Assembly: GCF_050920415.1 (NCBI RefSeq)
Contig: NZ_CP169309.1
Direction: 5' to 3' (one strand)
Source of the DNA: Escherichia coli
GTDB taxonomy: Bacteria > Pseudomonadota > Gammaproteobacteria > Enterobacterales > Enterobacteriaceae
Length of the DNA: 64,000 bases
Part shown: positions 1-64,000 of the stretch, one piece after another
How positions within the stretch are numbered: position 1 is the first letter of the stretch
Layout of the letters: each line of letters opens with the position of its first letter
Program-made: the position numbers and the translations under genes
Notes under the pieces: generated by a model
Database searches by the model: none
What the model was told of the DNA's origin: nothing
What the model saw: only the letters and a program-made list of their open reading frames with translations

Positions 1-729
1 TTTTCGCTGGTGGCTGTTAACCTCGATCAAAAGCAACCGGGCTTCCCGGAACACGTTCTGCCCGAGTATCTTGAAAAGCTGGGCATTGAGTACAAGATTG
101 TGGAAGAGAACACTTACGGTATCGTGAAAGAGAAGATTCCGGAGGGCAAAACCACTTGCTCACTGTGTTCTCGTCTTCGTCGCGGAATTCTTTACCGTAC
201 CGCAACGGAACTGGGAGCGACGAAGATCGCGCTGGGTCACCATCGTGACGATATCCTGCAAACGTTGTTCTTAAATATGTTCTACGGCGGCAAGATGAAA
301 GGTATGCCTCCGAAACTGATGAGCGATGATGGCAAACATATTGTGATTCGTCCGCTGGCCTACTGCCGCGAGAAAGATATTCAGCGATTTGCCGATGCAA
401 AAGCGTTCCCGATTATTCCGTGCAACCTGTGCGGTTCACAGCCTAACCTGCAACGTCAGGTGATTGCTGACATGTTGCGTGACTGGGATAAACGTTATCC
501 GGGGCGTATCGAGACGATGTTCAGCGCGATGCAGAATGTGGTGCCGTCGCATCTGTGCGATACCAACCTGTTCGATTTCAAAGGCATTACCCACGGTTCT
601 GAAGTGGTTAACGGGGGTGATCTGGCGTTTGATCGCGAAGAGATCCCTCTACAACCGGCGGGTTGGCAGCCTGAAGAAGATGAAAATCAGTTGGATGAGT
701 TACGACTGAATGTGGTTGAAGTGAAATAA
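1..729 (+). CDS. ttcA: tRNA 2-thiocytidine biosynthesis protein TtcA, 3' portion (5' end outside window)
   Basis: ORF runs in from window start; translation matches TtcA C-terminal region (two CxxC pairs); stop at 727-729. Confidence 0.88.
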
Positions 730-857
730 CCCGGATAGCGCCCGATGCGCAAGCTTATCGGGCTACTCTTATGGAGGCCGGATAAGACGCGGCCAGCGTC
801 GCATCCGGCAATCCCGAAGAAGATGTTTACTCTTGCACCCTGCGATTCAACATTTCA

Positions 858-2231
858 TTATTTTAATAACCGCACCCGGCACGTTTTTCCTTTAATCTTC
901 CCGCCCTGTAACTGTTTCCATGCTTTATGAGCAACAGCCTGACGCACCGCGACATAGACATGCGCCGGATGCACGGCGATTTTGCCAATATCTGCGCCAT
1001 CAAGCCCGATATCTCCTGTCAGCGCACCTAATACATCACCCGGGCGCATTTTGGCTTTTTTCCCGCCATCGATACACAACGTTGCCATTTCTGCTTCCAG
1101 CGGCACAATGGAACTATTAACTGGCGGCGTTTGCCAGTTAAGTTTTATCTGCAACATGTCAGAAATGATATTGGCCCGCTGTGCTTCTTCCGGGGCACAG
1201 AAACTGATCGCCAGACCGCTATTTCCTGCACGCGCTGTACGACCAATGCGATGTACATGAACTTCAGGGTCCCACGCCAGTTCAAAGTTCACTACCAGCT
1301 CAAGCGATTTAATATCAAGACCACGCGCAGCAACATCCGTCGCGACCAGCACACGAGCGCTACCGTTAGCAAAACGTACCAGGGTCTGATCGCGGTCACG
1401 TTGCTCCAGATCGCCATGTAACGACAATGCACTTTGCCCTATGTCATTCAGCGCGTCGCAGACAGCCTGACAATCTTTTTTGGTATTGCAAAACACCACG
1501 CAAGAGGATGGCTGATGCAAACTTAATAACCGTTGCAACAGCGGAATTTTGCCTTTGCTGGATGTCTCATAAAATTGTTGTTCAATGGGAGGCAGAGCAT
1601 CTGTTGAGTCAATTTCAATCGCCAATGGATCGCGTTGAACTCGTCCGCTGATTGCGGTGATGGCTTCCGGCCAGGTTGCCGAAAACAGAAGCGTCTGTCG
1701 AGATGCTGGCGCAAAACGGATAACATCATCAATGGCATCGCTAAATCCCATATCCAGCATGCGATCGGCTTCATCCATCACCAGCATATTCAACGCATCC
1801 AGTGATACCGTGCCTTTTTGCAGATGGTCCAGCAAACGCCCCGGGGTTGCCACGATAATATGCGGCGCATGTTGCAACGAATCACGCTGCATACCGAACG
1901 GTTGACCACCGCACAAAGTCAAAATTTTGGTATTTGGCAGAAAACGCGCCAGCCGACGCAATTCACCTGCCACCTGATCCGCCAGTTCACGCGTAGGGCA
2001 CAGCACTAAAGCCTGGGTCTGAAATAGCGACGCATCAATTTTCTGTAGCAGCCCGAGGCCAAAAGCCGCCGTTTTGCCGCTGCCGGTTTTCGCCTGCACG
2101 CGAACATCTTTTCCGGCAAGGATCGCCGGAAGCGCGGCGGCCTGCACCGGCGTCATAGTTAAATAACCCAACTCATTAAGGTTCGTGAGTTGGGCGGGAG
2201 GCAAAACATTCAGGGTAGAAAAAGCGGTCAC
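858..2231 (-). CDS. dbpA: ATP-dependent RNA helicase DbpA (DEAD-box)
   Basis: 457 aa; GSGKT Walker A, DEAD box, SAT, HRIGRTAR motifs; apparent GTG start. Confidence 0.92.
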   Translation of the reverse strand: MTAFSTLNVLPPAQLTNLNELGYLTMTPVQAAALPAILAGKDVRVQAKTGSGKTAAFGLGLLQKIDASLFQTQALVLCPTRELADQVAGELRRLARFLPNTKILTLCGGQPFGMQRDSLQHAPHIIVATPGRLLDHLQKGTVSLDALNMLVMDEADRMLDMGFSDAIDDVIRFAPASRQTLLFSATWPEAITAISGRVQRDPLAIEIDSTDALPPIEQQFYETSSKGKIPLLQRLLSLHQPSSCVVFCNTKKDCQAVCDALNDIGQSALSLHGDLEQRDRDQTLVRFANGSARVLVATDVAARGLDIKSLELVVNFELAWDPEVHVHRIGRTARAGNSGLAISFCAPEEAQRANIISDMLQIKLNWQTPPVNSSIVPLEAEMATLCIDGGKKAKMRPGDVLGALTGDIGLDGADIGKIAVHPAHVYVAVRQAVAHKAWKQLQGGKIKGKTCRVRLLK

Positions 2232-2261
2232 AATCTGTTCTCGTGGTCATCGACGCAAAAA

Positions 2262-2435
2262 TTAGCAAGCGCGTATCCTCGCAGATCTACGCTCACGATG
2301 CGACAATTTAATCGGTTCTTCATCGGGTGGTGGGTCAGGCATGGGTTGCGGGCGAGGGATTGGATCGGGCACTGGAACAGGATCGCCAGGAATCGGTTCA
2401 GGGACAGGAATTTGCAAATAAATGAGTGTCGTCAT
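2262..2435 (-). CDS. hypothetical proline-rich small protein (57 aa)
   Basis: ATG at 2435 preceded by GGAGGG RBS; Pro/Asp-rich repeat-like peptide; too short for ORF track. Confidence 0.3.
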   Translation of the reverse strand: MTTLIYLQIPVPEPIPGDPVPVPDPIPRPQPMPDPPPDEEPIKLSHRERRSARIRAC

Positions 2436-2709
2436 ATTTCCCTCCGGTCATTGGGTGGACTCTTAAAGGGTAGACGCTGATATATAACAGGCAAAAAAAA
2501 GCCGACTCATCAAAGTCGGCGTCGTACGAATCAATTGTGCTATGCAGTAATTCAAAAAAGGAAGTAAGACAATATGGAGCGCAACGCCCATCGCTTGACG
2601 TTGCATTCACCTGCAAGAGAGATATTGCCCTGAATGGGTAGAGAGTTTATTGACTTCGCTCAAACTTTGCGGCGTTTTTGTATACAGATAGTAGGGAAAA
2701 TTGCTGTTG

Positions 2710-3714
<1,005 letters not shown>

Positions 3715-3947
3715 TTATTTTGTAGTCTAGCCTTCTGGCCCTGTTACGCAACATCTCATCACCCCATTACCCTGAAATGATTAATAAAATTCTGTCTAAA
3801 TTGAATACAAAAAGCAAAATGCTTTTCCATATACAAACCGTGTGAAGTGTTAAATAGCGTCTATCATTATCAGAATTATCTGATCATATGACGTGGCTTT
3901 TTTGCGATCGGATAGCAACAAAAATTGATAAAAATAACGGGATCTCA

Positions 3948-5180
3948 ATGATTACGCACAACTTCAATACCCTGGACTTACTCACCAGTCCTGTCTGGAT
4001 CGTTTCGCCCTTTGAGGAACAGTTAATTTATGCCAACAGCGCGGCGCGACTGTTGATGCAAGACCTCACGTTTAGTCAGCTACGAACCGGTCCCTATTCC
4101 GTCTCCTCACAAAAAGAACTACCGAAATACCTCTCCGATCTGCAAAACCAACACGATATTATCGAAATCCTCACTGTTCAACGTAAAGAAGAGGAAACAG
4201 CATTAAGCTGTCGGCTTGTTTTGCGAGAGCTGACAGAAGCAGAACCGGTGATTATTTTCGAAGGTATCGAAGCGCCGGCAACGCTGGGTTTAAAAGCCAG
4301 TCGTTCGGCAAATTATCAGCGCAAAAAACAAGGTTTTTATGCGCGCTTTTTTCTGACTAACTCTGCACCAATGTTGTTGATTGACCCCTCACGAGATGGC
4401 CAAATCGTCGATGCTAACCTCGCCGCGCTCAATTTCTATGGTTATAACCATGAAACGATGTGCCAGAAACATACCTGGGAAATTAATATGCTCGGGCGTC
4501 GCGTCATGCCTATCATGCATGAAATCTCGCATTTACCCGGTGGTCATAAGCCTTTGAATTTTGTTCATAAACTGGCGGATGGTTCGACTCGTCATGTGCA
4601 GACCTATGCTGGGCCGATTGAAATTTATGGCGACAAGCTCATGTTATGTATTGTGCATGATATTACTGAGCAAAAACGGCTGGAGGAGCAGCTGGAACAT
4701 GCTGCCCACCATGACGCGATGACCGGATTACTGAATCGGCGACAGTTTTATCACATTACCGAGCCAGGCCAAATGCAGCACCTCGCCATCGCTCAGGATT
4801 ACAGCTTATTGCTCATCGACACCGATCGTTTTAAACACATTAACGATCTCTATGGGCATTCTAAAGGTGATGAGGTGTTATGCGCCCTCGCCCGCACTCT
4901 CGAAAGTTGCGCTCGCAAAGGCGATTTGGTGTTTCGTTGGGGAGGCGAAGAGTTTGTCTTATTGCTACCAAGAACCCCACTGGATACCGCGCTTTCGCTG
5001 GCTGAAACTATCCGCGTAAGCGTGACAAAAGTGAGTATTTCGGGCTTACCACGCTTTACCGTCAGCATTGGTGTGGCGCATCACGAAGGAAATGAAAGCA
5101 TCGATGAACTGTTTAAACGCGTTGATGATGCTTTGTATCGGGCGAAAAATGATGGACGCAACCGCGTGCTGGCGGCATAA
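3948..5180 (+). CDS. dgcM: diguanylate cyclase DgcM (PAS-GGDEF)
   Basis: GGDEF domain with RWGGEEF motif; start chosen at MITHNF (410 aa) rather than upstream ATG of the 430-aa track ORF. Confidence 0.82.
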   Translation: MITHNFNTLDLLTSPVWIVSPFEEQLIYANSAARLLMQDLTFSQLRTGPYSVSSQKELPKYLSDLQNQHDIIEILTVQRKEEETALSCRLVLRELTEAEPVIIFEGIEAPATLGLKASRSANYQRKKQGFYARFFLTNSAPMLLIDPSRDGQIVDANLAALNFYGYNHETMCQKHTWEINMLGRRVMPIMHEISHLPGGHKPLNFVHKLADGSTRHVQTYAGPIEIYGDKLMLCIVHDITEQKRLEEQLEHAAHHDAMTGLLNRRQFYHITEPGQMQHLAIAQDYSLLLIDTDRFKHINDLYGHSKGDEVLCALARTLESCARKGDLVFRWGGEEFVLLLPRTPLDTALSLAETIRVSVTKVSISGLPRFTVSIGVAHHEGNESIDELFKRVDDALYRAKNDGRNRVLAA

Positions 5181-5200
5181 GCCGCGGATGCGTCTCGAGA

Positions 5201-5764
5201 TCAACGACTGCGCTTAGCGTGGCGCTCCCAGTTTTCTTGCTTTGCCTGCGCCGTTTTACGTAGTGCGACGTAACACGCCCCGCTGCCGCCATGATGCGGT
5301 AGCGCGGTACAATATGCCTGGACATCATCAAATTCGGTCAACCAGCGCGCCACATAGCTGCGGACAATATTGGCATGCGATTTATCTTCCCGCCCTTTAC
5401 CATGAATAATCAGCACATTACGCAAACCATCCGCCAGGGCTTGTTGAATGAAACTGAACACCATTTTGCGGCACTCTTCCACCGGCTGGCGCAAAAGATT
5501 CAGGCTCGCCTGTTGCGGATATTTACCACTGCGCAGCTTATCCAGCACCCCATGTTGCAACCCTTCCCGCCGAAACTCCAGCGGCTGGCTTAGCGGAATG
5601 ATGTCGAGAAATCCGGTGGTGAGGAAATTATCAAGTTGCAGCGTGTCGATACGCTGCGGCGCACGTTGGTTACGCGTTGGATGCCAGTGGACATCTGTAG
5701 CACGTTTCAGCGGCTGGACATCTTCCATGGCGTCAAGAAACAGCGATTTGTCGTCAAGGTTCAT
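5201..5764 (-). CDS. smrA: Smr-domain endonuclease SmrA (YdaL)
   Basis: 187 aa; C-terminal Smr domain (LIIHGKG motif). Confidence 0.8.
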   Translation of the reverse strand: MNLDDKSLFLDAMEDVQPLKRATDVHWHPTRNQRAPQRIDTLQLDNFLTTGFLDIIPLSQPLEFRREGLQHGVLDKLRSGKYPQQASLNLLRQPVEECRKMVFSFIQQALADGLRNVLIIHGKGREDKSHANIVRSYVARWLTEFDDVQAYCTALPHHGGSGACYVALRKTAQAKQENWERHAKRSR

Positions 5765-6093
5765 GTTACATCCTCCCGCAATTAAGAGCGCGATATGATA
5801 ACCAGACCGGGTCGGTCCAACAACGTATTACCCAAAATTCCAGTAATAAGTTCCAAATATTGCCGATATTTTAAGCAAAATGCTTATGCATGATTATTCA
5901 TTCACGATATTAATAATGTAACTTATATTTTCGTGAAATCTGTCACTGAAGAAAATTGGCAACTAAAGGTTAAAACCGTTATAACACAGTCACCGGCGCA
6001 GAGGAGACCATGCCGGATTTAAGACGCGGATGCACTGCTGTGTGTACTGTAGAGTCTGGCGGATGTCGACAGACTCTATTTTTTTATGCAGTT

Positions 6094-7002
6094 TTAACTT
6101 TGCAGATAGCCGCATTCTCGCCGAAATTGCGTGATTAATGACGCGGTCAGTGGTGTCTGGCGACTATCACGCCGCTGAATCAAATAATAGGCCGCTTTCG
6201 GTAAAATTTCGATAACCGGCAACATCACCAGCCCCTGTCCGTGCAAGGGATCGCAGCCCATTTCTTCAGGTAGTATGCTGAGAAAATCGCTTTTTGCCAC
6301 CAGACTGATACAGGCTGAAAACGTCTCGCAGACTACGCCGACCTGTGGCGTTTGCGCCTGATCGTCAAGCAATTCACTCAACTGTTTGTAGTAGCTGCCG
6401 TGTGGCGTCGGCATTGTCCAGCTGTAGTCCAGTAACTGTTTGATCGAACGGGCACCAATGGCGGGATGTCCCGGGCGGCAAAAGATCGCGAATTGCTTTT
6501 CCAGTAATTTCTCAAAAGTAAATTCGTGGTCGTAGGGTCCCTGATAATAGGTATTGATGGTGAAATCCAGTTCTCCCTGGCGCAATTCATTAATCATCGA
6601 CACCAGTTGCCCTTCCATAATGCGTACTTTTACCTGCGGATGCTGCTGATGAAAACGAGATATGACAGCTGGCATCAGACTGCGGGAAATACTGGCCCCC
6701 ATGCCGATATTAATTTGCCCTGCCAGTTGCCCTTGTCGTTGGCGAATATCCTCTTGCGCTGCGCGCAGCTCTTCAAGAATAAGACTGGCGTGCTGATAAA
6801 AACTTTCGCCGGCATCAGTTAACGTCACGCCTTTACTACGGCGAAAAAAGAGTTGTGCCGCTAACCCTTCTTCCAGCTCCTGAATAGATTTACTCAGTGC
6901 CGGTTGCGACATATTCAACATTCGGCTCGCTCCGCGAATGCTGCCCTGACGAGCCACTTCAACAAAAGCCCGAATTTGATGAATTTTTACCTGAAAAGCC
7001 AT
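6094..7002 (-). CDS. abgR: LysR-family transcriptional regulator AbgR
   Basis: 302 aa; N-terminal LysR HTH; divergent from abgABT. Confidence 0.85.
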   Translation of the reverse strand: MAFQVKIHQIRAFVEVARQGSIRGASRMLNMSQPALSKSIQELEEGLAAQLFFRRSKGVTLTDAGESFYQHASLILEELRAAQEDIRQRQGQLAGQINIGMGASISRSLMPAVISRFHQQHPQVKVRIMEGQLVSMINELRQGELDFTINTYYQGPYDHEFTFEKLLEKQFAIFCRPGHPAIGARSIKQLLDYSWTMPTPHGSYYKQLSELLDDQAQTPQVGVVCETFSACISLVAKSDFLSILPEEMGCDPLHGQGLVMLPVIEILPKAAYYLIQRRDSRQTPLTASLITQFRRECGYLQS

Positions 7003-7177
7003 GACGCCACCGATAACCGTTATTTATCAGACCAAAGAAACTGGCATCTACTTTAATGCAGATGATTGTGTCAGGGTAATTTATGAACGGTTAAAACTGT
7101 GAAAAATCAGTTAGTGATAAGTAAAAACTATCACTACGTGAACCGGGTCACATTTTTTACTGATGACGGGAAAGGTT

Positions 7178-8488
7178 ATGGAGTCTTTGAATCAATTTGT
7201 TAATTCGCTTGCCCCAAGATTATCGCACTGGCGACGTGATTTTCATCGCTATGCAGAGTCTGGCTGGGTGGAATTCCGCACAGCCACCCTTGTTGCAGAA
7301 GAATTGCACCAGCTCGGCTATTCACTGGCGCTGGGCCGCGAAGTCGTTAATGAAAGTAGTCGGATGGGACTACCTGATGAACTCACTCTACAGCGCGAAT
7401 TCGAGCGCGCTCTTCAACAAGGTGCGTTAGCACAATGGATCGCGGCTTTTGAAGGTGGTTTCACTGGCATCGTCGCCACCCTGGATACCGGTCGCCCCGG
7501 TCCGGTGATGGCTTTCCGTGTCGATATGGACGCGCTGGATCTCAGTGAAGAACGGGATGTCAGCCATCGCCCCTACCGCGACGGTTTTGCGTCATGTAAC
7601 GCCGGAATGATGCATGCCTGTGGTCATGATGGACATACCGCTATTGGGCTTGGGCTGGCGCACACCCTTAAACAGTTCGAGTCCGGACTTCACGGCGTCA
7701 TCAAACTGATTTTTCAGCCTGCAGAGGAAGGTACGCGTGGCGCGCGGGCGATGGTCGATGCAGGTGTAGTGGATGATGTTGATTATTTTACTGCCGTGCA
7801 CATTGGCACTGGCGTACCTGCGGGCACCGTGGTGTGCGGCAGTGATAATTTTATGGCAACAACCAAATTTGACGCGCACTTCACTGGTACCGCCGCTCAC
7901 GCAGGCGCAAAACCACAAGACGGTCACAATGCCTTACTGGCGGCAGCACAAGCAACTCTTGCGCTGCATGGAATCGCCCCGCACAGCGAAGGGGCTTCCA
8001 GAGTAAACGTGGGCGTTATGCAGGCAGGAAGCGGTCGTAATGTGGTTCCTGCCTCGGCGTTGCTGAAAGTTGAAACTCGAGGGGTCAGCGACGTCATCAA
8101 TCAATATGTTTTTGACCGTGCACAACAAGCGATTCAGGGCGCAGCAGCCATGTATGGTGTCGGCGTTGAAACTCGGCTGATGGGTGCAGCTACCGCCAGT
8201 TCTCCTTCGCCGAAATGGGTCGCATGGTTACAAAGCCAGGCGGCTCAGGTCGCGGGGGTCAATCAGGCCATTGAACGTGTTGAAGCGCCTGCGGGTTCCG
8301 AAGATGCCACATTAATGATGGCCCGCGTGCAGCGACATCAAGGGCAAGCCTCCTACATGGTATTTGGCACACAGCTGGCGGCAGGTCATCACAACGAAAA
8401 ATTCGATTTTGACGAGCAGGTTCTCGCTATTACCGTCGAAACGCTGGCGCGCACCGCGCTTAATTTTCCCTGGACGCGAGGTATCTGA
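7178..8488 (+). CDS. abgA: p-aminobenzoyl-glutamate hydrolase subunit A (M20 peptidase family)
   Basis: M20/amidohydrolase-like sequence; start set at MESLNQF within 441-aa track ORF. Confidence 0.85.
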   Translation: MESLNQFVNSLAPRLSHWRRDFHRYAESGWVEFRTATLVAEELHQLGYSLALGREVVNESSRMGLPDELTLQREFERALQQGALAQWIAAFEGGFTGIVATLDTGRPGPVMAFRVDMDALDLSEERDVSHRPYRDGFASCNAGMMHACGHDGHTAIGLGLAHTLKQFESGLHGVIKLIFQPAEEGTRGARAMVDAGVVDDVDYFTAVHIGTGVPAGTVVCGSDNFMATTKFDAHFTGTAAHAGAKPQDGHNALLAAAQATLALHGIAPHSEGASRVNVGVMQAGSGRNVVPASALLKVETRGVSDVINQYVFDRAQQAIQGAAAMYGVGVETRLMGAATASSPSPKWVAWLQSQAAQVAGVNQAIERVEAPAGSEDATLMMARVQRHQGQASYMVFGTQLAAGHHNEKFDFDEQVLAITVETLARTALNFPWTRGI

Positions 8489-9933
8489 TGCAGGAAATCT
8501 ATCGTTTTATCGACGATGCGATTGAAGCCGATCGCCAACGTTATACCGATATTGCTGATCAAATCTGGGATCATCCAGAAACACGTTTTGAAGAGTTCTG
8601 GTCAGCGGAACATCTGGCTTCGGCGCTGGAATCTGCAGGCTTCACCGTTACCCGCAACGTAGGCAATATCCCAAATGCCTTTATTGCTTCGTTTGGTCAA
8701 GGCAAACCGGTTATCGCCCTGCTGGGGGAATATGACGCCCTGGCAGGTTTAAGTCAGCAAGCAGGGTGCGCGCAACCTACATCCGCGACGCCCGGTGAAA
8801 ATGGTCACGGTTGCGGACACAATTTGCTCGGAACCGCCGCCTTTGCCGCAGCAATAGCCGTCAAGAAATGGCTGGAACAATATGGGCAAGGCGGCACGGT
8901 GCGCTTTTATGGTTGTCCTGGCGAAGAAGGCGGCTCGGGTAAAACGTTCATGGTCCGCGAGGGGGTATTTGATGATGTGGATGCGGCACTCACCTGGCAC
9001 CCGGAAGCCTTTGCCGGTATGTTCAATACCCGCACGCTGGCAAACATTCAGGCATCATGGCGCTTTAAAGGGATCGCAGCACATGCTGCAAATTCCCCTC
9101 ATTTGGGACGCAGCGCCCTTGATGCCGTAACGTTGATGACCACTGGCACCAACTTCCTCAACGAACATATTATTGAAAAAGCGCGCGTACACTATGCCAT
9201 CACAGAGAGCGGCGGGATCTCGCCCAACGTGGTCCAGGCGCAGGCAGAAGTGCTTTATCTTATCCGCGCCCCCGAAATGACCGACGTGCAGCATATTTAT
9301 GATCGGGTAGCCAAAATCGCCGAAGGTGCGGCATTGATGACCGAAACCACGGTTGAATGCCGCTTCGACAAAGCCTGTTCCAGTTATCTCCCTAATCGCA
9401 CCTTAGAAAAGGCCATGTACCAGGCTCTGTCCCATTTTGGAACCCCTGAATGGAAATCCGAAGAACTGGCTTTTGCGAAACAAATTCAGGCTACGCTCAC
9501 CCCCAACGATCGGCAAAACAGTCTGAATAATATCGCCGCAACCGGTGGAGAAAACGGCAAGGCTTTTGCACTACGTCATCGTGAAACGGTACTGGCGAAT
9601 GAAGTCGCTCCATATGCCGCCACCGATAACGTGCTTGCGGCATCAACTGATGTCGGCGACGTCAGTTGGAAACTGCCTGTTGCCCAGTGTTTAAGCCCCT
9701 GTTTCGCCGTCGGTACACCGCTACATACGTGGCAACTGGTTAGCCAGGGGCGAACGTCTATTGCTCATAAAGGAATGCTGCTGGCGGCGAAAACTATAGC
9801 AGCAACCACACTTAATCTCTTCATTGATTCAGGGCTATTGCAAGAATGCCAACAAGAGCATCAGCAAGTTACGGACACGCAACCGTATCACTGCCCTATC
9901 CCGAAAAACGTGACACCGTCACCTTTAAAATAA
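8488..9933 (+). CDS. abgB: p-aminobenzoyl-glutamate hydrolase subunit B
   Basis: 481 aa M20 family; start overlaps abgA stop (ATGA). Confidence 0.85.
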   Translation: MQEIYRFIDDAIEADRQRYTDIADQIWDHPETRFEEFWSAEHLASALESAGFTVTRNVGNIPNAFIASFGQGKPVIALLGEYDALAGLSQQAGCAQPTSATPGENGHGCGHNLLGTAAFAAAIAVKKWLEQYGQGGTVRFYGCPGEEGGSGKTFMVREGVFDDVDAALTWHPEAFAGMFNTRTLANIQASWRFKGIAAHAANSPHLGRSALDAVTLMTTGTNFLNEHIIEKARVHYAITESGGISPNVVQAQAEVLYLIRAPEMTDVQHIYDRVAKIAEGAALMTETTVECRFDKACSSYLPNRTLEKAMYQALSHFGTPEWKSEELAFAKQIQATLTPNDRQNSLNNIAATGGENGKAFALRHRETVLANEVAPYAATDNVLAASTDVGDVSWKLPVAQCLSPCFAVGTPLHTWQLVSQGRTSIAHKGMLLAAKTIAATTLNLFIDSGLLQECQQEHQQVTDTQPYHCPIPKNVTPSPLK

Positions 9934-9969
9934 CAACAACAACGCAAACACAACAAACGAGGAATGCCC

Positions 9970-11496
9970 ATGAGTATGTCATCCATACCGTCGTCCTCCC
10001 AATCCGGGAAGCTCTATGGCTGGGTCGAAAGAATTGGTAACAAGGTTCCCCATCCTTTTTTGCTCTTTATCTATTTGATTATCGTACTCATGGTGACGAC
10101 GGCAATTTTGTCGGCCTTTGGCGTCAGTGCGAAAAACCCGACCGATGGTACGCCAGTGGTCGTGAAAAACCTGCTCAGTGTGGAAGGATTACACTGGTTT
10201 TTACCCAATGTGATTAAAAACTTTAGCGGTTTTGCCCCACTAGGCGCGATCCTGGCGCTGGTTTTAGGTGCCGGTCTGGCGGAGCGCGTCGGCTTACTGC
10301 CAGCGTTGATGGTTAAAATGGCATCGCATGTGAATGCTCGCTACGCCAGTTATATGGTGCTGTTTATTGCTTTTTTCAGCCACATTTCTTCCGATGCGGC
10401 GTTAGTGATCATGCCACCGATGGGGGCGCTGATTTTTCTGGCGGTGGGCAGGCATCCAGTTGCAGGTTTACTGGCCGCCATTGCAGGCGTCGGTTGCGGC
10501 TTTACAGCTAATTTACTGATTGTCACAACCGACGTGTTGCTGTCGGGGATCAGCACGGAGGCTGCGGCTGCGTTCAATCCGCAAATGCACGTCAGTGTAA
10601 TTGATAACTGGTATTTTATGGCCAGCTCCGTAGTCGTACTGACGGTTGTTGGCGGCCTGATAACCGACAAAATCATTGAGCCACGGTTAGGTCAATGGCA
10701 GGGAAACAGCGATGAGAAACTGCAGACATTGACCGAAAGTCAGCGTTTTGGTTTACGCATAGCAGGTGTCGTATCGCTACTTTTTATTGCTGCGATTGCG
10801 CTGATGGTGATCCCGGTAAACGGTATATTGCGCGATCCGATCAACCACACCGTGATGCCATCCCCCTTTATTAAAGGTATCGTGCCACTGATCATTCTCT
10901 TTTTCTTTGTGGTTTCGCTGGCTTATGGCATCGCTACCCGCACAATTCGACGTCAGGCGGATTTACCGCATTTAATGATTGAACCGATGAAAGAGATGGC
11001 GGGATTTATCGTGATGGTTTTTCCCCTCGCCCAGTTTGTCGCCATGTTTAACTGGAGCAACATGGGGAAATTCATCGCTGTGGGGTTGACCGATATACTC
11101 GAAAGTTCAGGGCTTAGCGGCATCCCGGCGTTTGTCGGTCTGGCGTTGCTTTCCTCTTTCTTATGCATGTTTATCGCCAGCGGTTCCGCAATCTGGTCGA
11201 TTCTGGCCCCCATTTTCGTACCGATGTTTATGCTACTTGGCTTTCACCCGGCATTTGCGCAAATCCTCTTTCGTATTGCCGACTCATCCGTATTGCCTTT
11301 AGCGCCGGTATCTCCTTTTGTTCCACTGTTTCTTGGATTCCTGCAACGCTACAAACCAGACGCGAAACTGGGTACTTACTATTCGTTAGTTTTGCCCTAT
11401 CCACTTATCTTTTTGGTGGTATGGCTGCTGATGTTGCTGGCGTGGTATCTTGTCGGTCTGCCGATAGGTCCGGGGATTTACCCTCGTTTGTCTTAA
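9970..11496 (+). CDS. abgT: p-aminobenzoyl-glutamate transporter AbgT
   Basis: about 508 aa polytopic membrane protein; operon position after abgB. Confidence 0.85.
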
Positions 11497-11506
11497 GAGA
11501 GAACGG

Positions 11507-12022
11507 ATGCTGAGATTACTTGAAGAAAAAATTGCCACGCCACTAGGTCCACTGTGGGTGATTTGCGATGAGCAATTTCGCCTGCGGGCGGTTGAATGGG
11601 AAGAGTACAGCGAACGCATGGTGCAGTTGCTGGACATCCATTACCGCAAAGAAGGCTATGAACGCATTTCTGCCACCAACCCAGGTGGTTTAAGCGACAA
11701 GCTTCGTGAATATTTTGCCGGTAATCTTAGCATTATTGATACGCTTCCCACTGCCACGGGGGGGACGCCATTTCAGCGCGAAGTCTGGAAAACATTACGC
11801 ACAATCCCCTGCGGGCAGGTAATGCATTACGGCCAACTGGCTGAACAATTGGGCCGCCCCGGCGCGGCGCGTGCCGTAGGTGCGGCAAATGGATCGAATC
11901 CCATCAGCATTGTTGTGCCTTGTCATCGGGTCATTGGCAGAAACGGTACCATGACCGGATATGCAGGCGGAGTTCAGCGAAAAGAGTGGTTATTACGCCA
12001 CGAAGGTTATCTTTTGCTGTAA
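11507..12022 (+). CDS. ogt: methylated-DNA-protein-cysteine methyltransferase Ogt
   Basis: 171 aa; PCHRV active-site motif. Confidence 0.9.
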
Positions 12023-12183
12023 ACATTAAACAATTTGTGCCAGCTTGTTCACACTTTTATGTAAAGATACCCTTAACAACTTAAGGGTTTTCAAATAGAT
12101 AGACATATATTTACATCTAATATCGGAATTCTCTGCTGTTAAGGTTTGCTTAGACTTACTTGCTCCCTAAAAAGATGTTAAAA

Positions 12184-12197
12184 TTGACAAATATCAA
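12184..12197 (+). promoter_or_regulatory. FNR box (TTGAC-N4-ATCAA) in fnr promoter region
   Basis: ttgacaaatatcaa matches FNR consensus TTGAT-N4-ATCAA, about 20 bp upstream of fnr start; fnr is known to be autoregulated. Confidence 0.55.
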
Positions 12198-12216
12198 TTA
12201 CGGCTTGAGCAGACCT

Positions 12217-12969
12217 ATGATCCCGGAAAAGCGAATTATACGGCGCATTCAGTCTGGCGGTTGTGCTATCCATTGCCAGGATTGCAGCATCAGCCAGCTT
12301 TGCATCCCGTTCACACTCAACGAACATGAGCTTGATCAGCTTGATAATATCATTGAGCGAAAGAAGCCTATTCAGAAAGGCCAGACGCTGTTTAAGGCTG
12401 GTGATGAACTTAAATCGCTTTATGCCATCCGCTCCGGTACGATTAAAAGTTATACCATTACTGAGCAAGGCGACGAGCAAATCACTGGTTTCCATTTAGC
12501 TGGTGACCTGGTGGGATTTGATGCAATCGGCAGCGGTCATCACCCGAGCTTCGCGCAGGCGCTGGAAACCTCGATGGTATGTGAAATTCCGTTCGAAACG
12601 CTGGACGATTTGTCCGGTAAAATGCCGAATCTGCGTCAGCAGATGATGCGTCTGATGAGCGGTGAAATCAAAGGCGATCAGGACATGATCCTGCTGTTGT
12701 CGAAGAAAAATGCCGAGGAACGTCTGGCTGCATTCATCTACAACCTGTCCCGTCGTTTTGCCCAACGCGGCTTCTCCCCTCGTGAATTCCGCCTGACGAT
12801 GACTCGTGGCGATATCGGTAACTATCTGGGCCTGACGGTAGAAACCATCAGCCGTCTGCTGGGTCGCTTCCAGAAAAGCGGCATGCTGGCAGTCAAAGGT
12901 AAATACATCACCATCGAAAATAACGATGCGCTGGCCCAGCTTGCTGGTCACACGCGTAACGTTGCCTGA
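12217..12969 (+). CDS. fnr: fumarate/nitrate reduction regulator FNR (CRP/FNR family)
   Basis: 250 aa from [23 protein letters not shown]; N-terminal Cys cluster and C-terminal HTH; upstream ATG of track ORF rejected. Confidence 0.92.
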
Positions 12970-13120
12970 TTTTTCCGCATCACTCACTATCCTTCTGTCA
13001 TATCATTAAATTTTTCTGATTTATTGATCTGGCAGAAGGTTCATCACTGTTTCATTCACCAGATATGGGTTAATCTTTTAATTACAAACTGCGTTGACAG
13101 TTGTTGTAAGGAGACCCTGT

Positions 13121-14071
13121 ATGGCTATGTATCACAACATGCTCGTTGTTATCGATCCTAACCAGGACGACCAACCAGCATTGCGGCGAGCTGTTTATTT
13201 ACATCAACGGATTGGTGGCAAAATTAAAGCCTTTTTGCCGATCTATGACTTCTCATACGAAATGACCACCCTGCTCTCCCCGGACGAACGTACCGCTATG
13301 CGTCAGGGCGTCATCAGCCAACGAACAGCCTGGATCCACGAGCAGGCAAAATATTATCTCAATGCTGGCGTTCCCATTGAAATTAAAGTGGTCTGGCATA
13401 ACCGTCCATTCGAAGCCATCATTCAGGAAGTGATCAGCGGCGGGCACGATTTGGTGCTAAAAATGGCGCACCAACATGACCGTCTGGAAGCGGTGATTTT
13501 TACGCCAACGGACTGGCATCTGTTACGCAAATGCCCAAGCCCGGTGTGGATGGTGAAAGACCAGCCGTGGCCGGAAGGGGGTAAGGCGCTGGTGGCGGTG
13601 AATCTCGCCAGTGAAGAGCCGTACCATAATGCGCTCAATGAAAAACTGGTCAAAGAGACGATCGAACTGGCAGAACAAGTCAACCATACCGAAGTTCATC
13701 TGGTTGGCGCTTATCCGGTAACGCCAATTAATATCGCGATTGAACTGCCGGAATTTGACCCGAGCGTTTATAACGATGCCATTCGTGGGCAACATTTGCT
13801 GGCAATGAAAGCTCTGCGGCAGAAATTCGGCATTAATGAAAACATGACACACGTAGAAAAAGGTCTGCCCGAAGAGGTGATTCCTGATTTGGCGGAGCAC
13901 TTACAGGCGGGGATTGTGGTTCTGGGCACGGTCGGACGCACCGGTATTTCAGCAGCATTCCTTGGCAACACGGCGGAACAGGTGATTGATCATCTTCGCT
14001 GCGACCTGCTGGTCATTAAACCTGACCAGTATCAGACACCCGTTGAACTGGATGACGAAGAAGACGATTAA
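13121..14071 (+). CDS. uspE: universal stress protein E (tandem Usp domains)
   Basis: 316 aa from [10 protein letters not shown] with AAGGAG RBS; C-terminal DDEEDD. Confidence 0.9.
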
Positions 14072-14120
14072 CGACTCTTCAATAACTGACAAGGCCCGAG
14101 TTATCGGGCCTATTTTTTAC

Positions 14121-14378
14121 TTACTGCTCTTCGCCGCCAAGGAAATAAATACCCAACGGGATTGCCAGCAACACAGTAAAGACCAGGCTATAAACAAAAA
14201 TCATCGATGACTGAATCACATACATTGATGTCGTCCACTCAGACAGCGGAATATTGTACTGTTCTATAACGCCGCCGATGGTCGCGCGAGTCACAACCGA
14301 CGCCGCAATAATGAAAACCGCCAACAAACCAAAGAGAAATTTCTTCCCTTTCGCTGACTTCAGTTTCGCCATAATCAT
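14121..14378 (-). CDS. ynaJ: small inner membrane protein YnaJ
   Basis: 85 aa, two hydrophobic helices; conserved position next to uspE. Confidence 0.7.
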   Translation of the reverse strand: MIMAKLKSAKGKKFLFGLLAVFIIAASVVTRATIGGVIEQYNIPLSEWTTSMYVIQSSMIFVYSLVFTVLLAIPLGIYFLGGEEQ

Positions 14379-14621
14379 GATGTAATCCTTGTGCAGACAA
14401 ATTTCTTGTTACCTAAACGTAACAATACCATGACATTTCACCGTTGTCTGCTCTGAAAACCTCACCTCTTAGCTGGATTTACAATCAACGCATTGATTAG
14501 TTAGCTAATGTTGCTACTTCCTTCCCTGACTATTGATGATCTGAATGAATTGTCGCGGTAAAATAGCCCCGCCAGGGGTTTCCGGCATGACGACAATTAT
14601 CTGGAGGAGCCTGATAAAACA

Positions 14622-15653
14622 ATGATCGCTGAACTGTTTACAAATAATGCGCTTAATCTGGTCATTATTTTCGGTAGCTGCGCAGCATTGATTCTGATGA
14701 GCTTTTGGTTTCGCCGCGGAAATCGTAAAAGAAAAGGATTTTTATTCCATGCGGTGCAATTTTTCATCTACACCATAATTATCAGTGCTGTTGGTAGCAT
14801 CATTAATTATGTTATAGAAAACTACAAACTCCAATTTATCACTCCAGGCGTTATCGATTTTATCTGTACGTCCCTGATTGCTGTTATTCTGACGATTAAG
14901 TTATTTCTGCTGATTAATCAGTTTGAAAAACAGCAGATTAAAAAAGGTCGTGATATCACCAGTGCGCGGATTATGTCGCGTATCATCAAAATCACCATTA
15001 TTGTGGTACTTGTTTTGCTTTATGGCGAACATTTCGGCATGAGCCTTTCTGGCTTGCTGACCTTTGGTGGTATTGGTGGTCTGGCTGTTGGTATGGCCGG
15101 TAAAGATATTCTGAGTAACTTCTTTTCCGGGATTATGCTCTATTTCGACCGTCCTTTCAGTATTGGCGACTGGATCCGTTCACCGGACAGAAATATCGAA
15201 GGTACAGTAGCGGAAATTGGCTGGCGAATTACCAAAATTACGACCTTTGATAATCGTCCGTTATACGTCCCGAACTCGCTGTTTTCGTCTATCAGCGTAG
15301 AAAACCCGGGGCGAATGACCAACCGACGTATTACCACGACAATCGGTTTACGTTATGAGGATGCGGCAAAAGTGGGAGCCATTGTCGAAGCCGTACGTGA
15401 GATGCTTAAAAATCACCCGGCCATCGACCAGCGACAAACCTTACTGGTTTATTTCAACCAGTTTGCTGACTCGTCATTGAATATTATGGTTTATTGCTTT
15501 ACCAAAACCACAGTATGGGCTGAATGGCTTGCCGCCCAGCAGGATGTTTATTTGAAGATTATCGATATTGTACAGTCACACGGCGCGGATTTCGCGTTCC
15601 CAAGCCAGACGCTGTATATGGATAACATTACACCACCAGACCAGGGTCGTTAA
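14622..15653 (+). CDS. ynaI: MscS-family mechanosensitive channel YnaI
   Basis: 343 aa; N-terminal TM helices followed by MscS beta-domain-like region. Confidence 0.8.
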
Positions 15654-15698
15654 TTCAGACATCACTGGCGTTACCCACAAGGGTAACGCCAGTTCACA

Positions 15699-17309
15699 TC
15701 AATGTTTCACAATATACATAGTCCGGCTATACGCCACATCTTCCGGGTTATTAATGGGATAACCTTTCAGCCACGGCTTGATTAATCGTCCATTGGTATA
15801 TTGATAAATTGGTGCAATCGGTGCTTGCTCCATGAGGATTTTTTCTGCCGCATTGTAATCGGCATTACGCGCTTTAACGGTATTTTCCGTCGATGCCTGG
15901 GCCAAAACTTTGTCGTAGGCCGGGTTGTTAAAGCGTGAAATGTTGCCTGAATGCGTTGACGTTAATAATGTCAGGAAGGTGGAGGGTTCATTATAATCCC
16001 CCACCCACGAGGCGCGGATAACATCAAAATTACCTGTATTACGACTATCGATATAGGTTTTCCATTCCTGATTTTGCAGTTTGACATCTACACCAAGGTT
16101 CTTTTTCCACATCGATGCCACAGCAATCGCAATTTTTTGATGGTTTTCTGAAGTATTATACAAAAGCGTCAGCTTCAGCGGTTTTTGCGGACCATAACCG
16201 GCTGCGCTCAACAAAGTTTTTGCCTGCGCATTCAGTTCTTCCTGACTCATTTGTTCAAACGGCGAAGGCTCCGGCGTGAATCCGGCAGTAACATCTGGCG
16301 TAAAATGCCACGCTGGTTTTTCGCCCGTCCCCAACACTTTTTCGGTCATCAGGCGGCGATCTATCGTCATACTTAATGCCAGACGAACGCGCTGATCTGC
16401 CGTCGGCCCTTTTTGCGTGTTAAACGCATAATAATAGGTTCCGAGCTGCGGCGGTGTATAAACCTGCCCCGGAATATCCTTCAACAGCTTCTGATACATA
16501 TTTTTGGGGAAGGATTCGGTGATATCAATATCCCCCGCGAGATAACGCTTAGTGGCTGCGGATTCCTGATTAATTGGCAGGAAGGTCACTTTTTGCAACA
16601 CCGTTTTGGCGTTATCCCAATAATGGGTATTTGGCACCACGACCAGTTTTTCATTGACTACACGCTCTTTAAGAACATAAGCGCCATTGCCGACCAGATT
16701 TCCGGGTTTCGTCCACTCTTTCCCGCTTTCTACGTTAGCTTTTTGCACCGGGAAGAAGGCAAAATTGGCTGTTAAATTCACAAACCACGGCAACGGTTTA
16801 TCAAGCTGGATTTTCAAAGTACGGGCATCAACCGCGGTGACGCCTAGCTGATCAGGCGTAGCTTTACCATCAATAATCGCCTGTGCGTTGTTGATTCCCG
16901 CCAGCGCGGCAAACCAGGCAAACGGCGACAACGTTTTTGGGTCAACCAGACGTTGCCAGCTGTAGACAAAATCCTGTGCCGTTACCGGTGTGCCATCCGC
17001 CCATTTTGCGTTATCGCGCAGGGTGAAAGTCCAGATACGGTTGTCATTACTTTTCCACTGAGTCGCAACGCCGGGGACAATCTCCCCTTTCTCGTTCTGA
17101 TTCACCAGTCCTTCAAAAAGATCGCGAATGACCTGAATCTCTGGCAGACCCACGGCTTTAGCGGGATCCAGCGACGCAGGCTCATCTTTAATATGGCGCA
17201 CCAGCTCCTGCTTCTCTGCCAGTACTGTGCCGCTCGGAACTTCTGCAGCATACGAAAGAGACATTATGCAAAGTGGCAAAAACGATATATAAATCATGAT
17301 TTTATTCAT
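15699..17309 (-). CDS. mppA: murein tripeptide-binding periplasmic protein MppA (OppA paralogue) with replaced N-terminal signal peptide
   Basis: family-5 SBP sequence; mature part from SLSYAAEVPSG matches MppA; N-terminus MNKIMIYISFLPLCIM differs from the K-12 sequence as I recall it; start at 17309 chosen within longer track ORF. Confidence 0.78.
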   Translation of the reverse strand: MNKIMIYISFLPLCIMSLSYAAEVPSGTVLAEKQELVRHIKDEPASLDPAKAVGLPEIQVIRDLFEGLVNQNEKGEIVPGVATQWKSNDNRIWTFTLRDNAKWADGTPVTAQDFVYSWQRLVDPKTLSPFAWFAALAGINNAQAIIDGKATPDQLGVTAVDARTLKIQLDKPLPWFVNLTANFAFFPVQKANVESGKEWTKPGNLVGNGAYVLKERVVNEKLVVVPNTHYWDNAKTVLQKVTFLPINQESAATKRYLAGDIDITESFPKNMYQKLLKDIPGQVYTPPQLGTYYYAFNTQKGPTADQRVRLALSMTIDRRLMTEKVLGTGEKPAWHFTPDVTAGFTPEPSPFEQMSQEELNAQAKTLLSAAGYGPQKPLKLTLLYNTSENHQKIAIAVASMWKKNLGVDVKLQNQEWKTYIDSRNTGNFDVIRASWVGDYNEPSTFLTLLTSTHSGNISRFNNPAYDKVLAQASTENTVKARNADYNAAEKILMEQAPIAPIYQYTNGRLIKPWLKGYPINNPEDVAYSRTMYIVKH

Positions 17310-17351
17310 ATATTTTTTAACCTTAAAATAATATGGTACACACAATGGTAC

Positions 17352-17381
17352 ACAAAAAGAAACGAGGCGTTAGCCTCGTTT
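17352..17381 (-). terminator. rho-independent terminator after tail fiber gene
   Basis: hairpin aacgaggc-gtta-gcctcgtt followed on minus strand by TCTTTTTGTG. Confidence 0.55.
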
Positions 17382-17409
17382 CGCGGCGATGTTCTTCGCA
17401 CATCACCTC

Positions 17410-19782
17410 TTATTCTTCGCTTCCGGTCAACTGCTTAACAAGCGCAACCAGTTCGCTAACCTGATTTTCAAGATTGGTGATACGTTCATCCATGACAGTA
17501 ATGTTAGCACGTAAGCTGGCGTTTTCTTCTTCCAGTGCTGTAGCTTTCAACATTAAGGATTGTGTAACGTGCATTGTATCGAGCAATAAAGGCGTAGTAT
17601 CAAGCTCTTTCACCTCTATTTCTTTGTTGTTATTATCATAATGTGTTCTTGTTTTTACATATAACGGATCTATTAGTTCGGCTGATTGTGAAATAATGCC
17701 ACGCCGCACTCTTTCTTTTTCATCACCATTGAATACGAATGTTACGAAATCAAGGTTTTCTAAATTGCTCCACGCTTTATCTACGGTAGCGTGCTGCACA
17801 TTATGCTTAAATCTAATATCAGATATTGCATTTTTAGTAACCGTTGAGGTTTCTGTTACGGAATAATTATCCCATTTGGTAAAGTAAATGTTTGAATCAA
17901 ACGGGGCAATTTCAAGTCTTACTCCGTATTTGTTATCACTATCACCAACGCAGTTTAATGAAGTCCTAGCAAAACTAGTGGTATTGTGATGAATTAAACC
18001 GAGACTATACCAAGTCGCATACCCCGCTGAGGATGCTTGCCCTGCACTAAAATTGGAATTAAACGACCAGTTTTCACCTATATTAGTGTAAGGTACAACG
18101 AATGTTGCGCCGTGCGTTGGGATCTCACCCCAACTTAAAAGTTTTTGCGTTGTAGCCCTAAATGATGCTGATTCAAAAAGCCCGCTATCATTTACCGTAA
18201 TTCTCCCCTTGTTCCCTGATGTTTTATTTTCAACTTCAATAACTGCATAGTGGGATTGATCGATATACGCATCACCCCACATCGACACTTCGCATTCTGA
18301 GGCGTCACCGATCTTGTATACGGATTTTACAACACCTGTAGTTGATTTTGTTCCGGTTGATAGCCTTGTTTTGTCGGCGTTAATTACGCTCCAGGATGTA
18401 TTTGCAGCGGTAAAGCCACCAGATGCACGGATCACCCATACACCAACAAAGTTTCGTGTAAGAATTTCATCTGTTGATGCTCCATAAATCGGGCTACACC
18501 GTGACGCATCAAAAGTACATGTATTATAACGGCCTTCCAAAGCGGTTGTACCGCTAGGAATTGCATCACCTACACCGTCAGGAAATACACTGTTATCGGA
18601 GGAAAATGCACCATAAGATGTGCCAATGGCTTGCGCGTAACTCCCACCGGAATAAGTGGTAAAATAACCAGTAATATTTGGCGCGGCTGATTCAAATAGT
18701 TGTCCGTTTGCACTACTAACGCCACCATCACCTCGACCATAAAGCGCTCTGATCGATCCTTCTTGTATACCGTTTTTATCGGGAACGCGGAAAGTTGTTT
18801 CTCCGTCACCCGTGGAATATTTACCGCGTTGGAATTTATCAGCCAGCCATTCAGAATCATCTATAGCGCCCACCATTTGAGCGTAAGCCCACAATTCAGG
18901 CCAATCTGCACGGTTAAGTAATTGCCCGTCCGATGTAACCTCATAAGGCTGAATATAAGCGCGGCTATCGCGTAAGTGGAAATCCCCTACGCCGTAATTC
19001 ATAACACCGTTCATTGTTGGTCCGACTGTACCACTATTGATATAGTTCATTACCCAACGCATTGTTACAGCGTCGTAATCACTTACCGGATCGCCTGCTA
19101 ATGGCGTTGAACCTATTGGGCGAACGTTCAACCAGGCCGCCGCTCGGTCGGCAAGATCGGAAAGGTTATTTTGTATTCTTAGAAATGAATCCGGGTTTAT
19201 GTCGTTTTTGTACCCTTCCGCTATGTTTTTATATTCTTCGGCGTTAGCGGCGCTTTCTGCTGCGTTTACTGCCGCCCCTGTTGCGGTAACAGCCCCTTCT
19301 TCTGCTGTTTGTGCTGCTGCTTCTGCTGCTGCTTTAGATGATTCGGCGTCTGTTTTGTATTGCTGAGTTGTCGCTTTATCTGCGCTTACTTGCGCTGAGT
19401 CCGTGTGAACTTGGTTAACTAGTGCTATCAATCCATCAAGATCAAATTCCTGAAAAAATTCAACTGCGTTTGCAATTTCGGTTTCCTTGCCCTGATAGTA
19501 ACGCAGAGTTTCAGCAACATCTTGCGCTAAACCATCTACAGAAATCGAGTCTGAAAGCAGAATACTGAATTTTGTCCCGGCAGATATTGCAGGGTCGGCC
19601 GCAGGAGTTACTGATAATTCAGTTCCGCTCTTAATTTCGGTGATGGTAAATATCTGCACAGGATCGCTAACTGCAATCAGCGTGCACCCTTCCCGGATGA
19701 GCGAAAGCGGCGCGGTGAAGCTTGTCCCCAAGCCTGTAACAGTGTTACCACTAATAGCTATTGTTCCTGTTGTATAAATCAT
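17410..19782 (-). CDS. phage tail fiber protein with C-terminal intramolecular chaperone (peptidase S74-like) domain
   Basis: 790 aa; Ala/Glu-rich coiled region; C-terminal SDIRFKHN motif typical of self-cleaving chaperone domains; terminal coiled coil; GGAG RBS. Confidence 0.72.
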   Translation of the reverse strand: MIYTTGTIAISGNTVTGLGTSFTAPLSLIREGCTLIAVSDPVQIFTITEIKSGTELSVTPAADPAISAGTKFSILLSDSISVDGLAQDVAETLRYYQGKETEIANAVEFFQEFDLDGLIALVNQVHTDSAQVSADKATTQQYKTDAESSKAAAEAAAQTAEEGAVTATGAAVNAAESAANAEEYKNIAEGYKNDINPDSFLRIQNNLSDLADRAAAWLNVRPIGSTPLAGDPVSDYDAVTMRWVMNYINSGTVGPTMNGVMNYGVGDFHLRDSRAYIQPYEVTSDGQLLNRADWPELWAYAQMVGAIDDSEWLADKFQRGKYSTGDGETTFRVPDKNGIQEGSIRALYGRGDGGVSSANGQLFESAAPNITGYFTTYSGGSYAQAIGTSYGAFSSDNSVFPDGVGDAIPSGTTALEGRYNTCTFDASRCSPIYGASTDEILTRNFVGVWVIRASGGFTAANTSWSVINADKTRLSTGTKSTTGVVKSVYKIGDASECEVSMWGDAYIDQSHYAVIEVENKTSGNKGRITVNDSGLFESASFRATTQKLLSWGEIPTHGATFVVPYTNIGENWSFNSNFSAGQASSAGYATWYSLGLIHHNTTSFARTSLNCVGDSDNKYGVRLEIAPFDSNIYFTKWDNYSVTETSTVTKNAISDIRFKHNVQHATVDKAWSNLENLDFVTFVFNGDEKERVRRGIISQSAELIDPLYVKTRTHYDNNNKEIEVKELDTTPLLLDTMHVTQSLMLKATALEEENASLRANITVMDERITNLENQVSELVALVKQLTGSEE

Positions 19783-19941
19783 CTCAACAACTCCATAATG
19801 TTAACTTATGTGTCAATTCTACCATTTTGCGATCTGTGTTACATTTCTGTCTTATACAAAATGTATTTGTTGATTTACATCAATGTTGTGAAAATGCGGT
19901 TTGTGGATACTACAACCAACGAAACAACGGAGGGTAAGACA

Positions 19942-20181
19942 ATGAAAGGCTTAAAAAATATCGCTATCGCTGCAATGGTTGCTGGTCTGGTTGGTTGTGC
20001 TGATATGCCGAAACGTGAATGCACGGCAATTTATCAAACTGGCGGTAATGAGTATGCGGTTGCAGTCTTCGGTGTCGCGGATGTTGGTGGTCACAAAATG
20101 GCTAAGGCTGGGTATCCATTTAATTTTCAATGGGTGAGCGTTGACCACTTCAAGAAAACGGATTGCCCGGAATTGAATTAA
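19942..20181 (+). CDS. small lipoprotein (moron, opposite strand to tail genes)
   Basis: 79 aa; GGAGGG RBS; signal peptide with lipobox LVGC; own upstream promoter-like element. Confidence 0.5.
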   Translation: MKGLKNIAIAAMVAGLVGCADMPKRECTAIYQTGGNEYAVAVFGVADVGGHKMAKAGYPFNFQWVSVDHFKKTDCPELN

Positions 20182-20771
20182 TCATAGGCGTCGGTTTTAA
20201 TGGCGGTGATAGCGTTCCCGTGGTTAATATAGCCAGTTGGTGCATATACGCTACCCGCCTGGATGCCGTAAATTCTAGTTGTGCTTCCGTTGTAATAAGC
20301 CGCCGCATAAATGGATGCACTACCCTGTCCAACGAGCGCCCCTAACAATTGGGGGCAAATAGCATAAGAACCGGATAACGTTTGGTCTATATAAATTCCG
20401 CCGCTTGATCCTGCCGTCCCAACGGTTACAAGGTCTGTTAATATTCTTGATTCATTAGTTAGCACTAGTTCCCCGGAAGCGTTCCAAATAGCCATTCCCC
20501 ACTTCGGCAGCGATGGCGGGAAAATAGTGAAAATATACGCATACCCCGAACCAGCCCCGATTAGTAAAGTTGATGGGCTATTTCTATAAGCTAATACAGC
20601 GGCGGCGGTAGTGCTTTTTACAAATACCATCACGGGCTTCCCGGATGGCACGGCGACGGTTTGATTCGATGATGTTAATGTCACCCGTTCATATAAGCAA
20701 AGCGGCGTTGCTTCCGGTGTAACGAAAATATTCCCGTTACTTAATCTCAAATAAGCTCCGAAGGTTGCCAT
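20178..20771 (-). CDS. hypothetical phage tail-associated protein (MATFG paralogue, 197 aa)
   Basis: start overlaps stop of upstream paralogue (TAATG); shares N-terminal MATFG with 20771..21082; Gly/Ser/Thr/Ala-rich. Confidence 0.4.
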   Translation of the reverse strand: MATFGAYLRLSNGNIFVTPEATPLCLYERVTLTSSNQTVAVPSGKPVMVFVKSTTAAAVLAYRNSPSTLLIGAGSGYAYIFTIFPPSLPKWGMAIWNASGELVLTNESRILTDLVTVGTAGSSGGIYIDQTLSGSYAICPQLLGALVGQGSASIYAAAYYNGSTTRIYGIQAGSVYAPTGYINHGNAITAIKTDAYD

Positions 20772-21082
20772 TAAGCCACCTCCGCAAATATAACAATTTC
20801 ACACTGTGACGCGGGCCATATATTAGCGCCTACCGTATCCCCTGCCGAGGAAATGGAAACAGTACCACCCGAAATAGTGATCTTTCTGCGCGTCGTTGAC
20901 GTTGTGCCATAATCAAGCGTCATCCCATAAGATAATTTGCATCCGGTCGGCACTGTAAAGGTATATGTGCCGGATACCTGCCCGGATGATAAGGAAATAT
21001 AACCAACCACAACGGAAGGTTTAATTCCATAGTTATTAGCATTGCCGCTGGCGTCCCAGGTCGCTACGCCGAAAGTAGCCAT
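20771..21082 (-). CDS. hypothetical phage tail-associated protein (MATFG paralogue, 103 aa)
   Basis: AAGGAGG RBS; directly downstream of J. Confidence 0.4.
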   Translation of the reverse strand: MATFGVATWDASGNANNYGIKPSVVVGYISLSSGQVSGTYTFTVPTGCKLSYGMTLDYGTTSTTRRKITISGGTVSISSAGDTVGANIWPASQCEIVIFAEVA

Positions 21083-21134
21083 AATTACACCTCCTTAATA
21101 AAAAACTGAGGCCGAACAAGTCGGCCCCTTAATT

Positions 21135-24100
21135 CTACCATGATCCGGTAATTCGCCCAATCTGGACGCGCAAAACCCCGTTACCGTCTTTTACCGAAAT
21201 AGTGGTATTAGTTAATTTCATCGCGCCCTCACCACTCACCGCGCCGTAGTTTTCGAATGTCCCGCCTTTATCCAGTTTCCATCCGGTACTGCCGGAAACA
21301 TAGTTATTTGACTGGATGTAAGAACCTATTTTCGCGTTGGTGATTGAGGCGTCTTTTATAAATGCTTCGCGAACATACATAGCGCCGTTTTCAACATAAA
21401 ATGGTGTCGTATATGTGCCGTTGGCGGCTGTCATTAATACGAAGCGGTCAACAAGAAAAATACATTGTGATTGCGTATTTGCGCCATCACCAGTTACCCC
21501 AAGCGATATTCCTGACGCGTATTTCATACCGTTGTTATCAGTAGCGATCTTGAGACTCCAAGTTGCCGACATATCACCATTAATATTGGTAATTGCTGTT
21601 TTGTTTTCCTCAATAAGCACTGATTGCCCATTAATTGATGCGGTTACTTCGCTAATTTGCTGCGCGGTTGCTTTTTCAAGCGTAACCATTGCTTGTTCAA
21701 GGTTTGTGACCTTCCCTTGAATATCATCACTTATTTTTGCTTCAAGCTCTGATAATGCTTTTGCTGTTGCCTCTTTTTCCGTTGCGACAACTTCATCTAT
21801 ACGCGTGATCTCTGCTTTTGATTGTTTCAACTGAGCGGAAAGTGTGCGTCTTGATGTTGTTTGAGCTACGGAATTATTAAGAAGCGCAATGGAAACGTTT
21901 TGCAAGCGGGCGCGAGTTTGTGTTAGTTCGCTATCCTGTTCCGAAAGCTCGACACCTATTTCGTCAATACGACTTTCATGAACCCCTAACCCCTCTTCGT
22001 TATTCTGGACGCGATTAATTAGATCTGATGTGGTATCCTTCAGATCGGTAACATCCCCTTTAAGTGTGCTCGTGTCACTAATCAACCCTTGAAATTGCTC
22101 GCTTTCCATGACTTCTTTCGTCACGAAATCTGTAATTTCGTCGAAGTCCTCCGTAGGCTTCCCGGATGCCTCAATAAAATCTGACACACCGAACGCGTTG
22201 CGGGTGCGAATGTACACATAATACATGTGGCCTGTGCTCATGCCGCCGAACGTCCATTGATAACCACGTCCGGTATACTGCGCTGACGTGGTTATGGTTG
22301 CCGGATCCGTAATCCTGTTTTCTCCGGCGTAATAAAATTCATATGCCGTATCAGTGGTGAGTGTTGTTTTGCTTATCGGGTAGACAGTAGCCTGAAATAC
22401 ACCAGGCACCCAATTTACACCGACAGGCGCGGATGGCGCTCCAATCACCAGATCGACGATGCTTTCTGCACCCTTCATGCCAGTGTCATTTCTGCCGCGA
22501 ACACCTAACGTGTATGAACCAGCATCAATGCCATAAAAATCATAACTGTATTTCGTGGTTTCATAGCTTTTAACCACCGCACCATCTGCATTGTATATGC
22601 GGATCTCGAATGTCATGCGATGAGTGGTAGTCTGTGTCTCCCACGTTGCGCGGCATTGAACTGTTTCCGATCCAATGTTTACTACCTTCAGATTTTCGAT
22701 GTTCGGCACACGGAAGTGATTAAGCGTGTCGCTGTTGATTTCGAAGATTGCGCCTTCATCGACTACGGCTTGTTTGTTAGGGTCGTGCTGCGCGGCTTCG
22801 ATAGTGTATACGCTGTTATTTTGTGTTTCTGCTACGCTGGTGATCCTACACAAAACTGGTTTTGCTGCGTTAGTTGATACAGCAAAAACAGTGCCATTTC
22901 GAATCCATGTTGGGGCCGCAGCAAGGGTGATATTGTTTCCGTTAACTCCGGTGATCTGGTGTTTTTTAAATTTGCCATCGCTATCAAGAAGGCTTATTGT
23001 GTCGCCAGCGGTCACATATTCAGAATCAACCTTATCTACAGTGATCACACGTCCATTGTTAGAGACAATACGACCGCCTAAGCGAGCGCCAGCACGGTTA
23101 TTGTCGAGTATCTCGATGATATCACCTGGCGTAAAGTGAATCGCGTCACGGGCCATTTTAAACGTGAATTTTGAAGGCTCGCGCTTCGCTGTTTCTATCA
23201 GCCATTTACCCGCCCGGTGCGCTTGCCCGCGTGATGTACACCCGAAAGCCTCCAGCGTGGTTTCGTTGTAGCCGTCACGGGCGATTAGTTCATCATCTGC
23301 GACATACTCTTTTGATTGTTCCCAGCCGTTTTCCGGATCAGTCCATGACACAATTACCGCGTTGTAGCATTCTGATCGCGCGATACTTGAACGGGTAAAT
23401 GCACCATCCACGACGTTTGCGTTAGTGATGGTTGCGATTGGGTCTTGTGGTGCATCAATCATTATAGTAAGGCGCTGACCATCCCATAACGCTATACCAC
23501 GGAACATCCCGGCGATGTTGTCCAGTAGGTCGCGGGCGCTCATTTGCTCTGTGATGTACGCGTTTAGCGTGACGCGCGGCTCTAAGCCACCATAGCCATC
23601 ATCAACCAACTGATCGCAGTATTGAGAGAGCGTATACAAAGCACCATCATCAACATCGATATAACCAGCCTGTCGAGCAAGGCCAAAACGCTCGTTTTTA
23701 ACCAAGTAGCGGAATATCCACGCCGGGTTATTTGTGTATGCCTTTTTAAGTCCGCCAAGCCATAAACCGGAATAATTTCGTTTTTCCGGGTCGTAGTTAT
23801 CCGGTACATCGACAATCAGCCCACGCAGATGATAAGTGCGTGTAGGTGTATCGGAGTACTGGTCATGGTCAATTACCGCGCCAGCTACAGCAGTGTGAGG
23901 ATAAGACAAGTTATCGTCGATGATTTCGCTATAACTGTTCCAGCGGGTATCGTTCTGTAATAGGTCGCTTACACTATCAGCCGTCACGCGGCGCACGCGA
24001 ATATCAAATGGCTTTTCATCCGGCGCATCAATGATATGAGACTCCAGATATTCACCGCTAATCTTACCCGGACCGATTTGTACGGCCTTAACCGCCGACC

Positions 24101-24554
24101 AGGTGGAAGACGAGGACGGTTTAACATCGATTGCCATAATGACAGACGTTTCTTTCTGGTTTGATTGGTTATCGCTTTCCACCAGTGAATCCACGCCAAT
24201 ATTTAGCCGGACGCGCGTCACGTTCGGATCTGATACCGTCCTGACCAGTGGCGTATCATGCTTTACCTGTGCGTTAACCATCACCGTTGATTCAATGGCG
24301 TTAAAGCCGTTGATCGGTGACTGGTCGGCAGTACCCGGACGCCAGGCGACACTAACGCCTGGAATGCTGGTATTACCTACCGCATCCGTAACAGGAGTGT
24401 CATTAAGCATTACGCAGTTTAACGGCGCGGCAGTATTGACAGGCCCATAAATCGGCCCTTCGCTCAATATATCAAGCACGCGATAAAACTGCTTATGGAA
24501 CAAGTTATCGTTTATTAATGTTGGTGTTTTTGCTTTACCACCGCCGCCGCCCAT
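21135..24554 (-). CDS. tail tip / host specificity protein J
   Basis: 1139 aa; lambda gpJ-like length, position and sequence character. Confidence 0.9.
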   Translation of the reverse strand: MGGGGGKAKTPTLINDNLFHKQFYRVLDILSEGPIYGPVNTAAPLNCVMLNDTPVTDAVGNTSIPGVSVAWRPGTADQSPINGFNAIESTVMVNAQVKHDTPLVRTVSDPNVTRVRLNIGVDSLVESDNQSNQKETSVIMAIDVKPSSSSTWSAVKAVQIGPGKISGEYLESHIIDAPDEKPFDIRVRRVTADSVSDLLQNDTRWNSYSEIIDDNLSYPHTAVAGAVIDHDQYSDTPTRTYHLRGLIVDVPDNYDPEKRNYSGLWLGGLKKAYTNNPAWIFRYLVKNERFGLARQAGYIDVDDGALYTLSQYCDQLVDDGYGGLEPRVTLNAYITEQMSARDLLDNIAGMFRGIALWDGQRLTIMIDAPQDPIATITNANVVDGAFTRSSIARSECYNAVIVSWTDPENGWEQSKEYVADDELIARDGYNETTLEAFGCTSRGQAHRAGKWLIETAKREPSKFTFKMARDAIHFTPGDIIEILDNNRAGARLGGRIVSNNGRVITVDKVDSEYVTAGDTISLLDSDGKFKKHQITGVNGNNITLAAAPTWIRNGTVFAVSTNAAKPVLCRITSVAETQNNSVYTIEAAQHDPNKQAVVDEGAIFEINSDTLNHFRVPNIENLKVVNIGSETVQCRATWETQTTTHRMTFEIRIYNADGAVVKSYETTKYSYDFYGIDAGSYTLGVRGRNDTGMKGAESIVDLVIGAPSAPVGVNWVPGVFQATVYPISKTTLTTDTAYEFYYAGENRITDPATITTSAQYTGRGYQWTFGGMSTGHMYYVYIRTRNAFGVSDFIEASGKPTEDFDEITDFVTKEVMESEQFQGLISDTSTLKGDVTDLKDTTSDLINRVQNNEEGLGVHESRIDEIGVELSEQDSELTQTRARLQNVSIALLNNSVAQTTSRRTLSAQLKQSKAEITRIDEVVATEKEATAKALSELEAKISDDIQGKVTNLEQAMVTLEKATAQQISEVTASINGQSVLIEENKTAITNINGDMSATWSLKIATDNNGMKYASGISLGVTGDGANTQSQCIFLVDRFVLMTAANGTYTTPFYVENGAMYVREAFIKDASITNAKIGSYIQSNNYVSGSTGWKLDKGGTFENYGAVSGEGAMKLTNTTISVKDGNGVLRVQIGRITGSW

Positions 24555-24566
24555 AATAACCCCCTA

Positions 24567-25097
24567 TTAACTTACAACGTCCAGCGCGTCTTTATTGTTG
24601 GTTGTATCAATACCCAGGGATCCAACATTCGAACCTATTTTCATTTCACCCAATAAAATTGGAACGGGACGGCCCTGGCCTACTCTGTTTTCTACACTGG
24701 TGTAACTGTTATTTGTGATGCTATTATCCTGCGCACTTTCCGCTGATGTTTTTACTTTCATGTTTCGGGCCATGAAAATAGAAAACGCGATGCTTGCAAC
24801 GGAAAGGCCGATTAACAGCCAGCCAACCACACCGATCCCTGCGATACCACCTTCTACCACTGGCGCAACAATAATTGTTGTTCCGTCAGGGTATTCACTA
24901 TTAACGGCAGCAGGTGCGGTTTTTTCGTCGTAATCTTTCCCGGCAATGCGTAAGCGTAATGGCGTACTTAAAAACGCTCGCTTAAATTCCTGATTCTGTG
25001 CGGTCAATAAGCGAAGCCCTTGCGCGGGCGTATTAACGTTTAAACACACTTTGCTGTAATATCTTCGAAGATTGCCCGTAAATCTAAATTTGAGCAT
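24567..25097 (-). CDS. tail assembly protein I
   Basis: 176 aa between K and J; hydrophobic stretch; start overlaps K 3' end as in lambda. Confidence 0.65.
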   Translation of the reverse strand: MLKFRFTGNLRRYYSKVCLNVNTPAQGLRLLTAQNQEFKRAFLSTPLRLRIAGKDYDEKTAPAAVNSEYPDGTTIIVAPVVEGGIAGIGVVGWLLIGLSVASIAFSIFMARNMKVKTSAESAQDNSITNNSYTSVENRVGQGRPVPILLGEMKIGSNVGSLGIDTTNNKDALDVVS

Positions 25098-25771
25098 TTG
25101 TCAGATCTCCATATTGAATGCGTTTGTCGAACATACGCTGGCCGCATTTGCTCGCGGCGGCTTAATAGTCCGGCATGGTCATGATGCAAAACCGTGTTAT
25201 CACCCAGGTAAAGCATTGCGTGACATGGATCCGCGCCTTTAAACGGCTGCCGGATGATCACGTCACCAGGCTGGATGTTTTGCGTGTCAATCTGAAAAAA
25301 ACCGTTTAGCGGCAAGTTTTTTAAATACAGGTTTTCACCGCGTAGCCACCACCCATCAAGGCGATCGAAGTCCGGCAGGTCTACGCCGCAAAGGTGATAG
25401 GCATCCCGAAAAAGCGTGTAACAATCAGTTGTCCCGTGTACAAATTTACGTCCTAGCAAGTGCGCCACCGGACGGAACTTCCTGATCTTGCCGCCTGAAT
25501 ATAAAAACCACGGCAGCCCGGAAATAACATGCTGTTGTCGATCCCGTGCCGACAATACCGGAATATCATCAACGTGGGAGTGAAAAACGGCGGTTATAAC
25601 GCCCAATTCGTCAGCTTTGATGTAATCGTCCGGCAAAATTTTAAAGCTGTTATGCGGCGTCTCAGACACGTTCACGCACGGGTAAAAATATTCATTGTCT
25701 ATCACCAGTCCGCAAACTTCCTCAAACGGATGTGCGGCGGCATAACGAAACATTTTGTCTTTCAGCGTCAT
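25040..25771 (-). CDS. tail assembly protein K (JAB/MPN plus NlpC/P60 domains)
   Basis: FHSHVDDIP JAMM-like motif and Cys/His peptidase region; start ATGA-coupled to L stop. Confidence 0.8.
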   Translation of the reverse strand: MTLKDKMFRYAAAHPFEEVCGLVIDNEYFYPCVNVSETPHNSFKILPDDYIKADELGVITAVFHSHVDDIPVLSARDRQQHVISGLPWFLYSGGKIRKFRPVAHLLGRKFVHGTTDCYTLFRDAYHLCGVDLPDFDRLDGWWLRGENLYLKNLPLNGFFQIDTQNIQPGDVIIRQPFKGADPCHAMLYLGDNTVLHHDHAGLLSRREQMRPAYVRQTHSIWRSDKCSNLDLRAIFEDITAKCV

Positions 25772-25773
25772 AA

Positions 25774-26478
25774 TCAACCTACCTTGCTTGATCCTGGAAA
25801 ACATGAGATCGGCAATGGATTTGGACGCGGGAAACGCAAGCGACAACCGCTTAGGCGGTGGCTGCACCTGTCTAATGTTGGATCGTTTGTCGGCTCGTCT
25901 TTGTCTGTAGCAACTGGCCCGCCAGAGTACGCACAGCCATCACCTCTATACTGCCACTGGCAAACGTCAGCAAGAATGGTGCGGCCTGGGATCACCGCCT
26001 TATCTGCATCAATTGGCGTTGACAACTCATATTGCACCTGATCCGCTGTTTCTTCACTCATGGCCTCTATAACGTAAAAGGACACCGCCTCAATAGATGG
26101 ATCAGCGTCAGGATTGCCATTTGGGAAGTTAACAGCGTCAAGGTATTTCACTTCCACCTGGCGGCGCGTAACCTTCATGCCTCGAAGGTCGTTATAGTCG
26201 GTATTCATCCCGGTAATGAGTCCGCCAATGTTTGCTACAGCCATTTGAGGGCGAGAATAAACTCCTTCGTTTTTCATTTCGAAGCCAGTAGCCTCGATTG
26301 GATAGCTGTTATAAGCCACGCCCTTCCAGATGACCGGACCGTAATAACCATTCGCGCCGGAATGGAAGCGGACAACCTCGCCACCAAGGGGAGTAAGGTC
26401 CAATTCGAACAAGTCAATGATTGCGCCGACTCCCGCATCGACGGAATCAATAATCATCTCTGTAGGTATATTGCGCAT
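25774..26478 (-). CDS. minor tail protein L
   Basis: 234 aa from MRNIPTEMI with AAGGTGA RBS; lambda gpL-like C-terminal Cys motif. Confidence 0.82.
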   Translation of the reverse strand: MRNIPTEMIIDSVDAGVGAIIDLFELDLTPLGGEVVRFHSGANGYYGPVIWKGVAYNSYPIEATGFEMKNEGVYSRPQMAVANIGGLITGMNTDYNDLRGMKVTRRQVEVKYLDAVNFPNGNPDADPSIEAVSFYVIEAMSEETADQVQYELSTPIDADKAVIPGRTILADVCQWQYRGDGCAYSGGPVATDKDEPTNDPTLDRCSHRLSGCRLRFPRPNPLPISCFPGSSKVG

Positions 26479-26616
26479 TTTATCACCTTGTTGTTTTGTG
26501 ATCTGCATCACACCGTGAATGCCAAAATGGATTGATAGCGTGATTTACAATATGTATATTTTACTCAAACGAACGGTAGTAAACAAAATGGCACAGTTTG
26601 GAACAGGATAGGACAC

Positions 26617-26775
26617 TATGAGATCCGCAAAATACGCAGAAAAAGTTTTCGTTGAAGTGAAAGGCGACATGAAAAAATTTATGGATGTTCTTATCAAAGA
26701 GATGGGAAAACCGTTCCATATAGCCGAACGTCAGTATTACGCTTGCAAGGCTAATAGCTACAACAGATACGCATG
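26617..26775 (+). CDS. moron cassette A small protein A1 (52 aa)
   Basis: AGGA RBS; opposite strand to tail operon; MRSAKYAEKVFVEVKGDMKKFMDVLIKEMGKPFHIAERQYYACKANSYNRYA. Confidence 0.4.
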
Positions 26776-26891
26776 ACAATAAACACAAAGGTAACACTAT
26801 GCAAAAATATCGTCTTGATGTGTGGATGGCTGGAAATAAAGATTGGGAAGGTTTCGGATTATTTGACAGCCGCGAACTGGCTAACGACTAA
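26772..26891 (+). CDS. moron cassette A small protein A2 (39 aa)
   Basis: ATG overlaps A1 stop (ATGA); weak otherwise. Confidence 0.25.
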   Translation, partial: HDNKHKGNTMQKYRLDVWMAGNKDWEGFGLFDSRELAND

Positions 26892-26963
26892 GGGGAAAAA
26901 CTTGTTAACTTCTTTGGACGGGCCAGGGAGTTTTAAGTAACCCCGGTACAGATAGAAAATAAG

Positions 26964-27152
26964 GTGGAAGAGATGAAATACGATATTGATAACGACGCTT
27001 GCTTTAAACAAAACTTTGCGGATTCTATGGATCAGTCTTGCCCTGAAATACACGCACACGGTTTCCCGGCAGATAATCCAGACATGAAACGCGAATACGA
27101 AAAAGCGGCGAAAGATTTCTGCATCGACAATCTGGGCGCATTCGATAGATAA
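26964..27152 (+). CDS. moron cassette A small acidic protein A3 (62 aa)
   Basis: AAGGTGGA RBS; four Cys; no recognised domain. Confidence 0.45.
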   Translation: MEEMKYDIDNDACFKQNFADSMDQSCPEIHAHGFPADNPDMKREYEKAAKDFCIDNLGAFDR

Positions 27153-27161
27153 GGCGGCAAT

Positions 27162-27410
27162 ATGGCGAGGCGAAAACATAGCGATTATATGTACACGCTG
27201 AAGCAGGCCGCCCGCCTTATCGGTTATCATGAACACGAATTTATTGATTTGCTGATTGAGCGCGGGATTTTATACCAGGTCTGTTTAACGCTGTACCCGA
27301 AAGCGAAATACTTGCAGGAAAAGTTATTCATCATCATGACGGATGAAAACCAGGTTAATCACTCATTCGTCACTGCCAAAGGCGTTAATTATCTGCGCGA
27401 TAACTTATAG
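27162..27410 (+). CDS. moron cassette A putative HTH DNA-binding protein A4 (82 aa)
   Basis: AAGGCGG RBS; YTLKQAARLIGYHEHEFIDLLIERGIL resembles an HTH. Confidence 0.45.
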   Translation: MARRKHSDYMYTLKQAARLIGYHEHEFIDLLIERGILYQVCLTLYPKAKYLQEKLFIIMTDENQVNHSFVTAKGVNYLRDNL

Positions 27411-27420
27411 GTGACAGATT

Positions 27421-27537
27421 ATGAAAATAGAAGTTTTGGCGCTAATAGTAATGGGATTGATAGTATTTGGTGTTCATGCTGTAGATCTGGACTGGAAAAC
27501 GATAGCAGAAAATATAGCGTTAATGGAAATGGAATAA
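27421..27537 (+). CDS. moron cassette A small hydrophobic peptide A5 (38 aa)
   Basis: AGGTGA RBS; N-terminal hydrophobic helix. Confidence 0.35.
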   Translation: MKIEVLALIVMGLIVFGVHAVDLDWKTIAENIALMEME

Positions 27538-27542
27538 TAATA

Positions 27543-27568
27543 ACCCCGCTTCGCGCGGGGTCGTGTTT
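27543..27568. terminator. bidirectional rho-independent terminator
   Basis: ccccgc-ttcg-cgcgggg hairpin with T-rich flanks on both strands. Confidence 0.55.
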
Positions 27569-27752
27569 ATACGCCATCAAGTAAAAATAAAACTTCCTTG
27601 CCTTCTCTTGATCTGCATCCTACATAACCGTCACCCATGTCATGAAGATACCAGGTCTCACCATTATCAGCTTTTACAGTAAGATCGTTGATTTCATAGT
27701 CGTCAAACAATGTAAAAGCGCCCGTGCGGTCCACTACACAAATAGCATACAT
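27567..27752 (-). CDS. hypothetical small protein downstream of gpM (61 aa)
   Basis: GGAGG RBS before ATG at 27752; upstream ATG of track ORF overlaps M. Confidence 0.4.
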   Translation of the reverse strand: MYAICVVDRTGAFTLFDDYEINDLTVKADNGETWYLHDMGDGYVGCRSREGKEVLFLLDGV

Positions 27753-27765
27753 ATTGACACCTCCA

Positions 27766-28119
27766 TTAATTGACAACTTGCTCAAAAGTTGCGTTTAGCG
27801 TGTACAAAGACCCGTCTTTAGTCATGCTCCATCGGCGGCAAACAAAAAGCCTTTGCACGTTATCCATCGACGGCGACCAGTAAAAAGCCTCGACCGCGCC
27901 GCGCGCCCTCAAGAATGCTTCCGCCTGGATTGCTACGTTTTCACCATCACCACATCCGGCGCTACTGCCTTTAAATACCAGGGTGTAGCTATCAAGCAAT
28001 GGATTGATACCTTTTACCTGTCTTTGCTCATAACCATCGCCCAGCTTAACAACGGATACGTCCGGCTCCCTGGTCACGCTGTAGCTTCGTTGTGGCGTCC
28101 ATCTGAACACTTCCGGCAT
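27766..28119 (-). CDS. minor tail protein M
   Basis: 117 aa; lambda gpM-like, C-terminal FEQVVN as in lambda M. Confidence 0.82.
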   Translation of the reverse strand: MPEVFRWTPQRSYSVTREPDVSVVKLGDGYEQRQVKGINPLLDSYTLVFKGSSAGCGDGENVAIQAEAFLRARGAVEAFYWSPSMDNVQRLFVCRRWSMTKDGSLYTLNATFEQVVN

Positions 28120-28308
28120 AAAACCCCCATAAGTTACATTTTGTATATATCTTTACGCGCTTCTACGCGAAAAATAAGATCTTCATCACAATGATTATAG
28201 CTAGTTTACAAAATGGCTTCACATAGCACACAACAAGATGTATATAAAAAGCAAGAAGAAAAGCAGTACCAACGAAGGAGGCCCAAAAATGAAACGCTAT
28301 GAGTAGTA

Positions 28309-28443
28309 ATGCTAAACAACGCATTCGAACAAGTGGAAATAGCAATCGTTAAGGGTTTCGACGACGCATTTAAATACGGTCAATTCATGATTAATGCAAA
28401 AGAAGATGAATACCGTGATTTCTTCCTGAAGGCTCTTAATTAA
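28309..28443 (+). CDS. moron cassette B small protein B1 (44 aa; possible antitoxin-like partner)
   Basis: preceded by GGAGG and a 5-codon uORF; 20 nt upstream of B2. Confidence 0.35.
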   Translation: MLNNAFEQVEIAIVKGFDDAFKYGQFMINAKEDEYRDFFLKALN

Positions 28444-28462
28444 GAATAATCGGGGGTGAGCT

Positions 28463-28717
28463 ATGAAACTGGTAGCGATTGACAAAAACCTGAAAGTACA
28501 GAAAAACGCACAGGACCGGATTATCAAGAAAGGTAAGGAACTGCTTAAAGCATTTTTGAAGAAAGAGGCGCGCCCCAAAAAGTTACGCGATGGTTATGGC
28601 TTTAAATTCGATATCAATCATGACTGGCGGCTGTTCAGCGAAGACCTCAAAGTCTGGTTAATAATCGATCACCTGGAATATAACAGGCACTGCGGGGTTA
28701 AAGGGGCGCATAAGTGA
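28463..28717 (+). CDS. moron cassette B protein B2 (84 aa), RelE/YoeB-like toxin fold candidate
   Basis: GGGGGTGA RBS; basic N-terminal helix then HDWRLF and DHLEY segments resembling YoeB/RelE by eye. Confidence 0.4.
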   Translation: MKLVAIDKNLKVQKNAQDRIIKKGKELLKAFLKKEARPKKLRDGYGFKFDINHDWRLFSEDLKVWLIIDHLEYNRHCGVKGAHK

Positions 28718-28725
28718 GGCGGGAT

Positions 28726-28818
28726 ATGGAGGACGATAAATTCACCTGGCGGGAGATCTGGAATATTTGGTTGGTGATGTTTTCTCGCAGCTATATAGCC
28801 AGAAACGGAAGATTGTAA
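28726..28818 (+). CDS. moron cassette B small peptide B3 (30 aa)
   Basis: GAGG RBS; Trp-rich hydrophobic peptide. Confidence 0.3.
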   Translation: MEDDKFTWREIWNIWLVMFSRSYIARNGRL

Positions 28819-28836
28819 TTTGCGGAGGAAAATAAA

Positions 28837-29013
28837 ATGAAAAACCCGGCAAATAAAAGCAATGTAAAACGTATAGCCTGGATCGTGAAATGGATGGATA
28901 GTAAAGGAGACACATATACTGAACCATTTTTCAAACATACTGATGCAGTATTTGCAAGAAGCGTAAGAGGCGGGAAAATTGAAAGAGGATATACAAGTTT
29001 TGAGAATAACTAA
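28837..29013 (+). CDS. moron cassette B small basic protein B4 (58 aa)
   Basis: GGAGG RBS; followed by terminator. Confidence 0.4.
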   Translation: MKNPANKSNVKRIAWIVKWMDSKGDTYTEPFFKHTDAVFARSVRGGKIERGYTSFENN

Positions 29014-29020
29014 AATATAA

Positions 29021-29050
29021 CCCCGGCATTGTACCGGGGTTTTGTTTATT
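29021..29050. terminator. rho-independent terminator (bidirectional)
   Basis: ccccgg-cattgta-ccgggg hairpin followed by TTTTGTTTATTT. Confidence 0.6.
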
Positions 29051-31385
29051 TGCGGCGCGGTTGCAATATTCCCCCTGGTCTTTGTGATTCCCTTGTTATC
29101 ATTTTCATTGCCACACGTTCCATTGTTTGTTCAAGTCTGCGGCTATCTTCGTCGCTAAATCCGTTTGTGGTCTGAATGTTAATATTGACAGGCATACTAA
29201 TACCGCCGCCACCAATATCACGACCAGGTATAACCCTGCCATTCTCGCCAGGAATCATGTATTGATTGCCGTTAGACGTCTGGAATAGCTCCGGCCTGTT
29301 GTGTTCCCCTACACGGTACATGTTGCCACCAATGACGCTACCACCATTAAAGCGCCCGCCGCCGAAAATGGATGTTGCCAGTGACATGATCGCAGTAAGC
29401 GCCGCCGAGCCAGCCGCCGCCCAGCTACCGCCAGTTGATGCCGCTGTCGCTGCCGCCGCCGGGGCCGCCGCCGCAGCAATGCTTCCCTGAGCGGCAACCG
29501 CGCTTGCCGTTGTGCTGGCCTGCGTGGCCTTGCTTTGTGTCTCCATCATGATTTGATCTGCTATCCAGTTGGCAGCTATGTCCGAAAGTCTGTTACCGAT
29601 ATTCCCAAGTATATTGCTTCCTAAGTTAGCAAAAACATCACTTAATGATTGAGTGCCGTTTAGCAGGCCAACAAGGGCGTTACTCATACCACCTTTAAGG
29701 CCATTAACGCAATCACCGATCAGGCCGTTAGTATCGCTTTGCGCCTGCCATTGCTCCCATTTTAGATCGCGAATCTGTTGCTCATAGGCCAACAATTCCT
29801 GTTTCTGTTGCGCTTCGGTAGCGCCCAGGTCTATAAGCATTTGCTTACGGACGGCCCATTCATTTTGCGCCTGCTGGATGGGGTCAACTTCGCCTTTTAG
29901 CTGGTCCATCGGGCTAACTATTTGCGACCATTTATCACGCAATTCATCTACCGGAATTTGTGCTAACTCTTCTTTTAGCTCCTTGCCGATTCCCTTTTGA
30001 GCGGCGCGGTATTCAAGGAGTGTAATTTTCCCCTGGGCGAATGCAGCATCAATGGCCTTGCCGTTCTCTAACGCTTTGCGCATGGCGGCTGCGTCTTTGT
30101 TGTACTGGTCAGAAACGCTTATGCCTTTGTCACCAAGCCGATCAGCTTCAGTTTTCTTCTCTTTTTTCTGTTTTTTCGGCTTGTCTACTGGCTTGTCGAA
30201 TCCGGTAATAGTTCCGTCATTGGCGGCATTCTGTTCACTTTTCCTTGCTTCTTCTGTAGCCTGGATTGCAGCGGTCAGATCATCCTGTAATTGCATGACC
30301 TTACCAACGGTCTTACCATATTTCTTCTCATAGTTGCTGTCGTATTCGTCGGTTTGTTCTCCTACCACCTCTTTCATCCATTTGTAGCCGTCCATTAGCG
30401 CTTTGATTGGTGTCACCATTGCGATGATCTTCTCTGCCACCTCACCAGCCTTGATTCCGACATCCTCAAATATATCAATGAATTCGCTGCCAGCCGTCTT
30501 CAGGGTGATAAAGCAGGTTTTAGCGAAATCAGCACCATCACCTAAAGCCTTAACACCTTTCGTGACAAGATCGATACCAGCAACAACCGTATCGGATACA
30601 CCAAAAAGATCGTCCAACTGTTCGACAAGCCCCATAACTTCGACTTTAAGCTCATTCAGGGCCATACCGGATGTGCGCGGCAACTGCGCGAACTTCTCGT
30701 TTGTTTCCTGCGTAGCCGCCTGGATTGCGTTAACCATCCTTTCTGCCGTGATCTTACCGTCCAGCATTTCGGCGCGGAATTGGCCCATAGATAACCCCAT
30801 CTGGCGGGCCATTGTCTGTACGATGGTCGGGGTGTTCTCTAACAGGCTATTGAATTCTTCAGCACGAAGCACGCCGCCGTCGATAGACTGACGGAATTGA
30901 CGCATTGAGTTTGACATCTGCTCCGCAGATGCGCCGCCCAACGCCCCCATTTTCTGAATCGTACCTACCAGGTTAAGCAATTGCCCTTCAGTGGCGGACG
31001 TGTTCTTCAGGGAGATAGCCAGGCCTTGCCACAGATCCCCGGTATCCTTCATGCTTTGGCCTGTTTCTTTTGATATTGCTTTCAGGCCGTCGAAAACCCG
31101 CCCGGCGGACTCCGCATCGCCCGTAAGCATTTTGATTTTTACGCGAAGCATTTTTGCTTGCTCCGCCATATCCATAAATTGGCGCACAGCCTCCGCAGCA
31201 ATTAGCAGATGGATAACCCTGGTTAGTGCTTTGATTGATGTCTTCAGTGTGTTTACCTGGCGATCTGCCTGTTTAGCACCGCGCTCTATACGGTCAAAGG
31301 CCTGGTCTGCCTGTCGTTGTGCTACAAGAAGTTGTCCTGTTTTTGCGTCAACTTCGTAATAAATTGTGCCTACACTGGTAGCCAT
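29046..31385 (-). CDS. tail tape measure protein
   Basis: 779 aa, coiled-coil rich, Ala/Gly-rich hydrophobic segment near C-terminus; upstream of M. Confidence 0.85.
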   Translation of the reverse strand: MATSVGTIYYEVDAKTGQLLVAQRQADQAFDRIERGAKQADRQVNTLKTSIKALTRVIHLLIAAEAVRQFMDMAEQAKMLRVKIKMLTGDAESAGRVFDGLKAISKETGQSMKDTGDLWQGLAISLKNTSATEGQLLNLVGTIQKMGALGGASAEQMSNSMRQFRQSIDGGVLRAEEFNSLLENTPTIVQTMARQMGLSMGQFRAEMLDGKITAERMVNAIQAATQETNEKFAQLPRTSGMALNELKVEVMGLVEQLDDLFGVSDTVVAGIDLVTKGVKALGDGADFAKTCFITLKTAGSEFIDIFEDVGIKAGEVAEKIIAMVTPIKALMDGYKWMKEVVGEQTDEYDSNYEKKYGKTVGKVMQLQDDLTAAIQATEEARKSEQNAANDGTITGFDKPVDKPKKQKKEKKTEADRLGDKGISVSDQYNKDAAAMRKALENGKAIDAAFAQGKITLLEYRAAQKGIGKELKEELAQIPVDELRDKWSQIVSPMDQLKGEVDPIQQAQNEWAVRKQMLIDLGATEAQQKQELLAYEQQIRDLKWEQWQAQSDTNGLIGDCVNGLKGGMSNALVGLLNGTQSLSDVFANLGSNILGNIGNRLSDIAANWIADQIMMETQSKATQASTTASAVAAQGSIAAAAAPAAAATAASTGGSWAAAGSAALTAIMSLATSIFGGGRFNGGSVIGGNMYRVGEHNRPELFQTSNGNQYMIPGENGRVIPGRDIGGGGISMPVNINIQTTNGFSDEDSRRLEQTMERVAMKMITRESQRPGGILQPRRK

Positions 31386-31536
31386 GATTTAACCTCATGC
31401 AAAATGTGATCTATGCATCTATTTTATACAAAATGTCTTTATTTTAACGATACCGTTTTGTATAGATGATGTAGGGAAAGATAGAAGAGATGCAGGAAGG
31501 ACGGATGTCCCGGAGGAAGTGAAAGAGGATAAGGAA

Positions 31537-31620
31537 ATGAGAAACGTAAACTACCGTCCCAACGAATATGAACGCTATGCGGACCTTATCGAAGAAATGT
31601 TAAAAGCACTTAAAAAATAA
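31537..31620 (+). CDS. moron cassette C small peptide C1 (27 aa)
   Basis: AGGATAAGGAA RBS; MRNVNYRPNEYERYADLIEEMLKALKK. Confidence 0.3.
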   Translation: MRNVNYRPNEYERYADLIEEMLKALKK

Positions 31621-31681
31621 ACAATATGCGTGTATAACTAAGTTAAAGGAAGCATTTAGCAAATCAGAATAATTACAGGGG

Positions 31682-32101
31682 TTGATTATGAAACGGTTAG
31701 CAAAAATGGTACTTGCTGTGATTGCTGCACTGGCATTTAACGCGAACGCTAACGAGGCCATAAACATTAACTGTGAAGAAGTGGCAAACCATGTAGCCGC
31801 ATATCACGACATGATCAAAAAAGAACCAGCCGCACCCACAATTCTTTTTAAGGCAATTGATAAAAATTTTGAAGGGAAACCAGTTTGTGCTCGTTGGTTT
31901 AATTATGGCCTTGTAAACGAGGCTGCTGTAGGCGTAGTCTTTGAAAACAACAGCGAAATAAAAAACAGGATAGCTAACGAGTGTAAAGCAAATAAAGTTG
32001 CTTTCGCTGAAAGAATTTTTAATGAAGGCGGCGCTGGTGCAAAAAATCACGCAATTGTCGATTTAGGTAACGGTTTTATTGATATTGTTAGAATCAAATA
32101 A
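31682..32101 (+). CDS. moron cassette C secreted Cys-containing protein (139 aa)
   Basis: signal peptide ending AFNANA; four Cys; followed by terminator; opposite strand to tail genes. Confidence 0.5.
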   Translation: MIMKRLAKMVLAVIAALAFNANANEAININCEEVANHVAAYHDMIKKEPAAPTILFKAIDKNFEGKPVCARWFNYGLVNEAAVGVVFENNSEIKNRIANECKANKVAFAERIFNEGGAGAKNHAIVDLGNGFIDIVRIK

Positions 32102-32108
32102 GACAAAC

Positions 32109-32131
32109 GCCCGGATCTACCGGGCTTTTTC
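32109..32131 (+). terminator. rho-independent terminator
   Basis: gcccgg-atcta-ccgggc followed by TTTTT. Confidence 0.6.
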
Positions 32132-32803
32132 TTGCTCACGATTTTTCATTCTTTCGAGTACCTTTTTAGCGGCCTCCATTTGCTCGTCATAAGCACGTTT
32201 ATTTATGTGAACGTTTGGTTTGCTTCTTTCGTTTCTTTCGTCTGGCGGCGTTTTAGCACGCACAGCGGCCCTGTATCCGGTCATAGTCATATTCCATGCT
32301 TCGGATTCTGATAACCCCAGGTGAGCTACGGCAGAATAAACGAATTCAAGAACGTCAAATGTCGGCTTATACTCCCCCTCCCGGATCTCCCCGACGTCTT
32401 CTTCCGGGCCGTCTCCGATTAATCCATGGTACATGCAATGCTGCGCCAGCGTGATAACGTCATCAGTAGGCATCAAACCGGGCTTTAGTCGTAACTTGCC
32501 TGAAGGGGTAAACCTACATTCGCCCAATAACGAGCCTATTTCGTCGTCTGAGCAACATTTAAGGATGTGCATAGATGTTTGCACCATCTCACCATAACAC
32601 CGCGCCAGAATACGATTGCGTAGGTCTGGATCTGCTGGCAAGCGTGATGGATATTTGCCACCGTGGATTGTTGCGAAGTATTCGACCAGTTCGCTGTCAC
32701 CACCGATCTTAGCCATTGCAGCGAAGCACGGATTGAATACATAACGCTTGCCGTCTACCACCGCAGCGAATTGCCCGGTACGAACATGAATCATAATTAT
32801 CAC
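32117..32803 (-). CDS. putative tail assembly chaperone (G/GT-like position)
   Basis: 228 aa between major tail and tape measure genes; assignment by synteny only. Confidence 0.4.
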   Translation of the reverse strand: MIIMIHVRTGQFAAVVDGKRYVFNPCFAAMAKIGGDSELVEYFATIHGGKYPSRLPADPDLRNRILARCYGEMVQTSMHILKCCSDDEIGSLLGECRFTPSGKLRLKPGLMPTDDVITLAQHCMYHGLIGDGPEEDVGEIREGEYKPTFDVLEFVYSAVAHLGLSESEAWNMTMTGYRAAVRAKTPPDERNERSKPNVHINKRAYDEQMEAAKKVLERMKNREQEKAR

Positions 32804-32848
32804 CCTAAAAGAAAGGGGCCAAATGGCCCCGATTATTGATCTTGTTTG

Positions 32849-33325
32849 TTATTCTACCGGGATATCGCCTACCGTTACCTGGCCCGCGCTTTCGCACTCA
32901 ATAGACCAGGTGGAAACGTCGTCGTGTGGATCTTCTTCTTTGAAGGTCGTGCAAAGGAACGGACCTTCAGTTACGTCTACAGGAGAAACAATCTTCAGCC
33001 ATACATAAGGTTGCGCTCCGGTGGCTTCACCTGGCGTCATTACGTGGCGTTTCAGCGCTTTCTGATTATGGATTTCTTCAGTACGGGATACGCCGTCGCC
33101 GGAGAAAGAAACGGATTTGTAAGTAACCATTGATTCTTTCGTGTAATCGGCTGATTTATCGGCGGTGGCGTCTGCGGTTTCCCATTCAACGGAAAGTGTT
33201 TTACCACGCATCATGCCTAACGCTTTGTACGCTCCAGCTTCCGGCTTCGCATTTGGACAAGCGATAGCGAAGAATACAGCAACGTCACGGCCTGTAAACG
33301 TGCCTTTTTCGCAAGTCTGAGACAT
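32849..33325 (-). CDS. putative major tail tube protein
   Basis: 158 aa directly upstream of chaperone/tape measure; synteny. Confidence 0.5.
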   Translation of the reverse strand: MSQTCEKGTFTGRDVAVFFAIACPNAKPEAGAYKALGMMRGKTLSVEWETADATADKSADYTKESMVTYKSVSFSGDGVSRTEEIHNQKALKRHVMTPGEATGAQPYVWLKIVSPVDVTEGPFLCTTFKEEDPHDDVSTWSIECESAGQVTVGDIPVE

Positions 33326-33337
33326 GTTAATTACCTC

Positions 33338-33724
33338 TTATCTTGATATGATGGTTTGAAAAGCTACGGTAAAAATAAAGCGCCCTTCTCTTGTCTGTAT
33401 TGCAGGAATAGCGCCAACTGGCTTCATGTGTGTAATTTTATCAGTTTTATATTCTGTTAACATACTTTGGCGGATGGCGTCAGCAAGGTCTTCCACTTCA
33501 CTGATATTTGCATCATTACGCGCCGAAATAACCAGGATGCGGAAATAATCACGGGTTATTGATTCTTCACCAGCCGCGCCGCCGTTCTGCTGGATCACGA
33601 TGTATCTGTCATTATTCGAATTACTTCGCTCATTCCAGAAACGGGCCTGCAAAATATAGCCCTCATCGTATCCGTGAGACTGTATCCAGTCTCTTATATT
33701 GTCGTAGACTTCGCTGCGTTTCAT
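33338..33724 (-). CDS. putative tail terminator/completion protein
   Basis: 128 aa; synteny in neck module. Confidence 0.35.
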   Translation of the reverse strand: MKRSEVYDNIRDWIQSHGYDEGYILQARFWNERSNSNNDRYIVIQQNGGAAGEESITRDYFRILVISARNDANISEVEDLADAIRQSMLTEYKTDKITHMKPVGAIPAIQTREGRFIFTVAFQTIISR

Positions 33725-34185
33725 ACTTTGTAACCTTCTACAATCTCTTTATAAATATCGTCGGCGTTGTTTGGATCTTCGAATGCCTTACGCAAAAATT
33801 CCGGCTCCGCGTTTGGGTCCCAATATTTACCTTTGCCAGTACCGCCGCCGAACTCAATTACCTGTTTCGGGCCGAAATCTGAAAGGTTATTGGTTTTCCC
33901 GAAATGTTCGCGCGGCTGGCCTTTTAATGTGCCCGGCATATTGTGCACCCATTCAGCATAGCGGGCCGTGTATCCAAGACGTAATTGCAAACCGTCCGCC
34001 GTGTTACCTATATACTGAAATTGACTGTTAATTAAAAACCCCGTATCGACCGGGGTCATGTTCGCCGCGAAGCCACCAGCCAGCATCCCTACTCGCCATA
34101 ACACCTCATGAGTTTTCTTATCTGTGATTTCCTTTAGCTCCTGCTTTAATCGCTCCCTGACACGTTTAACACCCTTGATAGGCAT
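33721..34185 (-). CDS. putative head-tail joining protein (HK97 gp10-like)
   Basis: 154 aa; synteny; start overlaps upstream stop. Confidence 0.4.
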   Translation of the reverse strand: MPIKGVKRVRERLKQELKEITDKKTHEVLWRVGMLAGGFAANMTPVDTGFLINSQFQYIGNTADGLQLRLGYTARYAEWVHNMPGTLKGQPREHFGKTNNLSDFGPKQVIEFGGGTGKGKYWDPNAEPEFLRKAFEDPNNADDIYKEIVEGYKV

Positions 34186-34187
34186 GA

Positions 34188-34556
34188 TTAACCCCCTGTC
34201 ACGATCTTATAATCCGGCGTGTCGTTAAACATGCTCATGTCCCATTCAACGATCCCGGTAATAACGTTGGCCCCAGCCGCCAGCGGGTCGGAAATATTAG
34301 TAGTGTCGCCAGTGGCAATCATCCAGCCGTTTTTCGGGCGCTGCACTGGCTGCATATTATGAAGCAGTTCGGTAAATACGGTTATTGTATTGCTAACCTC
34401 ATTGCCGTTTGTGTCTGTTGCAGTGCCGTCGGTGCGCTCCCATGCGCAGTTAATCAGGTATGGTGCGCCGTATACGTCGGCGTTTGTCCAGTCGTCATGC
34501 GTTACGGGGTAGATGGTGGCTAATGCCTTGTAACTGAATCGCGCAATCTTACTCAT
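34188..34556 (-). CDS. hypothetical head-tail connector protein
   Basis: 122 aa; synteny. Confidence 0.3.
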   Translation of the reverse strand: MSKIARFSYKALATIYPVTHDDWTNADVYGAPYLINCAWERTDGTATDTNGNEVSNTITVFTELLHNMQPVQRPKNGWMIATGDTTNISDPLAAGANVITGIVEWDMSMFNDTPDYKIVTGG

Positions 34557-34734
34557 AGCCGTAACTCCAGCTAATGACCTTTGGATGATTTTTCGCCACG
34601 CGCGGGCAAAGAATCACCCATTCACCAGCATCATTGAGATATGCCGCCACCTGTCGCCCGGTGTCAGTCTTCACCCATACGCGGGTAAACGGCTTCGGCA
34701 TTAGTGGCTTCGGTAGTGTTAGGTCGTTCCACAT
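34549..34734 (-). CDS. hypothetical small protein (61 aa)
   Basis: ORF coupled between neighbours. Confidence 0.25.
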   Translation of the reverse strand: MWNDLTLPKPLMPKPFTRVWVKTDTGRQVAAYLNDAGEWVILCPRVAKNHPKVISWSYGYE

Positions 34735-34736
34735 TG

Positions 34737-35123
34737 TTACATCCTCCTACTCTTACCGATCCATAGTCCGGCGTGCGCGGTGGCTTCGGGATCTGCCGGG
34801 ATTAGTTCGGCTGTGCAATTATGTTTGTCAATTGAACGAAGCAACGAGCAAGCTGCCTTCCATCTTTTATTAAAATCGACATAGCGGTAGGACTGGCTCG
34901 CGCCGTTCGGCCCTGTCTGTGAGGAAATGTATTTATCAGCCTGAGTTAGTCCTAACAGGCCAATGAGATAAAGCTGAATTAATGTTGCAGTGGAGGCCGG
35001 ATAATTGGCATCAAGGCATTCGTTTACGCTATTAGCCTGCTCCACCAGCAAAGATAAGATAATGTCTGGCAGGTCAATACCCTGGCTTTCAAGATATTCC
35101 CGTGCCTGTTCTGTAGTGACCAT
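34737..35123 (-). CDS. hypothetical head completion/adaptor protein
   Basis: start placed at MVTTEQAREYL downstream of the capsid-gene terminator. Confidence 0.3.
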   Translation of the reverse strand: MVTTEQAREYLESQGIDLPDIILSLLVEQANSVNECLDANYPASTATLIQLYLIGLLGLTQADKYISSQTGPNGASQSYRYVDFNKRWKAACSLLRSIDKHNCTAELIPADPEATAHAGLWIGKSRRM

Positions 35124-35140
35124 TTTGTTTGCTCCACATA

Positions 35141-35169
35141 CAAAAAAAATCCCCGGCATTGCGCCGGGG
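35141..35169 (-). terminator. rho-independent terminator/attenuator after major capsid gene
   Basis: ccccggc-attg-gccgggg hairpin with 8-T run on minus strand. Confidence 0.6.
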
Positions 35170-35189
35170 AGTTACAGGAAACGTTCTAA

Positions 35190-36245
35190 TTAAGATTTTT
35201 TACCGTAAACGACACCGGAACGGCCTAACATGTCGCTGGTGATCTGTAAGCCTTCTGCTGACATGATGCGGAAGTTGTAGTTATCGGTAGGCATGAGGCG
35301 CGGTAGCGGAACTACACCAGTAGTCATACCGATCAGCGGGGTAATCACTGATTTCTGGCGCTGGTAAGCGATGAACTCGTTACCTTTCAGTGCGAAGGTC
35401 TGACGAATTTCACCAACCGGGATGTACGGTTTAATTACATCCAGGACGCGACCAACAACCGCACCATTAACGACGTGAGGCGCGGCAAGGTTAGCCATGA
35501 TTTCAGGGGATACCCACATAACATCGTATTTAGCTACGAAGTTGTTGCGGGCCAGAGTACCGAAAGCGCCAGTAGTAAAGAATGCGATAATTTCCTGGAA
35601 GGTCATCGTAGTGAGATCTTCATTGGTCATCTTTAACTGCTGGGTATTGCGGTGATTTTTGATACCCTGTGCTTTTTTGCCTTCAACGACGATACGGTCG
35701 CTCCCTTCAAGGTAGAAGCGAACACGTTCTTTGTTGAATTTTTTCAGTTTCAGGCGCTGGCTATCCAGAGCAAGGTCGACACCAACGGTGTTTAAACCTG
35801 CTGCGTGACGCCAGTTAACCCCGTAACCTGCCGTGAACATCGGAATCGGATCGCCATCGCTACCGTATTCAGTATGATCGAAGCCATGAGGGGCTTGACC
35901 ATCCATAGAAATGACGACTTCATCATTGATGTCACCTGCTACGCTGTACATTTTCAGTGTTTTACCGATTGGCAGTACAGTCTGCACCCCCATCAGGTCG
36001 TTTACGATCTCGATACCAATTTCTTCGGTGTTTAGTTCGATGATCTGGTTGTCAATTTCCTGCCAGAACTCACGGGCAAAACCGCCAACGGCGTTACATG
36101 CCAGCATTTCAGGGGTCATATTGGCACGGTTAGCAGCAATCATAGAATCATGCTGCTGATTAAAGATGTTACGTTGCGCCCACATTTCTTGCCAGTGACT
36201 TTGCATACGGGCGTTAGTAGCAAGGTTTTCCCTAGTAAAATACAT
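35190..36245 (-). CDS. putative major capsid protein
   Basis: 351 aa; position after scaffold-like gene and before terminator. Confidence 0.55.
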   Translation of the reverse strand: MYFTRENLATNARMQSHWQEMWAQRNIFNQQHDSMIAANRANMTPEMLACNAVGGFAREFWQEIDNQIIELNTEEIGIEIVNDLMGVQTVLPIGKTLKMYSVAGDINDEVVISMDGQAPHGFDHTEYGSDGDPIPMFTAGYGVNWRHAAGLNTVGVDLALDSQRLKLKKFNKERVRFYLEGSDRIVVEGKKAQGIKNHRNTQQLKMTNEDLTTMTFQEIIAFFTTGAFGTLARNNFVAKYDVMWVSPEIMANLAAPHVVNGAVVGRVLDVIKPYIPVGEIRQTFALKGNEFIAYQRQKSVITPLIGMTTGVVPLPRLMPTDNYNFRIMSAEGLQITSDMLGRSGVVYGKKS

Positions 36246-36260
36246 TATGTATACCTCTCG

Positions 36261-36683
36261 TTATGCAATACGGACGCGAATAAAGTCAACTTCTCCCAGG
36301 GTTACGTTTTCCTGGCAGTAGGCGACAGCAATTTCAGGTGTTTCTGCTTCTGCATTAACCAGACGGAAGCCAGTTGCATCAATGGTGATAGCTGCGTCTT
36401 TGACGTAATCGCCAGCCGGGAGACGGATTGCGAACTCACGCCCCTCTTCCATGTAGTCAGCGACCATCATTTCATCTTTTGCGATCTTGTCACCAATGCC
36501 TTTACCCTGGTGATAAGCAGGCATAGCAACATATAAACGACCTTCTCCTTTGGTTGCCGGAGTGAATTTGCCGTTAGCGATAACAACAGGTGCGCCAGGT
36601 TGAACGTCAGCGGCTGCTAGATAGCTTTCGGTAATGGATTTACCGTCAATATTTACACGACGAAAACGAAACATTGTTATCAC
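36261..36683 (-). CDS. hypothetical head protein (decoration/accessory)
   Basis: 140 aa; synteny. Confidence 0.3.
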   Translation of the reverse strand: MITMFRFRRVNIDGKSITESYLAAADVQPGAPVVIANGKFTPATKGEGRLYVAMPAYHQGKGIGDKIAKDEMMVADYMEEGREFAIRLPAGDYVKDAAITIDATGFRLVNAEAETPEIAVAYCQENVTLGEVDFIRVRIA

Positions 36684-36686
36684 CCC

Positions 36687-37961
36687 TTATGCTTTGAAAT
36701 AGGTGTTAAAGTCCGGGACTTCGCCTTTTTTACCTTCGTTTGCTGCGTTGGTTGCCATCGGCGCGGCTTTGCCCAGGGATTTAAACATTGCATCGAGCGC
36801 ATCACCGCTTAATGCGTTAGCAACAATTTCGCCGTGTACTTTCGCAACTGCGGCGCGTTTTTCTGCTTCTTCTTTATTTGCGTTGGCTGCAATTTTTTCT
36901 TTAATTGCTTTCTGGTTGGTCTGTAATTCTTCCACGCTTGCCTGTACTGGTTTCAATGCCTCTGCTACTGCATTAGCGATATTGGCTGATAAGCCTTCGT
37001 TAATTTCTTTTACCAGTTCGGCGCGTTCTTCTTTGGTCAAAGGCATGGGATCGTCCTCCGATTTATTGGCCTTAATTTTTTCATTCAGGGAGAAAAGATT
37101 AGAAAGGTGTTCAGCGAACTGCGTAAACCAGGATTTACTTTCCTCGTTGGTTGCAAGCTCGCCATTATTGAGAATAATTTTATCAGCCTGTTTTTCATAT
37201 GCGCAAACTTGAGCACTTTCTGTATTAGTGGCGATCGTCACCTCTTTATCAGTAAAGTCCACTACATACACATAATCAGCATCAGGGAATAATTCCCGCG
37301 CCGCGTCGGTTAATTGTTTCTCAAGTGTGCGGTAGCTGTTTTCTTTCATTGCCACTGCCATTAACGGTCTCGCCTGGTCAGTATTAACCATCAGGCCAAC
37401 CCCTTGCTCAGGTGATGCGGCGGGCGGCTCATGCAGCAAAATAGCGTCATGGTCGATCGACATGATTTTCACTACATGATCAGCACCCTGGGCTTTCATT
37501 TCTTCGGTGGCTGGCATACGCTGGCGATATACAGCGACGGAGGACCAGATCGGATCCTTGCTTTCACCTTTTTCCAGTGCTTCCAGTCGGGTTAATAATT
37601 CGCGCCCCTGTTCTGAATGGCTGGCTGTTTCAATATCCACCCATTTTTCCACATAAACACGATTGCCGCGTAATTCAACGTTTCTGTTCCACGCTCCACA
37701 AAAACCCGTATTCAATCCTTCAGGGCTAAATGCGGAAACAAATTTACCGTCCACGGTAGGATGGCCCAGCGGGGCAAGCGTACCCTCCAGTGACTGGTAA
37801 TTAGCGATAATTTCAGCTTCCGGGTAATATTCCCGATTCATTACGATGTTAAAGGGTAACGTGTAGGACGGGACAACAATATGTTCACGCCCGTTATACG
37901 TTTCACGGCGGATTGTATTAGCGGTTAATTTTGTATTAACCTGAATCAATTCTTTACTCAC
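36687..37961 (-). CDS. putative scaffolding / prohead core protein
   Basis: 424 aa with acidic, coiled-coil C-terminal half; between head morphogenesis and capsid genes. Confidence 0.4.
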   Translation of the reverse strand: MSKELIQVNTKLTANTIRRETYNGREHIVVPSYTLPFNIVMNREYYPEAEIIANYQSLEGTLAPLGHPTVDGKFVSAFSPEGLNTGFCGAWNRNVELRGNRVYVEKWVDIETASHSEQGRELLTRLEALEKGESKDPIWSSVAVYRQRMPATEEMKAQGADHVVKIMSIDHDAILLHEPPAASPEQGVGLMVNTDQARPLMAVAMKENSYRTLEKQLTDAARELFPDADYVYVVDFTDKEVTIATNTESAQVCAYEKQADKIILNNGELATNEESKSWFTQFAEHLSNLFSLNEKIKANKSEDDPMPLTKEERAELVKEINEGLSANIANAVAEALKPVQASVEELQTNQKAIKEKIAANANKEEAEKRAAVAKVHGEIVANALSGDALDAMFKSLGKAAPMATNAANEGKKGEVPDFNTYFKA

Positions 37962-37967
37962 GGTTTT

Positions 37968-38864
37968 TTACTCCCAATCTTCGCCATATTTAGCGTGCGC
38001 AACTTTATAGTTTTCTTGCGCCCGATTTAATATTCGTTCGTTTAATATGTTACCGTCTTCGTCAACTAATACGGTAATCGTGCTACATTTGCAGTTAATA
38101 GAATTTGGGGATCTGCTCCACCATTCGCGCTGCTCATCTATGGTGTATGTTTTCCCGTGCCGTTGCGCGTGCGATAGCCTGGTTGTCGGTGACAATGCCG
38201 AAATGTGCATTTGCATAGTGCGCAGATTAAATTCTTCTGTCGCCGCTTCTGCCTCATCCATACGCGCTGTGCGTAACGCTGTGCATATTTCAGTTCGGGC
38301 AATACGTTTGCATCTGTATAGCGGTAACTGCGTATCCTGATTCAATGTGCGCGCTATTTCCAGTGGATTTAAACCACGGGCCATGCCTTCAGTTAATCGG
38401 CGGGCCATATCCTTTTTTATCTGTGCGGTCAGACCGCGCATCTCTTCAAATACACGGGTACGCACCAGGGCAAGGCGTGTGCGGTAAGTTGTGCTGGATA
38501 GCACGGCGGATACATCAGGATAAGCGCTTGAATATGTGACAGACTGGTTAGCAAGGTTGGCGTATTCCTGCGCGGTCCCTCGCTGATATGCAACCTTCAC
38601 GTACTCCTGCCAAAACCAAAAACTTTCCGGGTCGGTTAGCTCGAATATCTCATCAATCATGTTGCTGGCATCCTCCAGCATGTCGTGCAATTCATCCATG
38701 TAAATCTGGAAGGTGTATTTCTTATTAACAGCCAGGCTATATTGTATTCTGTCCAGTATGGCGATATATGGATCGGCTATTTTCTTCAGGCAGGATTTAA
38801 AACGCTTAATAGCGCCCGACCGCAACTTACCTGTCATGGTCGGGTCTTCGGTGTTAGATGGCAT
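37968..38864 (-). CDS. head morphogenesis protein (Mu F / SPP1 gp7-like)
   Basis: about 298 aa following portal; start position uncertain (overlaps portal 3' end). Confidence 0.6.
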   Translation of the reverse strand: MPSNTEDPTMTGKLRSGAIKRFKSCLKKIADPYIAILDRIQYSLAVNKKYTFQIYMDELHDMLEDASNMIDEIFELTDPESFWFWQEYVKVAYQRGTAQEYANLANQSVTYSSAYPDVSAVLSSTTYRTRLALVRTRVFEEMRGLTAQIKKDMARRLTEGMARGLNPLEIARTLNQDTQLPLYRCKRIARTEICTALRTARMDEAEAATEEFNLRTMQMHISALSPTTRLSHAQRHGKTYTIDEQREWWSRSPNSINCKCSTITVLVDEDGNILNERILNRAQENYKVAHAKYGEDWE

Positions 38865-40227
38865 TATCGCGGAGGGCGGTATTCTCCTGATTATTTTCTT
38901 CACCTTCATCATCGTTTTCCTCGTCTTCCAGTTCTACTTCACTAGCTGGGCCATCGTATCCGGCAGCTTCGCGGATCTCATCGCCGCTAAATATTTCCTC
39001 ACCAGTAGCGAGACATGCCTGATTGATTTGCGCCATCTTGTGTGCCGCTTCCAGTAGTTCGGCTTTTGTCATAGCATTCAGGTCATCCCATAAAACTGAT
39101 ATATCGACTGGCATACTGATAAGGCGTAGATCTGCCATCTTGCGGAATAGTTCTTCAAGCTCGCCTCCGATTTCCTCACGACGGGTCATACAGCGATTAT
39201 TGAAGTAGCGGAGGTCTTCAGTTGATGCGCGTTCACCCTGCTGATTGCCAACCAGAATACGCGTTGGAATGTCGATACCAGCGGCGGCGGTTTGCAGGTT
39301 GACGTCATAGGTTGCAGATGGATCGGCTACGGCAGTGACCAGCGGGCTAACGGTAGCTCCCTGTAATGCCATCATCACATCATTACCTTTGTTTATATCC
39401 TCTGCCGCTTCATTGAATTTTTCGCGTAGCTCTGTAACGTCGCAACCGTATGTTGCAGCCAGAGAACGGAAATCAATCTCTTTGTCGAATGAGATAGCTA
39501 GTTGACGTGCGGCGTTTTTAAGGAATGACTCACCGCTACCACCTTCCACTTTCTCCAGCGAAACGAAAGCGTTATAGGATGGCTCAAGGAAAGCGATAGC
39601 ATCATCAGAATAGTCACCAAATATAAAGATCCGGTCTGGATGGATTTTCCTTGCTATGGTCTTATTGTTGATGCGTTCTTTGTATTCCCACCATGTCGGC
39701 AGGCCATAGTTTTCATTATCCGGGTTTTCTTCGAAGTCCTTCGGCGTCAGAGCGCCAGCCCACACAGGGGTGAATTTGGCAATGCCTGCACCTTTCGTCA
39801 CTGGCTTATCCCACGGCTGGCTATCTCTGACATGAATTAACAGGCCCGCATAACGACCGATGAGGCGGCGGCGATCACATTCAGCTATGACGCGCCAGAA
39901 TCGATTATCGAATCGTTTTTTGATTTCTCTTTCCCACGGCGTTTCCTTTTCTGCTTTCTCGTCTTCCGTGCCTTCAATCATCGCTGGCCTGGTGCGCCAA
40001 CACGTCGTGATAATCTTTTCAATAGCACCGTGAGCGATACCACCGCGACGATACAGCTTATAAAGATCATCATAGGTGATCTCTTCTTTGAATCCGTATT
40101 CACTCCAGGCGGCATCACGCTTTGCATCAATACCCATTGAGAAAGGATGCGCGGCGGCATAGCGTGCAAAGGCCACCTGACGTTGTGACAAGGCAGCATT
40201 AACCGCCAATTCTAAATTGGATGGCAT
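38854..40227 (-). CDS. portal protein
   Basis: about 457 aa from MPSNLELAV with AGGAG RBS; acidic C-terminus; directly downstream of TerL. Confidence 0.7.
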   Translation of the reverse strand: MPSNLELAVNAALSQRQVAFARYAAAHPFSMGIDAKRDAAWSEYGFKEEITYDDLYKLYRRGGIAHGAIEKIITTCWRTRPAMIEGTEDEKAEKETPWEREIKKRFDNRFWRVIAECDRRRLIGRYAGLLIHVRDSQPWDKPVTKGAGIAKFTPVWAGALTPKDFEENPDNENYGLPTWWEYKERINNKTIARKIHPDRIFIFGDYSDDAIAFLEPSYNAFVSLEKVEGGSGESFLKNAARQLAISFDKEIDFRSLAATYGCDVTELREKFNEAAEDINKGNDVMMALQGATVSPLVTAVADPSATYDVNLQTAAAGIDIPTRILVGNQQGERASTEDLRYFNNRCMTRREEIGGELEELFRKMADLRLISMPVDISVLWDDLNAMTKAELLEAAHKMAQINQACLATGEEIFSGDEIREAAGYDGPASEVELEDEENDDEGEENNQENTALRDNAI

Positions 40228-40306
40228 AATGTTTACTCCTGAATGCATGTTTACGCGTTGCTACGCGAAAAATAGAAAAATTCGTGATGGATTTGTGAGA
40301 TGGTTT

Positions 40307-41791
40307 TTAAAATCCGCGCAGGCGCTTAGGTAACATAAGGCCCATTGCCTGAGGCTGGCTTAATTCAGTGATACCCCATACCATTGCGTCGAGGCGGTCC
40401 GGGGATTTTTTAGCGGTAGCTGGCACGTATTCCATCATTTGATTTTCCAGCGTGTACAGGCTGCCTGTGTGGGCCACCCTTCCCTGTGCATACAGTGCCG
40501 ATATTGGCTCGGCGCGGGCGAATTTACCTTTGCTTGCGTGCACCTTAACAATGCGGCCTTTGAATCCGGCATTACGTAGCGTGGCTTCCGCCATCTCCCC
40601 GCCCTGGTTTGTTTCGATAACTATCGCGTCAGCTTCATGGATCTCATAAGCGTTCATTGCGGCTTGCGCCCAGTCGTTAGGAGACATGCGGCCTGAGTAG
40701 TCGCCGTCTACTGAATATTGCGCGTGCTTACCACCACCATAAGCGGAACAAGCCATAATCCCTGTTTCGTCAGACTCTTCCGATGATGTTGTTGCCGGGT
40801 CAATGGCTATCACCGTGCGGATCTTGTCCTGCGTTATCTGCATCCGGTGAGCGGCGGTTATCATCGCTTCAGTCCATAACGCGCCTTCTTCGTCGAATTT
40901 ACGCGGGCGCTGCATGTACTGGGCCTCAAATGACCGTCTGTGCGCCTTCAGTCCGGCTTCATGGCTGTCATTGTGCTTTTTAGGCCATAGCCAGCCGTCC
41001 GGCAGGTTGTGAGCAATAGGGATGGCGAATTCGTTTTCCGGGTACAGATCCCAATAGTCGATGCTATTGTCGATCTTCACTGGCAGGTTAAGGTGATACC
41101 ATTTCTCACCACTGCCACCGCGTAACAGGTAGCCGGACAAATCATCGTAGTGGATGCGCTGCATAATGACGATCACGGGCGTGGTTTGCACTGCCAGACG
41201 TGAAGCCAGCGTGTCGTTATAGTTGGTCTTTACCTTCTCCCGCATCACATCAGAGTAAGCGTCAGCGGGCTTTAATGGGTCGTCGATAATCATCGCGCCG
41301 TTAAAGCCTGGCTCCATGTAACCAGCACGAAAACCCGTAATCTGACCGTGTGACGATGCGGCATATATCCCGCCGCCCTGTTCCGTCCACCACATCGATT
41401 TACTGTTGGCATCGTTGCGGATCTTCATGGGCCATAGCTTTTGGTATTCCTGCGAACAAACCATGCTTCTGACTGTCGATGAATTGAGTAATGCCAGATT
41501 GTCGGAATAGGAAACATGAAGGAAGCGTGTGCGGGGATTTATTGCGAGGGACCGCGCCATCATATTGATGGTTGCGATCATGGTTTTACCGTACCCTGGG
41601 GGGATGTTAATGATGAGGCGGGTAATCTCACCATTAATAACACGCTGTAGCGCATCACGGATGGCTATGTGGTGTCCTGAGATTAACATCTTCGTTCCGT
41701 TTGCTTGCTTGTAGAAGTAACGGTTGAAGAACAGGCCATCGTTTTCACATTTTGACTGAATAACCCTTTCTTTGATGGACAACATAATCAC
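40307..41791 (-). CDS. terminase large subunit
   Basis: 494 aa; P-loop PPGYGKT, DDPLKP Walker B-like, C-terminal nuclease region; coupled to TerS. Confidence 0.85.
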   Translation of the reverse strand: MIMLSIKERVIQSKCENDGLFFNRYFYKQANGTKMLISGHHIAIRDALQRVINGEITRLIINIPPGYGKTMIATINMMARSLAINPRTRFLHVSYSDNLALLNSSTVRSMVCSQEYQKLWPMKIRNDANSKSMWWTEQGGGIYAASSHGQITGFRAGYMEPGFNGAMIIDDPLKPADAYSDVMREKVKTNYNDTLASRLAVQTTPVIVIMQRIHYDDLSGYLLRGGSGEKWYHLNLPVKIDNSIDYWDLYPENEFAIPIAHNLPDGWLWPKKHNDSHEAGLKAHRRSFEAQYMQRPRKFDEEGALWTEAMITAAHRMQITQDKIRTVIAIDPATTSSEESDETGIMACSAYGGGKHAQYSVDGDYSGRMSPNDWAQAAMNAYEIHEADAIVIETNQGGEMAEATLRNAGFKGRIVKVHASKGKFARAEPISALYAQGRVAHTGSLYTLENQMMEYVPATAKKSPDRLDAMVWGITELSQPQAMGLMLPKRLRGF

Positions 41792-42273
41792 ACCTCGTCT
41801 TCTACTTCCTGGACGATGCGGGCGATCTCTTCTTTCGTGACTTCAACCTGGACGGGCGCTTCTTCCTTGTTGCCAATAATCTCTTGTGTGACGCGTTCGC
41901 CATATTTACGCGGTTGCAGTTTTGCCAGTAACCATTTGCGCGTTTCAATCATTAGTTGGTGGCGGCGTAGTTGGTCTTTATCAACGTTTTTAGCATCATC
42001 AGCAATGTCGATGATTTCATCAGCTAATACCTCGAAACCGATCTCCTTCGCGCGCATATACATGTCCGAAAATTCAGGCACATCCCTAAACCACTTAAGA
42101 ATTGTTGAACGTGATGGCATACCAGGCATCTTCGAAATTTTGTTAACGCTCTGACCGTCCGCCACCAGCTCACAAATCTCTAACGCCTTTTCTTCGGTAT
42201 AACCATGCGGACGGCCCACCTTTTTAGCGGCTGGCTTTTTGTCGTCAGCATTTGCCTTTTTAGTGCGGGCCAT
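41788..42273 (-). CDS. terminase small subunit
   Basis: 161 aa; basic N-terminus and HTH-like region; GAGGTGA RBS; immediately upstream of TerL. Confidence 0.7.
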   Translation of the reverse strand: MARTKKANADDKKPAAKKVGRPHGYTEEKALEICELVADGQSVNKISKMPGMPSRSTILKWFRDVPEFSDMYMRAKEIGFEVLADEIIDIADDAKNVDKDQLRRHQLMIETRKWLLAKLQPRKYGERVTQEIIGNKEEAPVQVEVTKEEIARIVQEVEDEV

Positions 42274-42283
42274 ATTTCACCTC

Positions 42284-42367
42284 TCAATATTTATTGATGA
42301 TATATACGCAAGCTACAAAACTTGCACAGTATGTTAATACTTCCAACCAGTCGAATAGCTCTTTCAT
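42284..42367 (-). CDS. mini-ORF array member 10 (27 aa hydrophobic peptide)
   Basis: MKELFDWLEVLTYCASFVACVYIINKY; AGGGTAAACA RBS. Confidence 0.4.
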   Translation of the reverse strand: MKELFDWLEVLTYCASFVACVYIINKY

Positions 42368-42377
42368 TGTTTACCCT

Positions 42378-42449
42378 TTACATAATCGAAAGCGCCCAGG
42401 TAATAAGGACGATAGCCAAAACCATGCAGATAAAATCTGACTCTCTCAT
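42378..42449 (-). CDS. mini-ORF array member 9 (23 aa hydrophobic peptide)
   Basis: MRESDFICMVLAIVLITWALSIM; AAGGTGGA RBS. Confidence 0.4.
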   Translation of the reverse strand: MRESDFICMVLAIVLITWALSIM

Positions 42450-42463
42450 ATTGTCCACCTTGT

Positions 42464-42532
42464 TTACGCGAAGAAAACAATAACAGCTAACAGCGTGCAT
42501 ATAGCCATAATTAAGAAATCACTATCAGACAT
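42464..42532 (-). CDS. mini-ORF array member 8 (22 aa hydrophobic peptide)
   Basis: MSDSDFLIMAICTLLAVIVFFA; GGGAG RBS; start overlaps member 7 stop. Confidence 0.35.
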   Translation of the reverse strand: MSDSDFLIMAICTLLAVIVFFA

Positions 42533-42599
42533 TGATAATCACTCCCACGATAATTAACGCTGCTATACATACGAACAATACAGCTTCGATAACATCCAT
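42525..42599 (-). CDS. mini-ORF array member 7 (24 aa hydrophobic peptide)
   Basis: MDVIEAVLFVCIAALIIVGVIINV; AGGTGA RBS. Confidence 0.4.
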   Translation of the reverse strand: MDVIEAVLFVCIAALIIVGVIINV

Positions 42600-42607
42600 T
42601 CGCTCAC

Positions 42608-42676
42608 CTATTGAGTTAGCGCGGTCATGGTAAGAACAATCGCAACGATCAGGAAAAAGAAATCAAGCCATTTCAT
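42608..42676 (-). CDS. mini-ORF array member 6 (22 aa hydrophobic peptide)
   Basis: MKWLDFFFLIVAIVLTMTALTQ; ATGA overlap with member 5 stop. Confidence 0.4.
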   Translation of the reverse strand: MKWLDFFFLIVAIVLTMTALTQ

Positions 42677-42753
42677 TTTTTAAACTCCCGATAAACATCT
42701 ACGGCAATCACTGTAATAACAGCCACCAGCAATAGCATTTCATATGCGTTCAT
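42673..42753 (-). CDS. mini-ORF array member 5 (26 aa hydrophobic peptide)
   Basis: MNAYEMLLLVAVITVIAVDVYREFKK; AGGTGA RBS. Confidence 0.4.
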   Translation of the reverse strand: MNAYEMLLLVAVITVIAVDVYREFKK

Positions 42754-42761
42754 GCTTTCAC

Positions 42762-42836
42762 CTATACAACGTTATTCCACCAGAAATAGATAATGACTGC
42801 GACCAACGACCACCAGATGAGATCGTAAATGTTCAT
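42762..42836 (-). CDS. mini-ORF array member 4 (24 aa hydrophobic peptide)
   Basis: MNIYDLIWWSLVAVIIYFWWNNVV; weak RBS, likely coupled. Confidence 0.35.
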   Translation of the reverse strand: MNIYDLIWWSLVAVIIYFWWNNVV

Positions 42837-42848
42837 GATTAAATACCG

Positions 42849-42923
42849 TCAGCTCTCAATGAATATCATGATCGCCAGCCATACAGCGACGCAGGCAGAA
42901 AGAACAATAAGCGGATCAATCAT
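42849..42923 (-). CDS. mini-ORF array member 3 (24 aa hydrophobic peptide)
   Basis: MIDPLIVLSACVAVWLAIMIFIES; GGGTGG RBS. Confidence 0.4.
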   Translation of the reverse strand: MIDPLIVLSACVAVWLAIMIFIES

Positions 42924-42935
42924 ATTGCCACCCAT

Positions 42936-50635: not shown

Positions 50636-50870
50636 TGTATCCGGTTAATCCGGTGTTACTCACTGACCATTCAGCCGTCCGGCGCTTGATGGCTTCGTCC
50701 ATCGTGATTTCGCCACCTGGCCCGCCTGGCTCAATATATTTTTTTAAATCTCTTGCTATCCACGCCCTTAATTGTTGTGTATCACGGCACAACCTCGCGG
50801 ATAATGTCAGGTCATTAACCAGCTTTGCAAATAGATGTTCTTTTAATTTAGGCTTCATCATCGTCACCAC
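50589..50870 (-). CDS. hypothetical protein (93 aa)
   Basis: ORF in accessory array. Confidence 0.3.
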   Translation of the reverse strand: MVTMMKPKLKEHLFAKLVNDLTLSARLCRDTQQLRAWIARDLKKYIEPGGPGGEITMDEAIKRRTAEWSVSNTGLTGYIEGYNDCLQDHSNGK

Positions 50871-51048
50871 GCTTGTAAATTTTCACAGGCTTAATAGGGA
50901 TGGCGGGTAATTCACCTTCATTTAACGCGCTTGCCATACCCAATATTAAACGCGCTTCAGCACCAGTGACTTTTTTGCACCATGCGCCGCCTGTTTTATC
51001 TTCGAATAAGATAACGGCAAACTGATCGTTTATTTCCAGCTTATCCAT
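50848..51048 (-). CDS. hypothetical protein (66 aa)
   Basis: ORF coupled to upstream Q-like gene. Confidence 0.3.
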   Translation of the reverse strand: MDKLEINDQFAVILFEDKTGGAWCKKVTGAEARLILGMASALNEGELPAIPIKPVKIYKRGDDDEA

Positions 51049-51770
51049 TATTCACCCCGTGTTACTCGTTTAATCTCACTTTCCGCGCGGGCCTCTTCTT
51101 TGAATAGCTCAGCTATGGCGTCTTCATAGAAAACCCGGTATTTTTTCCACCATGTTGATCGGCTTACCGGAAAGACAAGCTGGTTAACCGCCTGCCGGAC
51201 AAGATCTACCGGGAAACGCGAGTACCCGCGCCCGCCGCAGTGTTGGCACGTTTTGAATACTGGCATTTCCGCCGCTTCGCTGGCTGCTTTATCCGGTATC
51301 TCGCCGCGACCTTTGCATTGTTTACAATGATTGCGAACCTTTCCATGCCCCTTGCATTTTTTGCAAAGGTGTTTTTCTCCGTAGTCGTCAAACGTAAATT
51401 TATATCCGCCGCACTCCATACAAGTTTTTTCCGTCGCGGCGCTTTGGCAATAATCCCGAAACGCGAAAACGGCAACAAGAATAATAAGATCATTGCGTTG
51501 TTCTTCATTTAATTCCATCACGTATTCGTAATCTTTCGCCATAGCTCTTAAACGCTCTGTAAGTAATACTACGGCCCTGTGTTTTTCGGCTTGCGATAGT
51601 TCCATCTTCCCTAAAAAAGCGCTATATCCAAGCTCTACGCGCGATTGCGCCATACCAGCGGCGGTAAGCGCATCCGTCGTATTAAGTGCATCAGGTGATG
51701 TTCCCCGGCTTTCGTCTGATAATCGCGGTGATTTTGGGAAGTGGAATTTAAGAATGGATTCTAAATTCAT
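51048..51770 (-). CDS. putative late antiterminator Q-like protein with four CxxCxGxG zinc-finger repeats
   Basis: 240 aa; position directly after RusA/NinG as for Q in lambdoid phages; repeats CMECGGYK, CKKCKGHG, CKQCKGRG, CQHCGGRG. Confidence 0.5.
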   Translation of the reverse strand: MNLESILKFHFPKSPRLSDESRGTSPDALNTTDALTAAGMAQSRVELGYSAFLGKMELSQAEKHRAVVLLTERLRAMAKDYEYVMELNEEQRNDLIILVAVFAFRDYCQSAATEKTCMECGGYKFTFDDYGEKHLCKKCKGHGKVRNHCKQCKGRGEIPDKAASEAAEMPVFKTCQHCGGRGYSRFPVDLVRQAVNQLVFPVSRSTWWKKYRVFYEDAIAELFKEEARAESEIKRVTRGE

Positions 51771-51952
51771 TATTTGCCCTCATAACGTGCCGCCAGCCGT
51801 TTACGATCAGAAATGGATTGCACCAGCTTTCTTTCAAACTCTTTCAGCGCAAGTAATTCGCGCATGTGGAAAGCCTGGATTTGTCTGACCGTCTCTAAAT
51901 CACGCTCGTCGCGCTGAATATCTATTTGCAGATCTTTAACTTCGTTTTTCAT
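51770..51952 (-). CDS. hypothetical small coiled-coil protein (60 aa)
   Basis: ORF between rusA and Q-like gene. Confidence 0.35.
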   Translation of the reverse strand: MKNEVKDLQIDIQRDERDLETVRQIQAFHMRELLALKEFERKLVQSISDRKRLAARYEGK

Positions 51953-52356
51953 TGCTCACCCCACATATTCGTCGCGTATTCGTCAATATCCGGTAGCAGG
52001 TCGCCGCGTTCGCGTACCTTGATAAACAATCGCCCGCCTTTTACCTTCCGGCAGCGTACAATTTTTATTGAGTCGATTTGTCCGTCGTCAGTCCAGAATC
52101 CGGCGTAAGTAAGGCTATCAAAAAGGCATTTGGGGATATTATCCAGATCTCTGATCCGGTTATCCGGCGGCGCGGCATAAATGGCGATTGCCAGTCGGCA
52201 AGATAGGTTAATGTCTAAATTTAATAATTCGATGATGTCTTTTACTTGCTCCCGGTATTCCTTCCCCACTTTGCTGATATAGTGAAAACCGCGCGAATGT
52301 CGGTAATAGCGGTTATTCGATGGCGGGTAAGGCAGGCTAAAAGTATATTCATTCAT
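51949..52356 (-). CDS. rusA: Holliday junction resolvase RusA
   Basis: 135 aa; LPYPPSNNRYYRH N-terminus and Asp-rich catalytic region as in RusA. Confidence 0.88.
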   Translation of the reverse strand: MNEYTFSLPYPPSNNRYYRHSRGFHYISKVGKEYREQVKDIIELLNLDINLSCRLAIAIYAAPPDNRIRDLDNIPKCLFDSLTYAGFWTDDGQIDSIKIVRCRKVKGGRLFIKVRERGDLLPDIDEYATNMWGEQ

Positions 52357-52958
52357 GCCGCCTTTCTCCTTAAGGCGTCCAATTTTGCCTGATAGATGTT
52401 TATTAGCTCCTTACATTCTGCGATCGTCCATTTGTGCGTATCGTTGTTGTTCTCCAGTGCTACCACCCTGGCGAGGCCAATTTTTCGAATCAGCGCCGGG
52501 CGATACCCTCCGATGTTGCCGTCTAGTGTCTGGTTGCAGTGCCTGCATTGCTTGTGACAATTATCCTCGTTGAAGCGAAGGTGTCCGGCGGCGGCTACCG
52601 TCCTGTAATGGCCTGCATCCCACCCGCATTGCTCACCGTAGTAAGTCCCGCATGATATGCACGGCAATCGCGCGTCACGCTCGCGTATATAAGCGTTAAA
52701 AACGTTTTGCGCCTGTTTAATCCAGTAGCTACGCGGATTTAACTGCTTCCGCTTCCGGTTGCGTTCTTCCCGCTGGCTATCACGGCGTTTCTTCCGTTCC
52801 ATAGCCTTCATAGCCTTCTCACGGTCGCGGCATAGCTGATCAAACTTCAGTTCTTCCAGACATTCATCGCTGCACCACGTTTGATTGTGATATTTAGGCT
52901 CAAAAAAAACGCCGCAGCATTTGCAACGGCGTCTTATGGGTTTTTTAGGGTTCTGCAT
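52353..52958 (-). CDS. NinG/Rap-like recombination protein
   Basis: 201 aa from MQNPKKPIRRR with GGGGTGG RBS; Cys/His-rich; nin-region position. Confidence 0.7.
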   Translation of the reverse strand: MQNPKKPIRRRCKCCGVFFEPKYHNQTWCSDECLEELKFDQLCRDREKAMKAMERKKRRDSQREERNRKRKQLNPRSYWIKQAQNVFNAYIRERDARLPCISCGTYYGEQCGWDAGHYRTVAAAGHLRFNEDNCHKQCRHCNQTLDGNIGGYRPALIRKIGLARVVALENNNDTHKWTIAECKELINIYQAKLDALRRKAA

Positions 52959-52972
52959 AAAAACCACCCCTA

Positions 52973-53149
52973 TTATTTTTGATTCTCTGTTTCGTTCAGC
53001 CTTTCGGCGTGTCCGGCCCTTAGCCGATGATCTAAGCATTCGTTGCACTCGTTACGGCCTCCTTTCTTCGTGCTGCATACATTGCACATTGCACGCATGA
53101 CGCTCTCTCGTTCATAGTCGTCATGCCATTGGTAATCATCAAAAGACAT
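52973..53149 (-). CDS. small zinc-ribbon protein (NinF-like, 58 aa)
   Basis: AGGAG RBS; two CxxC pairs; first gene after promoter-like element. Confidence 0.45.
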   Translation of the reverse strand: MSFDDYQWHDDYERESVMRAMCNVCSTKKGGRNECNECLDHRLRAGHAERLNETENQK

Positions 53150-53270
53150 AATGCTCTCTCCTTTTCAGGTGATTTCTACGCATTTCAGCGCTGCCGGATT
53201 TTTAAAGAGCATTTCGTTTGCTTGAAGTATACAAAATGGATGCACCTGAACAAGGCAAAAAGCGCCATTA

Positions 53271-53286
53271 TGTGACCAAAATCACA
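53271..53286. promoter_or_regulatory. CRP-like binding site TGTGA-N6-TCACA
   Basis: tgtgaccaaaatcaca is a perfect match to CRP half-site consensus; lies upstream of minus-strand promoter-like TTGTTC-16-TATACT. Confidence 0.4.
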
Positions 53287-53308
53287 CAATGACGCCATTT
53301 TGTAAACT

Positions 53309-54067
53309 TTAGTCCGGTAAAACGCGGTTAAGCGTAGTCCGCGTGATGGCCCGGTCGTTAGCCAGGAATACAGCACGGGCGAAGCCGCGCGGCGTTAGTG
53401 ACCGGATCATCTTTGTTCGCTTTGCCCGGCCTCCGGTTTTCGCCCACCCAGGGTTATCACCAGAGTTAAGATCTACAGGTCTAAAAATCGGCTGTTTAAA
53501 TCCGTTGCCGCACCAGATGCAAGTTTTCTTCGTGTACGCGTCGCGCGCCGGGTAAACATCCGGGAAAGCAGGATGCTTGTCATCTTCCGGCAGATAGCCA
53601 CCGTAAGCGCACGGATTGAAGATAAAATCTGGTTTACGCCATAACGTTGACAGTGCTCCTACCGGATTTTCCACCATCCACGGGACGTTATACATGTCAG
53701 CCAGTGTTTCGACCAGTTTCGCGTTATATGCCGCCTTCACCTGGAAGTCAGGATCTTTTTCACGCTTGCTGGAGAACCAACGAGCGCCGGACACGGCGAG
53801 ATCGTCGCATGGTGGGAAGGCAAAAATAATGTCAGGATCTGGATAAACAGACAATTCAGGGGAGAATATTACCAGGAAATGGCTATCAATCCAGACATTG
53901 ACATATTCAATATTGGGATGAATTACTTTTACTCCGTCATAATCCCCGTGATTAGCGCCGTCATAGTTGAAGCAATAGCACTTATATCCAGCTTCAGCCC
54001 AATCTTTAACGGCGTACCCGCTGCCATCGTAAAGCGACCATACCACCCAATTTTTAAGACTGCTCAT
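53309..54067 (-). CDS. putative DNA cytosine-5 methyltransferase-like protein (short)
   Basis: 252 aa; LYDGSGYA (motif I-like), FAFPPCDDLAVSG (PC motif IV-like), MVENPVGAL (ENV motif VI-like). Confidence 0.45.
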   Translation of the reverse strand: MSSLKNWVVWSLYDGSGYAVKDWAEAGYKCYCFNYDGANHGDYDGVKVIHPNIEYVNVWIDSHFLVIFSPELSVYPDPDIIFAFPPCDDLAVSGARWFSSKREKDPDFQVKAAYNAKLVETLADMYNVPWMVENPVGALSTLWRKPDFIFNPCAYGGYLPEDDKHPAFPDVYPARDAYTKKTCIWCGNGFKQPIFRPVDLNSGDNPGWAKTGGRAKRTKMIRSLTPRGFARAVFLANDRAITRTTLNRVLPD

Positions 54068-54609
54068 CTTCTACCCTCAAACGTAAAATAGCGGCGCATG
54101 ATGATAGTAATCACCGTTACCGCTGCCATTTTTGAGATGAATTGCATAGCTGATATTTCAGGCATGAATGCCATAAACGATAGCGTAGGAAAAATTAACG
54201 CATCGCCAATGGCGGACGCTATATTTGCAGGCCAGCGTTTTGAATCGAAATCACCAGGTAAAACCCGGTAAACGCCGCCAGAAATAAGCGCACCGGAAAC
54301 AACCGCGACGAATGACGCGATCGCCACCATCCCGGCGTCGTAATTTATCAGCACCGTGATTGCGCCAGCGGCGGCGCATGTTGTAGCCGACCATTTCAGG
54401 CCGCCGTCATATAACAAGAAGTCACGAATCATCATATTGACGCACACAGCGGCTACCGTGGTGATCGGAATTACCCACGGGCCGCAATGGTTAACAATAA
54501 GATTAATGATCACGAAAACGGCGACATAAACGCAGGCTAATAACCTGTCAATTGTCACCTTTTCCATTTGGATCATACCTCTTATCGCGAATAGCTTCTG
54601 ATCTATCAA
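54064..54609 (-). CDS. YhhQ/DUF165-like membrane protein (putative queuosine-precursor transporter family)
   Basis: polytopic; DSKRWPANIASAIGDALIFPTLSFMAF resembles YhhQ C-terminal region; start uncertain. Confidence 0.4.
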   Translation of the reverse strand: MIDQKLFAIRGMIQMEKVTIDRLLACVYVAVFVIINLIVNHCGPWVIPITTVAAVCVNMMIRDFLLYDGGLKWSATTCAAAGAITVLINYDAGMVAIASFVAVVSGALISGGVYRVLPGDFDSKRWPANIASAIGDALIFPTLSFMAFMPEISAMQFISKMAAVTVITIIMRRYFTFEGRR

Positions 54610-55060
54610 ACTTCACATTAAGCCGATTAGTGGCCTCACCGTTAAACATCACAGTATGGATTGTTTTTCCTGGAATAAGCGACGGATCCGGCCCTGATAA
54701 ATCATCGTAAAGTTTTATCCCTCCGCCAATTGGGAGATCAAAAACAGCTTGTTTCTTCCTTTGTTCTTCCTCACGCTCCGTTAATATTTGTTCAGCTTTT
54801 AGTGCGCTGTAGCTAATCAAATCGATTAACGTATCAGTAGGGTCGCTTCCATTGCTTAAAATGGCCTCTAATCGCGCTTCCTTAAGGCAAATCATTAGAT
54901 CCCATACATCAAGCGGGGTTAAATCTGCTCCCTTCTTAGCGTTGTAAATAGCGGCTATTTTTGGCGCTGATTTTTCCTCTTTTTTGTCGTAGCCGTTTTG
55001 TTTGCCTCTTTGCTCTATTGTTTCCGCTGCAAGTCTTAACAAGTCTGTTGCCTTAGTCAT
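54548..55060 (-). CDS. hypothetical protein (about 170 aa)
   Basis: start at MTKATDLL overlapping Dam stop. Confidence 0.35.
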   Translation of the reverse strand: MTKATDLLRLAAETIEQRGKQNGYDKKEEKSAPKIAAIYNAKKGADLTPLDVWDLMICLKEARLEAILSNGSDPTDTLIDLISYSALKAEQILTEREEEQRKKQAVFDLPIGGGIKLYDDLSGPDPSLIPGKTIHTVMFNGEATNRLNVKFDRSEAIRDKRYDPNGKGDN

Positions 55061-55592
55061 TATTCGCACCTCTTGCATATAGCTCTTTACGTGTTATCTG
55101 CGTGAAAATACATTCATGTCTGCACCGTGGATGCCAGATTAAAAACAAGCTCCCCTTATTATTCCCGCTCGCTGGCTTACCAGTAGCGGCATTAATAAAC
55201 GCCAGCCGCCCGCGCGTAATTAATCGGCATTCGTTTGCCGTCTCCACGCCGTTCATAAACCAGCCAACAGAAATGTCGGCTGGCAATAACATTACGCATC
55301 CGATATGGTTTCGGTTGTGTTCAAGCGCCGCTTTATCAACGAATGGCCCCGGATTAGAATATGGTGGATTAAGCCAGACATACTCACCAGGCATTGCCAC
55401 CGCTCCCCACGGATAATGCAACGTGTCCATTTCTTCGGTTATATATCGCGGAACTAATGCGTTTGCTTTGTTTGCCGCCACGTCCGCGACGAATTCGAAT
55501 TCCCGATCCATTCCTCTAAAAACTGGTTTTGGCGTTTGCCATAAGTCTTTTATTTCTTTCGGCGTATGGCTGCCGCCGTAATCATTTTTCAT
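55053..55592 (-). CDS. phage DNA N6-adenine methyltransferase (Dam-like)
   Basis: 179 aa; NPPY catalytic motif in WLNPPYSN. Confidence 0.75.
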   Translation of the reverse strand: MKNDYGGSHTPKEIKDLWQTPKPVFRGMDREFEFVADVAANKANALVPRYITEEMDTLHYPWGAVAMPGEYVWLNPPYSNPGPFVDKAALEHNRNHIGCVMLLPADISVGWFMNGVETANECRLITRGRLAFINAATGKPASGNNKGSLFLIWHPRCRHECIFTQITRKELYARGANND

Positions 55593-55601
55593 TACGCCCC
55601 C

Positions 55602-55886
55602 TTAGAAATAATCCTGATCTGTTCCCCAGCGGTTATTCAGATACCCCACCAACCACACAAAACGCTCAATACTGATTAGCGGGGCGACCTTGCGATAATG
55701 CTTGTCGAGTATCAGCCGCGTGGCTTTATCGCTGTAGCCGTTCTTTTCTACCTCCGCTTTGCAGGCCGAAAGCGCGGCGCGTGCGGCAGTCTTTACGGCG
55801 TTAAATTGCGGCTCAGACATATTAAATAAAGCCATAGGATCACCATGTATCATCCCAATCCGGCGCGGCAGTCCAGCAAAAACCAA
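55602..55886 (-). CDS. hypothetical protein (94 aa)
   Basis: ORF in early-left region. Confidence 0.3.
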   Translation of the reverse strand: MVFAGLPRRIGMIHGDPMALFNMSEPQFNAVKTAARAALSACKAEVEKNGYSDKATRLILDKHYRKVAPLISIERFVWLVGYLNNRWGTDQDYF

Positions 55887-56091
55887 TGAATGCGCTCACA
55901 GCCAATAAAGCGCGGGCTGCAAAAAGAATATTCCCAATGTCGTTAAATTCAGGCAGCGACCACGTAATAAACATAGCCCCAAGCATGACAACACCGATAA
56001 CAGTCAGGGCCGCAAGGAAAACAAAAAGCGTAGCCAAAAGCCACGCCCCCAACCAGTTAAAAAAGCTCTTAAGCATTTTAAACGTCCTCAA
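55840..56091 (-). CDS. small membrane protein (two TM)
   Basis: hydrophobic helices; ends DWDDTW. Confidence 0.4.
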   Translation of the reverse strand: MRTFKMLKSFFNWLGAWLLATLFVFLAALTVIGVVMLGAMFITWSLPEFNDIGNILFAARALLAVSAFIGFCWTAAPDWDDTW

Positions 56092-56281
56092 TTACCCCGC
56101 CTTTCACGCGTTCTTTAATATCCCATACGTGAGGCTTGCATATTTCTTGATAATAGCGATCCGGCCTGCTGCCGAAATACCATTTACCATCCATATAAAA
56201 ATAAACGCCAGAAAAATTACCAGGTGCGGCCTTTGTTGCTGATTCTGGAATTTTCCATTCTCTGTAATTTTTAAATCGCAT
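56078..56281 (-). CDS. hypothetical small protein (67 aa)
   Basis: Tyr/Gly-rich; loosely similar to neighbour 56271..56465. Confidence 0.3.
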   Translation of the reverse strand: MRFKNYREWKIPESATKAAPGNFSGVYFYMDGKWYFGSRPDRYYQEICKPHVWDIKERVKGGVIEDV

Positions 56282-56465
56282 GTAATGACACCTCCCTGAT
56301 AAGTTTGCTTAACTCAATGTTTATTAATCTGCGGAAATGTTGCTTTCCATCAGCAAAGTGCACCAAGTAAATATCACCAACAATGTTATAGTAGTAACAG
56401 CCGCTAAAACCAATTCCTGCCAATTTAGCGTTATCAGGCAACGTATAACCGCCAACATTTTTCAT
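56271..56465 (-). CDS. hypothetical small protein (64 aa)
   Basis: ORF in packed array. Confidence 0.3.
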   Translation of the reverse strand: MKNVGGYTLPDNAKLAGIGFSGCYYYNIVGDIYLVHFADGKQHFRRLINIELSKLIREVSLHAI

Positions 56466-56563
56466 ATATCACCTCATATGGTATTCAATAAACCACCTGA
56501 TAAACAGGCATAAGGCAATAAAACCCCAGCAACAGCACATATAAAACAATGTGTCGTCCATAA

Positions 56564-56782
56564 TTAAGCCTCAATAACACCGTAATCAAACGTGCCTAAA
56601 TACCGTTCGATACTTACAACCTCAATACCATCAATGCACCGTTTCCACACAGACACCTGGCTTTCATTTTCTCTGAAGTGCATATTAGAAAGCACTTCAT
56701 CGGCTGGATAGCCTTTCCCAGCGGCGTAGGCATCGTGACCTACGCCACCTTCTACGCAATAAAGCATGAATTCGCGTTCCAT
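56564..56782 (-). CDS. hypothetical small protein (72 aa)
   Basis: ORF. Confidence 0.3.
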   Translation of the reverse strand: MEREFMLYCVEGGVGHDAYAAGKGYPADEVLSNMHFRENESQVSVWKRCIDGIEVVSIERYLGTFDYGVIEA

Positions 56783-56859
56783 TTTTGCTTCCTCCGCACC
56801 GTAAACCTTTTGATTTCGGATTACAAAACGGATATGCGATTACAATACATAATGTATAT

Positions 56860-57501
56860 TCATGTGATCGGAATCACTCGGTTAATGCAGTACACGTTTT
56901 CCCTGTTCAGGCATCGGCTGTGCGTTTTTCCTTGCATCGTTAAGCGTAGCGATAGCTGCCTGTACTCCCAAAACACTAGCGCGCATATCATCGCCAACAA
57001 AATTACCGTAAAGCACAGGAATAAAAGCCTTAATGTTATCTTCTTCGTGTCCTTCCTCAATAAATTTCTGCAACATCTTAACTTCAAATATTTTTTCATC
57101 ATTCCGCGAATAGAATACAAAGAAGCGCTACCCATTCTGTTTTCATCAATAGGGAAGATAACAGCACTACCAAAAGCCATAGGATCAACATCTTCAGGCA
57201 CTGGAACGCGTCCGAATTCTTCCTCCATGCGTTTTACAAAAGAAAGGCAGAATACATAACGCGCCACCGTTGTTTTTTCTTCCAGGCTTAAAGACACGTA
57301 ATCGCGGATTGACGCATCCATCATAATATCAACAATATGTAGCGCCAGGTTTAAATCACCGTCATACACGCCAGCATCCATATCTTTTAATACTTCGTGA
57401 TAATCCTTAGTTACCACTTCGTGAAAGCTCGCGTCTTCTGTGTAGCGAGTGATTAACATGCCTTCGCTGCCGAGTGAATAAGCTGTTTTGATGTTGTTCA
57501 T
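56860..57501 (-). CDS. hypothetical protein, possibly frameshifted at an A6 tract (or two overlapping ORFs)
   Basis: N-terminal frame and a second frame (56882..57076) can be joined by +1 A at the A6 run 57091-57096. Confidence 0.3.
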   Translation of the reverse strand: MNNIKTAYSLGSEGMLITRYTEDASFHEVVTKDYHEVLKDMDAGVYDGDLNLALHIVDIMMDASIRDYVSLSLEEKTTVARYVFCLSFVKRMEEEFGRVPVPEDVDPMAFGSAVIFPIDENRMGSASLYSIRGMMKKYLKLRCCRNLLRKDTKKITLRLLFLCFTVILLAMICALVFWEYRQLSLRLTMQGKTHSRCLNRENVYCINRVIPIT

Positions 57502-57514
57502 GATATTTATCCTT

Positions 57515-57847
57515 TTATAGTGGGTGATGCCATTTCATTTCTGTTTCTGAATTAAACGGGTTTCCTTCGCTTGAAAGGAATAAATCACGCTCCCGTTTCA
57601 GTTCTTCCGGGCTTATTTCTATTTCATCAATCTGACCGAACGATCCCGGCATCATTCTTTTTAAATCAGATAGCGGACGCATAAGGCCGCAACCGCGTAA
57701 CAGCATATCGACCGCGAATTGTCTACGTCCGGCGGCGTCATTAAAGCGCCGTGCCCAGGGCACAACCACGATCCGGCGTTCGAATTCGATAAATAGTGAT
57801 AGCTTGTTTGTTTCGCTATCATATGCTTTATGGAATTTAATTTTCAT
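57515..57847 (-). CDS. hypothetical protein (110 aa)
   Basis: ORF. Confidence 0.3.
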   Translation of the reverse strand: MKIKFHKAYDSETNKLSLFIEFERRIVVVPWARRFNDAAGRRQFAVDMLLRGCGLMRPLSDLKRMMPGSFGQIDEIEISPEELKRERDLFLSSEGNPFNSETEMKWHHPL

Positions 57848-58028
57848 TTAACACCTCGACGTATTGCTCAAGATGCCATTTACCAACTTCATCCATGTTT
57901 TCGTCGTATATAATGACCTCTCCGCCTTGCCTGAATCTGAAAGCAGTAGCTGTAAATTCACGGCCCCACCACGCCTTTAAGCGCTCCCCGCCTTTCAGGT
58001 GTTTAACCTTTACTTCTTTTATAGCCAT
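57837..58028 (-). CDS. hypothetical protein (63 aa)
   Basis: ORF. Confidence 0.3.
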   Translation of the reverse strand: MAIKEVKVKHLKGGERLKAWWGREFTATAFRFRQGGEVIIYDENMDEVGKWHLEQYVEVLNEN

Positions 58029-58291
58029 ACGCCAAACATCCCATTCAGTCCGGCGAACAATTTCCGCCAGTGGTTTTCAGCATAAGCCCGGAACGGCTTA
58101 ACGCGAACATTGCGGGCCTTCAGTTCAATCTTGTCGAAGAAACGCGGCTCTATAATTGTTCCGTCCAGATATTTAACCAGGATCGGGCGCTCAAGATCGT
58201 TATAAGTCTTGTTCAGCACGACCAGGCCAGGGTCGCTACGATATTCTGGCAAAATAACAAGATCGCCCTCTTTTGCATTCCAAGTAACCAT
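58019..58291 (-). CDS. hypothetical protein (90 aa)
   Basis: ATG at 58291 coupled to upstream mini-ORF stop. Confidence 0.3.
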   Translation of the reverse strand: MVTWNAKEGDLVILPEYRSDPGLVVLNKTYNDLERPILVKYLDGTIIEPRFFDKIELKARNVRVKPFRAYAENHWRKLFAGLNGMFGVWL

Positions 58292-58410
58292 CACATCACC
58301 CCCTTACCAATAAAAGCCAATACCGCAGCAAGTGCTCCACAAAATACAACCGTAAACAGGAAACAAATAACGCAAAACGCGACATTCACAATGTCCTTAC
58401 CGACTTTCAT
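58291..58410 (-). CDS. small hydrophobic peptide (39 aa)
   Basis: MKVGKDIVNVAFCVICFLFTVVFCGALAAVLAFIGKGVM; GAGG RBS. Confidence 0.4.
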   Translation of the reverse strand: MKVGKDIVNVAFCVICFLFTVVFCGALAAVLAFIGKGVM

Positions 58411-58418
58411 GATTAACC

Positions 58419-58532
58419 TCACATATTAGTAATCAGTTTTATGATCGCTACCGTGATATAAAGAGAAGCAGCAAGATAAGCAACAGCTATTGCAACTCCA
58501 GCGGATAACGCTGCTATTTTGATTATGTTCAT
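58419..58532 (-). CDS. small hydrophobic peptide (37 aa)
   Basis: MNIIKIAALSAGVAIAVAYLAASLYITVAIIKLITNM; GGAGG RBS; ATGA-coupled. Confidence 0.4.
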   Translation of the reverse strand: MNIIKIAALSAGVAIAVAYLAASLYITVAIIKLITNM

Positions 58533-58780
58533 TTTTCAGCCTCCGCAATAAATCTATCCAACCATTTATTATTCGCCAGGCGTTCGGCATCTTCGCCAAA
58601 TGATTTACGATCGCTTAATTCCTGTCGAGTAGGGAAAGGCCATTTATCAACCCAGCCCGCAGACGTTTCGAATTCATAGTTGCCGCCGCCGAAATCAACA
58701 AATACATCACTATCATCAAGGCTTTCAGCAGTTCTCTGAAAACCTCTACCGTTATTTTCGCTTAATGTTGTAGCTGTCAT
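58529..58780 (-). CDS. hypothetical protein (83 aa)
   Basis: start placed at MTATTLSE within longer track ORF. Confidence 0.3.
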   Translation of the reverse strand: MTATTLSENNGRGFQRTAESLDDSDVFVDFGGGNYEFETSAGWVDKWPFPTRQELSDRKSFGEDAERLANNKWLDRFIAEAEK

Positions 58781-58793
58781 GATTAACACCTCA

Positions 58794-59072
58794 TTAATCG
58801 TTAATAACCTGGCCCATACGCCCGCGATATTTGCGCATACGTGGATCGACATATTCAGGCCAATGCATATCCGGTTTTCTTTGCAGTGGGTAAAAACTTG
58901 CCTGCCAGTTGTCGAACCATATTTGCTTTGCGTACAGGTCACTAAATCTTTTTGCCATCCGATCCGCTGCCGTGCCGCATAAAAAAAGCCCGCGATCGAT
59001 TTGATCACGGGCTTCTTTTAATACTTGCTCTTTTGTTCGTGGTTGCGGTGGCGGTTTTAGATAATCACTCAT
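58794..59072 (-). CDS. hypothetical protein (92 aa)
   Basis: start placed at MSDYLKPPP. Confidence 0.3.
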   Translation of the reverse strand: MSDYLKPPPQPRTKEQVLKEARDQIDRGLFLCGTAADRMAKRFSDLYAKQIWFDNWQASFYPLQRKPDMHWPEYVDPRMRKYRGRMGQVIND

Positions 59073-59088
59073 CGCTAACGCATTGATT

Positions 59089-64000: not shown

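Follow-up and report, generated by a model that had tools for sequence, protein, structure and literature searches.

ynaL, a proline-rich small-protein gene between fnrS and dbpA, pairs a peptide-selected core with nucleotide-invariant 3' blocks that track dbpA

Upstream open reading frames whose translation controls the next gene include secM-secA, in which the ribosome-binding site of secA is uncovered by an arrest peptide, and mgtP, the proline-codon leader of Salmonella mgtCBR. The motif DPPPD is a strong EF-P-dependent polyproline motif; proline-rich antimicrobial peptides are cationic; and DbpA, the product of the gene downstream of the frame considered here, is a ribosome-assembly helicase with a role in 50S assembly. 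The closest described counterpart of the frame itself is ynaL of Escherichia coli K-12 MG1655 (b4743, 1409308..1409481), which is flanked by fnrS (b4699) and dbpA (b1343). The gene was named by VanOrsdel et al. 2018 (PMC6001520), who noted that it had come up, still unannotated, among the positives of a tetracycline ribosome-profiling screen, saw the SPA-tagged chromosomal protein by immunoblot in LB cultures of K-12, and considered it possibly to be in an operon with dbpA. In the library searched, this is the sole paper found to mention ynaL, and no literature on the function of YnaL was found.

The locus analysed here lies in a window of 64,000 nucleotides, the whole stretch of E. coli contig NZ_CP169309.1 that was studied. 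An earlier note on this DNA had described a 57-codon minus-strand frame encoding a Pro/Asp-rich peptide, opened by a strong ribosome-binding site, ending 30 bp before the dbpA start and easily overlooked. The ORF list and the sequence agree with each element of this description: the ATG is at 2435-2433 and the TAA stop at 2264-2262, GGAGGG stands 4 nt ahead of the ATG, the gap to the dbpA GTG (2261..2232) is exactly 30 nt, and the peptide quoted at the time is contained in the 57-aa translation, MTTLIYLQIPVPEPIPGDPVPVPDPIPRPQPMPDPPPDEEPIKLSHRERRSARIRAC. That this is a genuine small coding frame is borne out by conservation, with the frame and a coding-type substitution pattern kept across Enterobacteriaceae and Erwiniaceae, and by translation data, the identical K-12 protein being the one detected both with the SPA tag and in ribosome profiling (PMC6001520). 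The observation was correct and already known, the gene having been named in 2018 and being present in RefSeq and Pfam.

All 57 residues are identical to those of K-12 YnaL (YP_009518775.1), which is likewise encoded between fnrS and dbpA, and residues 1-57 match positions 1-57 of the Pfam profile PF23677 ('Protein YnaL-like') with 136.9 bits against a cut-off of 27; profile score, K-12 identity and genomic position all place the protein in the YnaL family. Megablast searches found the fnrS-ynaL-dbpA region (2200..2720) in 5392 of 5426 complete E. coli genomes, and in 5390 of the 5426 RefSeq names the matched feature "ynaL: proline-rich small protein YnaL" or "protein YnaL". We are confident in identifying the ORF as ynaL (b4743) and in regarding it as a true small-protein gene that is translated and lies between fnrS and dbpA. 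Its coordinates and those of the surrounding features, together with the measures of selection, are collected in the table.

Table. Features of the zntB-fnrS-ynaL-dbpA locus, in coordinates of the window, with substitution measures from the codon alignment of 37 orthologues.
Feature	Position	Strand	Sequence or codons	pN/pS	pS	Basis or reading
dbpA, DEAD-box RNA helicase	858..2231	minus				ORF and annotation; DEAD, Helicase_C and DbpA Pfam domains in orthologues
dbpA, reference codons			codons 9-200	0.082	0.63	ordinary coding gene
dbpA initiation region	2218..2243	minus	weak Shine-Dalgarno CGAGA (2243-2239), GTG (2231-2229), invariant ACCGCTTTTTC			comparative alignment
ynaL CDS	2262..2435	minus	57 codons + TAA			ORF, RefSeq annotation, Pfam PF23677, identity to K-12 b4743
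ynaL block B	2268..2288	minus	AGATCTGCGAGGATACGCGCY, codons 50-56 (AGA TCT GCG AGG ATA CGC GCC)		0.017	nucleotide-invariant
ynaL, between blocks			codons 47-49	0.8	0.58	nearly neutral
ynaL block A	2298..2321	minus	GAAGAACCGATTAAATTGTCGCAT, codons 39-46		0.001	nucleotide-invariant (background pS 0.6)
ynaL Pro-rich core	2316..2390	minus	IPGDPVPVPDPIPRPQPMPDPPPDEE, codons 16-40	0.165	0.61	peptide under purifying selection
ynaL start			first ~15 codons	0.67	0.73	nearly neutral
ynaL Shine-Dalgarno	2440..2445	minus	GGAGGG			GGAGG-like motif likewise placed in almost all orthologous loci
candidate ynaL(-dbpA) sigma-70-type promoter	2467..2494	minus	-35 TTGCCT (2494-2489), 16-nt spacer, -10 TACCCT (2472-2467)			phylogenetic footprint
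fnrS sRNA	2493..2614	minus				Rfam RF01796, 134.8 bits over 2497..2614; K-12 annotation maps to 2493..2614
zntB	2710..3693					window ORF list

The allele in the window differs from that of K-12 in several respects. The coding sequences are separated by three synonymous differences, the Shine-Dalgarno sequence is GGAGGG here and the weaker AGAGGG in K-12 (a single base, G at 2445 for A), and the spacer to dbpA has 30 nt here and 29 nt in K-12, owing to one extra T. This fnrS-ynaL-dbpA allele (2200-2720) is rare: 15 of the 5392 complete E. coli genomes carry it at 99% identity or more, and most stand at about 97.5%. Five clustered changes lie at 2689-2706, just downstream of zntB. Larger changes in the region are also on record among E. 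coli genomes, including an IS200C insertion in AST205 that splits the match to 2200-2720 in two, and a disruption in STEC388, in which only 57% of the query is covered (hits H29, NZ_AP043614.1, and H40, NZ_CP041425.1). On the other side of fnrS, a 15-codon ORF just upstream of zntB (3707-3754, minus strand) corresponds to protein YnaN in RefSeq and to b4773 in K-12.

Comparisons drew on 37 to 44 orthologous loci, depending on the analysis. They came from 29 species genomes of Escherichia, Citrobacter, Salmonella, Enterobacter, Lelliottia, Silvania and Pseudocitrobacter, with added loci from Klebsiella, Raoultella, Kosakonia, Leclercia and Superficieibacter and distant ones from Phytobacter, Erwinia psidii, Mixta, an Enterobacter sp. 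and Kosakonia cowanii-type strains. The gene order zntB, fnrS, ynaL recurs in every locus retrieved, with fnrS confirmed by Rfam in the six distant loci scanned (L031, L032, L033, L036, L037 and L039). The start codon, the Shine-Dalgarno sequence and the frame of ynaL are kept in all 29 of the other-species genome loci and in 12 further loci, and because of this conservation and the low pN/pS of the core the frame is far beyond chance. The fnrS gene, with an FNR-box-like TTGAGCGAAGTCAA upstream, is almost invariant in all genera and adjoins ynaL even where dbpA is gone.

The downstream side of the locus is more variable. In Phytobacter (L036), Enterobacter sp. (L041) and Mixta (L042), ynaL is followed not by dbpA but by a terminator or by convergent ttcA (in Phytobacter a terminator hairpin comes first and convergent ttcA next), and in Erwinia psidii (L037) ttcA sits between ynaL and dbpA. 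Since Phytobacter, Mixta and one Enterobacter lineage keep ynaL without dbpA downstream, ynaL is not merely a dbpA leader. The family is narrow: a library of 1.84 billion representatives yields only 37 clusters, made up of short YnaL-like proteins whose source names, where given, all belong to Enterobacteriaceae or Erwiniaceae, together with a few long repeat-rich proteins that are taken to be compositional matches.

Selection along the gene was read from a codon alignment of the 37 orthologues that have dbpA downstream. In the Pro-rich core, proline occupies every second position, and the residues show little or no variation, while each proline position draws on three to four synonymous codons. 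Because the amino acids are kept while synonymous divergence equals the dbpA background, the core peptide is under purifying selection. The same holds in a set that includes the lineages without dbpA downstream: among Phytobacter, Erwinia, Mixta, the Enterobacter sp. and E. coli, the core has a pN/pS of 0.22 at a saturated pS of 0.76. As the core stays conserved in lineages in which dbpA does not follow, it would appear to have a role independent of dbpA. AlphaFold, run with a 30-sequence alignment, predicts no secondary structure (pTM 0.23; pLDDT about 90 for residues 21-40), a result that describes YnaL as an extended proline rod rather than a fold, and no relatives of YnaL were found in the PDB at E ≤ 1. 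Residue counts give an acidic core (about -5) and a basic tail (about +5). Length varies in the manner of repeats, as in a Salmonella protein (P0053) with a 10-residue duplication; in E. coli E69 (locus L009, 2501-2641), 11 codons of the proline repeat are lost in frame.

In the 3' third of ynaL, the constraint is on the nucleotides themselves and is concentrated in two blocks. Frozen columns in block A comprise codon 39 (GAA) and codons 41-46 (CCG ATT AAA TTG TCG CAT), and block B holds the rare codons AGA, AGG and ATA, all of them invariant. Among 37 sequences, 14 of the 16 degenerate columns of blocks A and B use a single codon throughout, compared with 1.25% of 160 comparable dbpA columns. 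Two loci carry block B outside the translated frame. The Kosakonia cowanii type (L039), a 49-aa protein encoded on hundreds of contigs, breaks off after ...PIKLSR at a double in-frame stop (TGA TAA). The 30 nt past the stops, GGCAGATCTGAGAGGATACGCGCCTGCTAA, are nevertheless identical to those of K. sacchari (L033), despite divergence of the flanking sequence and of the Pro-rich core. In L040, a short metagenome contig, the frame is broken by TAG with block B unchanged downstream; the truncated tails of both loci could be recent. Conversely, where dbpA is not directly downstream (L036, L041, L042 and L037), block B is absent, block A is diverged, as in L041, or absent, and the tail differs (..DPDPRPIVDPPPHR). 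Because the blocks are kept behind premature stops and are present only where dbpA follows, they look like an element, in the DNA or the RNA, that has to do with the expression of dbpA. The gene as a whole is thus a mosaic of a near-neutral start, a peptide-selected core and a basic tail encoded by two nucleotide-frozen blocks.

Several specific candidates for the nature of the blocks were considered and set aside. Inspection by eye of blocks A and B for sigma-70, sigma-E, sigma-28 and sigma-54 patterns gave nothing convincing. A CsrA-like hairpin with a GGA loop (GCG-AGGAUA-CGC) can be drawn in block B, but its stem is broken by the sole variant of the block, a C-to-A change in Kosakonia. A mimic of 23S rRNA hairpin 92, the DbpA target, was sought in the ynaL-dbpA junction; its local alignment to 23S nt 2454-2606 scores 14, a value that 76% of shuffled sequences (mean 15.1) equal or exceed.

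Upstream of the gene, between the FnrS terminator and the ynaL Shine-Dalgarno sequence, 34 of 38 loci share a TTGCCT-like hexamer, 16 nt of variable sequence and TACCCT. The -10 hexamer has rare variants (TACGCT, TATTTT) in which T1, A2 and T6 are retained, and its end lies 27-39 nt before the ynaL ATG in most loci; the candidate -35 element abuts or overlaps the end of the FnrS terminator U-tract, and three Citrobacter loci have a 7-nt spacer instead. A consensus promoter scan of 2100-2800 returned no site with 9 of 12 matches, and the candidate ynaL promoter scores 7 of 12. The footprint is what would be expected of a weak sigma-70 promoter. On balance, it seems somewhat probable that ynaL is transcribed from a weak sigma-70 promoter of its own abutting the FnrS terminator and, taken jointly with this, that it forms a two-gene unit with dbpA from Escherichia through Klebsiella and Kosakonia.

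The dbpA initiation region is conserved as well. All 37 loci in which dbpA comes after ynaL have retained its GTG start and its CGAGA motif, at a distance from the ynaL stop to the GTG of 14-62 nt overall and 23-30 nt in most. In the RNAalifold prediction, block A contributes GAAGAA-CG and GUCGCA to a helix whose other strand, CG-UUUUUC and U-GUG-AC, comes from the dbpA start. In the 37-sequence alignment, 98.6% of the cells of this candidate helix pair, compared with 39-60% when the partner is slid, and the helix shows one true compensatory change (A-U via G-U in L033 to G-C in L039), several wobble-compatible changes and a few broken pairs; 24 of 500 shuffles do as well. In single-sequence ensembles, its mean probability is only about 0.05, and the dbpA GUG is mostly placed in a small local hairpin (CACGA/UUGUG). 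Because of this low probability, we keep as a lead, not as a result, the idea that the dbpA start might be sequestered by block A and freed by ynaL translation. The candidate helix accounts neither for block B nor for the unpaired ATTAAATT of block A.

Three other features of the junction can be dealt with briefly. A YnaL-DbpA frameshift fusion was rejected, the dbpA frame having a stop just before the GTG in E. coli. A 31-codon ORF in an alternative frame (2228..2323, minus strand; ATG inside GATGAA) is probably meaningless: its ATG is absent in at least 7 species, and its TGA overlaps the dbpA GTG (GTGA) only through the allele-specific extra T at 2261. At the ynaL stop (2265-2282, minus strand), a terminator scan picks out GCGAGGATACGCGCTTGC with TAATTTTTGC after it; because the T-run is specific to this allele, K-12 having TAACTTTGC, a conserved attenuator at this position is unlikely.

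Two kinds of constraint within one short gene suggest two kinds of role. We give about even odds to a trans role for the Pro-rich peptide, in which it would stay extended and unfolded and serve for binding or as a spacer; its partner would not be specific to DbpA, since lineages without dbpA downstream keep the core under the same selection. More tentatively, and at rather less than even odds, the invariant 3' blocks may act in cis, as a nucleotide element, on the expression of dbpA; they would most likely do so at the RNA level, by controlling the weak GTG initiation region in a way coupled to translation of ynaL. Both roles would come together if the 3' third were dual-use, with blocks A and B serving as a cis-element that sets dbpA expression and the peptide having an independent trans role tied to the fnrS-zntB neighbourhood. 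This combination is a possibility that we put a little lower still and on the unlikely side. As an example of how it might work, GUCGCA of block A would pair with U-GUG-AC of the dbpA start, and translation of ynaL would open the start.

Among the alternatives, the one that survives best holds that ynaL is mainly a regulatory leader ORF, in which EF-P-dependent pausing at DPPPD and slow decoding of AGA, AGG and AUA tune dbpA initiation and the peptide itself is functionless. The strong polyproline motif, with its PPP at 2333-2325, sits shortly before block A. PPP persists in 33 of 37 sequences but gives way to PSP, with no Pro-Pro left, in E. albertii and in three Citrobacter loci (the Citrobacter youngae group). 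The invariance of the three rare codons and the weak Shine-Dalgarno sequence and GTG of dbpA shortly past the ynaL stop would suit such a leader, as would the nucleotide-level conservation of the blocks and their tie to the presence of dbpA, but selection on codon speed cannot explain the survival of block B untranslated in L039 and L040. A functionless peptide also sits poorly with a core that is selected as amino acids while its synonymous sites are free to change, with the retention of that core and of the same selection in Phytobacter, Mixta and the Enterobacter sp. without dbpA, and with the accumulation of YnaL to levels sufficient for an immunoblot (PMC6001520). Because PPP is not universal and ynaL survives without dbpA downstream, a pure stalling-leader reading is not the best one, and we consider it improbable; pausing may nevertheless modulate dbpA where both are present.

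Much less likely is a second alternative, by which YnaL is a relative of the proline-rich spacer of TonB, or else a peptide of the proline-rich antimicrobial type that targets the ribosome exit tunnel and is linked in this way to the role of DbpA in 50S assembly. The core does have a PRP motif and alternating prolines, and the gene next door encodes a ribosome-assembly helicase, but an acidic core is unlike the cationic antimicrobial peptides. The matches to TonB are weak and compositional: NF008084 is hit with 20.8 bits against a cut-off of 315 (E = 2.9e-4) and PF16031 with 11 bits against 33 (E = 0.68), both far under the curated cut-offs, and YnaL has neither a membrane anchor nor a C-terminal TonB domain, 57 aa being too short for either. 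The lack of relatives in the PDB and the confinement of the family to its 37 clusters likewise weigh against a wider kinship. That the frame is not a functional protein gene at all, and persists because its DNA carries promoter or RNA elements of dbpA and the fnrS terminator, would fit the nucleotide-level constraint in blocks A and B, the promoter footprint and the almost neutral first 15 codons, but has next to no probability, being already contradicted by the experimental detection of the protein (PMC6001520) and opposed by the conserved start codon and Shine-Dalgarno sequence and by invariant core prolines written in several synonymous codons at the dbpA background of pS, the opposite of nucleotide constraint.

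What gives ynaL some value is its evolutionary signature, unusually clear for a small protein not yet characterised: a proline rod selected as peptide lies beside nucleotide-frozen blocks that track dbpA. The pattern offers a concrete and cheap handle on the control of DbpA synthesis and a reason to seek a partner of YnaL other than DbpA. If the dual-use reading is true, ynaL would encode a small protein and at the same time gate the translation of a ribosome-assembly helicase.

Set against known systems, YnaL resembles the TonB spacer (PF16031, TonB_N) in its alternating X-Pro repeats, with an extended rigid rod expected of both, and this likeness is one of composition, not of homology. With secM-secA and mgtP, ynaL shares a layout in which a short ORF with a proline-dependent slow spot stands before a weak initiation region, and, as in a leader ORF, the nucleotide conservation at ynaL-dbpA spans the end of the ORF and the downstream start. 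It departs from both systems in that stalling in ynaL is putative, that PPP is not universal, so that a consecutive-proline stall motif common to all members is missing from the family, and that coupling to the downstream gene is not obligatory: unlike those leaders, ynaL is kept without the downstream gene in several lineages, and its core is selected as a protein.

What the first reader, a model, noticed from the sequence alone, without database searches (positions are those of the whole stretch)
17250..17410. Prophage junction inside the 5' end of mppA with a replacement signal peptide
From SLSYAAEVPSG onward the protein matches MppA, but the first 16 residues (MNKIMIYISFLPLCIM) differ from the K-12 N-terminus as I recall it (MKHSVSVTCCALLVSSI). 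The replacement still looks like a signal peptide (hydrophobic core, SYA-AE cleavage site). The tail fiber terminator sits 45 bp upstream. This pattern fits a phage that integrates within a coding sequence and supplies a new 5' end from its own attachment site.
Basis: partly seen in the sequence, partly recalled or inferred. Interest (0 to 1): 0.55.

Follow-up and report, generated by a model that had tools for sequence, protein, structure and literature searches.

The report
Prophage gives mppA a new start
A mEp021-type prophage has integrated inside the first codons of the E. coli gene mppA, and its attachment-site arm supplies a new start codon and a new, unrelated but signal-peptide-like N-terminus; this is a tidy and largely ordinary example of phage integration that keeps the target reading frame intact.

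Summary

**The junction**
- mppA lies on the minus strand at 15699-17309.
- Identity with prophage-free E. coli ends at 17261/17262.
- The first 16 codons (17262-17309, MNKIMIYISFLPLCIM) are phage DNA. They replace the native 17 codons (MKHSVSVTCCALLVSSI).
- Of 5417 complete E. coli genomes with a match, 5410 keep the native, uninterrupted site. Only 2 carry this junction.

**Evidence for site-specific integration**
- In those two relatives, the far prophage end has a tyrosine integrase next to the orphaned native mppA 5' end.
- The shared core is 8 bp, TCTCTTTC.
- One free viral contig carries the intact attP, in which the same ATG opens a 27-codon ORF across the core.
- The phage belongs to the mEp021-like (mEpimmI) group. 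A 2025 paper already reports integration "at the initiation region of mppA" for one prophage (LSU61), but I found no mention of the N-terminal replacement in its main text.

**Is the new N-terminus functional?**
- It lies within the natural range of MppA signal peptides in length, charge and hydrophobicity, and the host cleavage site SYA|AE is kept.
- A signal-like in-frame N-terminus arises in only about 0.3-2.4% of null sequences.
- Expression is unproven: the native promoter is now about 53 kb away, and only a weak promoter-like site lies upstream.

Interest is modest.

The parts
15699..17309 (-). Chimeric mppA CDS, 536 codons. Codons 1-16 come from the phage; from the core onward the sequence is host.
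   Evidence: ORF listing and sequence. PGAP annotates the equivalent 1611-nt ORF as full-length mppA in GF66.2 and LSU61.
17254..17261 (-). 8-bp common core TCTCTTTC (mppA codons Ser-Leu-Ser). This is the crossover region shared by attB, attP, attL and attR.
   Evidence: Alignments of both junctions, attB and attP. Coordinates.
17245..17251 (-). Host half of the core-flanking inverted repeat (ATGCTGC). In native attB its partner is GCAGCAT on the other side of the core (TCAGCAGCAT ... ATGCTGCAGA, 9/10 symmetric). Here the partner is replaced by the phage sequence GCATAAT at 17263-17269.
   Evidence: Read from the sequences. Coordinates. Its role as a core-type Int binding site is inferred.
17262..17309 (-). 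Phage-derived start codon plus 15 codons (MNKIMIYISFLPLCIM). These form the n-region and most of the h-region of the new signal peptide.
   Evidence: Breakpoint. The same sequence occurs in the intact attP of viral contig L007. Signal-peptide metrics.
17292..17304 (+). IHF-consensus-like site AATCATGATTTTA (one mismatch to WATCAANNNNTTR), lying inside the replacement codons.
   Evidence: Pattern scan. Function is inferred from attP architecture only.
17310..17330 (-). A/U-rich leader with an SD-like AAGG at 17321-17324, 11 nt before the ATG.
   Evidence: Sequence. AAGG is invariant in six haplotypes.
17328..17355 (-). Weak promoter-like site TTGTGT-16-TATTAT (8 of 12 matches), overlapping the arm repeats.
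   Evidence: Found by eye. It is below the 9/12 threshold of the scan, which found nothing on this strand. Candidate only.
17331..17356 (-). 26-nt unit holding two arm-type repeats (TTTGTGTACCA TTGTGTGTACCA TAT), presumed binding sites for the Int N-terminal domain.
   Evidence: Direct-repeat family D1 has one copy on this arm and two copies next to int in the intact attP. Coordinates.
17359..17382 (-). Intrinsic terminator of the tail-fibre (late) transcript.
   Evidence: Terminator scan: 10-bp stem with 6 GC pairs and a T-run. It is annotated as a terminator in mEp010 and mEp013.
17410..19782 (-). Tail-fibre gene, the last gene of the prophage at this end.
   Evidence: ORF listing. Homologous ORFs are annotated as tail fiber / Peptidase_S74.
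17262..64000 (.). Body of the mEpimmI-type prophage. It runs off the window end. By synteny with GF66.2, the integrase end should lie about 6 kb beyond position 64000.
   Evidence: ORF map, synteny with GF66.2 and similarity to mEp phages.

Best explanation
This is the tail-fibre-side junction (attL/attR type) of an mEp021-like (mEpimmI) temperate phage carrying the 'type III' tyrosine integrase. The phage has integrated by Campbell-type site-specific recombination inside mppA.

**Shown**
- Strand exchange occurred within the 8-bp core TCTCTTTC, at codons 18-20 of native mppA.
- The phage attP arm between its arm-type Int sites and the core carries an ATG and 16 codons in the same frame as mppA. 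Integration therefore swaps the native 17 N-terminal codons for MNKIMIYISFLPLCIM and yields a full-length ORF.
- The host-encoded end of the signal peptide and its cleavage site (SLSYA|AE) are retained.

**Inferred**
- The new N-terminus acts as a Sec/SPase I signal peptide. If the gene is expressed, the mature periplasmic MppA is then identical to the wild-type protein.
- Transcription must come from the phage arm, where there is a weak TTGTGT-16-TATTAT candidate, or from read-through, because the native promoter now sits at the far prophage end.
- At that far end the native promoter is fused, with the native first 17 codons, to the rest of the phage's small ORF. It points into int.
For: **Breakpoint and rarity.** The breakpoint is at 17261/17262 and the native N-terminus is present in nearly all other genomes.

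**Far junction.** Two complete genomes with the same junction show integrase, then core, then the orphan mppA 5' end, then pgrR.

**Intact attP.** A 54.5-kb viral contig carries the ATG and a 27-codon ORF running through the core, with int 140 nt downstream.

**attP architecture.** Arm-type repeats lie on both arms. The integrase has Arm-DNA-bind_3 plus Phage_integrase domains.

**Second lineage.** A lineage whose integrase is 88% identical uses the same core next to pgrR.

**Phage identity and published site.** See (PMC11893012).

**Signal-peptide likeness.**
- One Lys in the n-region, an uncharged h-region, and a best 10-residue Kyte-Doolittle score of 2.27. Ten natural MppA-family signals score 1.83-2.58. 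Length is 21 aa against 22-23 aa.
- An in-frame signal-like N-terminus arises in 1.2% (ATG) or 2.4% (any start codon) of dinucleotide shuffles of the arm, and at 0.3-0.4% of all positions in the prophage.
- All six sequence haplotypes keep the ORF. The 6 inferred substitutions are 3 synonymous and 3 hydrophobic-conservative.

**Specificity to this integrase type.** Sister phages with type I and type II integrases share the terminator and first arm repeat but have no ATG or ORF in their arms.

**Prevalence.** The chimeric protein occurs in dozens of assemblies, always with an intact mature part.
Against: - No consensus-grade promoter lies on the mppA strand between the terminator and the ATG.
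- The SD-like AAGG is 11 nt from the ATG, which is suboptimal.
- The substitution pattern is not statistically significant: P is about 0.06-0.08 for at least 3 synonymous of 6, and about 0.25 for all 6 being tolerated.
- The arm is 75% A+T and contains an IHF-like site. T-rich codons would give hydrophobic residues regardless of any selection for a signal peptide.
- My signal-peptide criterion is a hand-made rule applied after the fact.
- mppA is dispensable in the laboratory (my own knowledge).
- The integrase end of this particular prophage is not in the window, so the core duplication was shown in relatives, not in this genome.
Confidence: 0.78

Rival explanations
1. The integration is real, but the intact reading frame is a by-product. 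The AT-rich attP arm happens to contain an in-frame ATG and T-rich (hydrophobic) codons. Having lost its promoter, mppA is in effect silenced in lysogens, and nothing selects for the 'replacement signal peptide'.
For: - No 9/12 or better promoter on the coding strand.
- The SD is weak and distant.
- An in-frame ATG ORF of 10-30 codons arises in about 17% of shuffles.
- The substitution pattern is not significant.
- An IHF-like site lies inside the codons, so the sequence is constrained by attP function.
- The sister type II phages leave abgT truncated, so this phage group does not generally repair its targets.
Against: - The full combination (in-frame start, positive n-region, uncharged hydrophobic h-region of the right length) is rare in null sequences, at 0.3-2.4%.
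- It is kept in all six haplotypes.
- The arms of types I and II have no such ORF.
- The mature part of mppA shows no decay in any lysogen examined.
Confidence: 0.3
2. The 27-codon ORF that spans attP in the free phage (MNKIMIYISFLPLCIMSLSNATYRAQA) is primarily a phage element. It could be a leader ORF or promoter region for int, or a small membrane peptide. Its fusion to mppA would then be incidental to that role.
For: - In the intact attP the ORF lies directly upstream of int on the same strand, with no terminator in between.
- The only promoter-like sequence upstream of int in the circular form is the same weak site that ends up in front of mppA after integration (and reading the sequence by eye).
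Against: - Type I and type II relatives have equivalent arms and int genes but lack any such ORF.
- There is no evidence that the ORF is translated.
- This reading does not exclude the main explanation. Both could be true.
Confidence: 0.15
3. There is no phage junction at all, and the different N-terminus is just an allelic variant of mppA.
For: None found.
Against: - Sequence identity to 5414 genomes stops abruptly at 17261 or 17264.
- The divergent segment is contiguous with a tail-fibre gene and prophage.
- The identical segment sits in an unintegrated viral contig.
- Lysogens carry the displaced native 5' end at the far prophage end.
Confidence: 0.01

Closest known systems
mEpimmI prophage of E. 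coli O157:H7 LSU61 with 'type III' integrase (Front Microbiol 2025, PMC11893012)
   Same: - Same phage group.
[quoted passage not shown]
- Same junction at about 91% identity, and the same core.
- The integrase protein in LSU61 and GF66.2 is the same accession, WP_206663893.1.
   Different: - The paper lists only LSU61 for this integrase type.
- In the main text I searched, it does not mention that the phage arm rebuilds the start codon and signal peptide.
- The window's haplotype is distinct. Its exact chimeric protein is not on record.
- I could not see this prophage's own integrase.
Rac and rac-like prophages in ttcA (Liu et al., Sci Rep 2015, PMC4632033)
   Same: The prophage is integrated in the 5' coding end of a host gene. 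The gene stays open, and its N-terminus differs between lysogens and non-lysogens.
   Different: In Rac, attL and attR are near-identical copies, and only four residues change. Here the phage piece shows no similarity to the displaced 51 nt beyond about 12 bp next to the core. It replaces the start codon and a whole targeting signal.
Phage 21 and e14 in icd, and tRNA-gene integrating phages (own knowledge; Campbell's reviews of phage insertion sites)
   Same: An intragenic attB, with the phage arm restoring a complete gene after integration.
   Different: Those phages carry a homologous copy of the 3' end. Here the 5' end is replaced by a non-homologous sequence that is at best a functional analogue, and the native promoter is lost as well.
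Lambda-type attP organisation (core flanked by arm-type Int sites and IHF sites) with a P4-family integrase
   Same: - attP is about 265 bp.
- Repeated arm-type motifs on both arms.
- An IHF-like site between arm and core.
- An 8-bp overlap region flanked by imperfect inverted repeats.
- An integrase with Arm-DNA-bind_3 plus catalytic domains.
   Different: Protein binding was not tested. attP lies upstream of int, between the late-operon terminator and int, rather than downstream of it as in lambda.

Membership tests
Campbell-type site-specific prophage integration by a tyrosine integrase | Abrupt loss of host homology at a defined point, with the uninterrupted site (attB) present in other strains | tested here: met
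   The breakpoint is at 17261/17262. attB is intact in 5410 of 5417 genomes.
Campbell-type site-specific prophage integration by a tyrosine integrase | The same short core at both prophage ends, flanking the element as a direct repeat | tested here: inconclusive
   Met in relatives GF66.2 and LSU61, with TCTCTTTC at both ends. The far end of this window's prophage lies beyond position 64000 and could not be read.
Campbell-type site-specific prophage integration by a tyrosine integrase | An intact attP in the unintegrated phage that equals the phage halves of the two junctions joined at the core | tested here: met
   Viral contig L007 8700-9026.
Campbell-type site-specific prophage integration by a tyrosine integrase | A tyrosine recombinase gene adjacent to attP, and arm-type repeats on both arms | tested here: met
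   The integrase carries PF13356 and PF00589 and lies 140-160 nt from the core in L004, L006 and L007. All of this is in relatives; in the window only one arm is visible (17331-17356).
mEpimmI (mEp021-like) phage group, integrase type III | Genome-wide nucleotide similarity and synteny with mEp021, mEp010 and others | tested here: met
   74-86% coverage at 87-90% identity over window 40000-64000. Synteny with the GF66.2 prophage.
mEpimmI (mEp021-like) phage group, integrase type III | A type III integrase sequence | not testable with these tools
   The int gene of this prophage is outside the window. Its type is inferred from the shared attachment arm and target site.
Phage integration that reconstitutes the target gene with a phage-borne copy of the displaced end (icd, tRNA, ttcA type) | The phage arm carries a sequence homologous to the displaced gene end | tested here: not met
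   Beyond the 8-bp core and about 12 partly matching flanking bases, the 48 phage nt (75% A+T) and the 51 native nt (51% A+T) are unrelated, and the peptides share only the initial Met.
Phage integration that reconstitutes the target gene with a phage-borne copy of the displaced end (icd, tRNA, ttcA type) | A full-length in-frame gene is restored after integration | tested here: met
   The ORF is 536 codons against 537 native. PGAP calls it mppA in relatives.
Sec-dependent, signal peptidase I signal peptide | A positively charged n-region, an uncharged hydrophobic h-region of about 10-15 residues, small residues at -3 and -1, and no lipobox or twin-arginine motif | tested here: met
   The peptide reads MNK / IMIYISFLPLCIMSL / SYA|AE. 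Its metrics lie within the range of ten natural MppA-family signals. LPLC does not fit the lipobox [LVI][ASTVI][GAS]C. This is a rule-based test only; no trained predictor was available.
Sec-dependent, signal peptidase I signal peptide | Directs export and is cleaved in vivo | not testable with these tools
   This needs a PhoA or Bla fusion, or N-terminal sequencing of periplasmic MppA from a lysogen.

The most novel reading that the evidence does not exclude
The type III attP-int cassette may have evolved as a reciprocal leader swap.

- On integration, the phage hands mppA a portable promoter, ribosome-binding region, start codon and signal peptide. The host keeps a working murein-tripeptide binding protein whose mature form is unchanged.
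- In return, the phage captures the host's mppA promoter and first 17 codons in front of int. Integrase expression in the lysogen would then be coupled to the host's control of peptidoglycan recycling.
Probability: 0.12. Interest if true: 0.6.

Novelty: new variant of a known kind. Interest (0 to 1): 0.33.

Why it matters
If the chimeric gene is expressed and exported, it would show that a phage can neutralise the cost of inserting into a coding sequence without carrying a copy of the gene end. Instead it would carry an unrelated stretch that does the same job: start codon plus export signal. This works because signal peptides are defined by physical properties rather than by sequence.

It also gives annotators a concrete caution. 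Automated pipelines call this gene an ordinary full-length mppA, although its promoter and first 16 codons are phage DNA.

In practice this is a small addition to the description of the mEpimmI phages, whose mppA site is already published. It is not a new principle.

Tried and rejected
1. **Looking for more independent copies of the phage arm.**
   - A metagenome scan with GCCACTTTGCNTAATNTCTCTTTC returned three unrelated chance matches.
   - Two viral-contig DNA scans and an integrase-based scan all returned the same single contig.
   - A 'distant' BLAST of the arm found only the two known E. coli genomes.
2. **Searching the protein database with the first 68 residues of the chimera.** This returned only natural MppA/OppA N-termini and no chimeric fragments. 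It gave no extra variants. It also gave no sign that the phage peptide was copied from another species' mppA, although that negative is weak.
3. **Exact-protein look-ups.** The window's own chimeric protein is not on record. Guessing N-terminus and allele combinations recovered more lysogens but no new coding variants.
4. **The mppA-side arm of the diverged lineage (88% integrase identity, L014/L015).** I could not retrieve it. It would have been the best independent test of ORF conservation.
5. **A synonymous versus non-synonymous argument.** With only 6 substitutions it is not significant, and I do not rely on it.
6. **Promoter scan.** Nothing reached the tool's threshold on the coding strand. 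The 8/12 site is offered only as a candidate.
7. **Lipoprotein and Tat readings of the new N-terminus.** I rejected both on motif grounds.
8. **The idea that the whole phage group repairs its targets.** I rejected this because type II relatives leave abgT annotated as truncated, and the arms of types I and II have no ORF.


Full report
**What is in the window.** The feature lies on the minus strand.
- An ORF of 536 codons starts at the ATG at 17309 and ends at 15699. It reads MNKIMIYISFLPLCIMSLSYAAEVPSG... and is otherwise MppA.
- To its left lie ynaI, ynaJ, uspE, fnr and ogt, in the usual E. coli order.
- To its right, on the same strand, a 790-codon tail-fibre ORF ends at 17410. It is followed by an intrinsic terminator with a 10-bp stem at 17359-17382 plus a T-run.
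- From 17262 to the window end the ORF map is that of a tailed temperate phage: tail, head, terminase, lysis, Erf/SSB, CI-like repressor and replication genes.

**Breakpoint.**
- A 301-nt probe across the site matches 5414 of 5426 complete E. coli genomes only up to window 17261 or 17264. Just two genomes, GF66.2 and O157:H7 LSU61, match across the whole probe.
- Alignment with prophage-free BL21(DE3) shows identity through ...CATACGAAAGAGA (17261) and unrelated sequence beyond it.
- On the coding strand the native gene reads ATG AAG CAC ... AGC AGC ATT | TCT CTT TCG TAT GCT GCA GAA.
- A probe spanning the native site is uninterrupted in 5410 of 5417 matching genomes. The native N-terminus is therefore the rule, and this junction is rare.

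**It is a site-specific integration.**
- In GF66.2 and LSU61 the prophage is about 54 kb long. Its far end carries a 406-aa tyrosine integrase (the same protein accession in both), then the sequence ...TAGCATTA GAAAGAGA AATGCTGCTGACC..., which is the displaced native mppA 5' end, and then pgrR.
- The two junctions share only the 8-bp core TCTCTTTC (coding strand).
- In attB the core sits inside a 10-bp imperfect inverted repeat, TCAGCAGCAT-T-TCTCTTTC-GT-ATGCTGCAGA. The phage counterpart matches it partially: GCATAAT-G-TCTCTTTC-TA-ATGCTAC.
- A 54.5-kb viral contig (L007) holds the unintegrated attP in this order: tail-fibre stop, terminator, arm repeats, ATG AAT AAA ATA ATG ... ATA ATG TCTCTTTC TAA TGC..., and int 140 nt further on.
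- In the free phage, the ATG opens a 27-codon ORF (MNKIMIYISFLPLCIMSLSNATYRAQA*) that runs through the core in the same frame as mppA.
- A 26-nt unit containing two TTGTGTACCA-type motifs occurs once on the tail-fibre arm (window 17331-17356) and twice next to int. This is as expected for arm-type binding sites of an integrase with an Arm-DNA-bind_3 domain.
- An IHF-consensus-like site (one mismatch) lies at 17292-17304, inside the new codons.
- A second lineage, with an integrase 88% identical, is inserted at exactly the same core next to pgrR.

**Identity of the phage, and what is already published.**
- Window 40000-64000 aligns over 74-86% of its length at about 87-90% identity to mEp010, mEp554, mEp044, mEp013, mEp515, mEp021 and MagusPhagus.
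- These are the Nus-dependent, non-lambdoid 'mEpimmI' phages described in Front Microbiol 2025 (PMC11893012).
- That paper sorts their integrases into four types. [quoted passage not shown]
- I searched its main text for 'signal peptide', 'disrupt' and 'motif III' and found nothing about a rebuilt N-terminus. I did not see its supplementary figures.

**Is the new N-terminus a plausible signal peptide?**
- The host still provides the end of the signal and the cleavage site (SLSYA|AE). The phage provides Met-Asn-Lys and a 13-residue uncharged hydrophobic run.
- Compared with the native signal and nine other natural MppA-family signals, the chimera is within range:

| Measure | Chimera | Natural signals |
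|---|---|---|
| Length | 21 aa | 22-23 aa |
| n-region charge | +1 | +1 to +2 |
| Best 10-residue Kyte-Doolittle score | 2.27 | 1.83-2.58 |

- It has no lipobox and no twin-arginine motif.
- I tested chance by fusing null sequences to the core in frame and applying one fixed rule. The rule requires a start codon giving 15-35 residues, net positive charge in the n-region, no charged residue afterwards, and a hydrophobic window of at least 1.8.
  - An in-frame ATG ORF of suitable length arose in 17% of 20,000 dinucleotide shuffles of the arm.
  - A signal-like N-terminus arose in only 1.2% (ATG starts) or 2.4% (ATG, GTG or TTG starts).
  - It arose at 0.3-0.4% of all positions of the prophage, taken on both strands.
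- All six haplotypes I recovered keep the ORF: the window, GF66.2, LSU61, L007, L029 and L030. The differences are K3 AAA/AAG, I4 ATC/ATA/ATT, S9L, I15V and M16I.
- With only six substitutions that pattern is not significant.
- Sister phages with type I (dgcM) and type II (abgT) integrases share the terminator and first arm repeat. They then diverge and have no ATG or ORF in the arm. Type II leaves abgT annotated as truncated. The ORF is therefore specific to the mppA-targeting cassette.
- The chimeric protein is recorded on dozens of contigs, always preceded by a tail-fibre gene and with an undamaged mature part.

**What is not shown.**
- Integration removes the native promoter. A 9/12 candidate, TTTGCA-18-AATAAT, lies 37-66 nt upstream of the native ATG. 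It is now about 53 kb away.
- Between the terminator and the new ATG, the scan finds no promoter on the coding strand.
- By eye there is TTGTGT-16-TATTAT (8/12) overlapping the arm repeats, and an SD-like AAGG 11 nt before the ATG.
- Whether the lysogen makes MppA is therefore open. My estimate that the chimera is expressed and exported is about even to slightly better than even.
- At the other end, the native promoter and first 17 codons are fused in frame to the rest of the phage ORF, giving MKHSVSVTCCALLVSSISLSNATYRAQA*. They point into int, with no terminator-like site in between. Host-driven int transcription in lysogens is possible, but this is purely inference.

**Comparison with known cases.**
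- Intragenic integration with repair of the target is classical. Phage 21 and e14 in icd, and tRNA genes, are examples from my own knowledge.
- A 5' case is documented for Rac in ttcA, where lysogens and cured strains differ at four N-terminal residues (PMC4632033).
- The present case differs in one respect. The phage piece is not a copy of the displaced end. It is an unrelated, AT-rich sequence that reproduces only the physical properties of a signal peptide, and it brings its own start codon.
- I therefore rate it a new variant of a known kind, at a site that is itself already published. Interest is modest.

**Dead ends.** These are listed under Tried and rejected. The most important is that I could not obtain the mppA-side arm of the lineage with 88% integrase identity. 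That arm would be the best available test of selection against coincidence.

Noticed in passing
L004 8310-8540 (GF66.2) and L006 7766-7992 (LSU61); expected about 6 kb beyond the window end: The reciprocal junction fuses the native mppA promoter and codons 1-17 in frame to the rest of the phage's small ORF, giving a 28-aa orphan peptide. It points into int about 140 nt downstream, with no terminator-like site in between. Integrase might therefore be transcribed from a host promoter in lysogens.
   Followed up: partly
L004 8813-9510 (GF66.2): An IS1 copy sits between the orphaned mppA 5' end and pgrR in GF66.2 but not in LSU61.
   Followed up: no
L009 979-2421 (strain 190); L008 2180-2570 (WCHEC025970): Sister mEpimmI prophages with other integrase types insert about 7-14 kb away, in abgT and dgcM. 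abgT is annotated as a C-terminally truncated pseudogene. Their attachment arms share the terminator and first arm repeat with this phage and then diverge, which marks the boundary of an exchangeable attP-int cassette.
   Followed up: partly
window 19798-20181 (+): An ORF lies on the strand opposite to the tail genes, between the tail-fibre gene and the next tail genes. An internal Met gives a lipoprotein-like N-terminus, MKGLKNIAIAAMVAGLVGC. It is probably one of the Lpp-type superinfection-exclusion morons described for this phage group (PMC11893012).
   Followed up: no
window 17305-17332 (+); L007 8806-8779 (-): A 9/12 promoter-like site (TTCATA-16-AATAAT) runs antisense to the new mppA start, overlapping the start codon and pointing towards the arm repeats. 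It is present in both the window and the free-phage attP. Its significance is unknown.
   Followed up: no
L001 1616-1631 (BL21 native mppA, minus strand): The native signal-peptide codons contain a small hairpin, GCTGTTGGTCAGCAGC, immediately before the T-rich core. The terminator scan flags it. The integrase target is thus a hairpin plus inverted-repeat structure inside the coding sequence.
   Followed up: no
protein P0160: An MppA-like fragment has a quite different, long N-terminus (…FMQNIISVICCILMISYFSLGYAADIPNG…). It is probably from another, AT-rich species and is not evidently related to the phage peptide.
   Followed up: no

Follow-up and report, generated by a model that had tools for sequence, protein, structure and literature searches.

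The question that this locus raises is what a small plus-strand gene, lying among tail genes that are read from the minus strand of an E. coli prophage, contributes and under which conditions it is expressed. The window, by which we mean the whole 64,000-nucleotide stretch of DNA that was analysed, carries this gene at 19942..20181 (+), and an earlier note had described it as encoding a 79-residue lipoprotein with a GGAGGG ribosome binding site and an LVGC lipobox. Direct reading, together with the listing of open reading frames, bears this out: the start codon ATG is at 19942, the stop codon TAA is at 20179-20181, and the 79-residue product reads MKGLKNIAIAAMVAGLVGCADMPKRECTAIYQTGGNEYAVAVFGVADVGGHKMAKAGYPFNFQWVSVDHFKKTDCPELN. 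The Shine-Dalgarno sequence GGAGGG (19929..19934, +) lies 7 nt before the ATG and is GGAGGG or GGAGGA in all seven related loci compared. As read from the sequence, residues 1-18 (19942..19995, +) form a lipoprotein signal peptide, MKGLKNIAIAAMVAGLVG, with a basic n-region (K2 and K5) followed by a hydrophobic core and the lipobox L-V-G-C (residues 16-19, 19987-19998). Both G18 and C19 are invariant across the homologues of a nine-sequence alignment (A1), and the mature protein would begin with Cys19 in acylated form. Lipoprotein sorting is governed by the residue at +2, and the alanine in this position predicts delivery to the outer membrane.

The longest mechanical ORF over the gene starts further upstream (19798..20181, 127 aa), and versions of 106 or 127 residues have been called by metagenome pipelines and in one PGAP record. 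When compared with two E. coli prophages the 79-residue frame shows 10 synonymous versus 3-5 non-synonymous differences (pN/pS 0.08-0.27), and the 27 codons upstream of 19942 give a pN/pS of ~0.6-1.2 in the same comparison. As the ratio is low inside the frame and rises upstream of it, the start is 19942 and the 79-residue reading is the right one. We rejected the 106- and 127-residue readings (P0001, P0002, P0004 and the PGAP call in strain M15), whose extension is neutral and overlaps the promoter elements described below. The pattern of substitutions indicates that the frame is under purifying selection, and at least 11 related loci retain it under such selection. The earlier note had staked its reading beforehand on the frame being conserved in related prophages, and it is.

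By its sequence the protein is a phage exclusion lipoprotein of the Cor family, known and already annotated as such. It scores 53.9 bits against the NCBIfam equivalog NF047972 'phage exclusion lipoprotein Cor' (cut-off 31) and matches phrog_1119 'Cor superinfection exclusion protein' with an E-value of 3.6e-23 over 72 of its 79 residues (profile positions 3-75 of 78), a family filed by PHROGs under 'moron, auxiliary metabolic gene and host takeover'. An identical protein is present in RefSeq (WP_432780748.1, 'phage exclusion lipoprotein Cor', from E. coli) and belongs to a 90% cluster of 97 members from many E. coli assemblies; this particular cor allele occurs in 3 of 5426 complete E. coli genomes. 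Homologues were found by tblastn in 176 phage records, many of them annotated as Cor or superinfection-exclusion, with the best matches (60-63%) in phages of the Drexlerviridae and of Dhillonvirus, and the identity to the experimentally studied Cor proteins of phi80 and N15 is 35%. An exhaustive search of 1.84 billion representatives with the Cor profile returned 40 clusters at E ≤ 0.001, mostly small lipoproteins. Two very long matches (P0023 and P0039) turned out to be Ig-like or Calx-beta repeat proteins and were set aside as spurious repeat matches. Pfam and PADLOC have no model for Cor or for the gp22-like and gp23-like proteins encoded next to it.

Three cysteines are invariant among 26 mature Cor sequences, namely the lipobox cysteine, C9 and C57 of the mature protein. 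The latter two correspond to Cys27 (codon 20020-20022) and Cys75 (codon 20164-20166) of the precursor, which delimit the span 20020..20166 (+) and are retained in 26 of 26 sequences; by analogy with Cys11-Cys58 of T5 Llp they are predicted to form a disulphide. Residues A56-G57-Y58-P59-F60, W64 and V65 are likewise invariant in alignment A1, and the core AGYPF...W is largely conserved across the 26 mature sequences.

In the prophage, which adjoins host mppA, cor is flanked by the tail-fibre gene on one side and by the J-distal tail genes on the other. Tail tip protein J (21135..24554, -; 1139 aa) carries the Pfam domains Phage_Tail_Tip, FNIII-A_GpJ, Ig_J and Phage-tail_3 and is 34% identical to phi80 J overall, with its C-terminal ~100 residues highly similar. 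The first gene of the cassette encodes a gp22-like 'outer membrane protein' of 103 aa (20771..21082, -; phrog_557, E 1e-28) that is 52% identical to phi80 gp22, and mid cassette stands a gene for a gp23-like 'membrane associated protein' of 197 aa (20178..20771, -; phrog_425, E 5.5e-50) that is 45% identical to phi80 gp23 and to its counterpart in Dhillonvirus bob. On the far side of cor lies the lateral tail-fibre gene (17410..19782, -), whose product of 790 aa (phrog_6921, E 1e-188) ends in an S74 intramolecular chaperone domain (PF13884); it is the last prophage gene before mppA, the latter being taken from the annotation. The order J, gp22-like, gp23-like, cor, fibre, with phrog_557 and phrog_425 genes between J and cor, is common to N15, phi80, herni and bob, and it recurs in E. 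coli prophages in which PGAP has labelled the gene cor. The J-distal locus of small siphophages has been described as a receptor-recognition module with a cognate exclusion gene (Maffei et al. 2021, PMC8594841). The gene studied here is the last member of such a conserved receptor-recognition/exclusion cassette and not a free-standing insertion.

The statement of the earlier note that the gene is convergent with tail genes is correct for one neighbour only: cor converges with the gp23-like gene (-), the two stop codons interlocking in TTAA at 20178-20181, whereas it and the tail-fibre gene (-) are transcribed away from each other. The cor genes of phi80 and N15 run in the direction of the tail genes and are followed by a terminator, unlike in the prophage. 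Those of herni (Drexlerviridae) and bob (Dhillonvirus) lie opposite to the tail genes, as here, and that of bob also diverges from the fibre gene. Among 80 cor loci from IMG/VR, 30 are convergent with a gp23-like gene, ~19 are co-oriented and ~31 have neither gp22 nor gp23 within 2.5 kb. The orientation in herni, bob and the IMG/VR loci indicates that opposite-strand placement is normal for this Cor subfamily (T1-like, Dhillonvirus), and the same arrangement, with Cor proteins 87-99% identical, is present in other E. coli prophages and assemblies.

The similarity to the T1-like and Dhillonvirus proteins (herni, JLBYU41, bob, SSL-2009a and T1; 49-63% identity to the prophage Cor) extends to length, lipobox, cysteines and the AGYPFNFQW block. 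These phages also share the cassette with an opposite-strand cor that converges with the gp23-like gene and, in Dhillonvirus, diverges from the fibre gene. They are virulent, however, whereas the source of this cor is temperate, and bob and herni have a hairpin terminator after cor, where the prophage has interlocked stop codons and no intrinsic terminator in a scan of 19300-20700. With the Cor proteins of phi80, N15, HK022 and mEp167 the prophage protein has in common the family models, the temperate lifestyle and the expected exclusion of FhuA-dependent phages.

We conclude that the gene is cor, the superinfection-exclusion lipoprotein gene of an E. coli prophage, and consider it likely that its target is FhuA, with a mechanism assigned by homology. 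The full three-gene cassette has been reported only in FhuA users, namely T1, HK022, N15, ES18, phi80 and the Drexlerviridae and Dhillonvirus phages of the BASEL collection (PMC13164509), and the cor cassette has been tied to FhuA-using phages elsewhere as well (PMC8594841). Phage JLBYU41, whose Cor is among the closest phage Cor proteins (61%), is experimentally FhuA-dependent (PMC10373560). The exclusion of FhuA-dependent phages has been studied experimentally for the FhuA-inactivating Cor lipoproteins of the temperate phages phi80, N15, HK022 and mEp167 (Uc-Mass et al. 2004 and Arguijo-Hernandez et al. 2018, as cited in later work).

The closest mechanistic model is Llp of phage T5, which is periplasmic and clamped by a Cys11-Cys58 disulphide, and which binds a non-native state of the FhuA plug such that EL7 and EL8 fold inward and the phage receptor-binding protein is blocked (PMC9586334). 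Like Cor, it has 61 residues as a mature lipoprotein, and it forms a small beta-barrel with a disulphide that clamps the termini, as is predicted for Cor with Cys9 and Cys57 in the analogous positions; its gene adjoins a receptor-binding gene as cor does. An AF2 model of the 61 mature residues, based on the 26-sequence alignment, is an all-beta small barrel with a mean pLDDT of 82.9. Foldseek aligns this model to Llp in its complex with FhuA (8a60_B) with TM scores of 0.59/0.58, an rmsd of 3.6 Å, 27% identity and a probability of 0.99, but with a weak E-value of 0.068. None of the PDB matches is statistically strong; 8a60_B ranks fourth by E-value, the others being Tudor/chromo-like barrels with similar scores, and it is the most comparable full-length PDB alignment with the highest identity. 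A search of BFVD ranks an exclusion protein from Dhillonvirus first (E 8e-8, TM 0.89); next come small proteins encoded by T5-like phages, among them one with a lipoprotein annotation.

Sequence and profile searches of the PDB with Cor returned nothing relevant, and Llp (8A60 chain B) was retrieved neither by phmmer nor by the 26-sequence Cor profile searched against all PDB chains. The homology of Cor and Llp therefore rests on fold and context, and as these searches do not link the two we file the protein as a member of Cor that probably works like Llp and not as a member of Llp. The authors of the Llp structure expect Cor to act likewise (PMC9586334), and later work came to the same view from predicted structures (bioRxiv 10.64898/2026.03.26.714494; PMC13164509); Cor and Llp are treated as one structural family in all three studies. 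The plug-binding mode on FhuA is solved for Llp and not for Cor, and the preprint among these studies calls the action of Cor itself on FhuA unresolved (bioRxiv 10.64898/2026.03.26.714494). By analogy, Cor most likely works like Llp.

Both the identity of the target as FhuA and the mode in which Cor would bind it we infer from this homology and from gene context. In such a model the Cor precursor would be exported and would end as an outer membrane lipoprotein facing the periplasm, where the 61 mature residues would form a small beta-barrel clamped by the Cys27-Cys75 disulphide. Cor would then bind the periplasmic face or the plug of the TonB-dependent ferrichrome transporter FhuA and lock it in a non-native state with the extracellular loops folded inward, as described for T5 Llp. 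Phages that depend on FhuA (T1, T5, phi80 and the relatives of the prophage itself) would be unable to bind or inject, and the uptake of ferrichrome would be lost as well. Cor would thus be the cognate exclusion partner of the gp22-like and gp23-like proteins, with the trio marking siphophages that use FhuA.

It is conceivable, though improbable in our estimate, that a lipoprotein of the Cor fold blocks a different outer membrane transporter (e.g. BtuB, FepA, YncD or LptD) that serves as terminal receptor. Cor-like proteins occur in BtuB-using phages too (PMC13164509), so receptor specificity is not readable from the family alone; Llp-like lipoproteins are found in BtuB users as well, and the mechanism has been proposed for other TonB-dependent transporters (PMC13164509; PMC9586334). 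The identity to the Cor of phages with known receptors is only 35-63%, and the structural neighbours in BFVD include proteins of T5-like phages. The surroundings of the gene argue for FhuA instead, as phrog_557 and phrog_425 are both present whereas the BtuB-associated cases lack one or both (PMC13164509), the gp22-like and gp23-like proteins share 45-52% identity with their counterparts in phi80, which depends on FhuA, the C-terminus of J closely matches that of phi80 J, and the phages with the nearest Cor proteins are Drexlerviridae and Dhillonvirus members that carry the same cassette, including FhuA-dependent JLBYU41.

The earlier note had placed the gene in the niche of lambda Bor and Lom, as a lipoprotein moron affecting surface properties or superinfection. 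Membership in the Cor superinfection-exclusion family upholds the latter part; the protein is neither Bor nor Lom, and serum resistance is not the expected phenotype. Bor and Lom resemble Cor as surface-related accessory genes in the late region of a lambdoid prophage that are thought to be expressed from the prophage. Their phenotypes are serum resistance and adhesion, however, where that of Cor is receptor blockade, and the families are unrelated. For a small exported lipoprotein encoded after J, in a position like that of lom and bor, a virulence moron altering serum resistance or adhesion and not phage entry might come to mind; the 79-residue protein has no Pfam family at E ≤ 0.1, hence neither Bor nor Lom, and its strong matches to the Cor models, its Cor motifs and its synteny leave such a function with next to no probability. 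Nor do we see much chance that this is a decaying or unexpressed ORF without function in a defective prophage. A consensus scan without a promoter, the missing terminator and an allele confined to 3 of 5426 complete genomes would fit such decay, which is nevertheless very unlikely in view of an intact frame under purifying selection in all related loci examined, the conserved Shine-Dalgarno sequence, start codon, lipobox and cysteines, and the 97-member cluster across E. coli assemblies.

The placement of the gene on its own strand, the conserved Shine-Dalgarno sequence and the conserved upstream elements suggest that Cor is made from the prophage in lysogens. Transcription from the opposite strand would be independent of the late operon. 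The earlier note had seen a promoter-like element with a recurring motif upstream of the gene; the recurrence of the motif stands, and a sigma-70 consensus scan of 19300-20700 found no plus-strand promoter upstream of cor. As the scan found none, our promoter model rests on the comparison of related loci, and all that follows on the regulation of cor we infer from it. Seven related upstream regions align in three fixed blocks, ACAAAATGTATTTRTTGATTTAYRTCAATGTT, TGGATACTAC and the Shine-Dalgarno sequence, with variable sequence between them. A -10-like hexamer GATACT (19906..19911, +) is invariant in all seven loci while the spacer upstream of it varies, and it stands in roughly the same place as the -10 hexamers AATACT, TATAGT and TACAAT of Dhillonvirus and T1-like cor promoters. 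The hexamer 17 bp further upstream, ATGTTG, is a poor -35 that matches TTGACA at 2 of 6 positions, and the transcription start would be near 19918. We dropped TTGTTG-17-(TGt)GAAAAT at 19867-19895 as an alternative promoter because this stretch varies among relatives.

Upstream of the -10-like hexamer lies a candidate FNR box, TTGATTTACATCAA (19870..19883), which reads TTGAT-TTAC-ATCAA and matches the consensus TTGAT-N4-ATCAA at 10 of 10 positions. It is the sole exact match to the FNR consensus in the window, with expectations of 0.087 per 64 kb and 0.0006 for the intergenic gap between cor and the fibre gene. The first base of GATACT follows its centre at a distance of 29.5 bp, which puts the centre at -41.5 if transcription starts at 19918. 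A one-mismatch box is found at 12184-12197, just upstream of the host fnr gene in the same window, which we take to be the known fnr autoregulatory site. Of 23 FNR-activated promoters in E. coli, 19 carry the FNR site at -41.5 ± 4, and nucleoid proteins can keep FNR off its sites where the DNA is AT-rich (Myers et al. 2013, PMC3688515). In the related loci, some of which are possibly the same prophage, the box is either perfect or has ATCAA changed to GTCAA, a one-base departure carried by about half of them, and it is always 72 nt before the ATG. None of 75 more distant cor loci has the box, and upstream of cor in phi80 and N15 there is no canonical FNR box, TTGAT/ATCAA repeats occurring there only with the wrong spacing. 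The candidate box is specific to this temperate clade.

The virulent relatives have an ordinary sigma-70 promoter in front of cor, TTGCAA-17-TACAAT in the T1 type and TTGCAA-17-(TGt)AATACT in Dhillonvirus, in contrast to the poor -35 and the FNR box near -41.5 of the prophage. A promoter with GATACT as -10, no usable -35 and an FNR box at about -41.5 would most likely be activator-dependent, and exclusion by Cor would then be strongest under anaerobic, gut-like conditions. Whether FNR does control cor we leave as a tentative proposal, to which we give somewhat less than an even chance.

A second element occurs just upstream of the candidate FNR box, separated from it by 5 bp. This is the quasi-palindrome TACAAAATGTA (19855..19865, +), whose core ACAAAATGTA is invariant in all seven related loci. 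The window contains 3 exact and 9 one-mismatch copies of it, i.e. 12 versus 1.8 expected, a number reached in 0 of 100 shuffles, and all copies are inside the prophage. In the related UMNK88 prophage 11 copies are found at homologous places, 10 of them in annotated intergenic gaps. Copies of TACAAAATGTA stand upstream of the predicted PL promoter (two in tandem) and PR promoter that flank the gene for a CI-like repressor (61089..61736), 12-20 nt upstream of the Shine-Dalgarno sequences of several genes, and at all four of the divergent junctions inspected where tail genes meet opposite-strand cassettes, including the gap between cor and the fibre gene. As the sole visible element common to the PL and PR regions, it may, as our best guess, be an operator for the phage CI repressor. 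The UMNK88 prophage has the same CI (97.7% identical) together with the same sites, so that the comparison does not discriminate for or against this idea.

The proximity of the two elements also feeds an alternative for the regulation of cor, namely that the FNR box is fortuitous and that cor is either constitutive from a weak sigma-70 promoter or under a phage regulator, possibly CI, acting at TACAAAATGTA, which we think stands not far short of an even chance. The motif is as well conserved as the box that it adjoins and is also found beside the predicted promoters PL and PR and in further gaps between prophage genes, the cor genes of phi80, N15, T1 and Dhillonvirus lack a canonical FNR box, and around half of the clade has GTCAA for ATCAA. 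Against a fortuitous box stand its exact 10/10 match in a gap where 0.0006 are expected, its spacing, precisely that of class II, from an invariant -10-like hexamer without a -35 partner, and the fixation of both elements around a variable spacer in the seven related loci; the cor box is also closer to consensus than the one-mismatch box before host fnr. In the combined reading, which we put forward as possible but with somewhat less than even confidence, the temperate lineage would have replaced the constitutive sigma-70 cor promoter of its virulent relatives with a class II promoter that depends on FNR and possibly also on a phage regulator bound at TACAAAATGTA, such that receptor blockade would operate mainly in the anoxic gut and be relaxed in air.

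The identification of cor in itself matters little, as Cor has long been known and the exact protein is already named in RefSeq. Its value for annotation is that it marks the prophage as a probable FhuA user. The lysogen is predicted to resist T1-, T5- and phi80-like phages and to be without ferrichrome use or FhuA-mediated killing, which would be relevant to the choice of therapeutic phages. According to the literature searched, the only element here not described before is the FNR box specific to the clade, together with the phage motif beside it, and we offer their roles as hypotheses. If the FNR box is validated, then a receptor-blocking prophage gene would be wired to the oxygen sensor of the host, and the phage resistance of gut E. 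coli would depend on growth conditions. Oxygen-gated superinfection exclusion of this kind would spare the lysogen the loss of ferrichrome uptake where siderophores matter.

The gap between cor and the fibre gene holds one further conserved element, which faces the other way. An extended -10-like sequence, TGgTAGAAT (19816..19824, -), points toward the tail-fibre gene and reads TAGAAT or TAAAAT in all seven related loci; the sigma-70 scan, which requires a -35, missed it. Its position suggests that a divergent promoter for the fibre gene shares the gap with that of cor.

The prophage (window 17410-64000) has an unusual gene layout, which is also found in the E. coli UMNK88 prophage (L011): CI, an N-like antiterminator, erf, a methyltransferase, the lysis region, the terminase and the head and tail genes are all encoded on the same strand, and the replication genes (O-like, in UMNK88 also a helicase) diverge from the CI side. 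The UMNK88 annotation additionally contains Q, names the lysis genes and places several opposite-strand cassettes within the tail cluster, one of them with a KilAC antirepressor. At the fibre end (window 17346-17409; also loci L001, L002 and L007) the host neighbour varies within one chromosomal neighbourhood: it is mppA in the window, UMNK88 has a truncated abgT at this place, L007 a gene for an abgT-family transporter, and Ecol_244 ynaN/zntB. As the abutting host genes differ among prophages of this type, deletions or rearrangements at the prophage-host junction are suggested.

Across this layout the quasi-palindrome TACAAAATGTA recurs with a ∼7-fold over-representation (window 19855, 26546, 28135, 31427, 36241, 53230, 56846, 60288, 60966, 60988, 61774 and 63767), and no copy lies in the window outside the prophage. 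The UMNK88 prophage carries 11 such sites, with positions kept between the two related prophages. Almost all copies are located in intergenic gaps; they adjoin PL and PR, the promoters predicted to flank the CI gene, precede several SD+ATG starts by 12-20 nt, and are present at all four of the examined divergent junctions between tail genes and opposite-strand cassettes. TACAAAATGTA may be a dispersed operator for the CI-like repressor, for which the 'stoperators' of mycobacteriophage L5 offer a parallel.

The tail-fibre gene, which inverted cor separates from the late operon, may have a promoter of its own: a conserved extended –10-like element on the minus strand (TGgTAGAAT, window 19816-19824; TAAAAT in some relatives) is oriented toward it, ∼27 nt before the fibre ATG.

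Gene callers often make cor itself too long, at 106 or 127 aa (proteins P0001, P0002, P0004 and P0005). The extension (window 19798-19941) is without purifying selection and overlaps both the FNR box (19870-19883) and the –10 element (19906-19911), and we therefore reject the longer versions as start-site mis-calls. PGAP gives the extended 127-aa cor in E. coli M15 (L010). In this strain an IS903B insertion (L010:1995-2963) separates cor from the tail-fibre gene and lies directly upstream of the promoter region conserved for cor. The Cor profile also scores very long repeat proteins with Ig-like, Calx-beta and PKD-like domains (P0023, P0036, P0037, P0039 and similar); a Cor domain in these was rejected, as the scores arise from short repeated stretches and are spurious.

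A distance of ∼7 kb separates the host fnr gene (window 12217-12969, plus strand) from the prophage FNR box. Directly upstream of fnr is the box TTGACAAATATCAA (window 12184-12197), probably the known fnr autoregulatory site, which carries one mismatch and provides an internal comparison for the perfect box at prophage cor. In phi80 (L004:8185-8240) and N15 (L003:6495-6535), clustered TTGAT/ATCAA inverted repeats are found directly after gp23 and upstream of cor; their spacing is non-FNR, as in the phi80 examples TTGATCG-N7-CGATCAA and TTGAT-CT-ATCAA.

Follow-up and report, generated by a model that had tools for sequence, protein, structure and literature searches.

Two small genes of a lambdoid prophage in Escherichia coli, here termed A and B, probably encode virion proteins that are expressed late and complete the central tail fibre at its distal tip, in a locus of the FhuA type. 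We analysed them in a 64,000-nucleotide stretch of E. coli DNA (the window), where they directly follow a J-like central tail fibre gene. The functional unit that we consider here is larger than A and B and also comprises the last 48 codons of J and the convergent gene cor. Such cassettes are already published and have been recognised since 2006 and 2021; the copy in the window is new, and the functions that we propose for A and B draw on homology, synteny and modelling. The earlier note on this DNA had guessed that the two products may be tail-tip accessory or receptor-binding components, and this is now the best-supported reading, based on co-inheritance with the J tip, the match between locus and receptor in the BASEL collection, the flanking Cor and the FhuA dependence of other carriers.

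Architecture of the locus

The features of the locus are as follows, in coordinates of the window.

19942..20181, plus strand: cor, encoding a 79-aa superinfection-exclusion lipoprotein (MKGLKNIAIAAMVAGLVG|C), convergent with B
20178..20771, minus strand: ORF B, 197 aa, start MATFGAYLRL; PHROG 425 (T1 orf31, HK022 gp25)
20771..21082, minus strand: ORF A, 103 aa, start MATFGVATWD; PHROG 557 (T1 orf32, HK022 gp24)
21090..21096, minus strand: Shine-Dalgarno sequence of A, AAGGAGG, strong, 7 nt 5' of A's ATG, read from the sequence
21108..21128, minus strand: terminator-like hairpin in the J-A interval, GGGGCCGACTTGTTCGGCCTC followed by a T-run
21135..21281, minus strand: cassette tip of J, the last 48 codons and the stop codon of the J-like central tail fibre gene
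21135..24554, minus strand: J-like ORF, 1139 aa, with five Pfam J/tail-tip domains

The prophage is integrated at mppA, and its flank, uspE-ynaJ-ynaI-mppA, matches strain N96 at 100% identity. Its gene content includes a Q-like antiterminator, terminase, capsid protein, tape measure and L/K/I-like proteins, followed by J, A, B and cor, after which a 790-aa side tail fibre is encoded. The J-like ORF contains the FNIII-A_GpJ, Phage-tail_3, Ig_J, Ig_J_second and Phage_Tail_Tip domains. The two genes that the earlier note had placed after J at 20178-21082 have exactly these coordinates, and all three genes lie on the minus strand. A gap of 52 nt separates J from A, and B directly follows A on the same strand. 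The stop codon of A (TAA, 20773..20771) and the start codon of B (ATG, 20771..20769) share one base within the sequence TAATG at 20773..20769, and the stop codons of cor and B overlap in the palindrome TTAA (20178..20181). Terminators are annotated at the same place after J in the T1 and HK75 records, and the hairpin in the window may attenuate expression of A and B relative to J.

A and B are real genes. Their dN/dS values against IMG/VR relatives (L004-L007) are 0.03-0.15 and 0.07-0.14, respectively. Short ORFs that overlap them (20150..20332 on the minus strand and 20163..20345 on the plus strand) were rejected as mechanical, the A and B frames being under strong purifying selection. Both proteins indeed begin with MATFG and, at 103 and 197 aa, are rich in Gly, Ser, Thr and Ala (48% in A and 43% in B), as had been noticed from the sequence. 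Because three synonymous differences separate the five MATFG codons of A from those of B (ATGGCTACTTTCGGC versus ATGGCAACCTTCGGA), the common start is a feature of the proteins and not a DNA repeat. Family-wide, the N-terminus of A and B follows M-A-x-[FYW]-G, and the exact MATFG/MATFG pair occurs only in the window's clade (the window and L004-L008).

Distribution and conservation of the gene pair

The profile HMM search that the earlier note had suggested assigned A to phrog_557 (E 1e-28, residues 3-101) and B to phrog_425 (E 5.5e-50, full length). Among phage records, tblastn matches to A were found in 343 and to B in 349, with the pair in approximately 345; the carriers include T1, Hanrivervirus, Warwickvirus, Dhillonvirus, HK022/HK97-like Hendrixvirinae and Klebsiella weberviruses. 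In alignment, A is 41% identical to T1 orf32 and 52% identical to HK75 gp21. For B, tblastn identities are 42% to T1, 48% to HK022, 52.8% to JLBYU41, approximately 70% to SLUR29 and 69.5% to PeterMerian/Bas05. The B family is small and restricted to phages, as only 76 clusters matched it in a HMMER scan of 1.84 billion cluster representatives. The multi-stretch matches P0100 and P0102 were spurious, these being low-complexity or cadherin-repeat proteins.

We examined gene order in 83 loci, comprising three reference phages and 80 IMG/VR contigs. A is directly upstream of B in 80 of these loci, the two genes overlap by 1 nt in 72 of the 80, and the overlap reads TAATG in 64 of the 80. The overlap and coupling that had been described for the window are thus borne out as a conserved property of the family. 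The order J, A, B, cor is also found in T1 (orf32, orf31, cor), SLUR29 and HK75 (gp21, gp22, Cor).

The window's version of the cassette is rare at the DNA level, with matches of 79-87% identity in three of 5426 complete E. coli genomes. Its B is a short variant of 197 aa, compared with 212-229 aa in relatives, that is otherwise found in virulent Warwickvirus phages at approximately 70% identity. It lacks a loop of about 13 residues that most relatives possess, so its receptor contacts could differ.

The tip of J as part of the cassette

The last 48 residues of J in the window are 67-79% identical to those of T1, HK75, SLUR29 and Dhillonvirus carriers, whereas the preceding 250 residues are 27-37% identical. 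Among all six carriers compared (the window, T1, HK75, SLUR29 and the Dhillonvirus loci L052 and L012), the corresponding ranges are 60-79% for the tip and 24-37% for the preceding 250 residues. The reverse pattern was observed between Dhillonvirus L052 and Oekolampad, an LptD-dependent phage that has neither A nor B: here, the body of J is 94-95% identical and the last 48 residues only 29%. Between the window and Oekolampad, the last 48 residues are 27% identical. This pattern of identities places a recombination boundary approximately 48 codons before the end of J.

At the level of sequence comparison, the pattern argues that A and B are physically coupled to the tip of J, which is the probable docking site for both proteins. 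A 2026 preprint described the C-terminal tip of GpJ as associated with specificity (10.64898/2026.04.02.716166), and our comparison of J tips independently reproduces that statement. What it adds to the literature is the position of the cassette boundary, which can be set roughly 48 codons short of the J terminus.

Predicted structures of A and B

Neither A nor B contains a signal peptide, a lipobox or a hydrophobic or transmembrane segment. Their maximum 19-residue Kyte-Doolittle means are 1.01 and 1.15, respectively, and the first eight residues of each lack a basic n-region. Scans of both proteins against Pfam and NCBIfam returned no family and no membrane-family match, and a PDB-wide phmmer search returned nothing at E <= 1. 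The earlier note had named homology to a well-characterised non-structural family as the finding that would speak against a tail role; these Pfam, NCBIfam and PDB sequence searches revealed no homology of this kind.

The AlphaFold2 model of B, calculated from a 56-sequence alignment, has a pLDDT of 90 and a pTM of 0.85 and shows an all-beta protein with two domains. Only its highly conserved N-terminal segment of approximately 20 residues is of low confidence. B is probably a receptor-binding protein (RBP) composed of two beta domains. A carries an invariant N-terminal motif (G5, W9, D10, G13, N16, N17, Y18, G19 and P22). We also modelled A and B as a fusion, A-(GS)30-B, from a paired 26-sequence alignment (pLDDT 64.7, pTM 0.65). 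In this model, A shows seven beta strands, suggesting that within the tail-tip module it is a small accessory protein with an all-beta (Ig-like) fold. The fused model lends no support to a direct contact between A and B and does not exclude one either. Both N-termini are disordered in it, which is compatible with the need for a third partner, namely the J trimer.

A Foldseek search with the B model found nothing significant in the PDB. Against BFVD, it matched 17 uncharacterised phage proteins of 200-270 aa with TM scores of 0.40-0.61, from phages of Proteus, Pectobacterium, Xanthomonas, Pseudomonas and Acinetobacter, and the B fold may therefore be widespread. The name of one match had suggested that the repeated motif described below might be of the bulb-lectin (beta-prism) kind; this was discarded, there being no Pfam B_lectin match.

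Relationship between A and B

The earlier note had called A and B paralogues. BLASTP aligned only 14 residues, the N-terminus of A with residues 88-101 of B (E 0.024). At the level of domains, the claim has moderate support: hhalign gave 88% probability (E 2.9e-6) for an alignment of residues 1-79 of A to residues 1-73 of B. The same program aligned the first 14 residues of A with B 88-101 at 82%, and the N-terminal with the C-terminal half of B more weakly, at 63%. In the models, the core strands of A (24-31, 38-41, 48-55, 65-71 and 74-81) and the strands of the B N-domain (25-32, 37-40, 47-53, 61-65, 68-71 and 76-82) are alike in order and spacing. The segment [FYW]-G-x-x-x-[WL]-[DN]-x-x-G occurs in three copies across the two proteins. 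Paralogy of A and B is thus plausible at the level of domains only.

A bolder combination of these observations is conceivable, and we regard it as doubtful. A, the B N-domain and the B C-domain would all descend from one ancestral beta-sandwich, each opening with the segment [FYW]-G-x-x-x-[WL]-[DN]-x-x-G. These three related domains, carried by two polypeptides in a ratio fixed by coupling, would assemble into a pseudo-trimeric cap. Seated on the three C-terminal strands of the J trimer, the cap would turn threefold symmetry into one asymmetric receptor-binding face. FhuA-type and LptD-type RBPs, which are currently called unrelated, would then share both fold and origin.

Cor and the predicted receptor

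The product of cor matches the NCBIfam equivalog NF047972 ("phage exclusion lipoprotein Cor") at 53.9 bits, against a cut-off of 31, and phrog_1119 at E 1.2e-22. It has a clear lipoprotein signal with the lipobox LVG|C. In the 83 loci, cor adjoins B in 71. It is missing from 12, and in most of those B is immediately followed by a tail-fibre gene; the link of cor with A and B is therefore not obligatory. T1-like phages and the relatives of the window have cor convergent with B, and HK022-like phages have it in the same direction. Cor is a known FhuA-directed exclusion lipoprotein according to the literature cited in PMC13164509.

All characterised carriers of B homologues use FhuA. The closest of them, the FhuA-dependent PeterMerian/Bas05, has the same short variant, with a B that is 69.5% identical to that of the window. 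FhuA-dependent carriers further include LeonhardEuler, PaulFeyerabend and KarlBarth (BASEL Table S5), JLBYU41, JLBYU37 and JLBYU60 (PMC10373560), T1, and HK022, which is cited as FhuA-dependent (PMC13164509). Because all characterised carriers of B use FhuA and Cor is directed at FhuA, we would assign FhuA as the receptor of this prophage with moderate confidence.

Wietzorrek et al. described the locus in 2006, as cited in PMC13164509, and the BASEL study proposed the locus after gpJ as a "bona fide RBP locus", the alleles of which match the terminal receptor without exception (PMC8594841). The three-gene cassette occurs only in FhuA-using BASEL phages, in 10 of the 10 small siphoviruses that carry it (PMC13164509), and a 2026 preprint described a FhuA-specific RBP family with accessory proteins (10.64898/2026.04.02.716166). 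Matusiak et al. modelled a hand-like protein that caps the J trimer together with three Ig-like proteins; in AF2-Multimer predictions for the JLBYU60 homologues, one B-like monomer sits on the C-terminal trimer of J with three A-like copies (PMC12309495). The C-terminus of J is unresolved in the T1 cryo-EM map (PMC11945409). Our literature search found no virion proteomics, no structural data and no FhuA- or J-binding experiment for the A/B family. The papers on Sfin-1, which has a different type of locus, and on mEpimmI, which belongs to another phage group, are uninformative for A and B.

Alternative interpretations

The names given to the two PHROG families, "outer membrane protein" for 557 and "membrane associated protein", in the moron category, for 425, would place A and B in the membrane or outer membrane, as partners of Cor in excluding superinfecting phages. 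The 2026 KanT1 paper, which reported no structural matches, suggested an exclusion-related membrane role for the KanT1 and T1 homologues, assuming a Sie function from the association with cor and from predicted membrane localisation (PMC13164509), and the adjacency of cor in 71 of the 83 loci fits such a role. We nevertheless consider it highly improbable. Since signal peptides and membrane segments are absent from both proteins, the membrane names are unsupported, and the missing lipobox stands against the clear lipoprotein signal of Cor. Published estimates of membrane affinity for homologues are also far below that of Lom (PMC12309495). Moreover, A and B run in the same direction as J and are translationally coupled to each other, whereas cor is often convergent and hence separately transcribed, and 12 loci keep A and B without it. 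Co-variation of A and B with the J tip and the possible resemblance of the modelled B fold to a proven RBP also speak for the tail tip.

Small genes that follow fibre genes are often chaperones. A, B or both might accordingly assist the assembly of the J tip, or of the side tail fibre encoded downstream, as chaperones that act in morphogenesis and stay out of the particle, and the lack of a confident complex in the fused A-B model would fit this, as would the structural or chaperone-like role mentioned by Matusiak et al. (PMC12309495). However, the side-fibre genes of T1 and SLUR29 are located elsewhere, yet A and B remain next to J; the side fibre of the window has its own intramolecular S74 chaperone; the allele at the locus tracks the receptor and not the type of fibre (PMC8594841); and the modelled fold of B may be that of a receptor-bound RBP. 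Chaperones therefore appear rather unlikely. A and B could also form a receptor-binding tip in which the short B recognises an outer-membrane protein other than FhuA. In favour of this, the 197-aa B is without the loops of its 212-229-aa relatives, other RBPs can change their porin specificity through single substitutions (bioRxiv 10.64898/2026.04.02.716166), and Cor-like proteins also accompany BtuB-binding phages (PMC13164509). We judge it improbable given that PeterMerian/Bas05 is FhuA-dependent with the same short variant (B 69.5% identical) and that Cor scores above the NF047972 cut-off.

Proposed mechanism

We propose that A and B act as virion proteins at the tip of the central tail fibre, encoded by a horizontally exchanged four-part cassette in which they would be joined by the last ~48 residues of J and usually by cor. 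Transcription would continue through the terminator-like hairpin after J. A would be translated from its strong Shine-Dalgarno sequence and B by coupling at TAATG, giving a fixed A:B ratio. The two-domain, all-beta B would sit non-covalently on the trimeric J tip as the terminal receptor-binding protein, and A, as a single beta-sandwich domain related to the B N-domain, would serve as an adaptor or accessory protein at the same tip. The conserved N-termini of A and B, of about 20 residues and disordered in isolation, are likely docking segments. The receptor bound by B would most likely be FhuA, the outer-membrane ferrichrome transporter. From the convergent cor, expressed separately, the lipoprotein would be produced that blocks FhuA against superinfecting FhuA-dependent phages.

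The cassette thus predicts that FhuA is the terminal receptor of the prophage, and cor predicts that the lysogen is resistant to T1-, phi80- and T5-like phages. More broadly, temperate lambdoid prophages and virulent Drexlerviridae have this exchangeable tip cassette in common, which matters for the prediction and engineering of host range.

Comparison with known systems

The locus corresponds most closely to the FhuA-type locus downstream of gpJ in T1 and HK022, with which it shares gene order, PHROG families 557 and 425, the 1-nt overlap, the J tip and the adjacent Cor. The same type is found in Dhillonvirus JLBYU60 (YP_010740311 and YP_010740312) and in the BASEL phages Bas05, Bas13 and Bas15-17; N15, phi80 and ES18 are counted with it from the literature only. 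The window's copy differs from these loci in its location in a lambdoid prophage at mppA, its short B and its rarity in E. coli.

Oekolampad (Bas18) encodes an RBP (bas18_0025) and an SE lipoprotein (bas18_0026), and the structure is available as PDB 9RPT (bioRxiv 10.1101/2025.07.07.663478). The RBP gene occupies the same genomic position as B, and the tail-proximal part of the protein is also poorly ordered (10.1101/2025.07.07.663478). Unlike B, this RBP binds LptD. It is encoded on the opposite strand by one gene (321 aa) that lacks an A-like partner. There is no sequence or profile similarity and no Foldseek match between the two: hhalign of the A and B profiles was not significant against either the single Oekolampad RBP sequence or a 45-sequence profile of its family, the B profile giving a probability below 5% (P ~0.01) against the latter. 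The J tips differ as well (29% in the L052 comparison). On the basis of the model, B may nevertheless share its fold with this LptD-binding RBP of solved structure. This would be a second addition to the literature, that the FhuA-type "membrane associated protein" may have the fold of an LptD binder, the 2026 paper having had no structural match (PMC13164509); together with the cassette boundary in J, it leaves the overall picture unchanged.

The proposed logic is also similar to that of pb5 and Llp of T5. In papers that cite PMC9586334, pb5 is described as a dedicated monomeric RBP bound non-covalently to the tip of the central fibre, with FhuA as receptor, and Llp as a lipoprotein that acts from the periplasmic side to block FhuA, which resembles the logic of Cor. 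The T5 proteins differ from A and B in having no sequence relationship to them (phmmer), another genomic location and no A-like partner.

A and B lie where lambda has lom/stf, after J and before the side tail fibre, and the task of terminal receptor recognition is common to both systems. The receptor-binding domain of lambda lies inside J, and Lom is an exported beta-barrel. In the window, by contrast, the end of J is a short conserved tip, and recognition apparently resides on separate proteins that carry no export signal.

Organisation of the B/cor junction

The gene for the probable receptor-binding protein B lies on the minus strand and is convergent with cor, the plus-strand gene for the superinfection-exclusion lipoprotein. 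The two are separated by zero intergenic nucleotides, and their stop codons share the palindrome TTAA at 20178–20181; the same 4-nt stop overlap is present in the relatives L004–L008. Called mechanically, the cor ORF has its start at 19798 and encodes 127 aa. Within this longer frame, it is only from the ATG at 19942 (MKGLKN...) onwards that the sequence matches the Cor family and carries the lipoprotein signal. The AT-rich 160 nt 5′ of the gene may be where a promoter of its own is located, although a consensus scan identified no promoter on the plus strand.

The LptD-type module of phage Oekolampad (L084, 6655–7844) is composed of a single gene for a 321-aa receptor-binding protein and an exclusion lipoprotein gene. 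Both genes run antiparallel to J, and the module lacks a gene resembling that of the 103-aa protein A. The Oekolampad receptor-binding protein is approximately as long as the window's A and B summed (300 aa).

Variation in B and a possible J–B fusion

The B proteins of the window clade are short, with 197–199 aa in the window and L004–L006 and 196 aa in the reference phage SLUR29, compared with 212–229 aa in most relatives. Alignment A1 of the B proteins shows that they lack a loop of ~13 residues found in most relatives (columns ~201–220, corresponding to B residues ~150–155), and that some loops of the N-domain are also shorter. The B proteins of L007 and L008 (210 aa) have only the ~13-residue deletion in common with this clade. 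Loops that vary in this way are candidate sites of contact with the receptor.

A 337-aa metagenomic protein, P0070, combines a J-like FN3 fragment with a C-terminal domain of the B type (FFSIFPQTKPDYGLAVWDASGTLILTNETRTL...). Either the assembly has produced a chimera, or J and B are naturally fused in this protein; the latter, if true, would favour a location of B at the tip of J.

Side tail fibre, regulatory region and host junction

The features considered here are:

17410–19782, minus strand, side tail fibre (790 aa) with C-terminal Peptidase_S74 and coiled-coil tail
51051–51770, minus strand, Q-like antiterminator
61092–61736, minus strand, cI-like repressor
62300–63397, plus strand, O-like replication initiator

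The side tail fibre, in which the Peptidase_S74 intramolecular chaperone domain spans residues 654–706, is a host-recognition element separate from A/B, and its target is probably a glycan.

The genes for the cI-like repressor and the O-like replication initiator flank a divergent region. Because all prophage late genes lie on the minus strand, as does the Q-like antiterminator gene, the plus-strand replication gene points away from the late operon, an arrangement that differs from that of lambda.

The side tail fibre gene ends at 17410, and the prophage–host junction falls within the 5′ end of mppA (17262–17410). Sequence comparison with E. coli N96 showed identity until ~17262 and divergence beyond. 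Since this point is reached ~50 nt before the mppA start codon of N96, the prophage seems to supply mppA with a substitute end coding for the N-terminal signal peptide, together with a substitute upstream region.

Follow-up and report, generated by a model that had tools for sequence, protein, structure and literature searches.

A moron-like cassette with a KilAC-only gene and a conserved CRP-type site in the tail gene cluster of mEpimmI prophages of Escherichia coli

The stretch of Escherichia coli DNA analysed here (the window, 64,000 nt of contig NZ_CP169309.1) carries a prophage that is a member of the mEpimmI (mEp021-like) group. Tail genes L and M are adjacent in lambda. In this prophage L (25774–26478, minus strand) and M (27766–28119, minus strand) lie ~1.25 kb apart, and these coordinates bear out the extra DNA claimed in the original prediction. 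The following features were identified between the two genes:

26497–26512, no strand assigned: CRP-type inverted repeat TGTGATCTGCATCACA, a perfect match to TGTGA-N6-TCACA
26532–26560, plus strand: predicted sigma-70-type promoter (TTGATA, 17-nt spacer, TATATT; 10/12 consensus positions)
26618–26776, plus strand: gene A52 (52 aa) in the first slot, an ORF with an AGGA-type ribosome-binding site
26799–27152, plus strand: gene B, 117 codons in a single frame; homologues are intact at 115–117 aa in relatives
26973–27152, plus strand: surviving ORF of the C-terminal domain of B (59 aa), starting at an internal Met 6 nt after AAGGTGGA
27162–27410, plus strand: gene C82 (82 aa), a single KilAC/ANT domain
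27421–27537, plus strand: gene D38 (38 aa), preceded by AGGTGA as ribosome-binding site; its N-terminus MKIEVLALIVMGLIVFGVHA resembles a signal peptide or transmembrane segment, and its tail is acidic
27542–27562, no strand assigned: GC-rich hairpin, terminator-like on both strands in the scan
27567–27752, minus strand: gene E61 (61 aa), with a GGAGGTG ribosome-binding site, directly after M

Five plus-strand ORFs of 52, 39, 62, 82 and 38 aa had been proposed for this block. The 52-, 82- and 38-aa ORFs were found, each preceded by a Shine-Dalgarno-like sequence as claimed. The other two turned out to be fragments of one gene, B: instead of a 39-aa ORF we found one of 30 aa (26799–26891), the sole 39-aa plus-strand ORF (27563–27682) being antisense to E61, and the 62-aa ORF is indeed open (26964–27152 from a GTG, or 59 aa from the ATG at 26973) but is no separate gene, as it continues in the frame of the 30-aa ORF. 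As read from the sequence, the plus-strand cassette consists of four genes, one of them broken, and not of five. On the minus strand, an ORF of 125 aa (26859–27236) is also open in relatives. We do not take it for a gene, since each of its codons is the exact reverse complement of a sense codon and it has a dN/dS of 0.65–0.97 versus 0.10–0.12 for the sense frame. A search of positions 26300–29200 against Rfam at E ≤ 1 matched no RNA family, PADLOC and NCBIfam gave no match and no defence family for any of the six products, and Pfam returned nothing significant for A52, B, D38 and E61.

The cassette occupies the same position, in the same gene order, in 50 of the 50 related mEpimmI phages and prophages examined, so that its description as ‘inserted’ in the original prediction is misleading. 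The common layout comprises a near-consensus sigma-70 promoter, a variable first gene, B, an 82-aa KilAC gene, often a 38- or 45-aa peptide of membrane type, and the GC-rich hairpin. Within it the KilAC gene and the C-domain of B form the invariant core, while variable cargo is found at two places, the first slot and downstream of KilAC. B, C82, D38 and E61 are all under purifying selection (dN/dS 0.09–0.22, ~40 unique alleles each). Other members of the group (mEp021, mEp554, MagusPhagus and E. coli prophages) share the cassette at 83–90% nucleotide identity, and their records already hold its genes as ‘hypothetical protein’ or ‘putative antirepressor / KilAC domain’. The copy studied here differs in having the rarer A52 as its first gene and a B disrupted by nonsense mutations. 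In the mEpimmI pangenome, a ‘phage antirepressor protein KilAC-like’ was called core by one of two core-gene analyses; the published description analyses neither the cassette nor its promoter nor the CRP-type site (PMC11893012). Comparison of the loci shows the block to be a predicted family-wide accessory operon of mEpimmI prophages, placed head-on in the tail cluster between M–E61 and L.

The promoter-like element claimed originally, TTGATA-17-TATATT, is present upstream of A52. Consensus scanning gave no excess over chance, as a 2-kb scan yielded 3 promoter and 3 terminator matches compared to 4.7 and 2.3 in shuffled sequence. We support the promoter and terminator calls because they are conserved across relatives, not because of the consensus scan: TTGAT and TATATT are invariant across 51 loci, and the pairwise identity of the promoter region is 0.92 compared to 0.68–0.70 for the third positions of the codons in L and M. 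Taken as a whole, the regulatory region reaches 0.87–0.92 and is thereby more conserved than synonymous positions in these two genes.

The CRP-type repeat lies upstream of the −35 hexamer. Exact TGTGA-N6-TCACA occurs 2 times in the 64 kb, where 0.03 occurrences are expected, and the half-sites TGTGA and TCAC are kept in 49/51 loci around a variable 6-nt spacer. Reckoned from the predicted −10 hexamer and start, the site is centred at about −62.5 here and at −61.5 in relatives shorter by 1 nt; its centre precedes the −35 hexamer by 27.5 and 26.5 nt, respectively. Going by textbook lac P1 coordinates, we take this to be the lac class-I spacing. The repeat and its predicted position resemble class I CRP-activated promoters of the lac P1 type, and the operon looks catabolite-controlled. 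The cassette differs from these promoters in its near-consensus −35 hexamer, whereas that of activator-dependent promoters is usually poor. CRP may be dispensable at the cassette promoter for this reason, and the inverted repeat could be the target of some other protein. An RNA hairpin on the late mRNA was rejected as an explanation of the repeat (z −0.7 to −1.0; one relative pairs differently).

The first slot is variable in content. Proteins identical to the 52-aa product of A52 are annotated in E. coli genomes, and relatives of 52–53 aa share 78–98% identity with it; most related phages carry a different gene of 57–73 aa in this slot. No match to A52 was obtained in Pfam, PHROG, NCBIfam or PADLOC.

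Gene B (PHROG 38567, function unknown; dN/dS 0.22) is interrupted by two in-frame TAA stops, at 26889–26891 (codon 31) and 26934–26936 (codon 46). Only E31, K46 and one further residue set the intact ancestral allele, P0030, apart from it. These two nonsense mutations knock out the predicted N-domain of B in this prophage and leave the rest of the operon intact. Independent lesions occur as W16* in STEC306–308 and in a frameshift lineage on 8 contigs, and all of these lesions leave the C-domain untouched. Disruption of the cassette by stop codons in related prophages had been named in the original prediction as a result that would refute it; disruption of this kind was found here in B only, in its N-terminal half, with the other cassette genes intact. 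The internal Met at which the surviving ORF starts is invariant in 39 unique sequences, the K-V-E codons in front of it are conserved to at least 90% at their third positions, and the Shine-Dalgarno sequence there is kept. Annotations on 14 contigs include exactly this 59-aa product, and stand-alone homologues of 56 aa exist (P0013, P0015), the former in a small-gene array of an unrelated phage with a Mu-type portal. A neighbour of P0013 was considered as a KilAC relative and rejected, as no similarity was found. A terminator-like match inside B (26910–26930) was likewise judged to be due to chance: it has 3 GC pairs, and the scan total was not above that of the shuffles.

In the AF2 model of B the N-domain is a confident beta-beta-alpha-beta fold; the acidic C-domain is modelled with low confidence and is largely disordered. 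B comprises an N-domain that is folded, as modelled, but replaceable, and a conserved acidic C-domain. Foldseek searches with this model against PDB and AFDB50 gave significant matches to its own family only, the N-domain merely resembling small uncharacterised phage proteins, and a PDB sequence search returned nothing. An exhaustive HMMER search of 1.84 billion representatives with the B profile gave only 14 matches, none of them informative on function.

The 82-aa protein had been described as HTH-like, and C82 does carry a helix-turn-helix-like KilAC/ANT domain (Pfam PF03374, E 2.3e-7; residues 7–82 against model positions 20–105 of 108). It is intact in 51/51 loci with a dN/dS of 0.095. 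In addition to its assignment to PHROG 5689 we obtained weak matches to Ant families, among them phrog_63 (E 4e-4 and 0.07), and a weak match to UPF0175 (E 0.0066). AF2 modelled it with moderate confidence (pLDDT 67), and Foldseek found no match to the model in PDB below E 0.05; a PDB sequence search with C82 gave nothing. Motifs common to CreP and the P1 KilA C-terminus are ‘AKxLxL’ and ‘TxKG’ (bioRxiv 10.1101/2024.01.05.574328). C82 has the second as T71-A-K-G74, with T and G invariant, and the first in part only (A16-A-R-L-I-G).

RefSeq and the mEp021 record name C82 ‘antirepressor KilAC domain’. A classical antirepressor would bind a CI-type repressor, its own or that of a co-resident prophage, and lead to induction, with a switch that might be tied to carbon starvation via CRP. 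Besides the record names, the weak Ant matches and a resemblance of C82 to the C-termini of annotated Ant/Rha-type proteins of other phages (30–40% identity, tblastn E 2e-6) point in this direction. However, C82 consists of KilAC alone and has none of the N-terminal domains (AntA/B, Bro-N, KilA-N or pRha) found in characterised antirepressor-type proteins, so that it is not a classical two-domain antirepressor. In AriS, moreover, the phage-directed activity resides in the N-terminal domain while the target of the KilAC domain lies in the host (PMC9043618), and a constitutive host-type promoter for an inducer would be self-defeating in a stable lysogen unless tightly gated. We consider antirepressor function unlikely.

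Isolated KilAC domains have host-directed activities in other systems. The AriS KilAC domain by itself blocks the SOS response (PMC9043618), the KilA-C domain of Phi11 Gp07 inhibits E. coli division (PMC5944126), and CreP of Acinetobacter baylyi, a single-domain KilAC protein, is bacteriostatic and causes filamentation (bioRxiv 10.1101/2024.01.05.574328). Likened by description, C82 corresponds to CreP, which has no N-terminal DNA-binding domain, and to the separable domains of AriS and Gp07 in being KilAC/ANT alone with TxKG present. It is near CreP in size (82 versus 103 aa), but is shorter, covering the Pfam model from position 20 to 105 only, and it stands behind a predicted sigma-70/CRP-type promoter in contrast to the CRISPR repression of the known system. 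Its identity to other KilAC domains is no higher than 30–40%, which speaks against carrying their activities over to it.

The last plus-strand ORF had been claimed to be hydrophobic, and D38 indeed has a hydrophobic N-terminus. The gene is present as 38- or 45-aa alleles in 35/51 loci and absent from 16/51 (dN/dS 0.18); no family was assigned in PHROG, PADLOC and Pfam searches. The hairpin behind it agrees with the claimed bidirectional terminator in scoring on both strands, as a predicted element. It folds with −19.5 and −20.4 kcal/mol (z −2.4 and −3.2) and has weak U-tracts on both sides; it is kept in relatives, and the mEp021 and mEp554 annotations list it as a terminator. On its far side, E61 belongs to the strand of the tail operon and not to the plus-strand cassette. 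This conserved minus-strand gene, overlooked within the interval of the original prediction, is present in 51/51 loci (dN/dS 0.088; PHROG 3249, function unknown).

Morons are described as extra DNA with its own promoter and terminator and a lower GC content, an example being gene 15 in the tail operon of HK97 (PMC3594210). By its sequence features the block answers to this description. It adds 1.25 kb between L and M on the opposite strand, its GC content is 0.39–0.45 compared to 0.48–0.52 in the flanking tail genes, with a reversed GC skew, and its predicted promoter-like and terminator-like elements are consensus matches conserved in relatives and a hairpin that folds. Like lambdoid morons (PMC3594210) it lies between tail genes and encodes small products, plausibly expressed from the prophage. 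In contrast to HK97 gene 15, the cassette has several genes, is on the opposite strand and is fixed in a whole phage family instead of being sporadic; its products, known here from sequence, have no similarity to gp15. It looks like a real and largely ordinary ‘moron’-type cassette, the function of which we can only infer.

The moron precedent raises the question of protection by the prophage. The cassette, especially the membrane peptide or the first gene, could act in superinfection exclusion or anti-phage defence like HK97 gp15; its location and organisation match that precedent (PMC3594210), part of D38 looks like a membrane or signal segment, and, as at defence hotspots, cargo is variable both in the first slot and after KilAC. 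Against this, no product has a PADLOC match, D38 and the other products show no homology to the exclusion proteins gp15, Cor and Sie in PHROG, PADLOC and Pfam, and what is invariant in the cassette is KilAC together with the C-domain of B, not the membrane peptide, which is missing in 16/51 loci. A protective role seems improbable to us.

The genes might alternatively be lytic-cycle accessories that serve host takeover or anti-defence: they would be transcribed soon after infection or induction and stay silent in the lysogen, and the C-domain of B would inhibit a host defence or enzyme. The small-gene array around P0013 would fit, an acidic, largely disordered C-domain is typical of phage inhibitor proteins, and a host sigma-70 promoter fits early expression too. 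Yet a head-on position in the late operon is unusual for such genes, as early genes of these phages cluster in the regulatory region (PMC11893012), and a terminator of its own and lower GC are features of lysogen-expressed morons; we regard this reading as doubtful. That the small ORFs are decaying remnants with no current role is very improbable, and largely refuted for the cassette as a whole: the disruption of B here and, independently, in STEC306–308 and the frameshift lineage, and the lack of a known family for most products, stand against purifying selection on four genes, a C82 intact in every locus, a regulatory region more conserved than synonymous sites and lesions that all spare the B C-domain, so that in this prophage decay appears to be confined to B, and there to its N-terminal half.

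The best explanation, to which we give an even chance as a whole, is an mEpimmI accessory operon that is transcribed by the host and stimulated by CRP and encodes a KilAC protein acting on the host, with the C-domain of B as its partner or modulator. Transcription by host RNA polymerase would take place in the repressed prophage, or else at an early stage of infection; that the lysogen expresses the operon is plausible in view of the conserved host-type promoter, the CRP-type site and the placement head-on against late transcription. cAMP-CRP would stimulate it from the class-I position. Late in infection, Q-modified late transcription would read through the hairpin from the opposite side and suppress the operon. 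The KilAC-only protein would act on a host process and not on a phage repressor, with cell division or the RecA/SOS response as candidates because these are what other isolated KilAC domains act on. The acidic C-domain of B would still be translatable from the internal start and may be the partner or modulator of the KilAC protein.

A more specific version of this host-directed accessory operon, which we regard as a long shot, is a cAMP-CRP-gated lysogenic-conversion module: at low carbon KilAC would brake division or damp RecA/SOS, the latter leading to less prophage induction, and the B C-domain would serve as partner or antidote. Independent lesions removing only the N-domain of B would be explained if the acidic C-domain has this role. 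The link between B and C82 consists of adjacency and a common low synonymous divergence, nothing beyond; profile comparison found no relationship between the two, and no type II toxin-antitoxin family was matched by the pair in PADLOC, NCBIfam and Pfam. If the version is true, the B C-domain and KilAC would form a toxin-antidote-like pair of a kind absent from current catalogues.

One new detail is the CRP-type site with its conserved half-sites. The present practical value of the analysis lies in a corrected annotation, with one pseudogene, one missed gene and one conserved promoter with a CRP-type site. If the proposed reading holds, a common prophage family of gut E. coli would carry a host-directed regulator that responds to carbon state, catabolite signalling would be linked to prophage behaviour or host growth, and the activity of the KilAC domain, which is still undefined, could be studied on the cassette in E. 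coli as a tractable model.

The cassette of small plus-strand ORFs lies in a gap of ∼1.25 kb between the minus-strand tail genes L and M and is laid out as follows:

25774–26478, minus: tail gene L
26532–26560, plus: promoter-like TTGATA-17-TATATT, 10 of 12 consensus positions
26618–26776, plus: A52, 52-aa ORF, Shine-Dalgarno-like sequence
26799–27152, plus: B, 117-codon frame, TAA at codons 31 and 46 in translation
27162–27410, plus: C82, 82-aa ORF, Shine-Dalgarno-like sequence
27421–27537, plus: D38, 38-aa ORF, Shine-Dalgarno-like sequence
27542–27562, both strands: GC-rich hairpin, terminator score on each
27567–27752, minus: E61, 61-aa gene directly downstream of M, GGAGGTG ribosome-binding site
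27766–28119, minus: tail gene M

The promoter-like element and the ORFs of 52, 82 and 38 aa with ribosome-binding-type sequences of the original prediction were all found; its bidirectional terminator corresponds to the terminator-like hairpin, which folds with −19.5 and −20.4 kcal/mol (z-scores −2.4 and −3.2). A 39-aa ORF that had been proposed is absent: the ORF at 26799–26891 encodes 30 aa and shares one frame with the ‘62-aa’ ORF, so that the five supposed genes reduce to four. The minus-strand gene E61, which on the tail-operon strand lies upstream of the hairpin, had been overlooked; it belongs to PHROG 3249 (function unknown) and is conserved in all 51 loci, i.e. the window and 50 related loci. 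We know of no gene at this position in lambda. The cassette has a GC content of 0.39–0.45 compared with 0.48–0.52 in its neighbours and a reversed GC skew; in descriptive terms it therefore qualifies as a moron (PMC3594210).

Positions 1–6000, the left flank of the window, match the E. coli dbpA-ttcA region at 100% identity. The prophage shows 87–90% identity to the mEpimmI group (mEp021, mEp010, mEp554, MagusPhagus) over 72–85% of the regulatory half, and the cassette 83–90%. This phage group was described without analysis of the cassette itself, and a ‘phage antirepressor protein KilAC-like’ was called core by only one of two core-gene analyses (PMC11893012). Our comparison set of related loci (3 deposited phages, 3 E. 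coli genomes and 44 IMG/VR contigs) displays an identical order in 50 of 50 cases: L (minus), promoter (plus), first gene, B (115–117 aa), an optional 77-aa gene, KilAC (82 aa), an optional peptide, hairpin, E61 (minus) and M (minus). The first slot is mosaic: three of the loci, one of them the window, have A52, as do four E. coli genomes outside the 50-locus set, and the remainder have an unrelated 57–73-aa gene. Of the 51 loci, 35 encode peptide D, in a 38- or a 45-aa allele, and some loci carry other small cargo downstream of KilAC. Although the cassette had been regarded as inserted, judged by this shared order it is an old, fixed part of the mEpimmI phage family and not a recent insertion.

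Median dN/dS over pairs was 0.22 for B, 0.095 for C82, 0.18 for the D peptide and 0.088 for E61, with 0.04 for L and 0.07 for M; B, C82, D and E61 are therefore real genes, with values of the purifying type. In an evolutionary sense the cassette is real and functional. Disruption by stop codons, which for related prophages had been named as evidence against it, does affect gene B in the window, though only this gene and only its N-terminal half. Synonymous divergence of C82 is about half that of its neighbours (dS 0.32 versus 0.67–0.91 for B, E61, L and M). Third codon positions are also highly conserved in the C-half of B; among alleles of the 116-aa class, though, dS differs little between the C-half (0.51) and the N-half (0.47). 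The low synonymous divergence of 26973–27410 and of the corresponding block in L001–L050 suggests either that a mosaic block has spread recently or that the nucleotide sequence is under additional constraint. A 125-aa antisense ORF (26859–27236, minus) spanning the B/C82 junction is open in relatives too, but its codons coincide exactly with the reverse complements of the sense codons and its evolution is neutral (dN/dS 0.65–0.97); it is therefore an artefact of sense-codon usage and not a gene.

B is bipartite, with an N-terminal part of ∼57 and a C-terminal part of ∼59 residues. The N-domain exists in at least three allelic types and is confidently modelled by AlphaFold2 as β-β-α-β (pLDDT ∼90); the C-domain is acidic, highly conserved and modelled as mostly disordered with one helix. 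It begins at a Met invariant in 39 unique sequences, preceded by AAGGTGGA, and the third positions of those codons are conserved. Only 14 relatives were recovered when 1.84 billion representative proteins were searched with a profile, among them the stand-alone 56-aa C-domain proteins P0013 and P0015; the P0013 gene sits in a small-gene array of an unrelated phage with a Mu-type portal. In that phage (L051, 4001–4478) the genes after the stand-alone 56-aa C-domain homologue encode a 59-aa protein and then a hydrophobic peptide of 42 aa, a gene order reminiscent of B C-domain, KilAC and D38 in the window; no similarity between the 59-aa protein and KilAC was found.

Both TAA stops in the window fall within the N-domain, and the intact ancestral allele P0030 has E31 and K46 at the stop positions and a single further residue difference. 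The 59-aa C-fragment is annotated in exactly this form on 14 contigs; for the 30-aa N-fragment the number is 6. STEC306–308 carry an independent N-domain lesion, W16*, and the P0032 lineage a −1 frameshift in an A5 run of the N-domain (8 contigs). In three metagenomic loci, all from one dataset, 1 nt is missing from the A5 run that directly follows the start codon; these may be sequencing errors. B is intact in four other complete genomes with A52-type cassettes. At least three independent N-domain inactivations were counted in E. coli prophages (window 26799–26972; L004 1782–1860; P0032). The C-domain ORF is intact in every such case; with lesions at the N-domain only, the N-domain has therefore been lost repeatedly and the C-domain ORF spared, a pattern that is suggestive but, with three or four events, not significant.

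C82 matches ANT/KilAC (PF03374, E = 2.3e-7, model positions 20–105 of 108). In PHROGs it falls into an uncharacterised family with weak Ant matches, and by tblastn it is 30–40% identical to the C-terminal ends of Ant/Rha-type proteins from Vibrio, Cronobacter, Hafnia and Stx phages. It had been called HTH-like: the Pfam match and the AF2 model (pLDDT 67; two helices, then a β-hairpin) agree with this. No significant structural neighbour of the model was found. With no partner domain N-terminal to KilAC, C82 is not an antirepressor of the classical two-domain type. The TxKG motif described for CreP and KilA occurs in C82 as T71-A-K-G74. Isolated KilAC domains have been studied experimentally: CreP, of 103 aa, is bacteriostatic and makes cells filament (bioRxiv 10.1101/2024.01.05.574328), the KilAC domain of AriS suppresses the SOS response, with RecA as the probable target (PMC9043618), and KilA-C of Phi11 Gp07 inhibits E. 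coli division (PMC5944126). By analogy, C82 may have a host-directed activity.

The promoter hexamers are invariant in the 51 loci, and pairwise identity is 0.87–0.92 in the intergenic region versus 0.68–0.70 at third codon positions of L and M. Upstream lies a perfect CRP core, TGTGATCTGCATCACA (26497–26512); the pattern TGTGA-N6-TCACA occurs twice in the window (0.03 expected). Of the 51 loci, 49 retain TGTGA and TCAC, with six freely varying spacer bases between them, the signature of a dimer-binding site. An RNA hairpin explains the repeat only weakly, and the site is not placed as it would be for a promoter directed into L. The centre of this putative CRP site lies 27.5 nt upstream of the −35 hexamer (26.5 nt in 1-nt-shorter relatives), or at about −62.5 (−61.5) from a start predicted near 26567, which corresponds to the class-I geometry of lac P1; the −35 hexamer of the predicted promoter is, however, already good. 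The only other perfect match, TGTGACCAAAATCACA (53271–53286), sits between ORFs of 252 aa (53309–54067) and 231 aa (52353–53048), both minus. Downstream of the promoter, all loci conserve AACAAAATGG (26582–26611). Its ATG is the start codon of the first gene (MARRC...) in most relatives and in A52-type cassettes that of a 7-codon mini-ORF, MAQFGTG* (26588–26611), just before A52. Within the late mRNA the cassette forms an antisense stretch of ∼1 kb that is not translated and contains a hairpin; Q-modified polymerase would have to read through it, and late transcription would oppose that of the cassette.

Between M and the tape-measure gene there is another cassette on the opposite strand (28163–29045), with ORFs of 44 aa (28309–28443), 84 aa (28463–28717) and 58 aa (28837–29013) and a strong hairpin with a T-run (∼29022–29046). 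The strain N25 counterpart of the 84-aa gene is named ‘ParE family toxin-like protein’ in RefSeq; NCBIfam gave no match for the window's copy. The -10-like motif ATGTATAT is common to the upstream regions of both cassettes.

Database searches matched no defence, toxin–antitoxin or RNA family to the cassette between L and M. It is a family-wide accessory operon of a known kind, already deposited and uncharacterised. What is new is a candidate conserved CRP-type site upstream of its promoter, the finding that B has two domains and is recurrently truncated, and the identification of the ‘antirepressor’ as a KilAC-only protein.

Follow-up and report, generated by a model that had tools for sequence, protein, structure and literature searches.

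A RelE/ParE-superfamily protein encoded by an antisense cassette in the tail operon of mEp021-group prophages, and its doubtful toxin-antitoxin partner

The ribosome-dependent mRNA endonucleases RelE, YoeB, YafQ and HigB, toxins of type II systems whose catalytic residues in the case of YoeB are R65, H83 and Y84, are accompanied by partners of the RelB, YefM, DinJ or HigA type. In RelE, the catalytic set comprises K52, K54, R61, R81 and Y87 (PMC2807027). ParE and its ribbon-helix-helix partner ParD form a classic plasmid stabilisation module, and prophage-borne ParE/RelE toxin-antitoxin systems are known as well, with PfiT/PfiA as an example. T4 RegB, by comparison, is a phage RNase of the RelE superfamily for which no antitoxin partner has been reported, and a review considers that it may need none (PMC3014915); the enzyme reshapes mRNA pools (PMC3014915; PMC2807027). 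As to genomic setting, the "noncontiguous operon" gene taiEcA of phage phi80 lies antisense within the late operon; lysogens express it, at a level that late transcription lowers (PMC11364771).

Here, we describe a small protein of the same superfamily, B2, that is encoded by a prophage in a 64,000-nucleotide segment of an E. coli chromosome (the window), in which the host genes abgABR at positions 6000-9000 match E. coli genomes at 100%. The prophage belongs to the mEp021 (mEpimmI) group of temperate coliphages that was described in PMC11893012; a term search of the text and supplements of that study found no mention of the cassette genes discussed below, and the tags mEp021_67/68 are absent from the supplements. 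The main point of interest is the evidence that B2, despite its toxin fold, persists without its neighbour B1.

A plus-strand cassette inside the late operon

The late structural genes of the prophage are encoded on the minus strand, on which the cassette is flanked by the genes for the tape measure protein, annotated as such in relatives, and for an M-like minor tail protein (Table 1). Counterparts of the latter in relatives are named "phage tail protein" by PGAP and carry the Pfam domain Phage_min_tail, including the one on contig L011 (GCA_012846615.2). A first-pass annotation of this DNA had described a 930-bp insertion at a place where H and M normally abut. The plus-strand unit is indeed there, with a length of 926 bp, but abutting H and M genes are true only in comparison with lambda, since the unit is found in every relative recovered. 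At 39.5%, its GC content lies below that of the flanking genes (50.8% and 50.3%), and it has a reversed GC skew. All plus-strand open reading frames that had been listed (44, 84, 30 and 58 aa) were found, the 30-aa frame being counted from its ATG (34 aa from a GTG). Because pN/pS is low for each of them (0.07 for B1, 0.22 for B2, 0.12 for B3 and 0.19 for B4, with 6-8 relatives) and the variable columns of their alignments fall mainly at third codon positions, B1 to B4 are all real genes by these measures and under purifying selection.

Table 1. Features of the cassette and its flanks, with positions counted from the first nucleotide of the window.
Feature	Coordinates	Strand	Remarks
M-like minor tail gene, 117 aa	27766-28119	-	downstream flank of the cassette on the late-operon strand
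Cassette, 926 bp	28120-29045	+	fills the gap between the M-like and tape measure genes
22-nt near-palindrome TTTTCGCGTAGAAGCGCGTAAA	28152-28173	-	32 nt upstream of the M-like start codon; from a pattern search
Candidate sigma-70 promoter TTCACA, 17 nt, TATATA	28218-28246	+	read from the sequence; TG directly before the -10
AAGGAGG Shine-Dalgarno (28275-28281) and original B1 ATG (28289)	28275-28306	+	now a 5-codon stub with TAG at 28304-28306
B1 remnant, 44 aa	28309-28443	+	residues 8-51 of a conserved 51-aa acidic protein, phrog_29810
B2, 84 aa	28463-28717	+	Shine-Dalgarno GGGGGTGAG upstream; RelE/ParE superfamily, PF24732 ParE_like, phrog_1525
B3, 30-aa Trp-rich peptide MEDDKFTWREIWNIWLVMFSRSYIARNGRL	28726-28818	+	GAGG Shine-Dalgarno upstream
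B4, 58-aa basic protein	28837-29013	+	GGAGG Shine-Dalgarno upstream; variable end of the cassette
Bidirectional intrinsic-terminator hairpin	29019-29041	.	end of the cassette; tape measure stop codon 5 nt away
Tape measure gene, 779 aa	29046-31385	-	upstream flank of the cassette on the late-operon strand

The cassette carries expression signals of its own. Shine-Dalgarno sequences at normal spacing precede B2, B3 and B4, so that the good ribosome binding sites noted earlier stand for these three genes but not for the 44-aa frame, where the strong AAGGAGG serves a 5-codon stub instead. The promoter-like motif ACATTTTGTATATAT that had been proposed lacks a usable -35 element and differs between relatives. 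A better candidate for the cassette promoter, and one that is better conserved, lies, as far as can be read from the aligned sequences, upstream of B1 with hexamers at 28218-28223 (-35) and 28241-28246 (-10); its -35 is kept in 8/8 aligned sequences, and its -10 shows one change in 2/8. A consensus promoter scanner did not call this candidate because its -10 has no T at position 6. The strong terminator of the first-pass annotation is borne out by a hairpin with a folding energy of -17.0 kcal/mol on the plus strand (z -3.9), where the U-rich tail UUUUGUUUAUUU follows it; the minus strand folds at -16.8 kcal/mol with a weaker U tract. Separate expression signals and an odd base composition are what one expects of a moron, and both are found here, with the promoter as a conserved sequence candidate only; the patchy occurrence of morons, present in some related phages and absent from others, is not seen, and the B1-B2 core is general in the group.

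In database searches, the cassette DNA matched the mEp021 group only (7 of 50,697 phage records) and was present in 29-32 of 5,426 complete E. coli genomes. Because it occupies the same place in every relative recovered, i.e., in 7 phages and 32 E. coli genomes, the cassette is on this sequence comparison a fixed feature of the mEp021 group and not a sporadic insertion. The B1-B2 core is found in all of these 7 phages and 32 genomes, which share the M/H gene pair, with the exception of UMNK88 that is without B1. The part following B2 is variable and comprises B3 and B4 in the window, an HNH endonuclease in mEp515 and E21845, a zinc-ribbon protein and another open reading frame in mEp021, and nothing in M1/5. 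B3 is kept in most relatives and is absent or a remnant in M1/5, N921, PRO_A-1370 and Ec190; all four have an intact B2, which rules out B3 as an obligate antidote. Matches of B4 to known families are weak (PHROG at E 0.002, Pfam Phage_ORF5 at E 0.014).

Family, fold and conserved residues of B2

B2 is a member of the RelE/ParE superfamily. The protein is strongly basic (pI 9.9, net charge +10), and its residues 19-75 match the Pfam family PF24732 ParE_like over practically the whole model (positions 2-67 of 67; E 6.9e-11, score 42.4). The same precomputed domain is found on every B2 homolog that we recovered, some of which are named "ParE family toxin-like protein" by PGAP, and the PHROG match of B2, phrog_1525, is labelled "unknown function". 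The first-pass annotation had likened the 84-aa protein by eye to RelE and YoeB, based on HDWRLF and DHLEY segments that are both present. This assignment holds at the level of the superfamily but not at that of the individual sequence profiles: the HMM search that it proposed returned the ParE_like profile as the sole Pfam match at E <= 10 and no RelE, YoeB or YafQ model. The family is also already known, catalogued in Pfam and named by PGAP, though as a sequence and fold grouping to which the libraries searched give no function; our literature search found no paper containing "PF24732" or "ParE family toxin-like" and no functional study. On sequence grounds, B2 is a correctly spotted member of an already catalogued family.

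Other sequence searches were largely silent. Searches of the PDB with B2 alone and with a profile of its family gave nothing meaningful, and hhalign comparisons of the B2 family with single YoeB and YafQ sequences produced short local matches with probabilities below 2%. NCBIfam had no match for any of the four cassette proteins, and PADLOC reported no significant defence model (best PDC-M02A at E 0.014). The B2 family is narrow at the sequence level because a search of 1.84 billion representative proteins returned only 8, and a profile search of a larger collection added a handful of homologs at 23-50% identity. None was found among 72,556 plasmid records. The distant homologs are encoded in long arrays of tiny unannotated genes, on contigs that match rV5-like and RaK2-like virulent phages only patchily and in part; no B1 homolog lies beside them. 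Several clusters of truncated B2 are also present in the databases.

An AlphaFold model of B2 based on an 18-sequence alignment reached a pLDDT of 88.9. It predicts two strands, a helix (18-32), three further strands (47-50, 55-59 and 65-69) and a final helix (70-81), which together give the compact alpha/beta arrangement of the superfamily with an N-terminal helix packed on an antiparallel sheet. Foldseek ranked YoeB first without significance (E about 0.1), and in both fold searches the RNase-type toxins HigB, YafQ, RelE and YoeB came above named ParE toxins.

Throughout the B2 family, in homologs of as little as 23% identity, K40, L41, R56, H70 and N74 do not vary and position 73 is Y or F; the window's B2 keeps all five invariant residues. 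In the model, R56 lies on the middle strand (55-59), and H70 and the aromatic residue at position 73 come right behind the last strand, where helix 70-81 begins. Judged by eye from this predicted topology, K40, R56, H70, N74 and the aromatic residue 73 appear to sit where RelE, YoeB and YafQ have their catalytic residues, with the middle-strand arginine and the His/Tyr pair after the last strand placed as R61, R81 and Y87 are in RelE. By the same visual comparison, the conserved site looks more like that of a nuclease than that of ParE. Unlike RelE, YoeB, YafQ and HigB, however, B2 has no sequence-profile match to the Pfam families or PDB chains of these enzymes, is predicted to have one N-terminal helix and not two, and is not accompanied by a RelB, YefM, DinJ or HigA-type partner, its actual neighbour being dispensable in nature.

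B1 as a candidate antidote of B2

The 44-aa frame upstream of B2 had been suggested to encode a partner antitoxin. In relatives, this position is taken by an intact gene of 51 aa (MKRYVVVMLNN...) that reads ATG AAA CGC TAT GTA GTG GTA ATG... behind a strong AAGGAGG. In the window, one T is missing between 28301 and 28302 (codon 5) relative to 7/7 aligned relatives and contig L011, and the original start codon now opens a stub that reads ATG AAA CGC TAT GAG TAG. Contig L011 is 99.7% identical to the window over 2 kb and has the extra T, an intact 51-aa B1 and a B2 allele identical to the window's. By this alignment, the 44-aa frame is the remnant of a conserved 51-aa B1 that was broken by a 1-nt deletion, and the N-terminal residues lost (Y4, V6, V7 and M8) are invariant among homologs. 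The frame has no Shine-Dalgarno sequence of its own, and its ATG, the former Met8, lies 2 nt past the stop codon of the stub, a spacing at which re-initiation could possibly yield a truncated 44-aa product. A role of H53 in B2 as compensation for the B1 frameshift was considered and ruled out, given that L011 carries this B2 allele next to a B1 that is intact.

Intact B1 is acidic (pI 5.1) and has no Pfam family match. AlphaFold predicts a single compact beta-beta-alpha-beta domain, with 2/5 models of low confidence, and a fold search with this model returned generic matches with no antitoxin among them. A pattern in the sequence had suggested a ribbon-helix-helix antitoxin; the predicted fold and the absence of ribbon-helix-helix proteins among the fold matches rule this out.

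The most familiar explanation of the locus would be a classic type II toxin-antitoxin pair, in which B1, small and acidic, is an antitoxin of a new kind that binds and neutralises B2 and the two together stabilise the prophage or abort infections. Its layout is typical: an acidic protein is encoded about 20 nt upstream of a basic one with a toxin fold (19 nt in the window, 17-23 nt overall), on the same strand and in one operon. Prophage-borne systems of this superfamily have precedents in PfiT/PfiA and its like, both genes are under purifying selection, they occur in exactly the same 7/50,697 phage records, and M1/5-type prophages have a cassette of B1 and B2 only. When 22 loci were classified, 19 had a B1 that matches over its length and retains a start codon, and 17 of these 19 also had an intact B2. 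A frameshift in B2 next to an intact B1 is found in PAR and Ecol_244; it traces to one shared event, and prophage tail genes are still annotated in these genomes.

The properties of B1 nevertheless make such a pair unlikely. An antitoxin should be recognisable as such, but B1 has only 51 aa, matches no antitoxin family and is predicted to fold as a single compact domain that is not of the ribbon-helix-helix, Phd/YefM, HTH or AbrB type. An antitoxin should also not be lost while its toxin gene is intact, but B1 has been disrupted in three independent ways next to an intact B2: by the frameshift in the window, by a change of its start codon from ATG to ACG in PRO_A-1370, and by a clean deletion in UMNK88 that fuses the Shine-Dalgarno sequence of B1 to the ATG of B2. 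Furthermore, B1 alleles do not track B2 alleles: the same B1 adjoins B2 proteins 62% identical to the window's in Magus and 09-00049 and 99% identical to it in STEC308. B1 is also the more conserved of the two by pN/pS, the opposite of the usual pattern in toxin-antitoxin pairs, and the distant B2 homologs do without it. The proposal of a partner antitoxin is therefore not upheld for the 44-aa frame, a frameshifted remnant without antitoxin family or fold, nor for its intact form, which is naturally lost next to an intact B2 and shows no co-variation with it. Against a B2 that does without B1, on the other hand, the two N-terminal lesions (window and PRO_A-1370) could still give the 44-aa product from Met8, and B2 of UMNK88 or its promoter could be silently inactive.

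Possible roles of the cassette

We tentatively favour, with slightly less than even confidence, the view that B2 is a phage-specific effector of RelE fold that is probably directed at RNA and has no need of an obligate antidote. The cassette would be a conserved and separately transcribed unit, antisense inside the tail operon of the mEp021 group, that is probably expressed in the lysogen. The late transcript running from the tape measure gene to the M-like gene would have to pass the terminator hairpin and cover the cassette in antisense, so that late read-through would probably dampen the cassette during lytic growth, by analogy to phi80. B2 itself, the only constant gene of the cassette and a member of the phage-restricted family PF24732, would most likely bind and cleave RNA, probably on the ribosome, because its invariant K40, R56, H70 and N74 and the aromatic residue 73 appear to occupy the catalytic positions of RelE, YoeB and YafQ. 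We envisage a conditional or mild effector and not a constitutively lethal toxin, serving in the exclusion of other phages or in the tuning of phage or host mRNAs. B1 would be transcribed together with B2 and, as a small acidic protein, may modulate it without being its obligate antidote.

Several observations speak for an antidote-free RNA-directed effector: the invariant residues and the charge of B2, the three losses of B1 and the lack of allele tracking, the distant homologs without B1, the absence of plasmid homologs, the hallmarks of the cassette (low GC, candidate promoter and terminator) and the precedents of T4 RegB and phi80 taiEcA. Against it stand the lack of any Pfam RelE, YoeB or YafQ model or PDB sequence matching B2, the residue equivalences that were set by eye from topology and not by superposition, and the type II-like adjacency, shared direction, 17-23 nt spacing and opposite charges of B1 and B2. 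The start-bearing B1 retained at 19/22 loci also counts against it, and so do the truncated B2 clusters, which would be expected if B2 were costly.

Both precedents differ from the cassette in several respects. Distant B2 homologs resemble T4 RegB in gene context, being encoded in small-gene arrays on contigs that partly match large virulent phages, but the T4 enzyme is the larger protein, uses a two-histidine site and was not among the fold matches listed for B2, and the window's B2 belongs to a temperate phage in which it is encoded antisense to late genes. Like phi80 taiEcA, the cassette opposes the late operon with putative expression signals of its own. Unlike both taiEcA and HK97 gp15, a tail-region moron beside the tape measure gene, it occurs in all group members found, and its proteins are unrelated to theirs.

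It seems doubtful, by comparison, that B2 has kept the RelE fold without being a nuclease or toxin any longer, acting as a nucleic-acid-binding regulator or anti-defence protein in the phage's own life cycle with B1 to B4 as unrelated small accessory genes. The constant place of the B1-B2 unit in every mEp021-group genome recovered would fit such a core function better than a sporadic moron, as would the homologs among small unannotated genes on virulent-phage-like contigs, the lack of a significant PADLOC match and the tolerated loss of B1 in UMNK88. However, the invariant K, R, H and N residues and the aromatic residue 73 in a RelE fold resemble an active site more than a binding surface, an antisense unit of low GC that has a terminator to itself is typical of accessory genes expressed in lysogens, and at least two complete genomes in which prophage tail genes are still annotated carry a frameshifted B2. 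That B2 is a ParE-type DNA gyrase poison is very improbable: the superfamily fold and the names given by Pfam and PGAP are in its favour, but RNase-type toxins outrank ParE in both fold searches, H70 and the aromatic residue 73 after the last strand are by eye closer to YoeB and YafQ than to ParE and suggest catalysis in the model, neither the Pfam search nor the predicted fold of B1 reveals a ribbon-helix-helix ParD-like partner, and B2 is absent from the plasmid records searched, plasmids being the classic home of ParDE.

Taken further, the favoured reading of B2 as an antidote-free effector leads to a speculative picture that we regard as rather unlikely in its entirety. PF24732 would be a phage-only branch of the RelE superfamily composed of ribonucleases resembling T4 RegB, free of an antidote and specific for sequence or context; its mEp021-group member, expressed from the antisense tail-operon cassette, would provide the lysogen with standing exclusion or regulation at the RNA level that the phage's own late read-through silences; and B1, the Trp-rich B3 or both would be small modulators of a new type rather than antitoxins. 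Should B2 prove to be an active nuclease of RelE fold that lysogens can bear without any dedicated antidote, it would be a temperate-phage addition to the few antitoxin-free enzymes of the RelE superfamily such as T4 RegB, and a Pfam family known only by name would gain a function. That a gut-prevalent coliphage group so strictly conserves an antisense cassette between its tape measure and M genes suggests a role in regulation or defence linked to late transcription.

The surroundings of the cassette contain one further element. No known RNA antitoxin or sRNA is encoded there because Rfam gave no match at E <= 1 over 26400-32300, and a repeat search of the region upstream of the cassette genes found none at the thresholds of the tool. 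A later pattern search then picked out the 22-nt near-palindrome upstream of the M-like gene, which is nearly invariant among 8 relatives (one of them differs at one position) and recurs on the same strand at 40250-40271, where a second copy has a chance expectation of 0.01; it is possibly an operator or an RNA hairpin.

Antisense cassettes in the tail operon

The plus-strand cassette that encodes B1-B4 is one of three antisense cassettes in the tail operon, because two further plus-strand islands of low GC content break up the minus-strand tail genes (see table). The first of these contains several small ORFs, among them one for an 82-aa protein whose counterparts in relatives carry the annotation of a KilAC-domain antirepressor. 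The second encodes a 137-aa protein whose N-terminus resembles a signal peptide.

Coordinates of features in the window and in related contigs
Feature	Location	Strand	Remark
Low-GC island	26536-27765	plus	41% GC
82-aa protein	27162-27410
Near-palindrome, copy 1	28152-28173	minus	22 nt; upstream of M-like gene
B3	28726-28818		30 aa
Low-GC island	31386-32116	plus	38% GC
137-aa protein	31688-32101
Near-palindrome, copy 2	40250-40271	minus	22 nt; upstream of ORF 38854-40248
HNH endonuclease gene	L006 (mEp515) 1006-1512
HNH endonuclease gene	L028 (E. coli E21845) 2449-2931
Broken B2	L019 (PAR), about 898-1150
Broken B2	L022 (Ecol_244), about 898-1150
116-118-aa protein	L009 1606-1962
116-118-aa protein	L013 2607-2957
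P0103 with mini-protein	L015 2864-3255

Conservation and disruption of the B1-B4 cassette

The Trp-rich B3 peptide (FTWREIWNIW...ARNGRL) is under purifying selection (pN/pS 0.12) and is missed by most annotations. Remnants of it comprise the last 22 residues in PAR, GN05505, and KKa019 and the last 20 in Ecol_244. PAR and Ecol_244 also have in common a frameshift near codon 24 of B2, and the C-terminal fragment of 53-54 aa is still named "ParE family toxin-like protein" by PGAP; around 10 clusters of truncated B2 are found in the protein collection. In mEp515 and E21845, an HNH endonuclease gene directly follows B2, overlapping its end by approximately 13 nt, and this position between B2 and B3 suggests that the gene entered the cassette as a mobile, homing-type insertion.

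A repeated near-palindrome

The pattern TTTTCGCGTAG-N-A-N-CGCGTAAA occurs exactly twice in the window (0.01 occurrences expected by chance), each time in an intergenic gap on the late-operon strand and just upstream of a gene start. In an alignment, the copy at the M-like gene is nearly invariant across 8 relatives, with one motif position differing in one of them. These near-palindromes, which fold only weakly as RNA (-10 and -6 kcal/mol), could be operators or translational control sites.

Neighbors of distant B2 homologs

P0103, a distant B2 homolog on contig L015, lies approximately 2.4 kb from a ParA-like gene, and an acidic CxxC...CxxC mini-protein of 38 aa is encoded 20 nt upstream of it; mEp021 encodes a zinc-ribbon protein downstream of its own B2. 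On the contigs that partially match RaK2-like jumbo phages (L009 and L013), the B2-like gene is always preceded by a conserved 116-118-aa protein (ATRD[IL]AR...) that could be its partner in this lineage. Searches with P0103 by tblastn gave weak matches (E 0.01-0.04, 32-36% identity) on three non-mobilizable plasmids of 41-109 kb.
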